A DNA stretch of 64,000 nt from Malacoraja senta (taxonomy: Eukaryota), in assembly GCA_038087875.1 (NCBI GenBank), contig CM075995.1, forward strand, positions 622,001 to 686,000. The letters are read 5' to 3'. This document shows positions 1 through 64,000 of the stretch, in pieces (within the stretch, counting starts at the first letter, position 1; each line of letters opens with the position of its first letter). The notes beneath the pieces are model-generated. The model had not been told where the DNA came from. It saw only the letters and a program-made list of their open reading frames with translations, and did not search any database. The translations under genes were made by a program, and so were the position numbers.

Positions 1-885
1 CATTTGGAAGAGTGGGCTGAAAGATGGCAGATGGAGTTTAATGCTGATAAATGTGAGGTACTACATCTCGGCAGGACAAATCAAAATAGGACGTACATGG
101 TAAACGGTAGAGAATTGAGGAATGCAGTTGAACAGAGGGATCTAGGAATAACTGTGCATAGTTCCCTGAAGGTGGAATCTCATGTAGATAGGGTGGTAAA
201 GAAAGCTTTTGGGGTGCTGGCCTTTATAAATCAGAGCATTGAATATAGAAGTTGGGATGTAATGTTAAAATTGTACAAGGCATTGGTGAGGCCAATTCTG
301 GAGTATGGAGTACAATTTTGGTCGCCTAATTATAGGAAGGATGTCAACAAAATAGAGAGAGTACAGAGGAGATTTACTAGAATGTTGCCTGGGTTTCAGC
401 AACTAAGTTACAGAGAAAGGTTGAACAAGTTAGGTCTTTATTCTTTGGAGCGCAGAAGGTTAAGAGGGGACTTGATAGAGGTCTTTAAAATTATGAGCGG
501 GTTAGACAGAGTTGACGTGGATAAGCTTTTTCCATTGAGAGTAGGGAAGATTCAAACAAGGGGACATGACTTGAGAATTAAGGGACAGAAGTTTAGGGGT
601 AACAATAGGGGGAACTTCTTTACTCAGAGAGTGGTAGCTGTGTGGAATGAGCTTCCAGTGGAAGTGGTAGAGGCTGGTTCGATTTTATCCTTTAAAAATA
701 GATTGGATGGGTATATGGACGGGAAAGGAATGGAGGGTTATGGTCTGAGTGCAGGTAGATGGGACTAGGGGGAAGTATTTATTTAAAAAAATTAAAAAAA
801 TTAAAATTAAAAAAAAATTTAAAAATGTTCGGCACGGACTTGAAGGGCCGAGATGGCCTGTTTCCGTGCTGTAATGGTTATATGG
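1..885 (+). mobile_element. CR1 LINE 3' portion (ORF2 C-terminus, 4-768) with 3' UTR
   Basis: WAERWQMEFNADKCEVLH, RPILEYGVQFWSP, LYSLERRRLRGDLIE and FFTQRVV motifs; 3' hairpin gggccga...ggcctgtttccgtgctg. Confidence 0.92.
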
Positions 886-934
886 AAAACTTGCCTGAAC
901 TCGCGGATTAGGTCGCCGCAGTGGGAAAGCCCCT
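886..934. mobile_element. Terminal remnant of a Harbinger-type MITE (same family as 25656-26100), interrupted by the CR1
   Basis: aactcgcggattaggtcgccgcagtgggaaagcccct followed by TAA is the near reverse complement of the terminus at 25656. Confidence 0.7.
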
Positions 935-1069
935 TAAGTCTGTCTCTTGCCCCCCCAACTTTAAAGCCACAGCTCGAGGTTAATCACAACTGCTTGTAGA
1001 CTGCTGGCTCCCAGCCAGGTGGAGCAGGCACAAAATGAACACATTCTCTCTCTTGTTTTTGAGCAGATA

Positions 1070-1243
1070 CAGTGCCCTCCATAATGTTTGGGACAAAGAC
1101 CCGTCATTTATTTATTTGCCTCTACTCCACAATTTGAGATTTGTAATAGAAAAAAATGTAGTTAAACTGCACATTGTCAGATTTTATTAAAGGGTATTTT
1201 TACACATTTTGGTTTCACCATGTAGAAATTACAGCAGTGTTTC
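1070..1243. mobile_element. Tc1/mariner-like terminal fragment
   Basis: TA followed by CAGTGCCCTCCATAATGTTTGGGACA, a typical Tc1-type terminus. No partner end seen. Confidence 0.55.
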
Positions 1244-1389
1244 ACGTATCATCAGGGGTGGTGGTGGAGGAAGATATAATAATGGTGTTTAAGAGGCTTT
1301 TAGATAGGCACATGGATATGCAGGGAATGGAGCTATATGCATTTCTGCAAGTACTGCTTGCGAGAGTTATCCAAAGTCATTGTCAATAA

Positions 1390-1900
1390 TAGTCATAGAA
1401 TGATGCATAGTGGAAACAGGCCCTTCAGCCAAACCTGCCCACACTGGCCAATGTATCCCAGCTACATTAGTCCCACTTGCCTGCACTTGGTCCATATCCC
1501 TCCAAACCTGTCCTATCCATGTGCCTGTCTAACTGTTTCTTAAACGTTGGGATAGTCCCAGCCTCAACTACCTCCTCTGGCAGCTTGTTCCATACACCAA
1601 CCACCCTTTATGTGAAAAAGTTACCCCTCGGATTCCTATTAAATCTTTTCCCCTTCACCTTGAACCTATGTCCTCTGGTCCTCAATTCCCCTACTCTGGG
1701 CAAGAGACTCTGTGCATCTACCCGATCTATTCCTCTCATGATTTTGTACACCTCTATAAGATCTCCCCTCATCCACCTGCGCTCCATGGAATAGAGACCC
1801 AGCCCACTCAACCTCTCCCTACAGCTCACACCCTCTAGTCCAGGCAACATCCTCTTAAATCCTTTCTTTCAAGCTTGACAATATCTTTCCAATAACAACA
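1390..1900 (-). mobile_element. CR1 LINE 3' fragment
   Basis: LGLYSMERRWMRGDLIEVYKIMRG...GNFFT on the minus strand, plus CR1 3' UTR. Confidence 0.88.
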
Positions 1901-3452
1901 ATATCTTTCCTATAACTGTAATTAGGCACATTGGTTACAAAGTTCCTTCAAGTCATGCAAATTTAAGCTTCAGGCAAACTGCTCAGTAGCAAAACCTACT
2001 GAGAACCATGTGTGTGGCTGCACAATGTCCAAGTGGGATTTTATGGAGCGCTCACATTCTTGGCAAACCATCAGAGGATAAAAACACTTTGATGCGTTAC
2101 AATTCCCAGTCTATTTATTTCAAAAAATATTTTTAAATTATAACTTTTGAAAAATGATGTAGAAGCTTATGTATCAGGGCAGCACAGTGGCACAGCACCA
2201 GAGACCCGAGTTCTAGCCTGACCTATCAGTAGTCAGTAATGATTTGGACGAGGGGATTGAAGGCTTTGTGGCAGTTTGCCGATGATACGAAAATAGGTGG
2301 AAGGATAGATAGTGAAGAGAAAGCAGGGACTCTGCTGAACGACTTGGACAGGTTGGGAGAGTGGGCAGAGAAGTGGCAGATGGAATATAGTGTAGCAAAG
2401 TGTGGAGTCATGCATTTTGGTAGTAGGAATAAAGGCACAGAGTATTTTCTAAATGGGGAGAGAACACAGAAAAGTTCATCTGCAAGTCGAATCGGTAGTA
2501 AAGAAAGCAAACGCAATGCTAGCATTTCATTCAAGAGGGCTTGTGTACAAAAATAGGGATGTATTTATTTAGTCAGAGGGTGGTGAATCTGTGGAATTCT
2601 TTGCCACAGAAAGCTGTGGAGGCCAAGTCAGTAGAAAATCTTTAAGGCAGAGATAGATAGATTCTTGACTAGTACAGGTGTCAGAGGTTATGGGGAGAAG
2701 GCAGGAGAATGGGATTAGGAGGGTGAGATAGATCAGCCATGATTGAATGGCGGAGTAGACTTGATGGGCCAAATGGCCCAATTCTACTCCTATCCCTTAG
2801 GACAACAATTGGTGGTGTAGATGGCGCATGTTAGCTGGCATGGGCAGGTTGGGCTGAAGGGCCTGTTCCCACGCTGTATGATTCTATAACAGGTTTGGAA
2901 ATACAGGACTTGATAGATAATGTAGTAAACAAAATAAAAGTTCAATAAAAGAATCCTAATAAACTGCAAAACAAAACCAAGCCCGAAGTCCCTGGTGCAT
3001 CCAAGGCAATTTGAAGTTCAGTTGATAGTTCGTTGTTAGCACTACTTGAAAAGGGAAGCAGGAAGCATGTTTCATAACTTTAATTTGAAAAAAACTGATA
3101 CATTCTTGAGCAGCAGATGTTTGTGCAAGGCTATGGGAAGGTCCAAGCAGTTGGACGGCTCTTTGAAAGAAATAGCACAGGTATGACAGGCCTCCTTCTG
3201 TACTCCGGTTTTATAAAATACATGGAGAAGTGGGGAGGGAAAATTCACAAAATAGAAAGGATACATTGACACAGCCCAGGATTTGGATAACGATCACTCA
3301 GCAAAAAAAAAATCAAAAAGTTAACGGAGAACATGTCTTCCTAACAGTATTCCTTGACCAAGCCATCACAAACACGAGTGATAAAGACCACAGATGTTGG
3401 AATCTGAAGCAAAGACACTGGAGGAATTTAGCAGCTCGGGAAGTCTCCCAGG

Positions 3453-3732
3453 TTTAGTTTAGCAGAAACAGGCCCTTCAGCCCACCGAAACCGCGCCGAT
3501 TCCCGTATACCAACACTATCCTACACACTAGGGACAATTTACCATCTTTACCAAAGCCAATTAACCTACAAACCTGTATGTTTTTGGAGTGTGGGAGGAA
3601 ACCGGAGCACCCAGAGAAAAGCCACGCAGTCACGAAGAACACAGGAAGTGCAGACACCACCTGTTGTCGGGATCAAACCCGGGTCTCTGGTGCTGTAAGG
3701 CAGCAACTCTACTGCTGCGCCACCGTGCTGCC
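3453..3732 (-). mobile_element. HE1-like tRNA-derived V-SINE
   Basis: A/B-box-like head (ggtggcgcagcagtag...gggtttgatccc), V-domain (ggtttcctcccacactccaaa...aggttaattggc) and CR1-type tail. Confidence 0.85.
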
Positions 3733-3968
3733 CCACGTGCAAGGATTTTACTGTGAACTCCAGTCCCTGAAATATTCTAGACATGGTGCATAATTTAAGA
3801 ACCAGAGATATCAGCATGAATAATATTTTGAGGCCATTTAATACTAGCTCGCACAGGATATTACTTTTAATCTGTCCCACCACCAAGAAAAACACTTTCA
3901 GATTAGCATGGCAGTCAGCTCCCATCATGGCAGTCAGCTTGCAGGAGGATGAGGGGTTATCCTCTCAC

Positions 3969-4715
3969 GATGGCAGCCTCGCCAACAGTCTGTCTGTCTT
4001 TTTTATTACTTTTAGTGTGTTTTAAAAGTTTGTGTTAATGTTCTCTGGTTTGTTTTATGTGGGGGGAGGGGGAGAGGTCGGGGAAATTCTTTTCAATCTC
4101 TTACCCTGCCGGAGATGCGATAGTTTTCCGGATCGTATCTCCGGACGCTCTGTGGCCTAATATCATGGAGCTGGAGGACTTGCTCGGGACTGACTTTGAG
4201 CCCCACTGCGGGGACGTGGACTTACCATTGGAGCCGGTCCCTTGCCTGGGATCGACGCTCCAACCGCAGCCTGCAGATTTCACCATCGAGGAGCTCGCAG
4301 TCTCGGGTAGAAACCAATGTAGGGAAGCTCCAACAATGCAGAAGGTTCAACCAGCCCCGACCCGGGGTCAGACCGCCCAGTGCGGGGGAGCTGAGATTAC
4401 CTCCCCCCAACCCCCGATGCAGGAGCTTGATCGCCCCGACGAAGAGGGCTCGACCGCCAGCTACGGGAGCCAAGATCGTCCCGTCAACGGAAGGCTTGAG
4501 GCCCCCGATTGCGGGAGAACAAAGAAGGGAAGAGATTTATCTTTTTTTCGCCTTCCATCACAGTGAGGAATGTGGAGTCACTGTGGTGGATGTTTATGTT
4601 AAAATGTATTATGTGTGTTCTGCTGCTCTTTTTATTGGTATGACTGTATGGCAAATGAAATTCCTCGTATGTTGCAAAACATACTTGGCTAATAAAGTAT
4701 TATTATGATTATGAT
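3969..4715 (+). mobile_element. Non-autonomous retroposon without tRNA head, copy A
   Basis: Shares the 5' atggc(a/t)gcctcgccaacagtctgtctgtc with 15565-16198, and the internal hairpin, tggcctaa(c/t)atc and gccttcca(t/c)cacagt with 15565-16198 and 35770-36640. Ends in AATAAA plus short tandem repeats. Confidence 0.7.
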
Positions 4716-7700
4716 CTTAAAGAGGTATATAAAATCATGAGGGGAATAGATAGGGTGAATGCACAGCATCTTTTACCCAGAGTTTGGGAATCAAGAACCA
4801 GAGGACTTAGGTTTACAGTGGGAGGGGAAAGATTTAATAGATACCCGAGGGGCAACTTTTTCCACTCTGAGGGATTGGGTATATGGAACGAGCTGCCAGA
4901 GGAGGTAGTTGAGGTAGGTACAATAACAACTTGGACCGGGTCAAGGATAGGAATGGTTTAGAGGAACATGGGGTCAAATGCAGACAAATGGGACTAACAT
5001 AAATGAAGCATCTTGGTTGGCATGGACAAGTTGGGCCAAATGGCCTGTTTCATTGACTACGACCATCTCTGTTTAACCTCCACATAACTGTACGCTTGTC
5101 TTAATATTCCAAATGCTTTACTGTATTATCTCAACACTGAAAATAACCAGACCCTTTCAAAGCCTAATCTGAATGCTATTCATTGTACTCTTGAAATGTT
5201 TTTGACCGACGCAAGATTTAATTTGCCCTTTGTTGTTCAGTGGATTAAGCCACATCCACTGCGACTCCTGCCCCTGTACATGATCCATATAGTTCTCCAT
5301 TTCACTCCAAGGATTACTGAAGGGAGGTGTAAACTTTCATGCATTAAATTAGCAATGACTGCTCTAAGAAGGCATTACCATGCAGATAACTGGCATTGGT
5401 GGTCAAAAATACTACACAGATACCCGACCAATGACACACTCCCTTTCTACATGAAAGATATTTTCATCCTGTTGAGAAGCAGAATGATTGCAATGGATAC
5501 TGGGTGGCTGCCAAAGAAACTTTAAATGAAAGTTTACTGGACTCGCTCAAACCTAGGATGTCCCACAGGTTTTTTTCAGCTGTGAAGTGCAGTTGCTGTA
5601 GTAATGTTGGAAGTATGGCGGCATAGTGGTTATTACAGGACCATTACACCAGAGAGAAGTTTAAAACACTGGTGGCTGAGAAATTAAAATTATAATGAAT
5701 ATGAAAATTAAGAAAACTCATTCTTATTAATGAGCTATTTTATCCTTGTAAAAAACTCACTTGGTGGACTAATTTTGATTCTGAAGAAGAAATCGGTGAC
5801 GTTCACTTAGGGAACAAGCAAATAAAAATAATTCTGCAATGTATGGTGACAAAACGCTCCGATGTATGCATCCATTGCTGTCGGTTCATCTGCAAGGCCA
5901 TCCAGTGTACAGATACAGGGTGAAGGGAATAACATTTGGTGCAAGATAAAGTCCAATTAAAGATAATCCGAGGGTCTTCAATGAGGTAGCTCAGGTCCAC
6001 TCTCTGGTTGTTCTTCTCATTTGGTTCAATGTTCCCTTTCGGTACATGTGGCAATTAAACACTCTTGACTCTGAATGCTTCGAGCAGCAAGCCAGTAATG
6101 ATGTCTGGCACCAAGTAATCCCAGTGCACACAGCACCAAGGAGGTTACTATCAGTGCTGACAGACAGACAGACTGTCGACAGCATTTCCTATTATTCTGC
6201 TAATGATCAGAGGTAATTAAGTTTGTTCTGCTGTTAGTGGATATGGCCTGCAAGGCATACCTGGATAATTGTCTGTATAGCTGGGTGGATGCCACTGTGT
6301 AACTGCACATCCACCAACTTGGCTGGAGATGTGGTACAGGCCCACGTGTTATGCAGTAAAGTTGTGATCGATTTAGGCATATTATTATCATCACGTGTAC
6401 CGAGATATAATGAAAAGCGTGAACATAGAACTGTACAGCACAAGAACAGGCCCTTCGGTGTAGAACATGAGAAACGCGGGTTTATTGGATACACTGGTGC
6501 ATACTTTGATTAATCTCACCGATGTTCACCTTGGACTGAGATCTGGAATGGCACCGAATCAGCCATTGCAAGCAGGAGGTAGACAAAAGTGCTGGAGAAA
6601 CTCAGCGGGTGCAGCAGCATCTATGGAGCGAAGGAAATAGGCAACGTTTCGGGCCGAAGCCCTTCTTCAGACGCAGGAGGCACAGGTGAGAACTTCACGA
6701 TGCAGCTTTATAGGATTTTGGTTAGGCTGCATTTGGAGCCATGCAGTTCTGGACGGCCCATTACAGGAAGGGTGTGGAGGCTTTAAGGGGGTGTATGAGA
6801 ACGCTGCCAGGATTACAGGGGTTTCAGCTACAGAGAGACTTTGTTTTCTCTGGAAAGTCAGAGGATGAGGGGAGACTTGATAGAAGTTTATAAAATGATG
6901 AGGCATAGATAGGGTAGGCAGTCAGAACCTTTCTCCCATGGTGGAGATGTCCTACACTAGAGGGCATAGCCATAAGGTGAGGGGAGGGGGGGGGGATAGG
7001 TTTAATGGAGATGTGCAGGCACGTTTTTTTTTAAACTCAGACTAGAGGGGCCCTGGAACACACTGCCAGGGATGATGGTGGAGGCAGGGAACCATATTCT
7101 GTACTCTATACTTTCCCTTTTTGCTCTTTCTATAGTACTTGAGATTGACTGGACTGTGTTTATGTATGGTTTATTAGATCTGATTTGGATAGCATGCAAA
7201 ACAAAGCTTTTCACTGTGCCTCAGTACGTGACAATAATAAGTCTAAACCTAACCATGTCAGAAGGCATTCAAGAGTTAACCACATTGCTGTGTCTTCCGT
7301 CACAAATTGTTCAGACTCAGTACAAGCTAACCTGTTCTTTTTTCTTTTCATGAAGGACACTAGTTGAGCAGCTGGAGTAACTCGACGAGTCAGGCGGCAT
7401 TTCTGGAGAAAAGGAATAGGCGACCTTTCAGGTCGAGAACTTTCTTCAGGGTCTCAACCCAAAACGTCACCTATTCCTTTTCTCCAGCGATGCTGCCTGA
7501 CCCGTTGAGTTACTCCAGCATTTTGTGCCTATCTTGCATGTAAGCCAGCATTTGCAGTTCCTTCCTACACAGCTGGATTTTTTATGCTAATTGTTTAGTT
7601 ACTAACATTAGCATATATTGTTTTTTTGTTAAAAATCCAGATATTTCACTAATGAGTTAAATTCTTTGGATTCTGTGATGGGATTTAGGTTCATAAGATC

Positions 7701-8036
7701 TCAGCTTCTAAATCATTAGATACGTACTTAACCAATGCCATACTCGGCTCCATTTATCCCCCGTTCAATAGCATGATTGCAAGGGATAAATAAGGTGTCC
7801 CCTCTGCTTCAAAACAGTAGCATGGACGCTTTTTCAGCTAGATTGTCACATCCAAAAGTTGGCACCCTCAACAGCACAAGTTTCCAGGATGAACAATTTT
7901 TTATGATCTAATCTCTGTAATGGATCACAGAACATCACACTCCCGACTCACAAATAAGAATCATAAAAAAATTACAACAGGACAGGCATAGATAGGGTAG
8001 TCAGAACCTTTTTCCTAGGTTGGAAAAATCAATTAC

Positions 8037-8338
8037 GAGCGGCACGGTGGCGCAGCGGTAGAGTTGCTGCCTTACAGCGAATGCAGCGGCGGAGACCCGG
8101 GTTCGAACCCGACTAAGGGTGTTGTCTGTACGGAGTTTGTACGTTCTCCCCATGACCTGCGTGGCTTTTCTCCGAGATCTTCGGTTTCCTCCCACACTCC
8201 AAAGACGTACAGGTATGTAGATTAATTGGCTTAGTAAGTGTAAAAATTGTCCCTAGTGTGTGTCAGATAGGGCTAATATGCGGTGATGGCTGGTCAGCAT
8301 GGACCCGGTGGGCCTGTTTCTGCGTTGTATCTCTGAAA
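8037..8338 (+). mobile_element. HE1-like V-SINE inserted in a CR1 fragment
   Basis: tRNA-like head, V-domain and CR1-like tail; CR1 sequence continues on both sides. Confidence 0.85.
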
Positions 8339-11300
8339 AAAATACTAGAGGGCATAGCTTTAAAATGAGAGGGGCAAAGTTTAAGTGAGATATGCGGGGC
8401 AAGTTTTATTTTACACAGAGGGTGGTGAGTGCCTGGAACGTGCTGCCGGGGTCGGTTGCTGAGGCAGACATGATAGTGGCATTTAAGAGGACTTTGGATA
8501 GGCACATGGATATGCAGAGAATGGAGGGATATGGATTATGTGCAGGTAGATAAGAGATGGTCTAGCCATCATGTTCATCACAGACATTGCAGATAAAAGG
8601 CCTGTTCTGTGATGTTCTATGTCCGCAGGTGGGACATGTTGGTCAGCGTGGGGAAGTTGGGCCTGATTCCACACTGTATGACTTCTGTGCTCTGCGATCA
8701 TTGAGCCATCAAAGATAGACGCAAAATGGAGTAACGCAGCGGGTCAAGCAGTATCTCTGGAGAAAAGGAATAGGTGACGTTTCAGGTCGAGACCTTTCTT
8801 CAGATTGAGTTACTCCAGTATTTTGTATATCTATGGTGTAAACCTGGATCTGCAGTTCCTGCCGACGCATCAAAGATCCATCATTACTGTGCCATCGGTT
8901 AAGAATACCATTAGACCAATATTTACACTCACAAGCTCGAGTGGTTTACTTTGCTCTAATCCTATGTCAATTATTCTGTAGTATTCACAAGTTTATTCAT
9001 CTCAATTCTGCATTTGTCTGATTTCCCAGATGTAATAGGGGTGGGTATACAGAACAGGCTGCCAGATGAGGTCGTTGAGGCAGGTACTATAACAACATTT
9101 AAAAGACACTTGGGCAGGAACATGGATAGGAAAGATTTAAAGGGATACGAGCCAAACACGGGCAAATGGGACATCTTGGTCTCGACATCGATGAGATGAG
9201 CTGAAGGACCAGTTTCCGTGCTGAGTGGCTCAATGACTCTAATGAAGCAGACACAACTTTTTTTTTAATACACGTGGAGTTCTGTATTATATCCATAGGG
9301 AGTTTTATTTAAGTTCATTAAAATCTTGTTTGTGTAAAACACAGCATTTGCTCTGACAGATCCTTCCACCGGCAGCGTCCCAGAAGAGGCAGCGGTGGGA
9401 GAGAATGGGATACAGCAACAGTAGGAAACGGGTCCTGGTGGACAGAGCTGTGTCCCAAAAGGATTATCCGCAATTGTTTTGTACTGTTTAAATGGAACGC
9501 TGGATTAGACAGGGCACAATATCACAGGGTGAATGTGGCAAGAGAAGACTGGATATAAACAGTTGTTTTCTCAAAAACAGAGGTGTTTAAAAAAAAAAAT
9601 TCCAAGTCAGCATCTGCTGGCTGATGCTGTTTGACCCGCTGAGTTACTCCAGCACTGTGTCTTTTTATGCATGTTAACCGGCATCTGCAATTCCTTGTGT
9701 CAACATCTCAAGGCTTTGTTTGAATTACCATTACCTGCAGAGATTGGCTCATGTGCATGTAGAAGAGATTAGTTTATCTTGTTTGGCACAGACATTGTGG
9801 GTAGAAGGGCCTGTTGGTGTGCTGTACTGATCTATTCTTGCACTAGGATTTCCACAATACTACATTCAACATTTACTGATAAGTTGTAAACACAGGAAAA
9901 TACCAAATAGGGTCAGTGATAGCCATTCAGCCCCCATTATTCATTAAGATCATGGATAATCTTCTACCTCAATGCCATTTTCTAGCACCATCTTCAGATA
10001 CTTTGATTTCCAGAGTGCTCAGACATCTGTCACTCTGTTTTGAACGAACACAGCAATTGAGTATAGAGAACTCCAATGGTTCATCAATCTATGAATGAAG
10101 ACATTTCTCCTCATCTCAGGCCTAACCAGCTTACCACCGAGTCCCTATTTCCTTTTTGTCCACCTGTCCCCTTCCACCCACATCCCACCCTCCGGCTTTA
10201 CATTTCACTCCTCTTCTCTCTTCAGCCAGCAGGAATCTGAGGGGTAACTTTTTGCACACAAAGGGTGGTGGGTGTATGGAACAAGCTGCCAGAGGAGGCA
10301 GTTAAGGCAGGGACTATCCCAACATTTCAGAAACAGTTAGAGAGGTACATGAATAGGACAGGTTTGAAGGGATATGGACCAAACGCAGGCAGGTGGGACA
10401 TGTTGGCCGGTGTGGGCAAGTTGAGCCGAAGGCCTGTTCCACACTATCACTCTATCCAACACTGTGTCTCCTTTTCATCTCTAGCCTTTATCATTTACTC
10501 CAACCATCTGCCAAAACAAAAACAAAACATCCTCTCACGTGTATCCACCCATCACATGCCAGGCTTTGCCCCACCCCCATCTCTTTATGGCGGCGTAGAA
10601 TTGATCATAAGGTCACCGGCGGTAGGAGCAGAATGGGGCCAGTCAGCCCATCAAGTTTACTCCACTGTTCAATCACAGCTGATCTAACTCTCCCTCCTAA
10701 CCCCATTCTCCTGCCTTCTCCCCGGAACCTCTGACACCCGTACTAATCAAGAATCTATCCATATCTGCCTTAAAAATATTCATTGACGCCCTCCACAGCC
10801 TTCTGTGCCAAAGAATTCCACAGATTCACCACCTTCTAACTAAAGGAATTTCTCCTCATCTCCTTCCTCAAGGAACACCCATTAATTTCTGAGGCTGTGA
10901 CCTCTGGTGCTAGACTCTCCCACTAGTGGAAACATCATCTCCACATCCACTCTATCCAAGCCTTTCACTATTCGGTAAGTTTCAATGAGGACTCCCTCAT
11001 CCTTCTAAACTCCAGCGAGTACAGGGCCAGTGCCATCAAATGCTCAACATATGTTAACCCAACTCATTCAATAGACAATAGGTGCAGGAGTAGGCCATTC
11101 GGCCCTTCGAGCCAGCACCACCATTCACTGTGATCATCCACAATCAGTACCCCGTTCCTGCCTTCTCCCCATATCCCTTGACTCCACTACCTTTAAGTGC
11201 TCTATCTAATGATTCCTGGGATCATTCTTGTAAACATCCTCTGGACCCCTCTCCAGCATCTCCTTCCCCAGATATGGGGCACAAATTTGTTTGCAATACT

Positions 11301-11656
11301 CAAAAATTGTGGTCTGACCAGCGCCTTATAGAACCTCAGCATTGTATCCTTGCTTTTGTACCCCCCTCGAAATAATTGCTGGCATTGCATTTGCCCTCCT
11401 TGCCACTGATTACGTAGTAAATATCAGCGTTTTTAAAAAAAACAATGAATTGGCCTGCACAGCCTTCTGTGGCAATGAATTCCACAGATTCACCACCCTC
11501 TGACTGAAGAAATTCCTTCTCATCTCCCTCCTCAATCAAGGAACGTCCTTTAATTCTGAGGTTGTGACCTCTGGTCCTAGACTCCCCCACTAGGTGGGAA
11601 ACATCCTCTCCACATCCACTCTGTCCAGGCCTTTCACTGTTGTGCAGCAGCCTTAC

Positions 11657-12131
11657 CTCCCGGGTGCCCGTTCCCCGCTTGTTGCGGTGCATTTGCGGCG
11701 GTCAGGCGGTTGCCCGAGGCTGTGGCCACCACCTCCTGCTGCTGCTGCTGCTGCTGCTCGCCCCGGCTCTGTGCCTCGGCCGGAGCCGCCATGTACGGCC
11801 CGTAGAGCGAGAAAGGGTTGATGGCGGTTCCAGCTTCGCCCAGTCGGCCCACGGCCGGGTAGTAAGGAGGGAGCGGAGGGGCGGACACGGCCGCCATCAT
11901 CGTGGTGGTCGCCCAGCTCTGCCACTGCACGTAGCCGTAATATTGCCACAGCCATTCCTGCACTTTCCTGCAGTATTCCCCGGGGCTGTAGCTCCCGGGG
12001 GCGACTGCTTGGACGACGTAGTGGCGGCGGCGGCTCGTACCGTCTGTGCCTCGGGAGGGAGAGCGGGAACCGCCGCCATCGTCGTCGTCGAGCCCGGAGC
12101 CGGGCTTCCCTCCGCCGCGCGGCGTCGCCAT
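11657..12131 (-). CDS. FAM8A1: FAM8A1 first coding exon (N-terminal ~158 aa); downstream RDD-domain exons not found, presumably beyond position 1
   Basis: ATG at 12131 in gtcATGG context. Translation MATPRGGGKPGSGLDDDDGGG...YSPGEYCRKVQEWLWQYYGYVQW...INPF resembles the FAM8A1 motif (human as recalled: LSAREYSRQVHEWLWQSYCGYLTW...YNPF). Ends with a phase-1 donor G|GTAAGG at 11657/11656. CpG-rich, and lies downstream of CAP2 as in mammals. Confidence 0.88.
11736..11756 (-). repeat. (CAG)7 coding repeat, polyglutamine in FAM8A1 exon 1
   Basis: (ctg)7 on the plus strand; QQQQQQQ in the ORF. Confidence 0.9.
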
Positions 12132-12189
12132 GACTGCAGGCTCCAGGCGGGACGAGGTGTAGACGCTGTGGGTTTTTTTCCTTTCCCCC

Positions 12190-13733
12190 ACGCTGTACAG
12201 CTCTACGCCATCTCCTTAAAAAGCAACGTCAACCTTTGCATTTGATTTAATGCACCGGGTGCTATGCATTGCAATGCAGCTTCCACCAGAAGACCAGAGG
12301 GGGAGGGGAGGGGAGGAGTCACATTAGCAAAGTGCATCAATGCCACGCTCTGTCTGCAGGTCTGCAGCTCCCAGGGTCCAGGCGAGACCAGTGCCTGGAT
12401 AGTGTCGCTGTATTTCTCCACGCTGTATAACTCTACGACATCTCCTTAAAACGCAACGCAAAGCTTTGCATTTAATTTAATGCACGAGGCGCTATGCATT
12501 GCAATGCATAAAATGACAGGAGGGGAGGTGGAAGCACATTTGCAAAAGTTGCATCTATCCCCCGCTCTGTCTGCAGCTCCCAGGGACCGAGCTCCAAGCT
12601 GACGCATGCGCCGCCTCCGCCCCACCGAACGACACGTCATCCCCAGCCGGACCCGTCCATTCCTCCCGTGCGGGGGTGTGACCACCTCCCTTTATTCATA
12701 TAAAGGCCCATTTTAAACTATTAACCCCCATGACGTCCATATGCGGGGTATAAAGTAATTATTAGATTAAGGGCGGTTGGAAAATGCTGGTTTGAGGTTC
12801 TGAGGGAAGTAGTGGGTATTTCATGTTCTTGTATTCCCCCCCGCGGTGCTGAGGGAGGATGCAAATACATGGACTTTCCCCCCACTGCCACCACCTCCCT
12901 TTACCCACATTTCGGCCTCTTTACCAACTTTTGACCCCTATTGCGTCAACATGAAGGCTGTGAATACATCAATAGATTAAAGGCAGTTAGGAAATGTTTG
13001 TTGGAGGTCCTGAGGGAGGCAGTGGGGGGAAAGTCCATGTATTTGCATCTCCCCCCTCCCTCAGCACCGCAGGATGGGGGGGGGGGGATACAAGGGCATG
13101 AAATACCCACTGCCTCCCTCAGAACCTCATGCCAGCATTTCCCAACTGCCCTTAATCTAATAACTATTTTACACCCCGCATATGGACGTAATGGGGGTTC
13201 AAAGTTGATAATGGGCCTTTATATGAACAAAGGGAGGTGGTGGCACCCTCGCGGGGGGGGGGAATGGACGGGTCCGGCTGGGGATGACGTGTTGCTCGGT
13301 GCGGCGGAGGCGCATGCGCCATCCTGGAACCCGGGGTCTGGGAGCTGCAGACAGAGCGAGGAATCGATGCACTTTGCAAATGTGCTTCTTTCCCCTCCCT
13401 CATCTTCTGCATGGAAGCTGTATTGCAACGCATAGCACTTCGTGCATTAAACTAAATGCAAAGCTCTCGGTTGCTTTTTAAGGAGCTGTCGTAGAGTTAT
13501 ACAGCGTGAGCGTGGAGAAACACAGCGACACTACCTGGGCACCAGTCCCGCCTGGACCCCGGGAACTGCAGACAGAGCGGGCGATCGATGCACTTTGCAG
13601 ATCTGCTCCCTCCCTCTCCTCTCTTCTGCATGGAAGCTGTATTTGTAACGTGCAATGCATAACACCTCGTGCATTAAATTAAATGCAAAGATCTCCATTG
13701 CTTTTAAGGCGATGTCACAGAGTTATACAACGT
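12190..13733. repeat. Long imperfect inverted repeat (arms 12190-12889 and 13018-13733) immediately upstream of FAM8A1
   Basis: Arms are reverse complements throughout, e.g. atgcaaatacatggactttcccccc / ggggggaaagtccatgtatttgcat and cacgtcatccccagccggacccgtccattcc / ggaatggacgggtccggctggggatgacgtg. Each arm has an internal ~230 bp tandem duplication. Confidence 0.92.
12600..12710 (-). promoter_or_regulatory. Putative FAM8A1 core promoter (NRF1-like CGCATGCG, GC box, CRE/ATF-like TGACGT); mirrored at ~13215-13320
   Basis: acgcatgcgc at 12602-12611, ctccgcccc GC box just after, and acgtcat at 12634-12640, about 470-510 bp upstream of the ATG. Motif-based only. Confidence 0.5.
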
Positions 13734-14155
13734 CACACCGTCCCATCTACACTACCTGCATTTGGCCCATATATCCTCTAAATCTATCCCTGCCTCAACT
13801 TCCTACTGTGGCAGCTCGTTCCATGCACCCACCACCCTTTGTACCAAAAAGTTGCCCCTCAGGTTCCTGTTAAATCATTCCCCCTTCACCTTAAACCAAT
13901 GTCATCTGGTTCTAATTCCCCTACTCTGGACAAGAGATTCTGTGCGTCTACCCAATTTATTCCTCTCATGATTTTATACACCTCTATAAGTTGAATAAGG
14001 TAAAATGTGTAGGAAAGAACTACAGGCGCTGGTTTATTACAAAGATTGACACAAAATGCTGGAGGAACTCAGCGGGTCAGGCAGCATCTCTGGGGGAAAA
14101 GGAATAGGCGACGTTTCGGGTCGGAACCCTAAAGACGACCCGAAACGTCACCTAT

Positions 14156-15051
14156 AGGGGGTGTGCACGTAAGGTCACTGGGTCATAGGGCTTGACGCAC
14201 GGAGCCGCTCAATCCATCTGGAGGACATCCGTAACTTCCAGTATATGTTATTAATGTAAGAAACGCGTACTTTCCTACCTGTTAAAAACCGCCAAAATGT
14301 TGAATTTTTGCGCTGTAAAAAATTGTGGAAGCCGGGGTAAGCGTGAGAGACATGTACCCAACTTCAGAATTCCAAAAGTGAAGCGAAATGAAGGTAAAGA
14401 GAAGCGAGAGCTGAAGGGACAACAACAGCCAAAGTGCTTGGCGAACAATGGCCGTGCAGATATCGGAATAGAAAATATTGGGAATTATCGCGTTTGCTCA
14501 CTGCATTTCATCAACAGCAAGGCATTATTTGTGGTTTTTCTTGATTCCTTTGTAATCTAAAATGTCTCAGAAGTGATAAATCTGTCTGTAAATTTTGCTT
14601 CAGAGGCGTTTTCTTTTTGTATGTAAAAACCCATTTGAGAACCATGGGCGATTTTAAAATTTTACAGCCAGATTTATCACTTCTGAAACTTTTCGATGCC
14701 AAAGGAATCAAGAAAAAACACAAATAATACCTTAGTTGATGAAATGCAGTGAGCAAACGGCCAATATTCGCCAGGCACTCTGGCTGTTGTTGTCCCTTCA
14801 GCTCTCGCTTCTATCTACCGTCATTTCTCCTCACTTTTGGAATTCTGAAGTAGGCTAAATGTCTCTCACGCTTATCCCGATTTCCATATTTACAGTGCAA
14901 AAAATTGACAATTTCGGCGAGTTTTAACGGGCCCGCTACGCTGGAAACAATGGTGAGTGCTTACCTGCAGTTCATTGCGTGTACTCCACTTGGCGTAGCA
15001 TAGCAACAGTACGGGTCATGAGTCGTGACCCGACTGCCGTGAAACCTCCCT
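14156..15051. mobile_element. Non-autonomous foldback DNA transposon with THAP-domain remnant (ISL2EU/Harbinger-like)
   Basis: Imperfect TIRs AGGGGGTGTGCACG / CGTGAAACCTCCCT with AT duplicated on both sides; removal restores the host Penelope-like sequence gtcacctattcc. ORF 14297-14560 has a C-x4-C...FRIP...RVCSLHF THAP pattern, with an inverted degenerate copy at ~14655-14928. Confidence 0.75.
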
Positions 15052-15337
15052 ATTCCTTTTCTCCAGAGATGCTGGCCTTAGTTACTCCAGCATTTTGTGT
15101 CTATGTTGAGTAAGTAATTCTGTTGGCAAACATGTGATGGTTGCACACTCGTTGGAATAAGGTGAGAACATAGAAAATAGGTGCAGTAGGCCATTCGGCC
15201 CTTCGAGCCAGCATCGCGTTTCAATGTGATCATGGCTGATCATCCAAAATCAGTACCTCATTCCTGCTTTTTCCCCATATCCCTTGATTCCTTTAGCCCG
15301 AAGAGCTATAGATTTATAGAATTATAGAACAATTAGT

Positions 15338-15398
15338 CTGAAGAAGGGTTTCGGCCCGAAACGTTGCTGTCTGAAGAAGGGTTTCGGCCCGAAACGTT
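15338..15398 (+). ncRNA. Tandem pair of minimal type I hammerhead-ribozyme-like cores in a Penelope-like repeat
   Basis: 2 x CTGAAGA-A-GGGT-TTCG-GCCC-GAAACGTT with 33 bp period: CUGANGA box, stem II, GAAA box and palindromic ACGT. Confidence 0.62.
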
Positions 15399-15564
15399 GC
15401 CTATTTCCTTCGCTCCATAGATGCTGCTGCACCCGCTGAGTTTCTCCAGCACTTTTGTCTATGAACAATTACAGCTCAAGTAAGCCCAAATTGCCTGAAT
15501 TTACCCTCCAGTGCCAGTGGATTATTGCATTGAAGATTTTTTCACTCCTTGTGGTAGGGCCAGC

Positions 15565-16198
15565 AATGGCTGCCTCGCCAACAGTCTGTCTGTCCCTTGC
15601 TTCTTTGTGTTTTAATAGTTTGTGTTAAATGTTTGTTTTTAGTGTTCTTTAGCTTGTTTTATGTGGGGAGTCGGGGAAACTTTTTCAAATCTCTTACCTC
15701 GACGGAGATGCGATTTCTTTCCGTATCGTATCTCCGTCCGCACTGTGGCCTAACATCGAGGAGTTGCCGGCCTTTGCCGGAGACCGGCTTTTGACAGCTC
15801 CACCGCAGGGACCCTACGGGACTTTAACATCACGGAGCCTGCGATCCCTTTGCCAGGGATCGACCTCAGAGCTCCAACAGTGGGTGCTTGTAGACGTAAC
15901 ATCACGGAGCTCGCGGTCTCTGGTCAGAGGCCGACTTCGGGAACTCCAAGTCACAGGAGCTTCGATCGCCCCGACGGATGGTCCAACTGCCCCAACCGCG
16001 GGAGAATAAAGAGAAAGAAGATTGGACTTTTTTGCCTTCCATCACAGTCAGGAATGTGGGGAATCTGCTGTGTTGGATGGTTATGTTAACTTTTATGTAG
16101 TTGTGTGTCTTGCTGCTTTTTTTCGTATGGCTGTATGGTAAATGGCATATCACTGTACCTTAATTGGTACGTGGCAATAAAAGACCTTTGAACTTTGA
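15565..16198 (+). mobile_element. Non-autonomous retroposon without tRNA head, copy B (Rex1/Babar-like tail)
   Basis: Same blocks as copy A. The tail cactgtaccttaattggtacgtggcaataaa resembles the Rex1/Babar tails in this window. Confidence 0.7.
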
Positions 16199-16257
16199 AG
16201 AATCCACATGTGACTAAGAAGATGCTAATGTGCAAAGTGTTTGTTTAGAATGGAAAA

Positions 16258-16850
16258 CGTTATTGTCACGTGACTAGGCACAGTGAGATTCTTTGCTGCA
16301 TCCCAAATGTAAACAAATAGCATCCACCTACAGCGTTGACAAAGTTACAAAGCACGCCGGCTCCTCCTTTTGTTCTCCCCCCCCACCCCCCCCCCCCCAG
16401 TGGTCCCCATTGTCCTTTGTTCTCCCACCCTCCCCAATTGTTCATTGTTCTCCCCCCCACCTCCCTCACGGCGAGCCCCCCCCCCCACGCCAGGTCCTCC
16501 ATTGTTCTTCCCCTCCCCCCCCCTGTCACAGTGGTCCCCCCACGCTCTCATCTCGCGGGTCGACCGGCAAGGCCCCATCGTCGCGAGGCTTCACCAGTAC
16601 CGCTACCCAGACCTCACCACTGTCGCCACCCCACTTCACACCTCCGTGGTGCCAACCCGGGCCTCAAAGGCGGGCTCCGTCGGCCGCTCCGCCGACCCAC
16701 GAGGTCCGGCTCCTCCGTCCGACCCGCAAGGCCCCGGCCGGGCCCCGACCCGGGCTTCTATGCGGCGATCCGGAAAGCATCAAGACAGCGATGCCTCGAT
16801 GCCGCGTTCCCAGCACGCAGCCGCGGCCCGTCGGGGTGTCATGTCAATGT
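16258..16850 (-). mobile_element. GC-rich non-autonomous retroposon with Rex-like tail (related fragment at 25300-25420)
   Basis: Minus-strand tail gaatctcactgtgcctagtcacgtgacaataa; the block acaaatagca..ccacctac..cg.tgac..agttacaaagca.gccggctcc recurs at ~25325. Confidence 0.5.
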
Positions 16851-16949
16851 CAAGTCAAAACATAAAAGAAGGAACTGCAGATGTTGGAAACCTGAAATAA
16901 AAACGTGGGCCAAGTAACGGGTCAGGCAGCATACGTCGGGAAAGAGGTC

Positions 16950-17305
16950 CCTCTTCTCCCCTCTCCCATCGGGCAAAAGGTACAGAAGTGTGAAAACGCA
17001 CATCTCCAGATTTAGGGGCAGTTTCTTCCAGCTGTTAACAGGCAACTGAACCATTCTACCACAACTAGAGAGCAGTGCTGAACTACAATCAACATCATTG
17101 GAGACCTTCGGACTATCTTTGATTGGACTTTACTGAATTTTATCTTGCACTAAAAGTTATTCACGTTATTCCCTTTATCATGTATCCGTACACTGAATGG
17201 CTCAATTGTAATCATGTATTGCCTTTGCGCTGACTGGTTGGCATGCAACAAAAGCTTTTCACTGTACCTTGGTACACGTGACAATAAACGGATCTAATCT
17301 AAACT
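16950..17305 (+). mobile_element. Rex1/Babar-like LINE 3' fragment
   Basis: Encodes LFSPLPSGKRYRSVKTHISRFRGSFF-type C-terminus; tail cactgtaccttggtacacgtgacaataaa. Confidence 0.75.
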
Positions 17306-17487
17306 AGGTGGCATTTACATTCAAGGTCAACGACCTTTCATCGCAGCAGATCTGGTTGCTCCATTACAGGAAGGTTGCTTGTGGAATGATGTGTGGAAGA
17401 TGTATTCTAGTGTTATGACATAGAATCTAAATCATCAGTCATTAAGAGCACCACAGCGACCATTTCATATTTTGCAACACTTCCGCT

Positions 17488-17493
17488 TTTATT
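17488..17493 (-). promoter_or_regulatory. Candidate polyadenylation signal (AATAAA) for CAP2
   Basis: AATAAA on the minus strand ~1.8 kb past the CAP2 stop, in non-repeat sequence. No transcript evidence. Confidence 0.3.
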
Positions 17494-19283
17494 TTCAGGA
17501 CATCCTCCATGTGTGACATGACAAAAGTCTACAAACCAGCTAACAATATTATAAATTACAATAACTAATCCCTCAATTAACGGGAACAACTGCAGTACTA
17601 CTTTGCAAGGAGACTATCCATTTTCTACGCTAAGATAATGGCGAGGACAAACTTTGGAGCTCGGAACAGTAAAAGTTTACGTTAGTCTTGCTGCTGTGAC
17701 GTGCGAGCGCAGTGTGACTCTGCTTGACATAGCTTTAATCAAGTCATTACATTGTAATAGAATTGCCGGGACCCGATTACTGCATAAACAAAACACTGGA
17801 CAAAACAGATCTACATGTGTCGGAAGGAACGGCAGATGCTGCTTTACGCCGAAGATAAGACACAAAATGCTGGAGTAACTCGGCGGGACAGACAGCACCT
17901 CTGGATAAAAGGAGGAAGTGACGTTTCGGGTCGGGACTCTTCGGGAATGGGTGAAGGTCTCAATCCGAAAAGTCACCCATTCCTTCTATCCAGAGATGCT
18001 GCCTGTCCCGCTGAGTTACTCCAGCATTTTGTGTCTAATACAGATCTACAGATGTGAACCTCTGAACCATGCTCTAGCTTTCTTAAAGTGGTTCGGCTAT
18101 ATCAAAGTAAAGCTTGGAGCATAGGAAGGAAAAGACTTCACAGCTACTTTTACGGGTTCTGCTTCTGCCTACATCACATCATGCAGACACCTTAAGTAAT
18201 GGCAGAAAAGGGAGTCAGGGGTTATGGGGGGAAGGCAGGAGAATGGGTTTGAGTGGGAAAGATAGATCAGCCATAATTGAATGGCGGAGTAGAATTGATG
18301 GGCCAAATGGCCTAATTCTACTCCTAAAACCAATGTTAGCTTCGTTATGTCACAAAGAATAGGAGTAGAATTAGGCCATTCGGCCCATCTACTCCGCCAT
18401 TTCAATCATGGCTGATCTATCTCTCCTCACCCCATTCTCGTGCCTTCTCCCCATAACCTTTGACACCCGTACTAATCAAGAAATGTTATCAAGTTATGTA
18501 AATGTAGAGACCTCCTCCCTGATACAAATTGAGGTTTGCTTTGAGTTGGTCAAAAAACTAGTTTGATAGCATTGGTCAAAAAATCTACGGTTAATATAGA
18601 TGAAGCATAACTGATAAAACCCAAATGTATTTTCAAAATATAATGGAGATTGGTTTAAAAACAACTTGATGTCCAATTACTTTCCTAATAAGGACAACAT
18701 ATAGCCTGACTAGGAAAGTAAGGTAAAATGTTCCACAGTATTGGCACTGGGATATAAAGGAAGATATATGGAAGTTTAATTGAAACTATTGCACTGGGAT
18801 CACACTTTAGTTTTTGCTGAATTTGGAATAAACTTGAGACATTTTCTTTTAAAAAAAGGACAAGTCTGACTTTCTTCCCCCCCCCCCCCCCCCCCGTTTA
18901 CAAAGAATAATGGCAATTGAGATGCACAATTATATAATCAAGAGTTCCTATAACTAATTCCCATTGAACTGAAAAAATACTGTGGTTTAAAACTTGTGAA
19001 AGATTCAGGTGAGATGATGTCAAACTAAGCGCATTTAGGTACAAAGGTGGCAATTGCATTCGAAATATGTCACGTGTATTGTAACTCTCGGGTGACTAAA
19101 GACGTACAGAGCCAGAAAGGCTGCTGATCGTTGCACCCCTACTTGTGAAGCAGTTAACTGCAAGGTATCTGACTACTGTGTGTGGTATGCTGTGGTTGCA
19201 CAAAGTGTAAAATCGCATTATGGTGAATTGGTATCTCTAGAAACCCCACGGGTCAAAGGTGGAGCAGCTCCTCAAATGAGCAG

Positions 19284-19367
19284 TTAGCCAACGTTCTCTG
19301 CCGCTTCGGTGCAGAGCTTTGTTCCATCCCATGTGGTCTTGAACTGTTCAGGAACTGGATACTCTTT
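19284..19367 (-). CDS. CAP2: CAP2 terminal coding exon (KEYPVPEQFKTTWDGTKLCTEAAENVG*)
   Basis: Too short for the ORF track, so read manually: acceptor cctttctag|AAA, 27 codons plus TAA at 19286-19284. Matches the CAP C-terminus E(F/Y)P(I/V)PEQFKTxWxGxKL. Confidence 0.9.
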   Translation of the reverse strand, partial: KEYPVPEQFKTTWDGTKLCTEAAENVG

Positions 19368-19809
19368 CTAGAAAGGAAACAAAACTCGTGTGAGCGGATA
19401 GGATTTCATGCCCGGAACAGAAAACTCACTTTCAAAATTACAGAGATTAGACACAAGAGTGCTGGAGTAACTCAGCGGGTCAGGCAACATATGTGGAGAA
19501 AAAGGATGGGTGACGTTTCGGGTCGGGACCCTTCTTCCCGACCAACAATGCTGCCCATCCTTTTTACTCCAAAGATGCTGCCTGACATTACATTAAACAC
19601 TACAACCTCCATTAGCTCTGGATTACAGAGACTATTATTGCACCATTATTGCTGTTTGTCTTTTAATTGTACGTATGTGTGTGTATATACGTGTGTGTGT
19701 GTGTGTGTGTGTGTGTGAGTACATGTGTATATACACACACTGAACTTTTTTTCTCATTTTTATTATGTTGTTTTTTTCTCGTTTATTATATTGGTGATTA
19801 GTTGCAGAT

Positions 19810-20245
19810 GGGCAGTGGGCAGGTGCTATAGACCTGCGCGGGAAGGTAGACGCTCCGGCCCCCACGAGTCTCGGGCAGATGGGCTCGTCAGCCTGGGAAG
19901 GCAGTCCATCTAGGAGAGGGAAAACTCTGATTTAAAACCCCCACTGCCTTGTGGCCATATCCAGTCATGGAAATGGCTCCTGGAGTAAACCTCAAGAAAA
20001 TCCGGAGTCGGAGCCCCTAAGGCAGTTCGCCGTTGTCTACAACCTCGCTCTGGCAGCTCCTGCGACGGCGCTGGTGCCAAACTGTAACGGCCCTGCTGTT
20101 CCTTTGGATCGATCAGCGACGTGGAGAGGGGGGACGTGCTGCATGGGCAACAGCCTGTCCTCCATATGACATCGCCCAGGCTTGGCATCCGACCAGGATG
20201 CATCACCCATGGTCAGTCATGACCGAGGGGGGCCTACTACCTGAC
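19810..20245 (+). mobile_element. RTE-like short non-autonomous element (5' UTR-like body plus hairpin/ctac tail)
   Basis: gcagatgggctcgtcagcctgggaaggcagtccatctaggagagggaaaactctga resembles vertebrate RTE 5' UTRs as recalled. Ends in a ggtca..tgacc hairpin and ctactac. Confidence 0.45.
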
Positions 20246-20289
20246 CCACTAATTTACCCTGAGTTACAGGTCACAACCTGGCCACTCCT

Positions 20290-20626
20290 TCTTCACTCCT
20301 CTCCCTTCAGGCAAAACTATAGAAGTGTGAAAACGCACACCTCCAGAGTCAGAGGCAGTTTCTTCCCAGCTGCTATCAGGCAACTGAATCATCCTACCAG
20401 AACCAGAGAGCAGTCCTGAACTACTATCGACCTCATTGGTGACCCCCGGACTATCCTTGATCGGACTTTGCTGGCTTTACCTTGCACTAAACGTTATTCC
20501 CTTATTATGTATCTATACACTGTAAATGGCTCGATTGTAATCATGTATTGTCTTTCTGCTGACTGGTTAGCACGAAACAAAAGCTTTTCACTGTACCTCG
20601 GTACATGTGACAATAAACTAAACTGA
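20290..20626 (+). mobile_element. Rex1/Babar-like LINE 3' fragment
   Basis: YRSVKTHTSRVRGSFFPAAIRQLN and the same 3' tail. Confidence 0.75.
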
Positions 20627-21765
20627 TCTTGCACCTGAATTGTGTAGGAAAGAACTGCCGATGCTGGTTTAAAGTGAAGATTTCACTGTACCTCGGTACA
20701 CTTGACAATAAACTAAACTAAACTAGTAATGAGATGGGATTTTGACCACTGGAGAATATTGATGAGATAGTAAGATGGGTGGGGGAAAGGACCGATGGAA
20801 TTCAATGTGAAAGAAATATGCTGAGATGCTTTTTTTTTAGACAATAGGTGCAGGAGTAGGCCATTCGGCCCTTCGAGCCAGCACCGCCATTTAATGTGAT
20901 CATGGCTGATCATCCCCAATCAGTACCCCGTTCCTACCTTCTCCCCCATATCCCCTGACTCTGCTATTGTTAAGAGCCCTATCTAGCTCTCTCTTGAAAG
21001 CATCCAGAGAACCCACTCCACCGCCCTCTGAGGCAGAGAATTCCACAGGACTAATTCCGCAGGGGACAGAATTCCAAAGGACTAATAAAGCTTAGACAGA
21101 AACAGTGAAGGGGAAGGCCCTGTAGACTATTGAAGAACTGAGGGATCTTAGTGTACAAGCCCAAGAGGCCTTGAAGGAAGATAAGGTCGCTGAGAAGGTA
21201 TACGAGACACCTGCCTTCATGAACAAGGCACAATGTTAAAGGCGGGACGATATGGTACACTTTTATCAACTGAGACACAAAGTGCTGGAGTAACTCAGTG
21301 GCAACATCCCTGGGGAACATGGATATGTAACGTTATGGGTCGGGACCCTTAAACTATGGGATAAGCCACAACTGGAGTATTATGAGCACTTCTGTTTGCC
21401 ACACCATTGGAAGGATGTGAATGGACTGGTGAGGGTGCAGAATGTTGCCTGTGATAGAGTTTCAGTAAAATTAGTTACTGAAGGACGGTTTGGTGGTGTG
21501 GCAATAGCACTAATGCCTTACAGCGCCAGAGACCCGGGTTCGATCCTGGCTATGGGTGCGGTCTGTTTGGAGTTTGTACGTTCTCCACATGATCTGCATG
21601 GATTTTCTCCAAGATCTTCGGTTTCCTCCCAAACTCCAAAGAAGTAGGTTAATTGGCTTGGTATATATTAAAAAAATTAAGTTAAAATTGTCCCTAGGAT
21701 AGCGTTAGTGTGCGGGGATCGCTGGTCGGTGCGAACTCGGTGAGCCGAGGGACCTGTATCTCTAA

Positions 21766-21982
21766 AGGGCCTGTCCCACTTTCACAACCTAATTCACGAC
21801 CTTTTTTACTCGTGGACATTTTTCATCATGCTAGAAAAAACGCCCCGACCTACTTGATGCCACGAGTACCTACGACTAGCATCACGGCCTGCTACGACCT
21901 CGTGACAACCATGCTGCGAGTATGAGTCAAGGGCAAACTCGGCAGAGGTCGTGAACTAGGTCGTGAAAGTGGGACAGGCCCT
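21766..21982. mobile_element. Harbinger-type MITE
   Basis: TIR AGGGCCTGTCCCACTTTCAC / GTGAAAGTGGGACAGGCCCT; flanks TAA and TTA; sits in a SINE tail. Confidence 0.85.
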
Positions 21983-22892
21983 TTAACAAGACTAAACTGA
22001 ACCAAATAAAATGATGGAAAGATACAAGGACCTGAACAGATAAATGCTCAGTAGTAAATCCTTATTATCTCAGTTGAAAGAGTAAAATGAACTCCATGTC
22101 CCAGTATTGGAAGCACACTTTGTTATATTTGGTAGGTTTAACCGACTGAGCTACTTTAGCTTTGAAGTGAATTACTCCAGAGTTACTGCAGAACATTGAC
22201 AAATGAATTGCAGAGCAAATCTGTTAAAATCAAAGGCTTTCATAGAAAATAATTCTAAAGCTGCTTTCATTTCCATCCCAAGTAACTAAACTCAAACAAA
22301 AAGGAAAAACACTAACGAACTTCATGTTTATTATTTTAGGAAAAACATTGGCAAATTAGCAAAGCCTTCAACCTTGAGTTCAGGCTAAACATTGGTGGTT
22401 AATATTAGGTTACATAATGCTGAATGGTTTAATGCCATTTTGACACGAAGTATAAAAAGAAGTTGGCCTTTAAAACAAAAAAAACAGTTATGGGGGTAAC
22501 TTTTATCAATTTGGGCAGCGCGTTATGCTTTAGAAACATAGAAAATAGGTGTAGGAGGAGGCCATTTGGCCCTTCAAGCCAGCACCGCCATTCATTGCGA
22601 TCGTGGCTGATCTTCCCCTATCAATAACCCGTGCCTGCCTTCTCCCCATATCCCTTGATTCCATTAGCCCCAAGAGCTCTATCTAACTCTCTCTTAAATC
22701 CATCCAGTGACTTGGCCACTGCCATCTGTGGCAGGGAATTCCACAAATTCGCAACTCTCTGGGTGAAAAAGGTTTTTCTCACCTCAGTCTTAAATGGCCT
22801 CCCCTTTATTTTAAGAATGAGATTGTACATCAGTGGTTGCATTTGAGAGAGAAAAACAAAGAACTGCAGATGCTGGTTTATACCAAAGTTAG

Positions 22893-23092
22893 NNNNNNNN
22901 NNNNNNNNNNNNNNNNNNNNNNNNNNNNNNNNNNNNNNNNNNNNNNNNNNNNNNNNNNNNNNNNNNNNNNNNNNNNNNNNNNNNNNNNNNNNNNNNNNNN
23001 NNNNNNNNNNNNNNNNNNNNNNNNNNNNNNNNNNNNNNNNNNNNNNNNNNNNNNNNNNNNNNNNNNNNNNNNNNNNNNNNNNNNNNNNNNNN
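22893..23092. other. Assembly gap (200 N)
   Basis: Run of exactly 200 N; the flanks are unrelated repeat fragments (Penelope-like on the left, CR1 3' end on the right). Confidence 0.99.
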
Positions 23093-23436
23093 GGTACTGA
23101 TTGGGGATGATCAGCCATGATCACATTGAATGGCAGTGCTGGCTTGAAGGGCCAAATGGCCTACTCCTGCACCTATTGTCTATTGTCTATTGACAATTTT
23201 TTACATTTACCAAGCCAATTAACCTACAAACCTGTACGTCTTTGGAGTGTGGGAGGAAACCGAAGATCTCGGAGAAAACCCACGCAGGTCACGGGGAGAA
23301 CGTACAAACTCCGTACAGACAGCACCCGTAGCCAGGATCGAACCCGGATCTCTGGCGCCGTAAGCGCTCGAGAGGCAGCAACTCTGCCGCTCCTTTGTTA
23401 AGCTCCCAGTTCTTTAAATATTTAGTAATCGCTTAC

Positions 23437-23560
23437 CTATGGTAATGGAATTGATTTTGCCTTGAATTTTAATCACAGAGTTGTTGCATTTGTAGACGTA
23501 GGCAACGTGTTTGAGTTCTGCCTCAGAAATGACCAGGCTTCTTTCATTCTCTTGATATTC
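23437..23560 (-). CDS. CAP2: CAP2 internal exon, CARP domain ([41 protein letters not shown])
   Basis: Acceptor ttttttaag|GAA (phase 0), donor ATA G|GTAAG (phase 1), 124 bp. In frame with the preceding exon and similar to CAP2 EYQEDRNDLVISETELKQVAYIFKC as recalled. Confidence 0.92.
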
Positions 23561-25525
23561 CTTAAAAAAAAATTTAAAAAGAACAATTACTGGGAAGTTT
23601 AAACAACACGCCTCCTTCCTCCCCCCCCTTCTGACATCAACCTCTCTTAAATACCTGGTGACTAAAGTGAATGTCATCTTGGATTCCTCCATTTAGGTCC
23701 AGAGCTAGCAGAACAGCAGGTGAACAGCAGAGAGTTGTGGAGGCAGCCCAGACCATCACACAAATCAACCTCCTTTCCATTGACTCCATCTACACTTCAC
23801 GCTGCCTCGGCAAGGCCACCAGCATAATCAAGGACCAGTCTCACCCCGGTCACTCCCTCTTAATTTAGGTTGGTTTTGAGATACAGCGCGGAAACAGGTC
23901 CTTCGGCCCACCGAGTCCAGTCAGTTCAGTTCAGTTCAGTTTTATTTGTCACTAGACCAAGTACAGACCCATTGGGTCTGTTCCCCCAACGTATGGTTGC
24001 GGGGGAGGGGGGCTGGGGGGGGGGGGCGGCATGTGGCGTCACACACACTAACTACCCCCCCGCACAAACGCTAACTACCCCCCTTATGTAGGTTAACACA
24101 GGGTCAACGGTACAATGAAATGTGTTTGACAAGACAACGGGTCACCTCAGCAATGATATTACAAGGATAAAAATAAGATTAAAAAAATATAAGATAAAAG
24201 TGGCATTGGTAGGTAAAAGACAATATTAAATAAAATAGTCAACATATATGATGTGTTTATGAGTTCAGAAGCCTGATGGCCTGATGGTAAAAACTGTTCT
24301 TGAGTCTGGTGGTACGTGCAGCCATGCTCCTGTATCGTCTGCCTGACGGCAACAAGAACAGTCTGGGTGCTGGGTGGCTGTGGTCCTTGATGATGCTGTG
24401 TGCCTTCTGCAGGCACCGCCAGTGGAAAATGCCCTGAATGGCCGGGAGACAGTTGCGGAGTGTGTGAGGAAACCGGAGCTCCCGGAGAAAACCCACGCAG
24501 GTCACGGGGAGAAGGTACAAACTCCGCAAAGACAGCACCCGTGGTCGGAATCGAACCTGGGTCTCTGGCGCTGTGAGGCAGCAACACTACCAGCTGCGCC
24601 ACAGTCCAGACCATCACACAAATCAACCTCCTTTCCGTCGACACTTCACGCAGCCACGGCAAGGCCACCAGCGTAATCAAGGACGAGTCTCACCCCAGTC
24701 ACTCCCTCTTCTCCGGTAGAGAAGTGTGAAAACACACGCCTCCAGATTCTTCCCTGCTGTTATCAAGCAACTGAACCATCCTATCACCAACTAGATAACG
24801 GTCAATGAGTCGTAGAGCATGGAAACGGCCCCTTCGGCCTAACCTCCCCACGCCGACCAACCTGTCCAATCTACACTAGTCCCACCAGCCTGCGTTTGGC
24901 CTGTATCCCTCTACACCTGTCTTATCCATGTACCTGTCTAAATGCCCTGACCTAACATGAACCTCATTGGAGACCGTTGGACTATATTTAGTCAGACTTT
25001 ACTGGACTATATCTTGCACTAAACATTATTTCCTTTAACCGATATCACAAGTTCACAAGTTCTAGGAGTAGAATTAGGCCATTCGGCCCATCGAGTCTAC
25101 TCTGTCATTCAATCATGGCTGATCTCTGCTGCCTAATCCCATTTTCCTGCCTTCTCCCTGTAACCCTTGACACCCGCTCTAATCAAGAATCTATCTATCT
25201 CTGCCCTAAAAATATCCACTGACTTGGCCTCCACAGCCCTCTGTGGCAATGAGTTCCACAGATTAACTACCCTCTGACTAAAAAGTTCCTCCTCACCTCC
25301 TTTCTTTGCTTGCATACACAGCGTATACAAATAGCAGCCACCTACGGCGCTGACATAGTTACAAAGCATGCCGGCTCCCCCTTTTGTTCCCCCCCCCCCC
25401 CCCCCCGACACCGGGTCCTCCATGGGGTTTCTAGATTTTGAAAGAGCAACATGAGTGGTTGGTCCTCAGGATGACGGCGTCAAGTGAGAGGACTATTCAT
25501 TGAATGTCGAATAGGTCAGACGACC

Positions 25526-26400
25526 GACACAAAAGGCTGGAGTAACTCAGCGGGTCAGCCGACATCACTGGAGAAAAGGAATAGGTGACTTCAAGTAACC
25601 CTTGCTTCCGCTCTCTCTCCATCTCTCCCCCTTCCCAGTTTTCTGACCAGTCTTAAGGGGCTGTCCCACTGCGGCGACCTAATCCGCGAGTTCAGAGGAG
25701 TTTGCCCTCGACTCATACTCGCAGCATGGTCGACACGAGGTCCTAGGGGAACTCTCCTTCATGCTCGAGAGTAGTCCCCGTGTACTCGAGGCCTCAGCTA
25801 GGTCGCGGCGTATTTTTCAACATGTTGGAAAATGCCCGCGAGTTAAAAATGGTCGCCATGGAAAAAAAACGATATTTTTTTTTACTCGTGGGTTTAGTCG
25901 AAGTAGGTCGTAGTAGGTCGGCATGTTAGTCGTAGGTAATCGAAGGTAGTCGTAGGTAATCGAAGGTAGTTGAAAGTAGTCGTAGATAGTCTTCAACATA
26001 GTCGAAGGGAGGTTGAAGGAGATCGAAGGAGGTCTTCAACATGACTCTTTTTCAACTCTCCTAAACTCGCCAATTAGGTCGCCGTAGTGGAACAGCCCTT
26101 TTACTGTCTCCCACTACATTTTATCTGTTTGCTTTGTTGTTAACTTCTCCCCAGCTAACAATGATCTATTCCACAGTTCCCTTGATCTCCATTCCCTTTA
26201 TCCTATTTTCACACCTTACACTTCCTTATCTATGTATCTCCCTCTCCCCTGACATCAGTCTGAAGAAGGGTGTCGACCCGAAATGTCACCCATTCCTTCT
26301 CTCCAGAGATGCTGCATCACCCGCTGAGTTACTCCAGCTTTTTGTGTGTTTATCTTCGGTTTAAACCAGCATCTGCATCTGCAGTTCCTTCCTACACGAA
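25526..26400 (+). mobile_element. Penelope-like pseudo-LTR/3' UTR fragment with inverted partial copy at its 5' side, interrupted by a MITE
   Basis: Pyrimidine-rich body, hammerhead-like core at 26260-26287, and the tail ccagagatgctgc...gctgagttactccagc...ccagcatctgca. Inverted copy of the tail at 25526-25590. No RT/GIY-YIG coding part visible. Confidence 0.65.
25656..26100. mobile_element. Harbinger-type MITE
   Basis: TIR AGGGGCTGTCCCACTGCGGCGACCTAAT / ATTAGGTCGCCGTAGTGGAACAGCCCTT; TSD TTA/TTA; internal ggtagtcgta-like short repeats. Confidence 0.85.
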
Positions 26401-26819
26401 TAGGTGACGTTTCGGGTCGAGACTCTTCTTCAGACTGGTCAGTGCAGGAACATGCCCCTTGGCCCACCATGTCCTCACCGAACATGATGCCAAGTCAACC
26501 TCTGCATAATCTACTATCTACTTCATTGGTGACCCTTGGACTATCCTTGATTGGATTTGCTGGCTTTATCTTGCATTAAACCTTATTCGCTTATCATGTA
26601 TCTGCACACTGAAAACGGTTCGATTGTAATCATGTATTGTCTTTCTGCTGACTGGATAGCACGCAAAAAAACCTCGGTACACGTGACAATAAACTAAACT
26701 GATCTTGCAACAGAACTGTGCAGGAAAGAACTGCCGGTGCTGGTTTAAAGCGAAGATAGACACAAAATGCTGGAGTAACTCAGCGGGTCAGGCAGCATCT
26801 CTGGAGAGAAAGAATGGGT

Positions 26820-26847
26820 GACGTTTCGGGTCGAGACCCTTCTTCAG
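26820..26847 (-). ncRNA. Minimal hammerhead-ribozyme-like core (GUC cleavage triplet) in a Penelope-like repeat
   Basis: Minus strand reads CTGAAGA-A-GGGT-CTCG-ACCC-GAAACGTC. Confidence 0.62.
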
Positions 26848-27360
26848 ATTGAAACGTCACCCATTCCTTCTCTCCAGAGATGCTGCCTGTCCCACTGAGT
26901 TGCACCAGCTTTTTGTGTCTATCTTCTTGCTACTGAAGTGACTGATCTTGCCTGCACGCGGTCCATACCCCTGCATATCCATGTGACTGTTCATTAGCCT
27001 CTTGGAAATGACCCTAGGGAGTACTGAGGAAGAGAGGGACCTCGGTGTAAGAGTCCAAGGGTCCCAGAAAGTTGTAGCACAGTAAGATAAGGTGAAGAAG
27101 GCAGATGTGAAATCGACCTTCGTTAGAGAGAGAATTTGAGTGTAGGAGCAAGGAGGTCCTACTGCAGTTGCAACAGGGCTCAGGTGAGACCGCACCTGGA
27201 GTATTGTGTGCAGTTTTGGTCTCCTAATTTGAGGAAGGGCATTCTTGTTATTGAAGGAGTGCAGCGTAGGTTCAACAGGTTAATTCCCGGGATGGCAGGA
27301 CTAACATATGATGAAAGATACATCAACTTGTCTTATATTCACTGGAATTTAGAAGGATGA

Positions 27361-28325
27361 CAATAGACAATAGGTGTAGGATTAGGCCATTCGAGCCAGC
27401 ACCGCCATTCACTGTTATCATGGCTGATCATCCACAATTAGTACCCCGTTCTTGCCTTCTCCCCATATCCCTTGACTCCGCTATCTTTAAGAGCTCTACT
27501 TAACTCTCTCTTGAAAGCAACCAGAGAATCGGCCTCCACTGCCTTCTGAGGCAGAGAATTCCATAGATTGACAACACTCTGGGTGAAAAAGTTTTTCCTC
27601 ATCCCCGTTCTAAATGGCCTAAATCCCTTATTCTTAAACTGTGGCCCCTGGTTCTGGACTCCCACAACACCGGAACGTGTTTCCTGCCTCTAGCGTGTCC
27701 AATCCCTTAATAATCTTATATGTTTCAATAAGGTGCCCTCTCATCCTTCTAAATTCCAGTGTATACAAGCCCAGTCTCTCTATTCTTTCAACATATGACA
27801 GTCCCGCCATCCTGGGAATTAACCTCGTGAACCTACGCTGCACTCCCTCAATAGCAAGAATGTCCTTCCTCAAATTTGGAGACCAAAACTGCACACAATA
27901 CTCCAGGTGTAGTCTCACTAGGGCCCTGTACAACTCAATGAGAGGCGATCTTATAGAAATATATAAAATTCTTAAGGGATTGGACAGGCTAGATGCAGGA
28001 AAAATGTTCGCCATGTTGGGGGAGTCCAGAACCAGGGGTCACAGTTTAAGAATAAGGGGTAAGCCATTTAGGACTGAGATGAGGAAAAACGTTTTCACTC
28101 AGAGAGTTGTGAATCTGTGGAATTCTCTGCCGCAGAAGGCAGTGGAGGCCAATTCACTGGATGTTTTCATGAGAGAGTTAGATGTAGCTCTGAGGGCTAA
28201 AGGAATCAAGGGATATGGGGAGAAAGCAGGAACGGGATACTGATTTTGGATGATCAGCCTTGATCATATTGAATGGCGGCGCTGGTTCGAAGGGCTGAAT
28301 GGCCTACTCCTACACCTATTTTCTG
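27361..28325. mobile_element. Two CR1 3' fragments fused in opposite orientation (27361-27936 minus; 27937-28325 plus)
   Basis: Both encode ...GDLIE/GHLIE...FTQxVVNLWNSLP...GYGEKA and the CR1 3' UTR, pointing away from the junction. Confidence 0.85.
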
Positions 28326-29697
28326 TTAGCCAAGTCACAAGACAAGAGAGTATTCTTGACAAGGATGTTGCCAGGACAAGGGCATGAGCTATAGGGAGGT
28401 GCTCGATTTGGCTAGAATTCTATTCCCTGGAGCACAGGATAAGGGGTGATCTTACATAAGTGGGCAAAATCGTAAAAGGAATAAATCGGGTAAATGCACA
28501 GTTTCTTGCCCAGAGTAGGGGAATCGAGAACAAGATTGTGTTCAGTTTTTGGTCTGGAAAGCTGGAAAGGGTGCAGAGAAGATCTACGAGAATGAGGGCC
28601 TGAGCTATAGGAAGAAGATGAGCAGACTAGGACTTTATTCCTTGGAGCGCAGGAGGACGAGGAGTGATCTTATAGGTGTGCACAAAATCATGAGAGGAAT
28701 AGATCGGGTAGATGCACAGAGTCTCTTGCACAGAGTAGAGGAATCGAGAACCAGAGGACATAGGTTAAAATTGAAGGGCGGAAAGATTGAATAGGAATCT
28801 GATGGGCACCTTTTCCACACAAAGGGTGGCGGGCGTATGGAACGAGCTGCCTGATGAGGTAGTTGAGACAGGTATTATCGCAACGTTTAAGAAACATTTA
28901 GACAGGTAAATGGTTAGGACAGGTTAGAGGGATATGGGCCAAAAGCAGGCATGTGGAACTAGTGTGGATGGGACACGTTGGTGGGTGTCGGCAAGTTGGC
29001 CGAAGGGCCTGTTTCCATGCTGTATGTCTCTATAATACTAAGAGCAGTGTAGTTATGTTACAACTTTATAAAAGATCGGGATAGTAAAGAGGTATTTGAT
29101 GGTCAGCATGTACAAGGTGGGCCGAAGGGCCTGTCTTTGTGCTACATGACTCGCTGATAGTCATTTAAGTATTGTACTCTCTCCACCTCTAAAATACCCG
29201 TGTGTTTTTTAAAGCAAACAGCAAACTCTTGAAATGTATGAAGAAATGTTATTCCAAAGACGTGCAGGTTTGTAGGTTAATTGTAAATAATCCCTCGTGC
29301 GTAGGATAGAACTAGTGTACGGGCATCACTGGTCGGCAAAACTCGGAGGCCCAAAGGGTATGTTTCCACACTGCATCTCTAACTAAACTAAAGATGACAG
29401 ACCACGCTACAGAGATTGCCATCTAACAGTAGATGCCACTGTTGCATAATGCGTGGAAAGCATTGTAATGAGCAAAGGGAATTTTAGGGACTCCAATTCA
29501 ATAAAAGTTAATAATAAAAGTTATGCAAGAGTTATTGATCAGTAAGGGCGTCAGGGGTTATGGGGAGATGGCAGGAGAATGGGGTTGAGGGGGAAAGATG
29601 GATCAGCCATGATTGAATGGCGGAGTAGACTTGATGGGCCAAATGGCCTAGAACTTATGAACTTAAAAGGCTTCCGTGTTTTAAAATATTACTTTTT

Positions 29698-29886
29698 TGT
29701 GCGTGTGCGTGCGTGCGTGCGTGCGTGCATGTGTGTGTGTGTGTGTGTGTATATATGTGTGTGTATATGTGTATATGTGTGTGTGTGTGTGTGTATATGT
29801 GTGTGTGTATGTATATGTGTGTGTGTATATGTATGTGTGTGTGTGTATGTGTATATGTGTGTGTGTGTGTGTGTATGTGTGTGTGT

Positions 29887-29968
<82 letters not shown>

Positions 29969-30270
29969 ATATTGTGTGTGTATGTGTATATGTGTGTGTG
30001 TGTGTGTGTATGTGTGTGTGTGTATGTGTATATGTGTGTGTGTATATGTATGTGTGTGTGTGTATGTGTATATGTGTGTGTGTGTGTATGTGTATGTGCA
30101 TATGTGTGTGTGTGTATATATGTGTGTGTGTGTGTGTGTGTATGTGTGTGTGTATATGTGTGTGTATGTGTGTGTGTGTATATGTGTGTGTGTGTATATG
30201 TGTATGTGTGTGTGTGTATGTGTGTGTGTATATGTGTGTGTGTATATGTATGTGTGTGTGTGTATATGTA

Positions 30271-30301
<31 letters not shown>

Positions 30302-30468
30302 GTGTGAGTGTGTGTGTGTGTGAGTGATTGTGTGTATATGTGTGTGAGTGTGTGTGTGTGAGTGAGTGAGTGTGTGTGTGTGTGTGTGTGCGCGCGCATG
30401 TGTGTCTATGTGTGCGTGCGTGCGTGCGTGTGTGTGTGTGTGTGCGTGCGTGCGTGTGTGTGTGTGTA
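29698..30468. repeat. Compound (TG)n/(TA)/(CG) microsatellite, ~770 bp
   Basis: Near-continuous alternating purine-pyrimidine tract. Confidence 0.98.
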
Positions 30469-31940
30469 AGCTTAGAGGTGCAAAGTCTTAAGTGTTTTAT
30501 GTGCAATAGCCAAGTCTAATGCTTAAAACAGTTACTTAAATCCAACATTCATTCGTTTCCGTTCACTACCTTTCTCACTCATTTAACATCTCTAAGAAAT
30601 GTATAACTAATTAATTTCAATATGAGATGGTTGAAGAAAGAAATTCAAAGTTACTTGATGAAAGATCACTGGTCTATGATCATTCACTTTGCATTTACAG
30701 TGTACAGATACTTATCATGTGTCTGTACACTCTGAATGTCTCGATTGTAATCATGTATTGTCTTTCCGCCGAATGGCCAGCACGCAACAAAAGCTTTCCA
30801 CTGTACCTCGGTACACGTGACAATAAACTGAACTGAACTGAACTGGAACTGAAACTGTAGTAAAGATTTGTGTCCTCTGCTGCCTTCTCAGTATCCACTC
30901 AATATTCGTTACACCATCATTACAAGAATCATACTCAGTCAACCTGGAAATGTGGCTTTGTTCATAGTGAACACCCTCATCATTTGTGTCAGTAGGTCAT
31001 AAGTCACAAGGTCATAAGTGATAGGAGTATAATTAGACCATTCGGCCATCAAGTCTAGTCCACCATTCAATCACGGCTGACCTATCGCTCCCTCCAAACC
31101 CCATTCACCTGCCTTCTCCCCATAATCTCTGACACCTGCACTAATCAAAAATCTGTAGGAAGGAACTGCAGATGCTGGTTTAAACCGAAGGTAGACACAA
31201 AAAGCTGGAGTAACTCAGCGGGTCAGGCAGGCTCTCTGGAGAGAAGGAATGGGTGACGTTTCAGATCTGAAGAACGGTCTTGACCCGAAACGTCACCCAT
31301 TCATTCTCTCCAGAGATGCTGCCTGTCTCGTTGAGTAACTCCAGCTTTTTGTGTCTAATCAAAAATCTATCTATCTCTGCCTGAAAAATATCCACTGACT
31401 TGGCCTCCACAGCCTCCTGTGGCAAAGAATTCCACAGATTCACCAACCTATGCCTAAAGATTTTTAGTTGCTGATACAGGTTGAACACTGATTGTCCGCG
31501 ACCCAGGGGCTACAACGTGAGCTGCAACAGCAGCAGGATCACTGGACTGTGCGGTGGGTGAAGAAGGGCTGTTGCGAGTCGGGAGTGGGGTCGGAAGCCG
31601 GGGCTCTAAATGCCCGGGAGACGATGGAGACTGGGGAGGGGTTCAGCAGGTTTTAGTTTCAGTTTTAGACATACAGCGCGGAAACAGGCCTTTCGGCCCA
31701 CCGAGTCCGCACCGACCAACGATCCCCGCACACTGACACCACCCTACACGCACGAGGAACACTTTTTTACGCATACACCAGGCCAATTAACCTACAAACC
31801 TGTACGTCTTTGGAGTGCGGGAGGAAACCGAAGATCTCGGAGAAAACCCACGCAGGTCACGGGGAGTACGTACAAACTCCGTACAGACAGCACCCGTGGT
31901 CGAGATGGATCCCGGGCCTCCGGCGCTACAAGCGCTGTAA

Positions 31941-32134
31941 AGGGCCTGTCCCACTTGGCCATCATTTGCGCGTAATTTACGCGACATCATTTACGCGTCA
32001 CGATGCGCGCCTGGTGCGTGGTGACATAGGCAGTGACGTGCGGTCGCGCGCGGCGTCCCAGGATTTTGTGATGTGCAAAATCTTTGCGCGCCATCTGCGT
32101 GACGCGCAAATGACGGCCAAGTGGGACAGGCCCT
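31941..32134. mobile_element. Harbinger-type MITE inside a V-SINE
   Basis: TIR AGGGCCTGTCCCACTTGGCC / GGCCAAGTGGGACAGGCCCT; flanks TAA and TTA; same subfamily as 61826-62018. Confidence 0.88.
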
Positions 32135-33269
32135 TTAGGCAGCAACTCTATCTCTGCGCCCTATCCATTCCTCGGTCATTCCAAGCACATTCAGTTTACA
32201 TTTTTCTATATGTGTAGGAAGGAGCAAAAGAACGCTGGTTTAAACCAAAGATCGAGACTGAAAGCTGGAGTAACTCAGCGGGACTGGCAGCATCTCTGGA
32301 GAGAAGGAATGGGTGAACATTTCAGGCCGAGACCCTTCTTCACACTGCCTCACCCGCTGAGTTACTCCAACTTTTTGTGTCTATCTTACATTTTATATTA
32401 TAGTTTCTGGCACTCCGTGCTTTGGAAACACGGGAGGGGTGTCATCAGCGGGCCAGGGGTACATTGCCATTTCGGTACAACGTGACCTCTGGATCATCCA
32501 GAAAGACTCTGGATCCGAGGATGTCGGGAAAAAAATCGGTGTTGAACCTGTATCTACAACCACGATTTAAACGCCACGCACACGACCAGCTTGTGGAGCT
32601 TCACAAAGTTCTGTAAGGAATTGTCAGCTCTTAATTTGAGAAGGCAGGTTTTCAACAACAACTTGCATCTCAGCGATACTTAACGTTGAACGCACTAGGG
32701 TCATATTCCCACTTGGCTTATCCTGCCTCGGCTGGCTTCCAACAAAATATTAACTAGGGATGAGTTTGACAAGAATCCCAAGATTTTAAGGCCAGTACTG
32801 AGGAGGCCTACTGTGAGCAATTTTGGGCCCCATATCTGAGGAAGGGTGTGCTGGCTCTGGAGAGGGTCCAGAGGATCCCAGGAATGAGTGGGTTAACATA
32901 TGATGAGTGTTTGACAGCACTGGGCCTGTACTCACTGGAGTTTGGAAGGATGAGGTGGGGGGGGAGGACCTCTGAAATTTACCGAATAGTGAAAGGCCTG
33001 GTTAGAGTGGATGTGGAGAGGATGTTTCTACTAGTCTTAGAGGAGAGGCCAAGGCCTCAATTGAAGGACGTACATTTAGAAAGATGAGGAGGAATTTCTT
33101 TAGTCAGAGGGTGGTGAATCTGTGGAATTCATTGCCACAGATGAATGTGGAGGCCAGGCCATTTTAAGAAGGATTTTGAGTTACTTGATTGGTAAGGGTG
33201 TCAGGGGTTATGGGGAGAAGGCAGGAGAATGGGGTTGAAAGGGAAAAATAGATCAGCCATGATTGAATG

Positions 33270-33840
33270 GCAAGAGGAGTTACAAGAGGAGTTGAGTATA
33301 GGAGCAAAGTGGTCCTTCTGCAATTGTACAGCGCCCTAGTGAGACCACACCTGTAGTATTGTGTGCAGTTTTGGTCTCCAAATTTGAGGAAGGACATTCC
33401 TGTCATATACTGAGAGAATGGAACGGCTGGGCTTGTATACTTTAAAAGGATGAGAGGGGATCTTAATGAAATACATAAGATTATGAAGGGTTTGGACACG
33501 CTAGAGGCAGGAAACATGTTCCCGATGTCGGGGGAGTCCAGAACCAGGGGCCACAGTTTAAGAATTAGGGGTAAGCCATTTAGCATGGAGATGAGGAAAC
33601 ACTTTTTCACACAGAGAGTTGTGAGTCTGTGGAATTCTTTGCCTCAGAGGGCGGTGGAGGCCGGTTCTCTGGAAACTTTCACAAGAGTGCTAGATAGGGC
33701 TCTTAAAGATAACGGAGTCAGGGGATATGGGGTGAAGGCAGGAACGGGGTACCGATTGTGGATGATCAGCCATGATCACATTGAATGGTGGTGCTGGCTC
33801 GAAGGGCCGAATAGCCTTCTCCTGCACCTATTGTCTATTG
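33270..33840 (+). mobile_element. CR1 LINE 3' fragment (internally deleted)
   Basis: RGDLNEIHKIMKGLD...FFTQRVVSLWNSLP...GYG and CR1 3' UTR. Confidence 0.85.
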
Positions 33841-34150
33841 ATGGGCCGAATGGCCTTATTCTGCTCCTATGACTAGTGAACATGACTTATAGTGAAGGAG
33901 GTATTGTTAAAGAATGAGATGCCATCCAGAGACTGACCCGGTCGGTGCATGTAAAAGATCCAAGCGCATCAAGAGTGTTATTTTTTAATCTTCACTCCTC
34001 AAGCAACATTTCCAAATATAGACAATAGACAATAGGTGCAGGAGTAGGCCATTTGGCCCTTCGAGCCAGCACCGCCATCCCGGGAATTAACCTTGTAAAC
34101 CTACGCTGCACTCCCTCAATAGCAAGAATGTCCAAGGATGTTATATTTAC

Positions 34151-34326
34151 CACTCTCCATTTCTTTCCTTCCAGCTCCAGCAGAGGTGTCCGTGGCTGTT
34201 GTGGAGGGCACATGGGAGATGTGGGACTATCCGCGCATGTCTTGGATGGTGAGTTTACGTGCCCGCTCTGCCAACGGAGATTGGGGTTCTTGTGGGTCTT
34301 CTGGTCATCGGCGACGTGGCGGAGAC
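34151..34326 (-). CDS. CAP2: CAP2 internal exon: WH2 end, P2 linker, start of CARP domain (G-LRHVADDQKTHKNPNLR...PLLELEGKKWRV)
   Basis: Acceptor ccctgcag|GT completes the split Gly codon from the previous exon; donor GTG|GTAAAT (phase 0); 176 bp. LRHVxDDQKTxKNP and LELEGKKWRV are CAP2-type motifs. Confidence 0.93.
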
Positions 34327-34564
34327 CTGCAGGGCGAACAGTCACAGTTTCACGGGCACGGAAGAGCATTCTGGATCTGGGTCAGGATCTGGATGTAGTA
34401 CGCTGAAAAGCTCTAGGTCATGGGGTGGGGAACCTTTTCATGTTGGAATGCCGCATTAAGTTAGCTGTAATCTAATAAGGCCGCATCCAAGAAACGTCAA
34501 TGAGATATACTTCAAAATGTACATTATTTTGTAAAAATCTAACTTCAAGAAAATGAAAATATCA

Positions 34565-35750
34565 AGCCAATTAATCAAGGCAATTAACCTACAAACCTGT
34601 ACGTCTTTGGAGTGTGGGAGGAAACCGAAGATCTCGGAGGAAACCGAAGATCTCGGAGAAACCCCACGCAGGTCACGGGGAGAACGTACAAACTCCGTAC
34701 AGACAGCACCTGTAATCAGGATCGAACCCGGGTCTCTGGCGCTGCATTTTGCTGTAAGGCAGCAACTCTACCGCTGCTCCACCGTGACTGCCATTCAACA
34801 GTGCGCTCTCACGAGGGCGCCTCTCTCTTTGGGGGGGCGACACGGTGGCGCAACGGTAGAGTTCAATCCCGACCACGGGTGCCGTCTGTACGGAGTTTGT
34901 ATGCCCCCCCCCCCGTGACCTGCGTAGCTTTTCTCCGAGATTTAGTTTAGGGATACAGCGCGGAAACAGGCACTTCGGCCCACCAGGTCCGCGCCGACCA
35001 GCGATCCCCGCACATTAACACCATCCTACACCCACTAGGGCCAATTTTTTACATTTACCAAGCGAATTAACCTACAAACCTGTACGTCTTTGGAGTGTGG
35101 GAGGAAACCGAAGATCTCTGAGAAAACCCACGCAGGTCACGGGGAGAACGTACAAACTCCGTACAGACAGCACCTGTAGTCAGGATCAAACCCGGTTTCC
35201 GGAGCTGCATTCGCTGTAAGGCAGCAACTCTACCGCTGCGCCACCGTGACCGCCCATAAAATGTTCAGTTCAGATCTTCGGTTTCGTCCCACACTCCAAC
35301 GACGTACATATTTGTAGGTTAATTGGCTTGGTGTAAATGTAAAAATCGTCCCTAGTGTGTGTAGGATAGTGTTAGTGTGCGGGGATCGCTGGTCGGTGGG
35401 CCGAAGGGCCTGTTTCCGCGCTGTATCTCTAAACAAAACAAAACTAGGTTGCTGCCTCACTGCGCCAAAGACCCGGGTTCGATCCTGACTATGGGTGCTG
35501 TCGGCGCGGAGTTTGCACGGAGTTCTCCCCGTGACCTGCGTGGGTTTTCTCCGGGAGGTCCGTTTTCCTCGCACATTCCAAAGACACGCAGGTTTGTAGG
35601 TTAATTGGCTTCTGTAAATTGGCCCTGGTGTATAGGATGCAAAACTGGGATAACATAGAACTAGTGTACGGGTGATCGCTGATCGGCACGGGCTCGGTGG
35701 GCCTAGGGGCCTGTTTCCACGCTGTATCCCTAAACTAAATTAAACTAAGA
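34565..35750. mobile_element. Cluster of about five full or partial HE1-like V-SINEs in both orientations
   Basis: Repeated V-domain and tRNA-head blocks on both strands. Confidence 0.82.
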
Positions 35751-35769
35751 GTCCTATTGGATGTATCAA

Positions 35770-36640
35770 TAGGGGGCGCTGCTCTGGGCAGCGGCCATGT
35801 CAGCAGCGTGTTAGTTTTTTTCAACTTTTTTTTATTTTTTAGTATGTTTTAAAGTGTGTATTTAATGTTTCTTTGTGTGTCTTGTGTGGGGGGTGGTGTG
35901 GGGGGGTAAGGGGGAAACCGCTTTGGTCGCCTCCTCCATGGAGAGGCGACTTTTTCCAGGTCGCCTCCCCCGTGGCCTAACATCAAGGATCGGCGCGGCC
36001 TTTCCCGGAGACGCGCCCGGGGCTTCAGCGGCGGGCGCAGCGTGGACTCTCGGCGTGGAGCGGGTGAGCCCTCGCTGGGGCTCGCTGGAGGGGAGCGCTC
36101 CGTTTCGCTGGCCCGGGGCAGCCGGCAGCCTGAAGTCGCAGCCTGAAGTCACGGTCTGCAGAGCTCCAGCTGGTGCGGCGTCTACAGCCCGGGATCCCTT
36201 GTGGGGGACCCGGGGGAAGAAGAAGAAGCCATCACTGCCGGCCCGCGGCTAACTTCTACCGCGGGTCCGGCATGGACTTACCAACACCCCTGCAGGGGAG
36301 CTTCGACCGCCGGCCCTGCAGTCTACAGTGCTTCTGGCTGCGGCGGAGACTTTAAATCTCAACAGCCGGCCTGCGGCCTACAACAACTTAAAGCCGCGGT
36401 CTCCGGTGAGGAAGAGCCGATCCTGGACTGACTCTGGACTCTGGTCCTGTTCACGGAGGGGAAATGGAGGAGGATTGGCCAAATTTTTGTGCCTTCCACC
36501 ACAGTGTTGAATGCTGTGGTGGATGTTTGTGTTACATTTTTTTATTGTGGTTATGTGTTCTTATTATTGTATCGCTGCTGACAACCCAAAATTCCACCAG
36601 CTTGGCTGTGTGGTCATTAAAATACTATACTATACTACTA
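35770..36640 (+). mobile_element. Non-autonomous retroposon without tRNA head, diverged copy C
   Basis: T-rich/G-run 5' region, hairpin followed by tggcctaacatc, gccttccaccacagt, then ATTAAA plus (atact)n end. Confidence 0.6.
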
Positions 36641-36649
36641 TCTCCCATT

Positions 36650-37800
36650 TACCAGAGGGCACAGGTTTAAAGTGAGGGGGGGGGGGGGGGGAAGATTTAA
36701 TAGGAACCTGAGGGGTAACTTCTTTACACAAAGGGTGGTGGGTGTATGGAATGAGCTGATAGTGAGGCAAGGACAATTACAACGTTTAACAAATATTTGG
36801 ACAGGTACATGGATAGGACAGGTTTTGAGGGATTTGGGCCAAAGGAGGTTTACAAAGAATTATCCCAGGAATGAGTAGGTTGACGTATGATGAGCATTTG
36901 CCGGCACTCAGAAAAGATTTACGAGGATGTTGCCAGGACTAGAGGGTGTGAGCAAAAAGGAGAGATTGAGTAGGCTGGGTCTCTATTCCATGGAGCGCCG
37001 GAGGATGAGGGGTGATCTTACAGAGGTATACAAAATCATGAGAAGAATAGATCGGGTAGATGCACAGAGTCTCTTGCGCAGAGTAGGGGAATCGAGGGCC
37101 AGGGGACATAGGTTCAAGGTGAAAGGGTAAAAGATTTAATAGGAATCCGATGGGTAACCTTTTGACACAAAGGGTGGTGGGTGTATGGAACAAGCTGCCA
37201 GAGGAGGTAGTTGAGGCTGGGACTATCCCATCGTTTAAGAAACAGTTAGACAGGTACATGGATAGGACAGGTTTGGAGGGATATGGACCGAGCGAAGGCA
37301 AGTGGGACTAGTGTAGCTGGGACATGTTGGCCGGTGTGGACAAGTTGGGCCGAATGGCCTGTTTCCACATTGTATCACTTTGTAACTGGGTTTGTGCTCG
37401 CTGGTGTTTAGAATAATGAGGGGGGACCTCATTGAAACGTACAGAATAGCGAAAGGCTTCGTTAGGGTGGATGTGGAGAGGATGTTTCCACTAGTGGGAG
37501 AGTCTAGAACCAGAGGTCACAGCCTCAGAATCAAAGGACCTTCTTTTAGGAAGGAGATGAGGAGAAATTTCTTTAGTCAGAGGGTGGTGAGTCGGTGGAT
37601 TCTTTTGCCACAGAAGGCTGTGGGGGCCATGTCAGTGGATATTTTTAAAGCAGAGATAGATGGATAGATTCTTGATTAGTGCGGGTGTCAGAGATTATGG
37701 GGAGAAGACAGGAGAACGGGGTGAGGAGGGAGAGATAGATCGGCCATGACTGAATGGCGGAGTAGACTTGATGGGCCAAATGGCCTAATTCTAATCCTAT
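36650..37800 (+). mobile_element. Nested CR1 3' fragments from at least two subfamilies
   Basis: LGLYSMERRRMRGDLTEVYKIM and RGDLIETYRIAKG...FFSQRVV with two different 3' UTRs. Confidence 0.85.
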
Positions 37801-37879
37801 CCATTATGACCTTGAGGGCGTGGAAGGCAAGACCCCCCCCCCCCGTTGCATCGCAAAGGCACTGTACTGGTGTGCTCAC

Positions 37880-38036
37880 CCCTGGTAATGCCTTCCCCTT
37901 GGTTCAGCTGGGCGAAGAGCTGGGAACGACTCTCGTCCTTCGCTGTTTCTGACAGCAGAATCGGAGGCGGACCAGGAGGGGGCGGTGGTGGAGCCAGTGG
38001 ACACGCCCCAGGGAACATCCCAGGTGTTATGAGGCC
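37880..38036 (-). CDS. CAP2: CAP2 internal exon: polyproline P1 region and start of WH2 domain (GLITPGMFPGACPLAPPPPPPGPPPILLSETAKDESRSQLFAQLNQGEGITR-G)
   Basis: Acceptor ctgtttcag|GGC (phase 0), donor G|GTGAGC (phase 1), 157 bp. SRSQLFAQLNQGEGIT matches the CAP signature SRSALFAQ(L/I)NQGE. Confidence 0.92.
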
Positions 38037-39989
38037 CTGAAACAGAAAGGTACAGATAATAGTTCAGTTGTAATCTGCACTTTTTTTTTAGACTTTAGGG
38101 AAACAGGCCCTTCGGCCCACCAGGTCCTCGCTGTCCAGTGATAACCCTGTAAACTGGCACAATCCTACACACTAGCAAGGGTATACACGCTATACCGAAG
38201 CCAATTAACCTACAAACATATACGTCTTCAGAGTGCGGGAGGAAAGAGAGTTGTGAGTCTGTGGAATTCTCTGCCTCAGAGGGCGGTGGAGGCCAGTTCT
38301 CTGGATACTTTCAAGAGAGAGCTAGTTAGGGCTCTTAAAGATATCAGAGTCAGGGGATATGGGGAGAAGGCAGGAACGGGGTACTGACTGGAGGTGATCA
38401 GCCATGATCACATTGAATGGCGGTGCTGGCTCGAAGGGCCGAATGGCCTACTCCTGCACCTATTGTCTATTGAAACCGGAGCACCCGGAGCAAACCCACA
38501 TGGTCACTGGGAGAACGTACAAACTCCACACAGACAGCACCCGCGGTCAGGATCCAACCCGGGTCTCTGGCGCCGTGAGGCAGCAACTCTACCGCTGCGC
38601 CACCCTCATCATTGATCATAATGTCATCCGAGGATCAAACCTGTTCTACATATCTTGTTTATTCTCCATTAGCTGGATGGTGTTTATAAAGGTCTCGCCA
38701 GTAATTGCCTGTATCTGACTGCCCTTTGGTAAGTGGCCTTCCCAACGACCTGACTGATTTGCTGACTCGGTCAAACACCCGACCGCATAGTTGTCAGGAG
38801 TTAAAAGAGACTTTTAAACTTAGGTTCCCTTCATATATCTAGTCAAGGAGGACACAAGGAGCTGCTGACAGACAGAGGGAGGAGAATGGGGTGAAGAGGG
38901 AAAGGTAGATCAGCCGTGATTGAATGGCGGAGTGGACATAATGGACCAAATGGCCTAATTCTGCTCCTAGAACGTATGAATTTACGGGCCCCGTCCACGC
39001 TTTTCCCTCCACAGATGCTGCCTGACCTGCTGAGCACTTATGTGTCACCCTAGTTAGGCCAGCAAGAGTCTTACAGCATGGAAACAGGCCCTTCGACCCA
39101 ACTTGCCCATACTGGCCAACAGGTCCTATCTACACAAGTTCCACCTACCTACGTTTGGCCCATACCCCTCTAATCCTCTATCCATGTACCTATCTAAATG
39201 TTTCTTAAACATTATGATAGTACCTGCCTCAACTACCACTTCCGGCAGCTCGTTCCATACACCCGCCACCCTTTGTGTGAAAAAGGTACCTCATCAGATT
39301 CCTATTAAATCTTTCCCTCCTTCAATTTTAACCTGACCTCTGGTTCTCGATTCCTCTACTCTGAGCGAGAAACTCTGTTTCTTGCCCAGAGTAGAGGAAT
39401 CGAGAACTCTGATTCTACCCGATCTATTCCTCTCATGATTTTAGGAATAGATCGGGTAGAATCACCCGATCTACTCCTCGATCTATTCCTCTCATGATTT
39501 TGTGCACCCCTATAAGATCACTCCTCGTCCTCCTGCACATATAGCTCAGGCCCTCAAGTCCTGGCAACATTCTCGTAAATCTTCTCTGCACCCTTTCCAG
39601 TCTGACATCTTTCCTATAACACGGTGCGCAAAACTGAACACAATACTGTACAATGCAGCCTACCAATGTCTTATACAACAGCAAAGTGTCCTACCAAATT
39701 CTGTACTCAATGCTTTGACTGATGAAGGCCAATGTGGCAAAAGCCCTTCTGACCAGTCAATCTACCTGTGATGCCAAGTGGTAGTTTAACCAATGAGACC
39801 CGAAACGTCGCCTATTCCTTCTCTCCATAGATGCTGCCTCACCCGCTGAGTTTCTCCAGCATTTTTTGTCTACCTTCGATTTTTCCAGCATCTGCAGTTC
39901 TTTCTTAAACACTTGCCTTGACGAAGTGACCGGCATTTGTTTCCATACTAAATAGAAATTAGACTTTTGGTTCACACCAAAACTATAAA

Positions 39990-40305
39990 GGGCGGCAGGG
40001 TGGTGCAGCGGTAGAGTTGCTACCTTACAGCACCAGAGACCCCGGTTCGATCCCGACTACAGGTGCTGTCCATACAGAATTTGTACGTTCTCCCCGTGAC
40101 CTGCGTGGGTTTTCTCCGATATCTTCGGTTTCTTCCCACACTCCAAAGACGTACAGGTTTGTAGGTTAATTGGCTGGATATAAAAATGTAAAATTGTCCC
40201 TAGTGTGTGTAGGGTAGTGTTAATGCGCGGGGATCGCTGGTCGGCGCGGACTCGGTGGGCCGAAAGGCCTGTTTCCGCGCTGTATCTCGAAACTAAAACT
40301 AAAAC
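39990..40305 (+). mobile_element. Full-length HE1-like V-SINE
   Basis: gggcggca..gtggtgcagcggtagag (A box), ggttcgatccc (B box), V-domain, tail gggccgaaaggcctgtttccgcgctgtatctc(aaact)n. Confidence 0.9.
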
Positions 40306-40508
40306 GGTTTGTGTATAAACTGTATAAGCAGCTGCATGGACTTATTATAAGCCACAAGTTGTGAAACATGAACATTTGGATCTCAAGTAGACGCCAGATA
40401 TCTATCCAAACTTCGAAGAAGGAACTGCACTTGCTGTTCATTCCACGGACAGCAGGAGGCAGAGTTTCTGGGCAGGGACTTGCTCCAGACTTGGGTCTCG
40501 ACCCAATG

Positions 40509-40527
40509 TGACGCCCTCTGCTGGTGG
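40509..40527 (-). promoter_or_regulatory. Candidate CTCF binding site
   Basis: Minus strand ccaCCAGCAGAGGGCGTCA fits CCASYAGRKGGC fully, in non-repeat intronic sequence. Confidence 0.5.
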
Positions 40528-43500
40528 CCAGCAGAAACGACTCTCCAACCAACCAGCTACACAACTCCTTACCCAGTCCTAACTAGGAAATGTAAAACAG
40601 GAAGTTCAAGATAGATATAAATCACAATCACACAGCAAAAAAAGGCAAAGGAAAACAGTAAAAGCAGAAAGAAAAGGAAAAGCTGACTCGAAAGCTTACT
40701 TCAGGATTACTTGTGAAAACAAATTTTCATTGCATAAGGAATTGTTTGATCCCAATTGGCATAGAAGGGTGGCACGACGTTAGAGTTGCTGCCTCACAGC
40801 GCCAGAGACCCGAGTTCAATCCTGACTACGGGTGCTATCTGTACGGAATTTGTACATTCTCCCCGTGATCTCATTGAAACATATAAGATTGTTAAGGGTT
40901 TGGACACGCTAGAGGCAGGAAACGTGTTCCCGATGTTGGGGGAGTCCAGAACCAGGGGCCACAGTTTAAGAATAAGGAGTAAGCCATTTAGAACGGAGAC
41001 GAGGAAACACTTTTTCTCTCAGAGAGTGGTGAGTCTGTGGAATTCCCTACCTCAGAGGGCGGTGGAGGCCGGTTCTCTGGATGCTTTCAAGAGAGAGCTA
41101 GATAGGGCTCTTAAAAATAGCCAAGTCGGGGGATATGGGGAGAAGGCAGGAACGGGGTACTGATTGGGGATGATCAGCCATGATCACATTGAATGGCGGT
41201 GCTGGCTCGAAGGGCCGAATGGCCTACTCCTGCACCTATTGTCTTTTGTCTATTGTGACCGCGTGGGTTTTCTCCGGGTACTTTGGTTTCCTCCCACCCT
41301 CCAAAGATGTACAGGTTTGTAGGTTAATTGGGTATGGTAAATTTGTAAATTGTCACTAGTGTGTGTAGGATAGTGTTAGTGGAAGAGGTGATCGCTGGTC
41401 GGCGCGGACTCGGTGGGCCTAAGGGCCTGTCTCCGCGCTGTGTCTCAAAAGGGGAGGCCATTTAAGACTGAGGTGAGAAAAAACCTTTTTCACCCAGAGA
41501 GTTGAGAATTTGTGGAATTCCCTGCCACAGAGCGCAGTGGAGGCCAAATCACTGGATGGATTTAAGAGAGAGTTAGATAGAGCTCTAGGGGCTAGTGGAA
41601 TGCAGGGATATGGGGAGAAGGCAGGCACGGGTTATTGATTGGGGACGATCAGCCATGATCACAATAAATGGCGGTGCTGGCTCGAAGGGCCGAATGGCCT
41701 CCTCCTGCACCTATTTTCTATGTTTCTAAAAGCCTAAAGTCTAAACAAATTTTCAAGGATCAAGCCTGATAACAGCTGGGAAGAAACTGTCCCTGAATCT
41801 GGAGGTATGCGTTTTCTGTACCTCTTGTGCCTGATGGGAGAGGGGAGAAGAGGAAGTGATCGGGGTAGGTCTGGTCCTTAACTATGCTGCTGGCCTTGCC
41901 AAGGCAGCGTGAGGTGTAGATGGAGTCAATGGAAGGGAGGTTGGTTTGCTGGGCCACATTTCAATTGAAAGTAATTTATTATTGTACATAAATGAGCCAA
42001 AACCATTACCAAGGGTTAACGAGGTGGTGGAGTGGAAGGCCCCCCAGAATTTCTGGACGCCTAAAGCTTTAGGAATATAGTCTGCTACTTTAGTTTAGTA
42101 TAGTTTAGAGATATAGCGCAGAAACAGGCCCTTCGCCCCACCGAGTCCGCATCGACCAGCGGTCACTTTCGTACACGCTGGAGGAATTTTACAGAAGTTA
42201 ATTAACCTACAAACCCCCACACATCTTTGGGACGTGGCAGGAAACCGGAGCACCCGGAGGAAACCCATGCAGGTCACGGGGAGAACGTACAAACTCCGTA
42301 CAGCCTGCACCCGTAGTCAAGATCGAACCTGGGTGTCTGGCGCTGTGAGGCAGCAACTCTACCGCTGCGCCACCGTGCCGCCCTAATTTCTGGTCAACCA
42401 AGTGTTTAGGAATCCAGTCTGCTACTCTTAAGACTAATCCAAAGGGCTAAAATGTCCATCTTCCTCTCACGTTTAAAACTGACGCGTGTAATACACCAGG
42501 GAAAGCAAACCATGGGTCAGGCAGCAACAAGGTGGATGATGCCAGGACTCGATAGTCCAAGGTATAGGGAGAGGTTGAGTAGGCTGGGTCTCTATTCCTT
42601 CTAGTGCAGGAAGATGAGGGGTGATCTTACAGAAGTGTATAAAATCATGAGAGGAATAGATTGGGTAGATGCACAGAATCTCTTGCCCAGATTAGGTGAA
42701 TCTAGGACCGGTTTAAGGCGAAGGAGAAGTATTTAATGGGAATCTGAGGTGTAACTTTTTCACAAAAATGGTGGTGGGTGTATGGGAACAAGCTGCTGAA
42801 GGAGGTAGTTGAGGCAGGGACTATCCCAACATTTAAGAAGCAGATAGACAGGCACATGAATATTGTAGGAAGGAACTGCAGATGTTGGTTTCAACCGAAG
42901 ATAGACACAAAATGCTGGAGTAACTCAGCGGGACAGGCTGCATCTCTGGAGAGAGAGGGAATGGGTGACGTTTCAGTTCGAGACCCTTCTTCAAACTGAA
43001 GGGTCTCGACCCGAAACGTCACCCATTCCTTCTCTCCGTAGGTACATGGATAGGACAGGTTTGGTGGGATATGGGCCAAATGCTGGCAGGTGGGACTAGT
43101 GTAGACGGGACATGTTGGCCGGTGTGGGCAAGTTGGGCCGAAGGGCCTGTTTCCGCACTGTGTCATTCTGTGACTCTAAGTCGGGCCTATTTCCGCACTG
43201 TGTCATTCTGTGACCCTAAGTTGGGCCTGTTTCCGCATTGTGCGACTCTATGGCTCTGAGTGCCCAGTCTGGGTTTTTTTGTTTATTCCGTGAGTTAGCA
43301 CTTTGGAAGCTGCCATCATGTTGTCCCTCAGCATCTTCCAAAAGGCCCTGATGCGTGGAAATCAGAGCCTGGTGCCCGGGGGCCGGGAAACAATTGAAGG
43401 CCCTGACGGGAAGAATAGCTGAGGCTTATCAGGCGACTGCGTATCGTCATCTGCTGAGGCCGTGGCTTTACAGGATTACCTCAGCTGTTTGTGACTGCAA

Positions 43501-43756
43501 CAGCTGTGCATCAGATTGATCCCTGCACTCACAGTAGCCCACCAGTTAATTTGTTTACTTGTGCGATGAATTTTAGGAGGTCCCCCGCACACCCCACCCC
43601 CTCGCCCACCCCAAAGTGAGCGACTGTAATACTGGATATGTACAGTTTAGTTTATTGTCACGTGTATCGAGGTACAGTGAAAAGCTTTAGTTGCGTGCTA
43701 ACCAGCCAGCGGAAAGACAATACATGATTACAATCGGGCCATTTACAATCTATAGA

Positions 43757-44078
43757 TTTAGCTTAGTTTAGAGATACAGAGTGGAAACAGACCCTTCAGC
43801 CCACCGAGTCTGCACTGACCAGCGATCCCCGCACATTAACACTATCCTACACACACTAGGGACAATTTACACATACACCAAAGCCAATTAACCTACAAAC
43901 CCGTACGTCTTTGGAGTGTGGGAGGAAACCGAAGAACTCAGAGAAAAGCCACACAGGTCACGGGGAGAACGTACAAACTCCGTACAGACAGCACCCGTAG
44001 TCGGGATTAAACCCGGGTCTCCGGTGCTGCTCGCACTGAAAGGCAGCGGCTTTACCGCTGCGCCACCGTGACCGCCCA
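43757..44078 (-). mobile_element. Full-length HE1-like V-SINE
   Basis: Same architecture on the minus strand. Confidence 0.87.
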
Positions 44079-44436
44079 TCTGCAGGACTCTGCTGGCTTT
44101 ACCTTGCACTAAATGTTATTCCCTCATCATGTATCTGTACACTGTAAATGGATCGATTGTAATCATGCACTGTCTTTCTGCTGACTGGTGAGCACGCAAC
44201 AAAAGCTTTCCACTGTACCTCGGTATACGTGACAATAAACTGAACTGAAGTCCCCCCCTCACACCTCCAATGTTCCAGAGAAGACAATCCAAGCAATAAA
44301 CTAAACTGAACGTGCAGGAGTAGAGACTTGAGTGTGGAGCAATTGTAATGTGTGTGTTTGTAGATCTGTCTCTGTGGCTAGCACGTTAATAGTCGCCTGA
44401 GTTGGGAGCCATTCGGACACAAAGGCCGATCGCTAA

Positions 44437-44767
44437 TGGCCCTGTCCCACGGTACGAGTTCATTCCAAGAGCTCTCCCGAGTTTGCCCCGATTCGAACTC
44501 GGAGATTTACGGTAATGGCCGCTTGTCGGTACTCGGGGCTCTCGTGGACATTTTTCAACGTGTTGAAAAATCTTCACGAGTCTTCCCGAGCTTACCTGCC
44601 ATTAGCGAGTCTTCCCGAGTACCCGCCGTTAGCGTTATGAGCCGCCAAAAGACGTCCCCGAGCTCCGACGTACCCGCTACGTTCATTCTCCGTGCTTACC
44701 ACGAGTTTGATTTTTTTTTAAACTCGGGAGAGCTCTTGGAATGAACTCGTACTGTGGGACAGGGCCA
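44437..44767. mobile_element. Harbinger-type MITE
   Basis: ~46 bp TIR TGGCCCTGTCCCAC(G/A)GTACGAGTTCATTCCAAGAGCTCTCCCGAGTTT; TSD TAA/TAA. Confidence 0.88.
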
Positions 44768-45254
44768 TAATTCAGGGAACTGATTTGGAATGGTGCTGTG
44801 AGGCAGCAGCTCCAACAGCTGCGCCCCACTTCATTCAGTCTTGTTTAGTCTTCAGCAGCTTATTGGTTTTAAAGTGGTTAGCTGGAGCTTTTGAGAGGCA
44901 CGGTGGCACAGCAGTGGAGTGGCTGCCCCACAGCCCCAGGGACCCGGGTTCGATCCCGACTACGGGTGCTGCCTGTACGGAGTTTGTATGTGCTCCCAGT
45001 GACCTGCGTGGGTTAGCAACTCAACCGCCATGCCGCCCATTTATGAGGGGCTGGTGGGGGTGGGGATGTGCCTGCTGCCACATGCGACGACAGGCAGTAT
45101 ATAGGAATGTCCGGTGAACATTTGTCTTTCGTTCTTTCTTTTAAAATCTTTTTATTAGCTTTTCTTTCCAAAAACAAAAACAAAACAATTTAAAAAAAAA
45201 GAATGATGATAAACAAAACAATGGTATTGATACATGGTATTGATACATCTATAT

Positions 45255-46345
45255 TCAACCTCTTGGCAATATTCTCCGTCATTTTGGAATCAATTTTCAC
45301 TGCTACGCCGATGATACACAACTTTACCTCTCCACAAAACCAAACACCTCCCTTCCCCCAACTGCCCTCACCACTGTCTTCAAGCTATCAGCAACTGGAT
45401 GTCACTCAACCTTCTAAAACTCAATGGAAATAAAACAGAAATCATGCTAATTGGCTCAAAGTCCACACTCTCCAAAACCCACCCGTTCACCAATTTCAGT
45501 TGATGGCTCACCCATACCAACCTCCTCCCATGTCAACAGTCTCGGCGTCATTCTGGACAGTACATTTTCCTTTGGCCCCCACATCAGCAATATCACACGC
45601 TCTGCATACTTTCATCTCCGCAACATCTCAGACTCCGCCCCTCCCTCTCCAAAGACAATACAAAAGTCCTCATCCACGCTCTGGTCACATCCGCATCGAT
45701 TACTGCAACGCCCTCCTCACTTACACCTCCAATAAACTCCTTCATCGCCTCAATGCATTCAGAACTCTGCAGCCCGGATCATCACCCGCACCAGATCATC
45801 CATCGGACCACATCACACCCACATCCTCACTCAGCTCCACTGGCTCCCTGTGCACCACCGGATTAACTACAAGATTTTACTGCTGACCTTCAAAGCCCTA
45901 CACCACCTTGCTCCCCAATACCTCTCTGACCTGCTGCTACCATACACTCCTTCCCGGTCACTTCGTTCCAACCTCAGCTGCAATTTTAACTGTCCCCACA
46001 TTTAGACTCAGCACCATGGGTGCCAGAGCCTTCAGCTGCTCTGCCCCACGTCTCTGGAACACTCTCCCACCTCCCATCCGTCACCTGGACACTATCGATC
46101 AATTCAAATCACAACTCAAAACACACCTGTTTAGATTAGCATACCCGACATAACTTCCACCATATTCACCCTGATTTTAATGACTTAAAATGTTTTTGTG
46201 TATTTTCTGTTTTTTGTTTTTTGTTTTTGTTTTTAATCAACTAGATTTAATATTGATAAATGTATTGTGATTTTATGTCCTGTAAGGTGTCCTTGGGTGT
46301 CCAGAAAGGCGCCCAGCAAATAAAATGCATTATTATTATTATTAT
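45255..46345 (+). mobile_element. L2 LINE 3' fragment, frameshifted RT C-terminus
   Basis: [37 protein letters not shown] and RAFSCSAPRLWNTLP...FKSQLKTHLF; tail tgtccttggg..gaaaggcgc..aaataaaatgcattattatt. Confidence 0.88.
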
Positions 46346-46645
46346 AGGGATCAGGATTACATTAATAACAGGTATAACCTAAATATGAGAAGTGTTAAAA
46401 TACACATTGAATATAGACCTCTATGTAAATATAGTTAAATGTTTAAAAGAACACTTGTATATAACAAAACAAAAAAAAAGATAAAAAGAAAAAAAAGGAA
46501 AAAACAAAACCCCCTAAACTAGAAAATAAAAAGCAAAACAGAATCTGGGCTGCAAAGAATTTCGACAATTTTAAGTCCCTGTTTGTCGTCAAGTCGTTCC
46601 ACCGTATAAAGGTAAAATAATTTTTACAACGGTTGGAGAGGAACA
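46346..46645 (-). mobile_element. L1/Tx1-like 3' fragment, continuing at ~45125-45250 on the other side of the L2
   Basis: T-rich 3' UTR after a short ORF end (FTFIRW...FFAA); AATAAA plus (aaag)n terminus on the minus strand near 45130-45157. Confidence 0.4.
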
Positions 46646-47344
46646 TTTGTAACTCTGGCGGGGCCAAGATGTGGCGACACTTGTGTACTGCCTGGGTCAT
46701 GAGTGCTGTATGATTTTACCGGGTTGTGTGTAAAATAAAGCATTTCACTGCTGCCTCGGTACATGTGACAATAATGTATCATTGAAGTATCATAATTTTG
46801 CAAAATATGTAGGGATGCAGGAATATCGATCATGTGTGAGCGACAACTGATGAATTTCTTCGCAGCTCGTCAGCTGTTCCAACACGTGCAAAGATGTTAT
46901 TTCCATCTGACATTCATATCTTATTTTCTTTCCTCCCCCCCCCCCCCCCCAATCCATCCCTCCCTTATGGTCTGTAGGAAGACTGCAGATGCTGGTTTAA
47001 AACAAAAATTAGACACAAAATGCTGGAGTGACTCAGCGGGACAGGCAGTATCTCTGGAGAGAAGGAATGGGTGACGTTCGGGTCTGAAGAAGGGTCTCGA
47101 CCCGAAAAACGTCACCCATTCCTTCTCTCCAGAGATGCTGCCTGTCCCGCTGAGTTACTCCAGCATTTTGTGTCTATCTTCCCGTGGTGCCGTTGGGAAG
47201 GCACGTGCAGCGAGGAAACCCTTCAGTTTTCCTTCTCCTCATCCCATCACTGTTGGTGTTAAAGACGAGAACATGAGAAGAATAGACCTGGTGGACAGGA
47301 TGCATCACAGCTTGGTTTGGGAACAGCTCCATCCAAGACCGCAA

Positions 47345-47820
47345 GAAATTGCAGTGAATTGTGGAAGCAGCCCCGACCATCACACAAACCAACCTCCCTT
47401 CCATTGACTCCATTTATACCTCACGCTGCCTCGGCAAGGCCAGCAGCATAATTAAGGACGAGTCGCACCCCGGCCACTCCCTCTTCTCCCCTCTCCCCCA
47501 TCAGGCAAAAGGTATAGAAGTGTGAAAATGCACACCTCCAGATTCAGGGACAGTTTTGTCCCAGCTGTTATCAGGCAACTGAACCATCCTACCACAACCA
47601 GAGAGCAGTCCAGAACTACTATCTACCTCATTGGCGACCCTCTGACTATCTTTGATAGTATTATATTGGCACTAAATGTTATTCCCATATCATGTATCTG
47701 TACACTGTAAATGGCTCGATTGTAATCATGCACTGTCTTTCCGCTGACTGGTTAGCACGCAACAAAAGCTTTTCACTGTACCTCGGTACACGTGACAATA
47801 AACTAAACTCAACTGAACTG
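47345..47820 (+). mobile_element. Rex1/Babar-like LINE 3' fragment
   Basis: SIYTSRCLGKASSIIKD, TSRFRDSFVPAVIRQLN and the Rex-type tail. Confidence 0.8.
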
Positions 47821-49091
47821 ATATTCAAAGAGTTTCTTGCCCAGAGTAGGGAAATCGAGAACCAGAGGATATAGGTTTATGGTGAAGGGGGAAAAAATTA
47901 ATAGGAACAGGAGGGGTAACTTTTTCACATAAAGAGCGGTGGATGTATGGAACGAGTTGCCGGAGGAGGTAGTTGAGGTAAGTTTTATAACAACAATTAA
48001 AAGACATTTAGACTAGTACTAGTACATAGACTAAACGTAGGAAGTTGGGACTAGTTGAGCAGATGAGTTGAACAGGTACTTTGGATCTGTCTTCACTAAG
48101 AAAGTATTTAGCTCTTAGGGCTAAGAGTTATATATAACTCTCTCTTGAAAACATCCAGTGAATTGGCCTCCACTGCCTTCTGTGGCAGAGAATTCCACAG
48201 ATTCACAACTCTCTGGGTGAAAAACTTTTTCTTCATCTCAGTCCTAAATGGCCAACCCCTTATTGTCAAACTGTGTGACCCCTGGTTCTGGACTCCCCTA
48301 ACATCGGGAACATTGTTCCTGCATCTACCCTGTCCAATCCTCCAAGAATTTTACATGTTCCTATAAGATCCCCACTCATCCGTCTAAATTCCACGAATAC
48401 AAGCCCATTCGACCCATTCTTTTATCGAGTCCCACCTGCCTGCATTTGGCCCGTATCCCTCTAAACCCGTACTATCCAGGTATCTGTCCAAATGTTTTTT
48501 TTTTAATGTTGTGATAGTACCCACCTCAAACTACCTCCTCTGGCAACTCGTTCCCTACACCCACCACCCTTGTGTAGGAAGGAACTGCAGATGCTGGCTT
48601 ACACCGAAGATAGACACAATATGCTGGAGTAATTCAGCGGGGCAGGCAGCATCTCTGGATGGAAGGAATGGGTGACGTTTCGGGTCGAGACCTTTACCAC
48701 CCTTTGTGTAAAAAGAGTTACCCTACAGGTTCCTATTAAATATCCCCCCCCCCCCCCACCCCTCACCTTAAACCTATGTCCTCTGGTTCTTGATTTTGTG
48801 AATTTTGCATAAGTTCCATTTATAGCTGCACTTATTTGTAAACATCACAGGAACATCAAAGCACGTACAGTCATAGTTTAAGACCACAGTTAAAGAATAA
48901 GGAGTAAGCCATTTAGAACGGAGACGAGGAAACACTTTTTCTCACAGAGAGTGGTGAGTCTGTGGAATTCTCTGCCTCAGAGGGCGATGGAGGCAGGTTC
49001 TCTGGATGCTTTCAAGAGAGAGCTAGATAGGCCTCTTAAAAATAGGATGTGGAGAAGGCAGGAACGGGGTACTGATTGGGGATGATAAGCC

Positions 49092-52086
49092 ATGATCATG
49101 GCTGATCGTCCCCTATCAATAACCCGTGCCTGCCTTCTCCCCATATCCCTTGAGTCCACTAGCCCCTAGAGCTCTATCTAACTCTCTCTTAAATCCATCC
49201 AGTGACTTGGCCTCCACTGCCCTCTGTGGCAGGGAATTCCATAAATTCACACCTCTCTGGGTGAAAAAGTTTTTTCTCACCTCAGTCTTAAATGGCCTCC
49301 CCTTTATTCTAAGACTGTGGCCCCTGGTTCTGGACTCGCCCAACATTGGGAACATGTTTCCTGCATCTAGCTTGTTCAGTCCTTTTATAATTTTATATGT
49401 TTCTATAAGATCCCCCCTCATCCTTCTAAACTCCAGTGAATACAAGCCTAGTCTTTTCAATCTTTCCTCATACGACAGTCCCGCCATCCCAGGAATCAAT
49501 CTCGTGAAACTACGCTGCACTGCCTCAATCACAAGGATGTCCTTCCTCAAATTAGGAGACCAAAACTGTACACAATACTCCAGATGTGGTCTCACCAGAG
49601 CCCTATACAACTGCAGAAGAACCTCTTTACTCCTATACTGAAATCCTCTTGTTATGAAGGCCAACATTCCATTAGCTTTCTTCACTGTCTGCTGTACCTG
49701 CACGCCAACTTTCAGTGACCGGTGTACAAGGACACCCAGGTCTCGCTGTACCTCCCCCTTACCTAACCTAACCCCATTGAGATAATAATCTGCCCCCTTG
49801 TTTTTGCTGCCAAAGTGGATAACTTCACATTTATCTATATTATACTGCATCTGCCACGCATCTGCCCACTCACTCAACCTGTCCAGGTCACCCTGCAACC
49901 TCCTAACATCCTCTTCACAGTTCACACTGCCACCCAGCTTTGTGTCATCCGCAAACATGCTAGTGTTGCTCCTAATTCCCTCTTCCAAATCATTAATATA
50001 TATGGTAAACAGTTGCGGCCCCAACACCGAGCCTTGCGGCACTCCACTCGCCACTGCCTGCCATTCTGAAAAGGACCCGTTCACTCCTACTCTTTGCTTC
50101 AGGTCTGCCAACCAATTTTCTATCCATGTCAACACCCTACCCCCAATACCATGTGCTCTAATTTTAGTCACCAGTCTCCCGTGCGGGACCTTATCAAAGG
50201 TTTTCTGAAAGTCTAGATACACTACATCCACTGGCTCCCCTTCATCCATTTTACTTGTCACATCCTCAAAAAATTCCAGAAGATTAGTCAAGCATGATTT
50301 CCCTTTCATAAATCCATATTGACTTGGACTAATCCTTTTACTGCTATCCAAATGCCCCATTATTACATCGTTAATAATTGACTCCAGCATCTTTCCCACC
50401 ACCGAAGTCAGGCTAACTGGTCTGTAATTTCCCGTTTTCTCTCTTGTTCCTTTCTTGAAAAGTGGGATAACATTAGCTATCCTCCAATCCACAGGAACTG
50501 ATCCTGAATCTATTGAACATTGGAAAATGATCACCAATGCATCCACTATTTCTAGAGCCACCTCCCTGAGGACCATGGGATGCAGACCATCAGGACCAGG
50601 GGATTTATCATCCTTCAGTCCCATTAGCCTACCCAATACTATTTCTCGCCTAATGAAAATTTCTTTCAGTTCCTCTACCCCCTTAGATCCTCTCTCCTCC
50701 AGTACATCTGGGAGATTGTTTGTGTCTTCCTGAGTGAAGACAGATCCGAAGTACCTAATCAACTCTTCTGCCATTTCCTTGTTGCCCATAATAATTTCAC
50801 CCGTGTCTGCCTTCAAGGGACCCACATCTGACTTTGCTACTCTTTTTCCCTTAACATATCTAAAGAAGCTTTTACTGTCCTTCTTTATATTCCTGGTAAG
50901 CTTCCCCTCGTACTTCATCTTTTCAGCCCGTATTGCCCGTTTTGTTTCCTTCTGTTGTCCTATGAAAGTTTCCCAATCCTCTGGCTTCCTGCTACTCTTT
51001 GCTGTGTTATACATCTTTTCTTTTAGTTTTATTCTATCCCTAACTTCTCTTGTCAGCCACGGTTGCCTCCTACTCCCCTTAGAATCTTTCTTCCTTTTTG
51101 GAATAAAATGATCCTGCGTCTCCCGGATTATGCCGAGAAATTCCTGCCATTGCTATTCCACCGTCATTCCTGCTAGAATCCCTTTCCAGTCTACTTTGGC
51201 GAGCTCCCCTCTCATGCCTTCATAGTCCCCTTTGTTCAACTGCATCACTGATACTTCCGATTTAACGTTCTCCTTCTCAAATTGCAGATTAAAACTAATC
51301 ATATTATGATCACTACCTCCAAGCGGTTCCTTTACCTCGAGTTCTCTTATCATATCTGGTTCATTGGACAACACTAAATCCAGAATTGCCTTTTCTCTGG
51401 TCGGTTCCATTACAAGCTGCTCTAAGAATCCATCTCGGAGGCATTCTACAAACTCTCTTTCTTGGGGTCCTGAACCAACCTGATTTTCCCAGTCTACCTG
51501 CATATTGAAACCCCCCATCACCACAGTGGCATTACCTTTGTTACATGCCAGTTTTAACTCCTGCTGCAACTTACACCCTACATCCGGGCTACTATTTGGG
51601 GGTCTGTAAATAACACCAATTAATGTCTTCTTGCCTTTACAATTCCTCAACTCAATCCACAGTGACTCTACCTCGTCAGTCCCTATGTCTTCCCTTGCAA
51701 GGGACTGAATTCCATCCCTCACCAGCAGAGCTACCCCCCCTCCTCTGCCCACCTGCCTGTCCTTTCAATAGGATATATAACTCTGAATATTAAGTTCCCA
51801 GGCCCGATCCTCCTGCAGCCACGTCTCAGAAATCCCCACAATGTCATATCTACCAACCTCTAACTGAGCCTCAACCCCATCTACTTTACTTCTTATACTT
51901 CGCGCATTCATATACAATACTTTTAATTCCTTACGCACCTCACCTTTCACATCGATCCCTATTACACTTGGCCATACTCTCCGATCCCTTTGTGAGCTTC
52001 CTTTCCCGTTAATTCTGGGGTCATTAACCATCCCTTTACTCTCTTTCCCTTTAACTCCATCCTCGACTATCCCATTTGACACCCAA
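49092..52086 (-). mobile_element. Long, relatively young CR1 LINE copy: APE endonuclease region (51153-52091, disrupted) and intact RT/C-terminal frame (49116-51014, 632 aa)
   Basis: YMNARSI, GISETW, IYRPPN and GGSDHN (APE); [32 protein letters not shown] and FADDTK (RT). Stops separate the EN pieces from the RT frame. Confidence 0.95.
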
Positions 52087-53342
52087 ATCATGGCTGATCA
52101 TCCAGAATCAGTAACCCGTGCCTGCCTTCTCCCCATACCCCTTGATTCCGCCAGCCCCTAGAGCTCTATCTAATTCTCTTTTAAATACATCCAGTGAATT
52201 GGCCTCCACTGCCTTCTGTGGCAGAGAATTCCACAGATTTACAACTCTCTGGGTGAAAACGTTTTTTCTCATCTCAGTTTTAAATGGCCTCCCCTTTATT
52301 CTTAGACTGTGGCCCCTGGTTCTGGATTCCCCCAACATTGGGAACATATTTCCTGCATCTAGCTTGTCCAGTCCTTTTATAATTTTATATGTTTCTAATC
52401 CTCTCATCCTTCTAAATTCTAGTGAATACAAGCGTAGTCTTTCCAATCTTTCCTCATATGACAGTCCCGCCATCCCAGGGATCAATCTCGTGAACCTACA
52501 CTGCACTGCCTCAATAGCAAGGATGTCCATCCCCAAATTAGGAGACCAAAACTGCACCCAATACTCCAGATATGGTCTCATCAGGGCCCTGTACAACTGC
52601 AGAAGAACCTATTTACTCCTATACTCAAATCCTCTCGTTATGAAGGCCAACATGCCACTACCTTTCTTCACTGCCTGCTGTACCTGCATGCTTCCTTTCA
52701 GTGACTGGTGTACAAGGACACCCAGCTCTCGTTGCATTTCCCTTTTTACTAATCTGACACCATTGAGATAATAATCTGCCTTCTTGTTCTTCCCGCCAAA
52801 GTGGATAACCTCATATTTATCTACATTATACTGCATCTGCCACGCATCTGCCCGCTCACTCAACCTGTCCAAGTCACCCTGCAACCTCCTAGCATCCTCT
52901 TCGCAGTTCACACTGCCACCCAGCTTTGTGTCATATGCAAATTTGCTGGTGTTACTTTTAATCCCATCATCTAAATCATTAATATATATTGTAAATAGTT
53001 GCGGACCCAGCACCGAGCCTTGCGGCACTCCACTCGCCCCTGCATGCCATTCTGACAGGGACCTATTTATTCCTACTCTTTGTTCCCCATCACCGATGTC
53101 AGGCTAACTGGTCTATAATTCCCCGTTTTCTCTCTCGCTCCTTTCTTGAAAAGTGGAATAACATTAGCTACCCTCCAATCCACAGGTCCTGAGTTTATAG
53201 AACATTGGAAAATTATCACCAATGCATCCACGATTTCTAGAGCCACTTCCTTAAGTACCCTGGGATGCAGACCTCCAGTCCCATCAGTCTACCCAACACC
53301 ATAACCTGCCTAATGTGGATTTCTTTCAGTTCCTCTAGATCC
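52087..53342 (-). mobile_element. CR1 LINE fragment with internal deletion
   Basis: [30 protein letters not shown]; the sequence jumps from the RT core to the NYRPVSLTS region near 53090. Confidence 0.9.
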
Positions 53343-53965
53343 TCGCTGTGTACCTCCGATTAATAACACGAGATGAAAGAGCCGTACGGAATATGAAGGG
53401 AAGGTTTAACAAACAAAAAACACAAGCTGCATTAATAAATGCGCAGAAATTTCTACGTTTAGTTTAGTTTCTTTGAGATACAGTGTGGAAACCGTCCTCT
53501 GGCATACCATGTCCACGCCGACCAACGATCACCCGTACAATAGTTTGCAAGTTATAGGAGTAGAATTAGGCCATTCGGCCCACAGACTCTATTCCGCCAT
53601 TCAATCATGGCTGATTGAATCAAGCAGTTCTCATTGAGAACTGATTGAGTAGTTCTATCCTACTTACTAGCAACAATTTACAGAAGCCAATTAACCTAAA
53701 TACCTGCACATCTACCGCTGTGCCACTCAATAGTACTTAGTATGAAGAAGAGTCTCGACCCGAAACGTCACCTATTCCTTTTCTCCAGAGATTCTGCTTG
53801 ACCCGCTGAGTTACTCCAGCATTTTGTGTCTATCTTCGATTTAAACCAGCATCTGCATTTCCTTCCTAGACGTACTAAGAAATGTTATGCATTTTCACAA
53901 ATTAATTTTAGATAGGTATTTAGGTTGATATTAGTTGATATGGGCGGCACAGTGGCGTAGCAATA

Positions 53966-56929
53966 ATAAACAATAGGTGCAGGAGTAGGCCATTCGGCAC
54001 TTCGAGCCAGCACCGCCGTTCAATGTGATCATGGCTGATCATCCCCAATCAGTACCCCGTTCCTGCCTTCTCCCCATATCCCCTATTTTTAAGAGCCCTA
54101 TCTAGCTCTCTCTTGAAAGCATCCAGAGAACCGGCCTCCACCGCCCTCTGAGGCAGAGAATTCCACAGACTCACCACTCTCTGTGTGAAAAAGTGTTTCC
54201 TCGTCTCCGTTCTAAATGGCTTACTCATTATTCTTAAACTGTGGCCCCTGGTTCTGGACTCCCCCAACATCGGGAATATGTTTCCTGCCTCTAGCGTGTC
54301 CAAGTGGCAGTGACTAGTGGGGTACCGCAAGGCTCAGTGCTGGGACCCCAGCTATTTACAATTTATATTAATGATCTGGACGAGGGAATTGAAAGCAACA
54401 TCTCCAAGTTTGCGGATGACACTAAGCTGGGTGGCAGTGTTAGCTGTGAGGAGGATGCTAGGAGACTGCAAGGTGACTTGGATAGGCTGGGTGAGTGGGC
54501 AAATGTTTGGCAAATGCAGTATAATGTGGATAAATGTGAGGTTATCCACTTTGGTGGCAAAAACGGGAAGGCAGCCTATTATCTAAATGGTGGCCGATTA
54601 GGAAATGGGGAGATGCAGCGAGACCTGGGTGTCATGGTACACCAGTCATTGAAAGTAGGCATGCAGGTGCAGCAGGCAGTGAAGAAAGCGAATGGTATGT
54701 TGGCCTTCATAGCAAGAGGATTTGAGTATAGGAGCAGGGAGGTTCTACTGCAGTTGTACAGGGTCTTGGTGAGACCACACCTGGAGTATTGCGTACAGTT
54801 TTGGTCTCCAAATCTGAGGAAGGACATTATAGCCATAGAGGGAGTGCAGAGAAGGTTCATCAGACTGATTCCTGGGATGTCAGGACTTTCATATGAAGAA
54901 AGACTGGATAGACTTGGCTTATACTCGCTAGAATTTAGGAGATTGAGAGGGGATCTTATAGAAACGTACAAAATTCTTATGGGGTTGGACAGGCTAGATG
55001 CAGGAAGATTGTTCCCGATGTTGGGGAAGTCCAGGACAAGGGGTCACAGCTTAAGGATAAGGGGGAAATCCTTTAAGACCGAGATGAGGAAAAACTTTTT
55101 CACACAGAGAGTGGTGAATCTCTGGAACTCTCTGCCACAGAGGGTAGTTGAGGCCAGTTCATTGGCTATATTTAAGAGGGAGTTAGATGTGGCCCTTGTG
55201 GCTAAAGGGATCAGGGGGTATGGAGAGAAGGCAGGTACGGGATACTGAGTTGGATGATCAGCCATGATCATATTGAATGGCGGTGCAGGCTCGAAGGGCC
55301 GAATGGCCTACTCCTGCACCTATTTTCTATGTATCTATGTAAACCCTTAACAATCTTATATGTTTCAATGAGGTGCCCTCTCATCCTTCTAAACTCCAGA
55401 GTGTACAAGCCCAGCTGCTCCATTCTCTCAGCATATGACAGTCCCGCCATCCCGGGAATTAACCTTGTAAACCTACGCTGCACTCCCTCAATAGCAAGAG
55501 TGTCCTTCCTCAAATTAGGGGACCAAAACTGCACACAATACTCCTGTTGTGGTCTCACTAGGGCTCTGTACAACTGCAGAAGGACCTCTTTGCTCCTATA
55601 TTCGATTCCTCTTGTTATAAAGGTCAACATGCCATTCGCTTTCTTCACTGCCTGCTGTACCTGCATGTTTACTTTCATAGACTGATGTACAAGGATCCCC
55701 AGATCCCGTTGTACTTCCCTTTTTCCCAACTTGACGCCATTTAGATAGTAATCTGCCTTCCTGTTTTTGCTACCAAAGTGGATAACCTCACATTTATCCG
55801 CATTAAACTTCATCTGCCATGCATCTGCCCACTCCCCCAACCTGTCCAAGTAACCCTGCATTCTCATAGCATCCTCCTCACAGTTCACACTGCCACTCAG
55901 CTTTGTGTCATCTGCAAATTTGCTAATGTTACTTTAGAAACATAGAAAATAGGTGCAGGAGGCCATTCGGCCCTTCGAGCCAGCACCGCCATTCATTGTG
56001 ATCATGGCTGATCGTCCCCTATCAATAACCCGTGCCTGCCTTCTCCGCATATCCCTTGACTCCACTAGCCCCTAGAGCTTTATTTAACTTTGAATCCCTT
56101 CATCCAAATCATTGATGTATATTGTAAATAGCTGCGGTCCCAGCACCGAGCCTTGAGGTACCCCACTAGTCACTGCCTGCCATTCTGAAAGGGACCCGTT
56201 AATCCCTACTCTTTGTTTCCTGTCTGCCAACCACTTCTCTATCCATGTCAGCACTCTACCCCCAATACCATGTGCCCTAATTTTGCCCACTAATCTCCTA
56301 TGTGGGACCTTATCAAATGCTTTCTGAAAGTCCAGGTACACTACATCCACTGGCTCTCCCTTGTCCATTTTCCTAGTTACATCTTCAAAAAATTCCAGAA
56401 GATTAGTCAAGCATGATTTCCCCTTCGTAAATCTATGCTGACTCGGACCGATCCTGTTACTGCTATCCAAATGTTCGGCTATCTCATCTTTTATAATTCC
56501 CCACCACTGATGTCAGGCTAACTGGTCTATAATTCCCTGTTTTCTCTCTCCCGCCTTTCTTAAAAAGTGGGATAACATTAGCTACCCTCCAATCCACAGG
56601 AACTGATCCTGAGTCTATAGAACATTGGAAAATTATCACCAATGCATCCACGATTTCTAGAGCCACTTCCTTAAGTACCCTGGATGCAGACCATCAGGCC
56701 CTGGGGATTTATCAGCCTTCAGTCCCATCAGTCTATCCAACACCATTTCCTGCCTAATGTGGATTTCCTTCAGTTCCTCCGTCACCCCAGATCCTCTGGC
56801 CACTACTATATCAGGAAGATTGTTTGTGTCCTCCTTAGTGAAGACGGATCCAAAGTACCTGTTCAACTCATCTGCCATTTCCTTGTTCCCCATAATAAAT
56901 TCACCTTTTTCGGTCTGCAAGGGTCCAAC
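53966..56929 (-). mobile_element. 5'-truncated CR1 inserted in a V-SINE head, itself interrupted by younger CR1 pieces
   Basis: RT motifs in ORFs 54049-54330, 55268-55888, 56084-56470 and 56484-56930. The SINE head at 53942-53965 resumes at ~56974, with caata duplicated. Confidence 0.88.
54304..55340 (+). mobile_element. CR1 3' fragment with uninterrupted 314-aa frame, nested in the minus-strand CR1
   Basis: [17 protein letters not shown]...GYGEKAGTGY*. The host sequence gtgtccaa|acccttaacaatc is split around it. Confidence 0.92.
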
Positions 56930-59133
56930 TGTTAATTGTGCAAAAGCTAATGCGGTTACGAACACCTGGATACAATAGAGTTGCTGCCTCACAGCGCCAG
57001 GGACCCGGGTTCGACCCCGACTACGGGTGCTGTCCGTAGGGAGTTTGTACGTTCTCCCCTTCACCTGCGTGGGTTTTCTCCGGGTGCTCCGGTTTCCTCC
57101 CACACTCCAAAGAGTGTACAGGTTTGAAAGTTAATTGGTATAATTGTAAATTGTCCCCAGTGTGTGTGTGTAGGATAGTGTTAGTGTGCAGGGATCGCTG
57201 GTCGGTGCGGACTGTATCTCTGAACTAAACTTTATTTTTTTTTAAAGAAGATTTTTTTTTTTTATGTCTCCAATGTTCCGCAGCAGGCGCTCGAGCGGCT
57301 TTTGTGTCTGTAGTCTTTATCTCGATTCCCGGTGCTTTTTTTTGAAAGTTATAGTCTTTCAGAACAAGTGGAGACTTAGCCCAGTCCACAACACATTGAC
57401 TGAGCAGGTGTGGGGCTGAGTTAGACATAGGTCCTTTGTTAAGTCGTTTCTTCACTGAAAACAAAACTCAAGTGAGCAGGCACTTACTGTCCCATTATGG
57501 GAACACCTGTTATAATTGAGCACATCAGCCGGTGACATACGACCCTTGCAAGTTAACAGCTGAACAGCAGCCCACTGCTTTTTGAGGCCGTAAAATAAAA
57601 AGGACTTTCGGGAGCAAACAAAGAATTGCTCAGTAGGAATTATTTACCAGGGATGTATAAACTCTTCATCAGCATCTGCTGTCTGTCATCAGGTGTCCAG
57701 GTGTTCGTAACCGCATTAGCTTTTATACAATTAACAATGTCCAGCTTCACAAAGCAGCCTTCTGCTTAGTTGTCTCTTCCTCGTTACACTGCACTGTTCT
57801 ACCCAAGTGCACTTGCAAAGGGTAGGTTGTTCAGCGAAATCCATCATGAAATTTGGTTGCATTCAATTCAAAGCTGGAAGGTGGGATCAAAGGAGCAGTC
57901 TGGACAATAAGGAAGTTGTGTTTGTACATCACTGCTGTTTGCCTTCCCAAAAACGTCTTTCTTAAGGTAGACAAAAGTGCTGGAGAAACTCAGCGGGTGC
58001 AGCAGCATCTATGGAGCGAAGGAAATAGGCAACGTTTCGGGCCGAAAACCCTTCTTCAGACTGATGTAGTGTGGGGGTGGTTCCCTGCGGGTTACAGGGG
58101 CGGCGTGGTGGTGCAGCGCTTGAGCCTCACAGTGCCAGAGTCCCGGGTTCAATCCTGACCACGGGTGCTGTCCGTACGGAGTTTGCACGTTCTCCCTGGG
58201 ACCTGCGTGGGTTTTCCCCGGGTGTGTGTCTGAGTTTAGTTTATTGTCACGTGTACCGAGGTACAGTGAAAAGCTTTTGTTGCGTGCTGACCAGTCAGCG
58301 GAAAGACAATACATGATTACAATCGAGCCGTCCACAGTGTACAGAACAACGTTTAGTGCAAGGTACTGCAAAGCCAGTATAGTCTAAGAGTCTCCAATGA
58401 AGCAGATAGTAGTTCAGTACTGCTCTCTAGTTGTGGTAAGAGGCAGGTCACGCATGTTTGTGGGTTAATTGGCATTGGTAAAGATTGTAAATTGTCCCTA
58501 GTGTGTAGGATAGTGCTAGTGTACGGGGCGATCACTGGTCAGTGCGGACTCGGGTGGGCTGAAGGGCCTGGTTCCGCGCTGTATCTCTGAACTAAGCTCA
58601 AAATAAAGTATACATGGAACCGTGCAGCACAGAAATGGGACCTTTTCTGGAAGAAAAAGCACTTGTCTTTCTCAATATTCTGTTACAGAACACTCGACAC
58701 GAAACGTCACCCATTGCTTCTCTCCAGAGATGCTGCCTGTCCCGCTGAGTTACTCCAGCTTTTTGTGTCCGTCTCCAATATTCTGTTAATTGGATTTATA
58801 CGTTTTGCAACATTAATAAACCAAGTTTAGGTGACATGAGGCAACACTTAAGTAAACATTTTCATGAAGTTGTGATTTTAACAGCTAGTTATTTTATTCC
58901 AAAGCAGCTAATATACGCCACAAAAAAAAAGGCTTATTTGTGGTCCAGAGGTCCACATATCTAAATGCCAAATGAATGGTCACTGACCTAATTCTGCTTA
59001 TCGCTAGACATATTTTTAATATTGCGTTTCTGCGAGGTGTTCATTCACTGCCTGATCACGGACTGAGATCAAAGTAAGCACAAAAATAAAGATTTTAAAA
59101 GTCTGAAGAAGGGTCTCAATCCGAAATGTCACA

Positions 59134-60500
59134 AGAGATTAGTGTGCAAAATTAGAGCACATGGTGTTGGGGGTAGGGTATTGACATGGATAGAGAACTG
59201 GTTGGCAGACAGGAAGCAAAGAGTAGGAATTAACGGGTCCTTTTCAGAATGGCAGGCAGTGAGTGACTAGTGGGGTGCCGCAAGGCTCGGTTCTGGGACT
59301 CCAGTCATTTACAATATATAATAACGATTTAGACGAGGGAATTAAATGTAACATCTCCAAGTTTACGGATGACACAAAGCTGGGTGGCAGTGTGAGCTGC
59401 GAGGAGGATAATAATAATAATAATGGATTTTATTTACGGGCGCCTTATACCGAGGTCTCAAGGACACCATACAGAGATTTATAGAAAACATATAATCAGA
59501 ATTTAAAAAAAAAAAAAAAAGGTTATAAAGACCAATACATAAATCAGGGACAGAATTCCTTCCAAAAACACAAAAAAAAGAAAATCAGAAGCACAATTTG
59601 AGGAGAGAGCAGCGGCAATTTAACGCCAGCGTCCACTCTCCCCTCCGACCGCCATCTTGAACACAGACTAACAAATACAATTACAAACAATTACATACAG
59701 GATGCTATGAGGCTGCAGGGTGACTTGGATAGGTTGGGTGAGGGGGCAAATGCAGTATAATGTGGATAAATGTGAGGTTATCCACTTCGGTGGCAACAAC
59801 CGGAAGGCAGATTAGGAAAAGGGGAGGTGCAACGAGACCTGGGTGTGGTTGTACATCAGTCACTGAAAGTAAGCATGCAGTGAAGAAAGCTAATGGCATG
59901 TTGGCCTTTATTGTGAGAGAATTTGAGTTTAGCAACAAGGAGGTCCTAATGCAGTGGTACAGGGCTCTGGTGAGACCACACCTAGAGTATTGTGTGCAAT
60001 TCTGGTCTCCTAATTTGAAGAAGGACTATTGAGGGAGTGCAGCGTCGGTTCACCAGATTAATTCCCAGGATGGCGGGACTATCATATGTTGAAAGAATGG
60101 ATCTTATAGAAACATTAAATTCTTAAAGGATTTGACAGGCTACATGCAGGAAAAATGTTCCCGATGTTAGGGGGAGTCCAGAACCGGGGTCACACAGTTT
60201 AAGAATAAGGGGTAGGCCATTTAGGACTGAGATGAGGAAAAACATTTTCACACTAGAGTTGTGAATCTGTGGAATTCTCTGACACAGAAGGCAGTGGAGG
60301 CCAATGCACTGGATGTTTTCAAGAGAGAGTTCTTAGGGCTAAAGGAATCTTTAGCTCTTAGGGCTAAAGGAATCAAAGGATTTGGGGAAAAAGCAGGAAC
60401 AGGGTACTGATTTTAGATGATCAGCCATGATCATATTGAATAGTGGTGCTGGCTCGAAGGGCCGAATGGCCTACTCCTGCACCTATTTTTCCATGTTTCT
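59134..60500 (+). mobile_element. Degenerate CR1 fragment interrupted by a short L2-tailed element
   Basis: [31 protein letters not shown] and 3' UTR. Confidence 0.88.
59410..59698 (-). mobile_element. Short non-autonomous L2-tailed element
   Basis: Minus strand has caagatggcgg near its 5' end and an L2-type tail tgtccttgag..aaggcgccc.taaataaaatccattattatt. aggat is duplicated on both sides within the CR1. Confidence 0.65.
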
Positions 60501-60761
60501 GTTTCTGTCACCCATTCCTTCTCTCCAGAGGTGCTGCCTGTCCCATTCAATTAATTTTTGTGTCGACCTTCGGTATATACCAGTATCTGCAGTTCCTTCC
60601 TACACATATAAAAAAACATTTTCTTTTCTTTACTACTTAAAAATGTTGAATTTGTTATATAATATTACAGAACAGAAAATGGCCAGCACTTTTATTTTTG
60701 TGCATGGTTTGATCGCATCATCGAAATGCAGTGAATTTAACACATTGAAGAAAGGTAATAT

Positions 60762-61058
60762 TTAGTTTAGTTTAGAGATACAGCGTGGAAACAAGCCCTT
60801 CGGCCCACCAAGTCCGTGCCGACCAGCGATCCCTGCACATTAACACTACCCTACACACACATTTATACCAAGCCAACTAACCTGCAAACCCATACGTCTT
60901 TGGAGGGTGGGAGGAAACCGAAGATCTCGGAGAAACCCCAAGCAAGGTCACGGGGAAAACGTACAAACTCTGTACAGACAAGCGCCCGTAGTCAGGATCG
61001 AACCCAGGTCTCTGCCACTGTAAGGCAACAACTCTACCGCTGCACCACCATGCCGCCC
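60762..61058 (-). mobile_element. HE1-like V-SINE
   Basis: tRNA-like head, V-domain and CR1-type tail on the minus strand. Confidence 0.85.
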
Positions 61059-61363
61059 ATTTAAAAAATATATAATTTGGAGCATCTTGATCGGAAGGGG
61101 AGTTTGTTTGCCCCCCCCCCCCCACCCCCATATTCATATTATTTGTTCTGTTGAACAAGTTGCCGTAGAGTTTGCAACAGTGAACAGGAAGGAAAGACAC
61201 AGGCTTGCTCATTTTTCTATTTCTATTGTTATGAGAATTACATCAACTGTTTGCTTTACTAAGGCCATTCAGGAAATGATAAAACCCTTCAGCATTAGCC
61301 TCGGGGCTGAGCCTGCATAACACTACTTACATTGTCTGCTGCTCATTGAGAAGGTTAGCTTAA

Positions 61364-61816
61364 AGGGCCTGTCCCACGAGCATGCGACTGCATGCGGCAA
61401 GCGCGTCCAAACCGGAAGCGGGTACCGCGCGGAGTTCGAGTGATCTCCGTACAGGGACTGTCCCACGAGCATGCGACTGCATGCGGCGAGCGCGACCAAA
61501 CCGGAAGCAGGGGCCGCGCGGAGGTCGAGTGAGTGACGTGAAGATCGCGCGTGACGTACGGCGTCGAGACGCTGCGCACGCCCGTAGAGGCGGTGCGTAC
61601 AGCGTCGAGGCGGCTGCGGGCCGGCAGGCAGTTGCCGCGCGGAATTTTTGAACAGTGTCAGTTTTTCGGAGCCCCGCGCGATGTCGGGACCAGCTCCGCA
61701 CAACTCCATACGGCTCTGCCGATCAAAGTGGGACCGGCCCCGCGAGGCCGTACGGCTCAAGGACCACGTTAGGTCCCGCTTGCCGCATGCAGTCGCATGC
61801 TCGTGGGACAGGCCCT
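61364..61816. mobile_element. Harbinger-type MITE with internally duplicated left end
   Basis: TIR AGGGCCTGTCCCACGAGCATGCGACTGCATGCGGCAAGCG; second left-end copy at ~61453-61530; flanks TAA and TTA. Confidence 0.88.
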
Positions 61817-61825
61817 TTAGTTTTA

Positions 61826-62018
61826 AGGGCCTGTCCCACTTGGGCGTCATTTGCGCATCATTTACGCGACATCATTTACGCGTCATGACGCACGTGATGC
61901 GCGCATGGTGCGCGATGACATAGGCAGTGACGCGCGGCATCCCAGGATTTTGTGATGTACAAAAGCTTCGCGCACCATCTGCGTGACGCGCAAATGACGG
62001 CCAAGTGGGACAGGCCCT
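61826..62018. mobile_element. Harbinger-type MITE
   Basis: TIR AGGGCCTGTCCCACTTGG / CCAAGTGGGACAGGCCCT; TSD TTA/TTA; 9 bp from the previous MITE. Confidence 0.88.
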
Positions 62019-64000
62019 TTAGTTTTAGGAATCTGGCAAGTTAGAGGGCCAGGCGTGGTGAGGGACGACTGTTCGCTGGACGACCGGAATGGAGGGGGTG
62101 ACCTCTTGCATTTGGACTCAGTGGATTGTTCTGTATATTCTGTATTAACTGGGGTGATTGTGTTTATGTACGGAGTCAGTCTTGCTGAGCTGTATGCAGA
62201 AAATATATTTCACTGTACCTGGTACACGCGACAATAAATAAACCATTGGTCTTTTAAACCATTTATATGCCTCACGCTGCCCGGCAAGGCCAGCAGCATA
62301 ATCAAGGATGAGTCTCACCCCGGCTACTCCCTCTTCTCCCCTCTCCCATCAGGGTAAAAGTATAGCAGTGTGAAAACGCACACCTCCAGATTCAGGGACA
62401 GTTTCTTCCCAGGTGTTGCCAGGCAACTGAATCATCCTACCACAACCAGAGAGCAGTCAATAGACAATAGGTGCAGGAGTAGGACGTTCGGCCCTTCAAG
62501 CCAGCACCGCCATTCAATGTGATCATGGCTGATCATCCACAATCAGTACCCCGTTCCTGCCTTCTCCCCATATCCCCTGACTCCGCTATCTTTAAGAGCC
62601 CTATCTAGCTCTCTCTTGAAAGCATCCAGAGAACCTGCCTCCACCGCCCTCTGAGGCAGAGAACTTATACATAAATATATATATATATATTGTTTACATA
62701 ATACTATGTTACATATTCTTGTGTGCTGCTGCAAGTAAGAATTTCATTGATCTGTCTGGGGCATATGACAATAAAACACTCTTGACTTTACTCTTCCCCG
62801 ACATGTGTATGTTGTAAAACTTTCTATCAGTGGTACAACTGCCCACACAAGGTGTAGGTTCTGATCTAACTCCTGCCTTGCAGTTAGCCTTTGTGCTCCT
62901 GGCCAGACTCTGTGCATTGAAGTCCAGCAGGCAATGGGAATTTGGATCACGCTGGGCTGTGATCTCCCTGATGCACTTCAGTCAGCTGCAAGTGTGGATA
63001 CAGCTGCTCCCACCCTCACAAGGCATGTGTGTGCAACTTCATCTTTTCCAATGTAAAAAACACACTCAAACAGCTGAAAAAAGTGTTCAAACGGCCTTCT
63101 TACTTTACACTGCATGGTTTAGTTTTGTTTATTGTCACGCGTACCGAGGTCCGTACCGACCAGCGATCCCCGCACACTAACAAGACCCCACACACACACA
63201 CTGGGGACAATTTACATTTATACCAAGCCAATTAACCTGCAAACCTGTACGTCTTTGGAGTGTGGGAGGAAACCGGAGATCTCGGAGTAAACCCATGCAG
63301 GTCACGCGGCGAGGATGCACAAACTCCGTACAGACAACACTCGTGGTCAGGATTGAACCTGGGTCTCTGGTGCTGCAAGCGCTGCAAGGCAGCAACTCTA
63401 CCGCTGCGCTACTGTTTTCTCCGCCCTACGGAGAAAACCCACACGGTCACGGGGAGGACGTGCAAACTCTGTACAGACAGCGCTGTGGTCGTGATCGAAC
63501 CCGGGTCTCTGGCGCTGCAAGCGCTGCAAGGCAGCAACTCTACCGCTGCGCCACCGTGCAGCTACATGTTGCGTGCTATCCAGTCAGCAGAAAGGCAATA
63601 CGTGATTACAATCGACCCATTTAAAGTCTATAGACGAAATGTTGCTGTCGGGGTAGAGATTTAAGAGTGTGGAGCGATTGTAATGTGAGTTTGTAGATCT
63701 GCTTCTGTGGCCAGCACGCAAATAGTCGCCTGCGTTGGACGCCATCTTGGAAGCCATCTTGGAAAGACTACCTAAATGAAACTAAACTAACCTTCTTGTT
63801 TTACACTGCATAATTGAGGCTTGACAACACCAGCAACTGAGGCTGGTTTGAAAGAGACAGGCAGACCGGATAGGGAATACCGTACAAAACAATTCTTTAG
63901 AGTTTACTTTAGTGCTGCAGCATGGAAATATGCCCTTCGGCCCACCGAGTCCACGCCGACCAGCGATCACTATCCTACACTCTCGGGACGATTTACAATG

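What the first reader, a model, noticed from the sequence alone, without database searches (positions are those of the whole stretch)
25526..26910. High-copy Penelope-like repeat carrying a minimal hammerhead ribozyme core
Seen: one of the commonest short repeats here contains CTGAAGA-A-GGGT-YTCG-RCCC-GAAACGTY. Intact or near-intact cores are at 6643-6670(-), ~8776-8803(-), 15338 and 15371(+), 26260(+), ~26406-26433(-), 26820-26847(-), 31267(+), 47084(+), ~53742(+), ~58031-58059(-) and 59103(+). Two subfamilies keep stem II paired (U-A versus U.G at pair 4) and a YUCG loop. Established: CUGANGA/GAAA/UH is the hammerhead core, and Penelope-like elements carry minimal type I hammerheads with a palindromic helix III that work as dimers. 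Inference: this genome is seeded with potentially self-cleaving motifs, several on the sense (minus) strand of CAP2 and FAM8A1 introns. Caveats: an extra A follows A9, and helix I is only 2-3 bp by eye.
Basis: partly seen in the sequence, partly recalled or inferred. Interest (0 to 1): 0.75.

Follow-up and report, generated by a model that had tools for sequence, protein, structure and literature searches.

The report
Penelope-type hammerhead repeat in skate introns
This abundant short skate repeat is the end piece of a Penelope-like jumping gene and carries a known minimal self-cutting RNA motif, but its scattered copies look copied from uncut RNA and are probably inactive where they sit.

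Summary
The window is from a skate (CAP2/FAM8A1 region) and holds 36-40 pieces of a ~133-nt repeat, 5% of the DNA. The motif matches the published Penelope-like element (PLE) minimal hammerhead consensus; the extra A is a defining trait of that class, not a caveat. The repeat has PLE anatomy: two 3' ends 34-40 nt apart (the 'tail'), head-to-head inverted pairs with the tail on one arm, and 8-14 bp target duplications. No RT or GIY-YIG sequence was found, so the protein link is not shown. 'Seeded with self-cleaving motifs' is weakly supported: helix I is 2 bp, stem II is predicted unformed in solo copies, inverted pairs bury the cleavage site, and sense-strand copies are not depleted. One extra observation: 5' ends pile up around 3 nt before the core (12 of 35) and rarely at the cleavage site (1 of 35), so copies derive from uncleaved RNA. 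The scan noted this class before in shark DNA. Verdict: new member of a known kind.

The parts
25526..25589 (-). Inverted arm of the repeat (repeat positions 29-92, no core, no tail), head-to-head with the long copy
25590..25652 (+). Upstream part of the only long copy; begins TTCAAGTAA (TAA at 25596-25598), then pyrimidine-rich. That this TAA ends the PLE ORF is recalled, not tested
   Evidence: no other copy in the window; contigs laid on it in all three contig runs
25656..26100 (.). 445-bp MITE-like insertion with terminal inverted repeats and a TTA duplication (25653-25655, 26101-26103); not part of the repeat
   Evidence: MITE-free join 25653>26103 in 3 contigs of run X1
26104..26256 (+). 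Pyrimidine-rich region upstream of the ribozyme (77% pyrimidine with the first part); unit without the MITE is 360 bp
26255..26260 (+). TCAGTC; its A (26257, repeat position +1) and next G are the preferred 5' boundary of copies; resembles an initiator (recalled consensus)
26260..26287 (+). Minimal hammerhead motif: CUGAAGA, extra A, 4-bp stem II, GAAA, helix III palindrome (decayed to AUGU here), C17; predicted cut between 26287 and 26288; helix I 2 bp
26288..26357 (+). Repeat body up to the first 3' end cluster (positions 92-99)
26358..26397 (+). Optional 34-40 nt tail ending at positions 131-133
   Evidence: tail as described in PMC8557442
26398..26442 (-). Short inverted piece with core; stem II broken
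26718..26852 (-). Full short copy with tail; core and stem II intact, helix I 1 bp; sense strand of a CAP2 intron
26851..26926 (+). Its inverted arm (positions 24-99); pairs with GAAACGUC and the cleavage site in a -143 kcal/mol hairpin; 11-bp flanking repeat
6577..6672 (-). Solo U.G-subfamily copy, fully canonical, 8-bp flanking repeat; sense strand of the presumed FAM8A1 intron 1
15335..15462 (+). U.G-subfamily copy with a 33-nt direct duplication giving two canonical cores (15338, 15371); 9-bp flanking repeat; opposite strand to both genes
57964..58067 (-). U.G-subfamily copy, canonical with one extra U at the loop; carries 5 nt of upstream sequence
7371..7570 (.). Head-to-head pair, tail on one arm
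8712..8866 (.). Head-to-head pair, tail on one arm, 10-bp flanking repeat; core at 8803(-) with A-U closing stem II
14007..14155 (.). Head-to-head pair with a short second arm
17817..18037 (.). Head-to-head pair, tail on one arm, 11-bp flanking repeat
19448..19586 (.). Head-to-head pair, no tail on either arm
31154..31357 (.). Head-to-head pair, tail on one arm, 14-bp flanking repeat; core at 31267(+) with G10.1>C
32212..32387 (.). Head-to-head pair, tail on one arm, 9-bp flanking repeat; C3>G
42864..43037 (.). Head-to-head pair, tail on one arm; C3>U
46973..47181 (.). Head-to-head pair, tail on one arm; core at 47084(+) with two extra A
48572..48695 (-). Solo copy from position 10 with tail, 9-bp flanking repeat
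53739..53871 (+). Solo copy from +1 to tail end; C3>A
59100..59132 (+). Piece from +1 to 33; palindrome decayed

Best explanation
The repeat is the terminal (pseudo-LTR) segment of a skate Penelope-like retrotransposon family with at least three subfamilies, and it carries the known metazoan minimal type I hammerhead. Shown from sequence: motif, two 3' ends, inverted pairs, target duplications, preferred 5' boundary. Inferred by analogy with the anole element PAc: the element's protein nicks AT-rich DNA, starts reverse transcription inside its RNA at one of two sites (repeat positions ~92-99 or ~131-133), and copies back to the RNA's 5' end. Priming on both strands would give the head-to-head pairs. 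Copies usually run through the cleavage site and many stop just 5' of the core, so the template was uncleaved RNA that probably began about 3 nt before C3 (a transcription start; inferred). The ribozyme core is kept in the source elements, where it likely cleaves slowly, as a dimer through the ACGU palindrome and with protein help. The dispersed copies are passengers that decay and mostly do not cut host pre-mRNA.
For: Motif equals the published consensus CUGANGAH-G..C-GAAA-N-palindrome-N-U-H. 3' ends: 14 of 36 at 92-99 and 14 of 36 at 131-133. The tail is on exactly one arm in 10 of 11 head-to-head pairs and never on both; in 7 pairs the other arm ends at 92-99. This is the PLE pattern in PMC8557442 and PMC8969392. 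Flanking direct repeats >=8 nt at 9 of 24 loci against 5 of 552 mismatched pairings. Flanks are 64% AT against 53% for the window (20 loci). 5' ends: 12 of 35 at -2..+4 (simulation p=0.0012), 1 of 35 at 31-33. Loose ends at 26257/26258 with unrelated upstream letters in runs X1 (710 and 751 contigs) and X15 (98). Summed contig depth rises about tenfold between the bins on either side of that boundary in all three contig runs (not a copy number). PAc: internal initiation at two sites matching the tail, both strands extended, uncleaved RNA the dominant substrate, ribozyme needs protein, no RNA-seq ends at the site. Columns that separate subfamilies: 0 of 11 in the core against 17 of 59 downstream (p=0.055).
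Against: No RT or GIY-YIG sequence of a PLE was found. Pfam on 398 stop-free frames returned a CAP exon, LINE-type RT/EN and one weak DUF hit. Protein searches with a frame across the repeat found no such protein. Collection scans gave 0 or chance hits. Covariation is not significant (19 of 500 shuffles). Private mismatches are somewhat lower in the core than downstream (4 of 217 against 53 of 1,235; p=0.09); this fits neutral decay but does not exclude selection on copies. Two short copies carry 5-8 nt upstream of +1 (58067, 26442), and 21 of 35 pieces start downstream of +4. Run X17 lists no loose end at 26257, and only 18 of 1,827 loose-end rows were shown. The transcription-start reading rests on a post hoc 6-nt motif (0.13% of positions). 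No cleavage was measured.
Confidence: 0.72

Rival explanations
1. One reading: the dispersed copies are working ribozymes that cut CAP2 and FAM8A1 pre-mRNA, pairing in trans or between neighbouring copies.
For: Four fully canonical copies, two on the sense strand (6670-, 58059-). The repeat's abundance raises the chance of trans pairing. Core mismatch is 1.8% against 4.3% downstream (p=0.09). The 15338/15371 tandem supplies two cores 33 nt apart.
Against: Double-hammerhead folds score 11-20 kcal/mol above the dimer MFE in 5 of 5 copies. For the tandem, helix III probability is about 0 (-6.9 against -28.4 kcal/mol). Sense copies are not depleted (8 of 13). Published: no monomer cleavage and low dimer activity for a Schistosoma motif; 8 of 9 Xenopus dimer elements did not cleave.
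Confidence: 0.1
2. The short repeat is a self-propagating non-autonomous family (SINE-like or retrozyme-like): short copies are transcribed from their own +1 and re-mobilised by PLE protein, rather than being by-products of full-length elements.
For: Only 1 of 36 pieces carries the upstream region. The 5' start is well defined. The U.G subfamily is very homogeneous (98-99% identity). PLE promoters are internal (PMC2377424). pLTR-derived non-autonomous elements are described.
Against: No tandem arrays of the unit. In PAc the protein needs RNA extending beyond the initiation sites, which short copies lack. The same pattern follows from full-length RNA without a second assumption.
Confidence: 0.2
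3. The 5' boundary is not a transcription start but a splice acceptor (pyrimidine tract, then CAG before TCTGAAG, as in the D. virilis intron that ends at helix I) or a template-switch hotspot at the TCAG-T-CTGA inverted repeat.
For: Upstream is 77% pyrimidine and ends in CAG. The D. virilis intron ends at helix I. Three pairs join as A-TCTGAAG.
Against: A spliced template predicts a fixed upstream exon and a boundary at 26259. The listed loose ends are at 26257/26258 with letter agreement of only 0.31-0.34.
Confidence: 0.25
4. Not a PLE: the 3' piece of some other LINE, SINE or DIRS element whose match to the hammerhead is chance.
For: No PLE protein link shown. No Rfam hammerhead hit even at E<=10. 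The ribozyme fold is not the MFE.
Against: All core positions, the extra nucleotide, G10.1-C11.1 and the palindrome match together. The tail on one arm and inverted 5' copies are PLE traits. DIRS lack target duplications, whereas 9 of 24 loci have them. No poly(A) or simple-repeat 3' end is visible.
Confidence: 0.05

Closest known systems
Minimal hammerheads (min-HHR) in pLTRs of metazoan PLEs (Cervera and De la Pena 2014, PMC4209133)
   Same: Core, extra nucleotide after A9, G10.1-C11.1, CG palindrome at 15.2/16.2, mostly dispersed single copies, nearby opposite-strand pairs.
   Different: No cartilaginous fish among the 56 motifs of its Fig. S3. Helix I of 2 bp and stem II of 4 bp are at the short end of the range.
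PAc (Poseidon of Anolis carolinensis; Frangieh et al. 2024, PMC11167929)
   Same: Hammerhead roughly 60-100 nt before two alternative 3' ends that define a tail; AT-rich targets; uncleaved RNA as template.
   Different: In PAc the ORF starts at stem II. Here the first ATG lies at about position 53 and, read by eye from the aligned copies, opens only a short frame. The skate clade is not determined.
Non-LTR retrozymes (Li et al. 2026 preprint 10.64898/2026.07.22.740005)
   Same: Type I hammerhead, pLTR origin; reported in one chondrichthyan with mean consensus length 363 bp, close to the 360-bp unit here.
   Different: Those are tandem arrays with two or more complete units. Here copies are solo or inverted. 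The species is in a supplement I did not see, so the length match may be chance.
D. virilis Penelope (Schostak et al. 2008, PMC2377424)
   Same: Internal TATA-less promoter with initiator in the pLTR; 2-bp helix I.
   Different: Its start lies 46 nt before a 75-nt intron that ends at helix I. Here the boundary is 3 nt before the core.

Membership tests
Metazoan PLE min-HHR | Core CUGANGA ... GAAA-N-N-U-H | tested here: met
   8 descriptor hits against 0.04; core unchanged in 11 of 15 spanning pieces (3 C3 changes, 1 two-A insertion)
Metazoan PLE min-HHR | One extra nucleotide between 9 and 10.1 | tested here: met
   A in 16 of 16 cells; trait named
Metazoan PLE min-HHR | G10.1-C11.1 closing stem II | tested here: met
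   GC 14, AU 2, GU 2, unpaired 3 of 21
Metazoan PLE min-HHR | Palindromic 15.2/16.2, no monomer helix III | tested here: met
   ACGU in 11 of 15 spanning pieces
Metazoan PLE min-HHR | Short helix I (2-5 bp) | tested here: met
   2 bp; 2-bp cases in Culex, D. virilis and Oikopleura rows
Metazoan PLE min-HHR | Covariation in the stems | tested here: inconclusive
   Score 0.20, reached by 19 of 500 shuffles; 21 related rows
Metazoan PLE min-HHR | Self-cleavage as dimer or with protein | not testable with these tools
   No assay; folding disfavours the active form
EN+ Penelope-like element | ORF with telomerase-like RT and GIY-YIG endonuclease | tested here: inconclusive
   None in the frames scanned; no genome held; protein and DNA searches gave no link
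EN+ Penelope-like element | Optional 30-40 bp tail, often on one end only | tested here: met
   Ends at 92-99 (14 of 36) and 131-133 (14 of 36); one arm only in 10 of 11 pairs
EN+ Penelope-like element | Inverted 5'-truncated copy at the 5' end | tested here: met
   11 head-to-head pairs
EN+ Penelope-like element | Partial tandem forming direct pLTRs around an ORF | tested here: inconclusive
   Only a 33-nt direct duplication at 15335-15367; no full element in the window
Non-LTR retrozyme | Tandem array of two or more complete units | tested here: not met
   Locus list shows solo and inverted copies
Rfam hammerhead families | Match to a curated covariance model | tested here: not met
   0 at gathering score in the window; no hammerhead family at E<=10 in 15250-15550 or 26100-26950
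tRNA-derived SINE | tRNA-like head and A-rich or simple-repeat 3' end | tested here: inconclusive
   No tRNA gene called (a weak test for SINE heads); 3' flanks show no such end

The most novel reading that the evidence does not exclude
The skate element's transcript starts at an initiator only 3 nt before the hammerhead core, so at the RNA's 5' end helix I cannot exceed 3 bp and the motif stays off, also held by a competing hairpin. Internal initiation of reverse transcription ~95 or ~132 nt downstream then makes a short 'leader' cDNA that is inserted far more often than the full element. The genome would thus hold a very large natural record that Penelope copies are made from uncleaved RNA, and that the ribozyme's job is something other than making the template's ends (for example removing the cap, or trimming spent RNA).
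Probability: 0.3. Interest if true: 0.5.

Novelty: new member of a known kind. Interest (0 to 1): 0.25.

Why it matters
The class has been in print since 2014 and reaches thousands of copies in frog and coelacanth genomes, so finding it in a skate extends the range without changing the picture. The useful part is the boundary map. The role of PLE hammerheads is described as still unclear. A vertebrate family whose copies begin at a preferred point just before the core and end at two fixed points lets one test, from genome data plus CAGE, whether cleaved RNA is ever the template. It also warns that several percent of skate intron sequence will light up in ribozyme and hairpin scans without implying activity.

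Tried and rejected
Whole-genome search: no genome held. Rfam: no hammerhead match; the microRNA-family hits at 26778-26905 reflect the inverted-pair hairpin and were rejected. Exact-pattern scans of metagenome, prokaryote and viral collections: 0 hits with the core pattern; 1, 2 and 0 hits with a 22-nt downstream pattern, all three chance matches without flanking similarity. Pfam: 150 + 107 of 263 listed minus-strand frames and 141 of 204 listed plus-strand frames (short, overlapping or low-complexity ones left out; frames lying mostly in window-repeated DNA were never listed); no GIY-YIG. A frame across the repeat as protein query: none of 151 candidates scored; 5 hits among the representatives, of which 3 are translations of other copies of the repeat and 2 are unrelated repetitive proteins, none with RT or GIY-YIG. 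Sequencing runs: no RNA holder listed; the raw-read run X22 laid 0 reads, so it was no test, and X15 and X17 are only guessed to be RNA. A designed on/off switch: the competing hairpin (positions 6-15 with 32-43) is the usual MFE but is no more stable than shuffles (z from -1.15 to +0.36, 8 sequences) and shows no covariation (110 of 500), so it is not claimed as selected. Cleavage at the upstream AUC triplet as the source of the +1 boundary: rejected; pairing probability 0.001 and only 3 nt are left for helix I. Literature: no paper prints five 20-21 nt strings of the repeat. 'hammerhead ribozyme + shark + retrotransposon + cartilaginous' gave 0 papers. 'Penelope + skate + transposable elements + Leucoraja' gave 1 and 'Penelope + elasmobranch + genome + repeat' gave 5, seen as listings only. 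The Craig 2021 supplement file searched had 0 hits. Lunse et al. 2017 is not held. Repbase and Dfam could not be checked, so the family may well be catalogued there.

Full report
Host and setting. The window is from a skate or close relative. An exon at 23560-23438(-) matches Pfam CAP_C and is 100% identical over the aligned part to Leucoraja erinacea CAP2. The frame at 11634-12191(-) is 76% identical to Rhinoraja longicauda FAM8A1. CAP2 exons map to 38036-37878, within 34429-34151, 23560-23438 and 19367-19287, and FAM8A1 exon 1 to 12131-11652, all on the minus strand. Other exons of both genes were not found in the window, so the outer intron assignments are inferred. No whole genome is held.

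Observation. All 12 sites are present. The strict core pattern gives 8 matches against 0.65 expected, and a relaxed descriptor gives 8 against 0.04. A profile built from 9 copies finds 36 pieces and none in the reversed window; these group into 25 loci. One iteration gives 40 pieces covering 5.4% of the window. Fifteen pieces span C3 to U16.1. Three have C3 changed, one has two extra A, five have a broken stem II pair, and four have lost the ACGU palindrome, with overlap among these. Four are fully canonical: 6670-, 15338+, 15371+, 58059-. All four belong to the U.G subfamily, whose three loci are 98-99% identical.

Match to the known motif. Cervera and De la Pena 2014 (PMC4209133; main text parts 1-2 of 4 and supplement parts 1-2 of 3 read) give the consensus CUGANGAH, G..C, GAAA, N, palindrome, N, U, H. 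They name the nucleotide between 9 and 10.1, the G10.1-C11.1 pair and the palindromic 15.2-16.2 as conserved traits. The skate motif has all of them, so the extra A is expected. Their Fig. S3 has 2-bp helix I cases and no cartilaginous fish. Rfam has no matching model. Covariation on 21 window rows is not significant; the subfamily differences are one-sided wobble changes.

PLE anatomy. 3' ends fall at positions 92-99 (14 of 36) or 131-133 (14 of 36). The second cluster coincides with the model's end, but flanks diverge there and target duplications lie at or within a few bases of it. Eleven loci are head-to-head pairs. The tail is on exactly one arm in 10 and on both in none; in 7 the other arm ends at 92-99, and in 3 it is cut shorter. 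Craig et al. 2021 (PMC8557442, passages) describe this pattern: an inverted 5'-truncated copy and a 30-40 bp tail often at one end only. Goubert et al. (PMC8969392, passages) list the same traits and note that DIRS lack target duplications. Direct repeats of 8 nt or more flank 9 of 24 loci, against 5 of 552 mismatched pairings. Flanks are AT-rich (64% against 53%, 20 loci).

The long copy. Only 25590-26397 extends well upstream of the core. It is interrupted by a 445-bp MITE-like element with a TTA duplication, and contigs of run X1 show the MITE-free join. The unit without it is 360 bp. It begins with TTCAAGTAA; that this is the end of a PLE ORF is my recollection and comes from no call. I found no PLE protein: Pfam scans of 398 frames, two protein searches and six collection scans gave no link. 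Membership therefore rests on non-coding traits.

The 5' boundary. Taking A26257 as +1 (C3 is +4, the cut follows +31), 12 of 35 short pieces start at -2..+4 (simulation p=0.0012, best 7-nt window anywhere), 1 of 35 at 31-33 and 3 of 35 at 29-33; the long copy was left out. Copies with target duplications (6672, 15335) start at +1 or +2. In laid contigs, the upstream loose ends with unrelated letters lie at 26257 and 26258 in X1 and at 26257 in X15, with letter agreement of 0.31-0.34; none is listed at 26288. X17 lists none at 26257, and only 18 of 1,827 rows were shown. Summed depth rises about tenfold across this boundary in all three runs; the tool warns that it is not a copy number. Copies that include the core upstream of the cleavage site cannot come from the 3' cleavage product. 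This agrees with Frangieh et al. 2024 (PMC11167929; parts 1-2 of 4 and passages): reverse transcription starts inside the RNA at two sites matching the tail, both strands are extended, ribozyme mutants insert normally, the ribozyme needs the protein, and no RNA-seq ends were seen at the site. The boundary sits on the A of TCAGTC, which fits the initiator consensus as I recall it (0.13% of positions, post hoc). Penelope has an internal promoter with an initiator (PMC2377424, passages). A splice acceptor or a template-switch hotspot are the alternatives; two copies with 5-8 upstream bases show that the start is not absolute.

Are the copies active? Predicted folding says mostly not. Stem II probability is below 0.03 in 7 of 8 copies; the exception, 26847, has its cleavage site inside a long inverted hairpin. 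Seven inverted loci fold at -72 to -150 kcal/mol. Double-hammerhead folds lie 11-20 kcal/mol above the dimer MFE in 5 of 5 copies, and the natural tandem at 15338/15371 prefers another hairpin. These models ignore tertiary contacts and proteins. Core-bearing intronic pieces are 8 sense and 5 antisense (p=0.58). Private mismatches are 4 of 217 in non-CpG core cells against 53 of 1,235 downstream (p=0.09), with alignment-end bias favouring the core; including subfamily columns the downstream rate is 158 of 1,726 (p=4e-5). Subfamily-diagnostic columns avoid the core (0 of 11 against 17 of 59, p=0.055). This fits selection on source elements and near-neutral decay of copies, but the sample is small. 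In print, the Schistosoma monomer did not cleave and its dimer was weak. Eight of nine Xenopus dimer elements did not cleave (Li et al. preprint, parts 1-3 of 5 read, supplements not seen). A review calls PLE rates very low even as dimers (PMC6765202, passages). Lunse et al. 2017 I saw only as a title in that reference list.

Novelty. The class is known. Type I hammerhead tandem elements are already reported for one chondrichthyan. My searches found no paper printing this family, but repeat databases could not be checked. Three earlier notes of this scan reach the same class in shark DNA; they are unchecked and I do not count them as support. Verdict: new member of a known kind, interest 0.25. 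The boundary map is the part worth following up.

Noticed in passing
window 25656-26100; related pieces at 884-938, 21761-21983, 44541-44571, 61820-61846: MITE-like family with terminal inverted repeats and a TTA duplication (PIF/Harbinger-like by recalled TSD rule), inserted into the long copy of the repeat.
   Followed up: partly
window 49116-51764 (-): Near-complete LINE ORF2: a 203-aa endonuclease frame and a 678-aa RT frame separated by one stop; CR1-like by recall. Many 3' fragments elsewhere.
   Followed up: partly
window 19368-23437; N run 22893-23092: CAP2 exons for residues 366-440 were not found between the flanking exons; a 200-N gap lies there, so probably an assembly gap.
   Followed up: partly
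window 1-11651: No further FAM8A1 exon in 11.6 kb downstream of exon 1, so intron 1 is long or the assembly breaks.
   Followed up: no
window 15334-15371 (+): The 33-nt duplication gives the first core an accidental 4-bp helix I; the best candidate in the window for a trans-dimer assay.
   Followed up: partly
window 17942(-), 19537(-), 21350(-), 14130(-); 16868-16940(-); 39003-39046(+): A third subfamily with C at the second loop position (also seen as loose ends), and older, more diverged pieces of the same repeat.
   Followed up: partly
window 8806, 26850, 31266: Three inverted pairs join with an A directly before TCTGAAG instead of the usual G; at 31261-31272 the junction is a perfect palindrome, suggesting fold-back at the 5' end.
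   Followed up: no
window 48572-48695: A copy with a 9-bp duplication appears to sit inside a LINE fragment, so it inserted after that LINE copy.
   Followed up: no
window 8039-8316 and about 24 other loci: A ~280-bp SINE-like repeat as common as the hammerhead repeat; not characterised.
   Followed up: no
window about 29700-30500: Long degenerate TG/CA microsatellite that produces spurious long frames.
   Followed up: no
window 45434-45886 (+): Decayed frames resembling another LINE clade (L2/Rex-like by recall); no Pfam hit.
   Followed up: no
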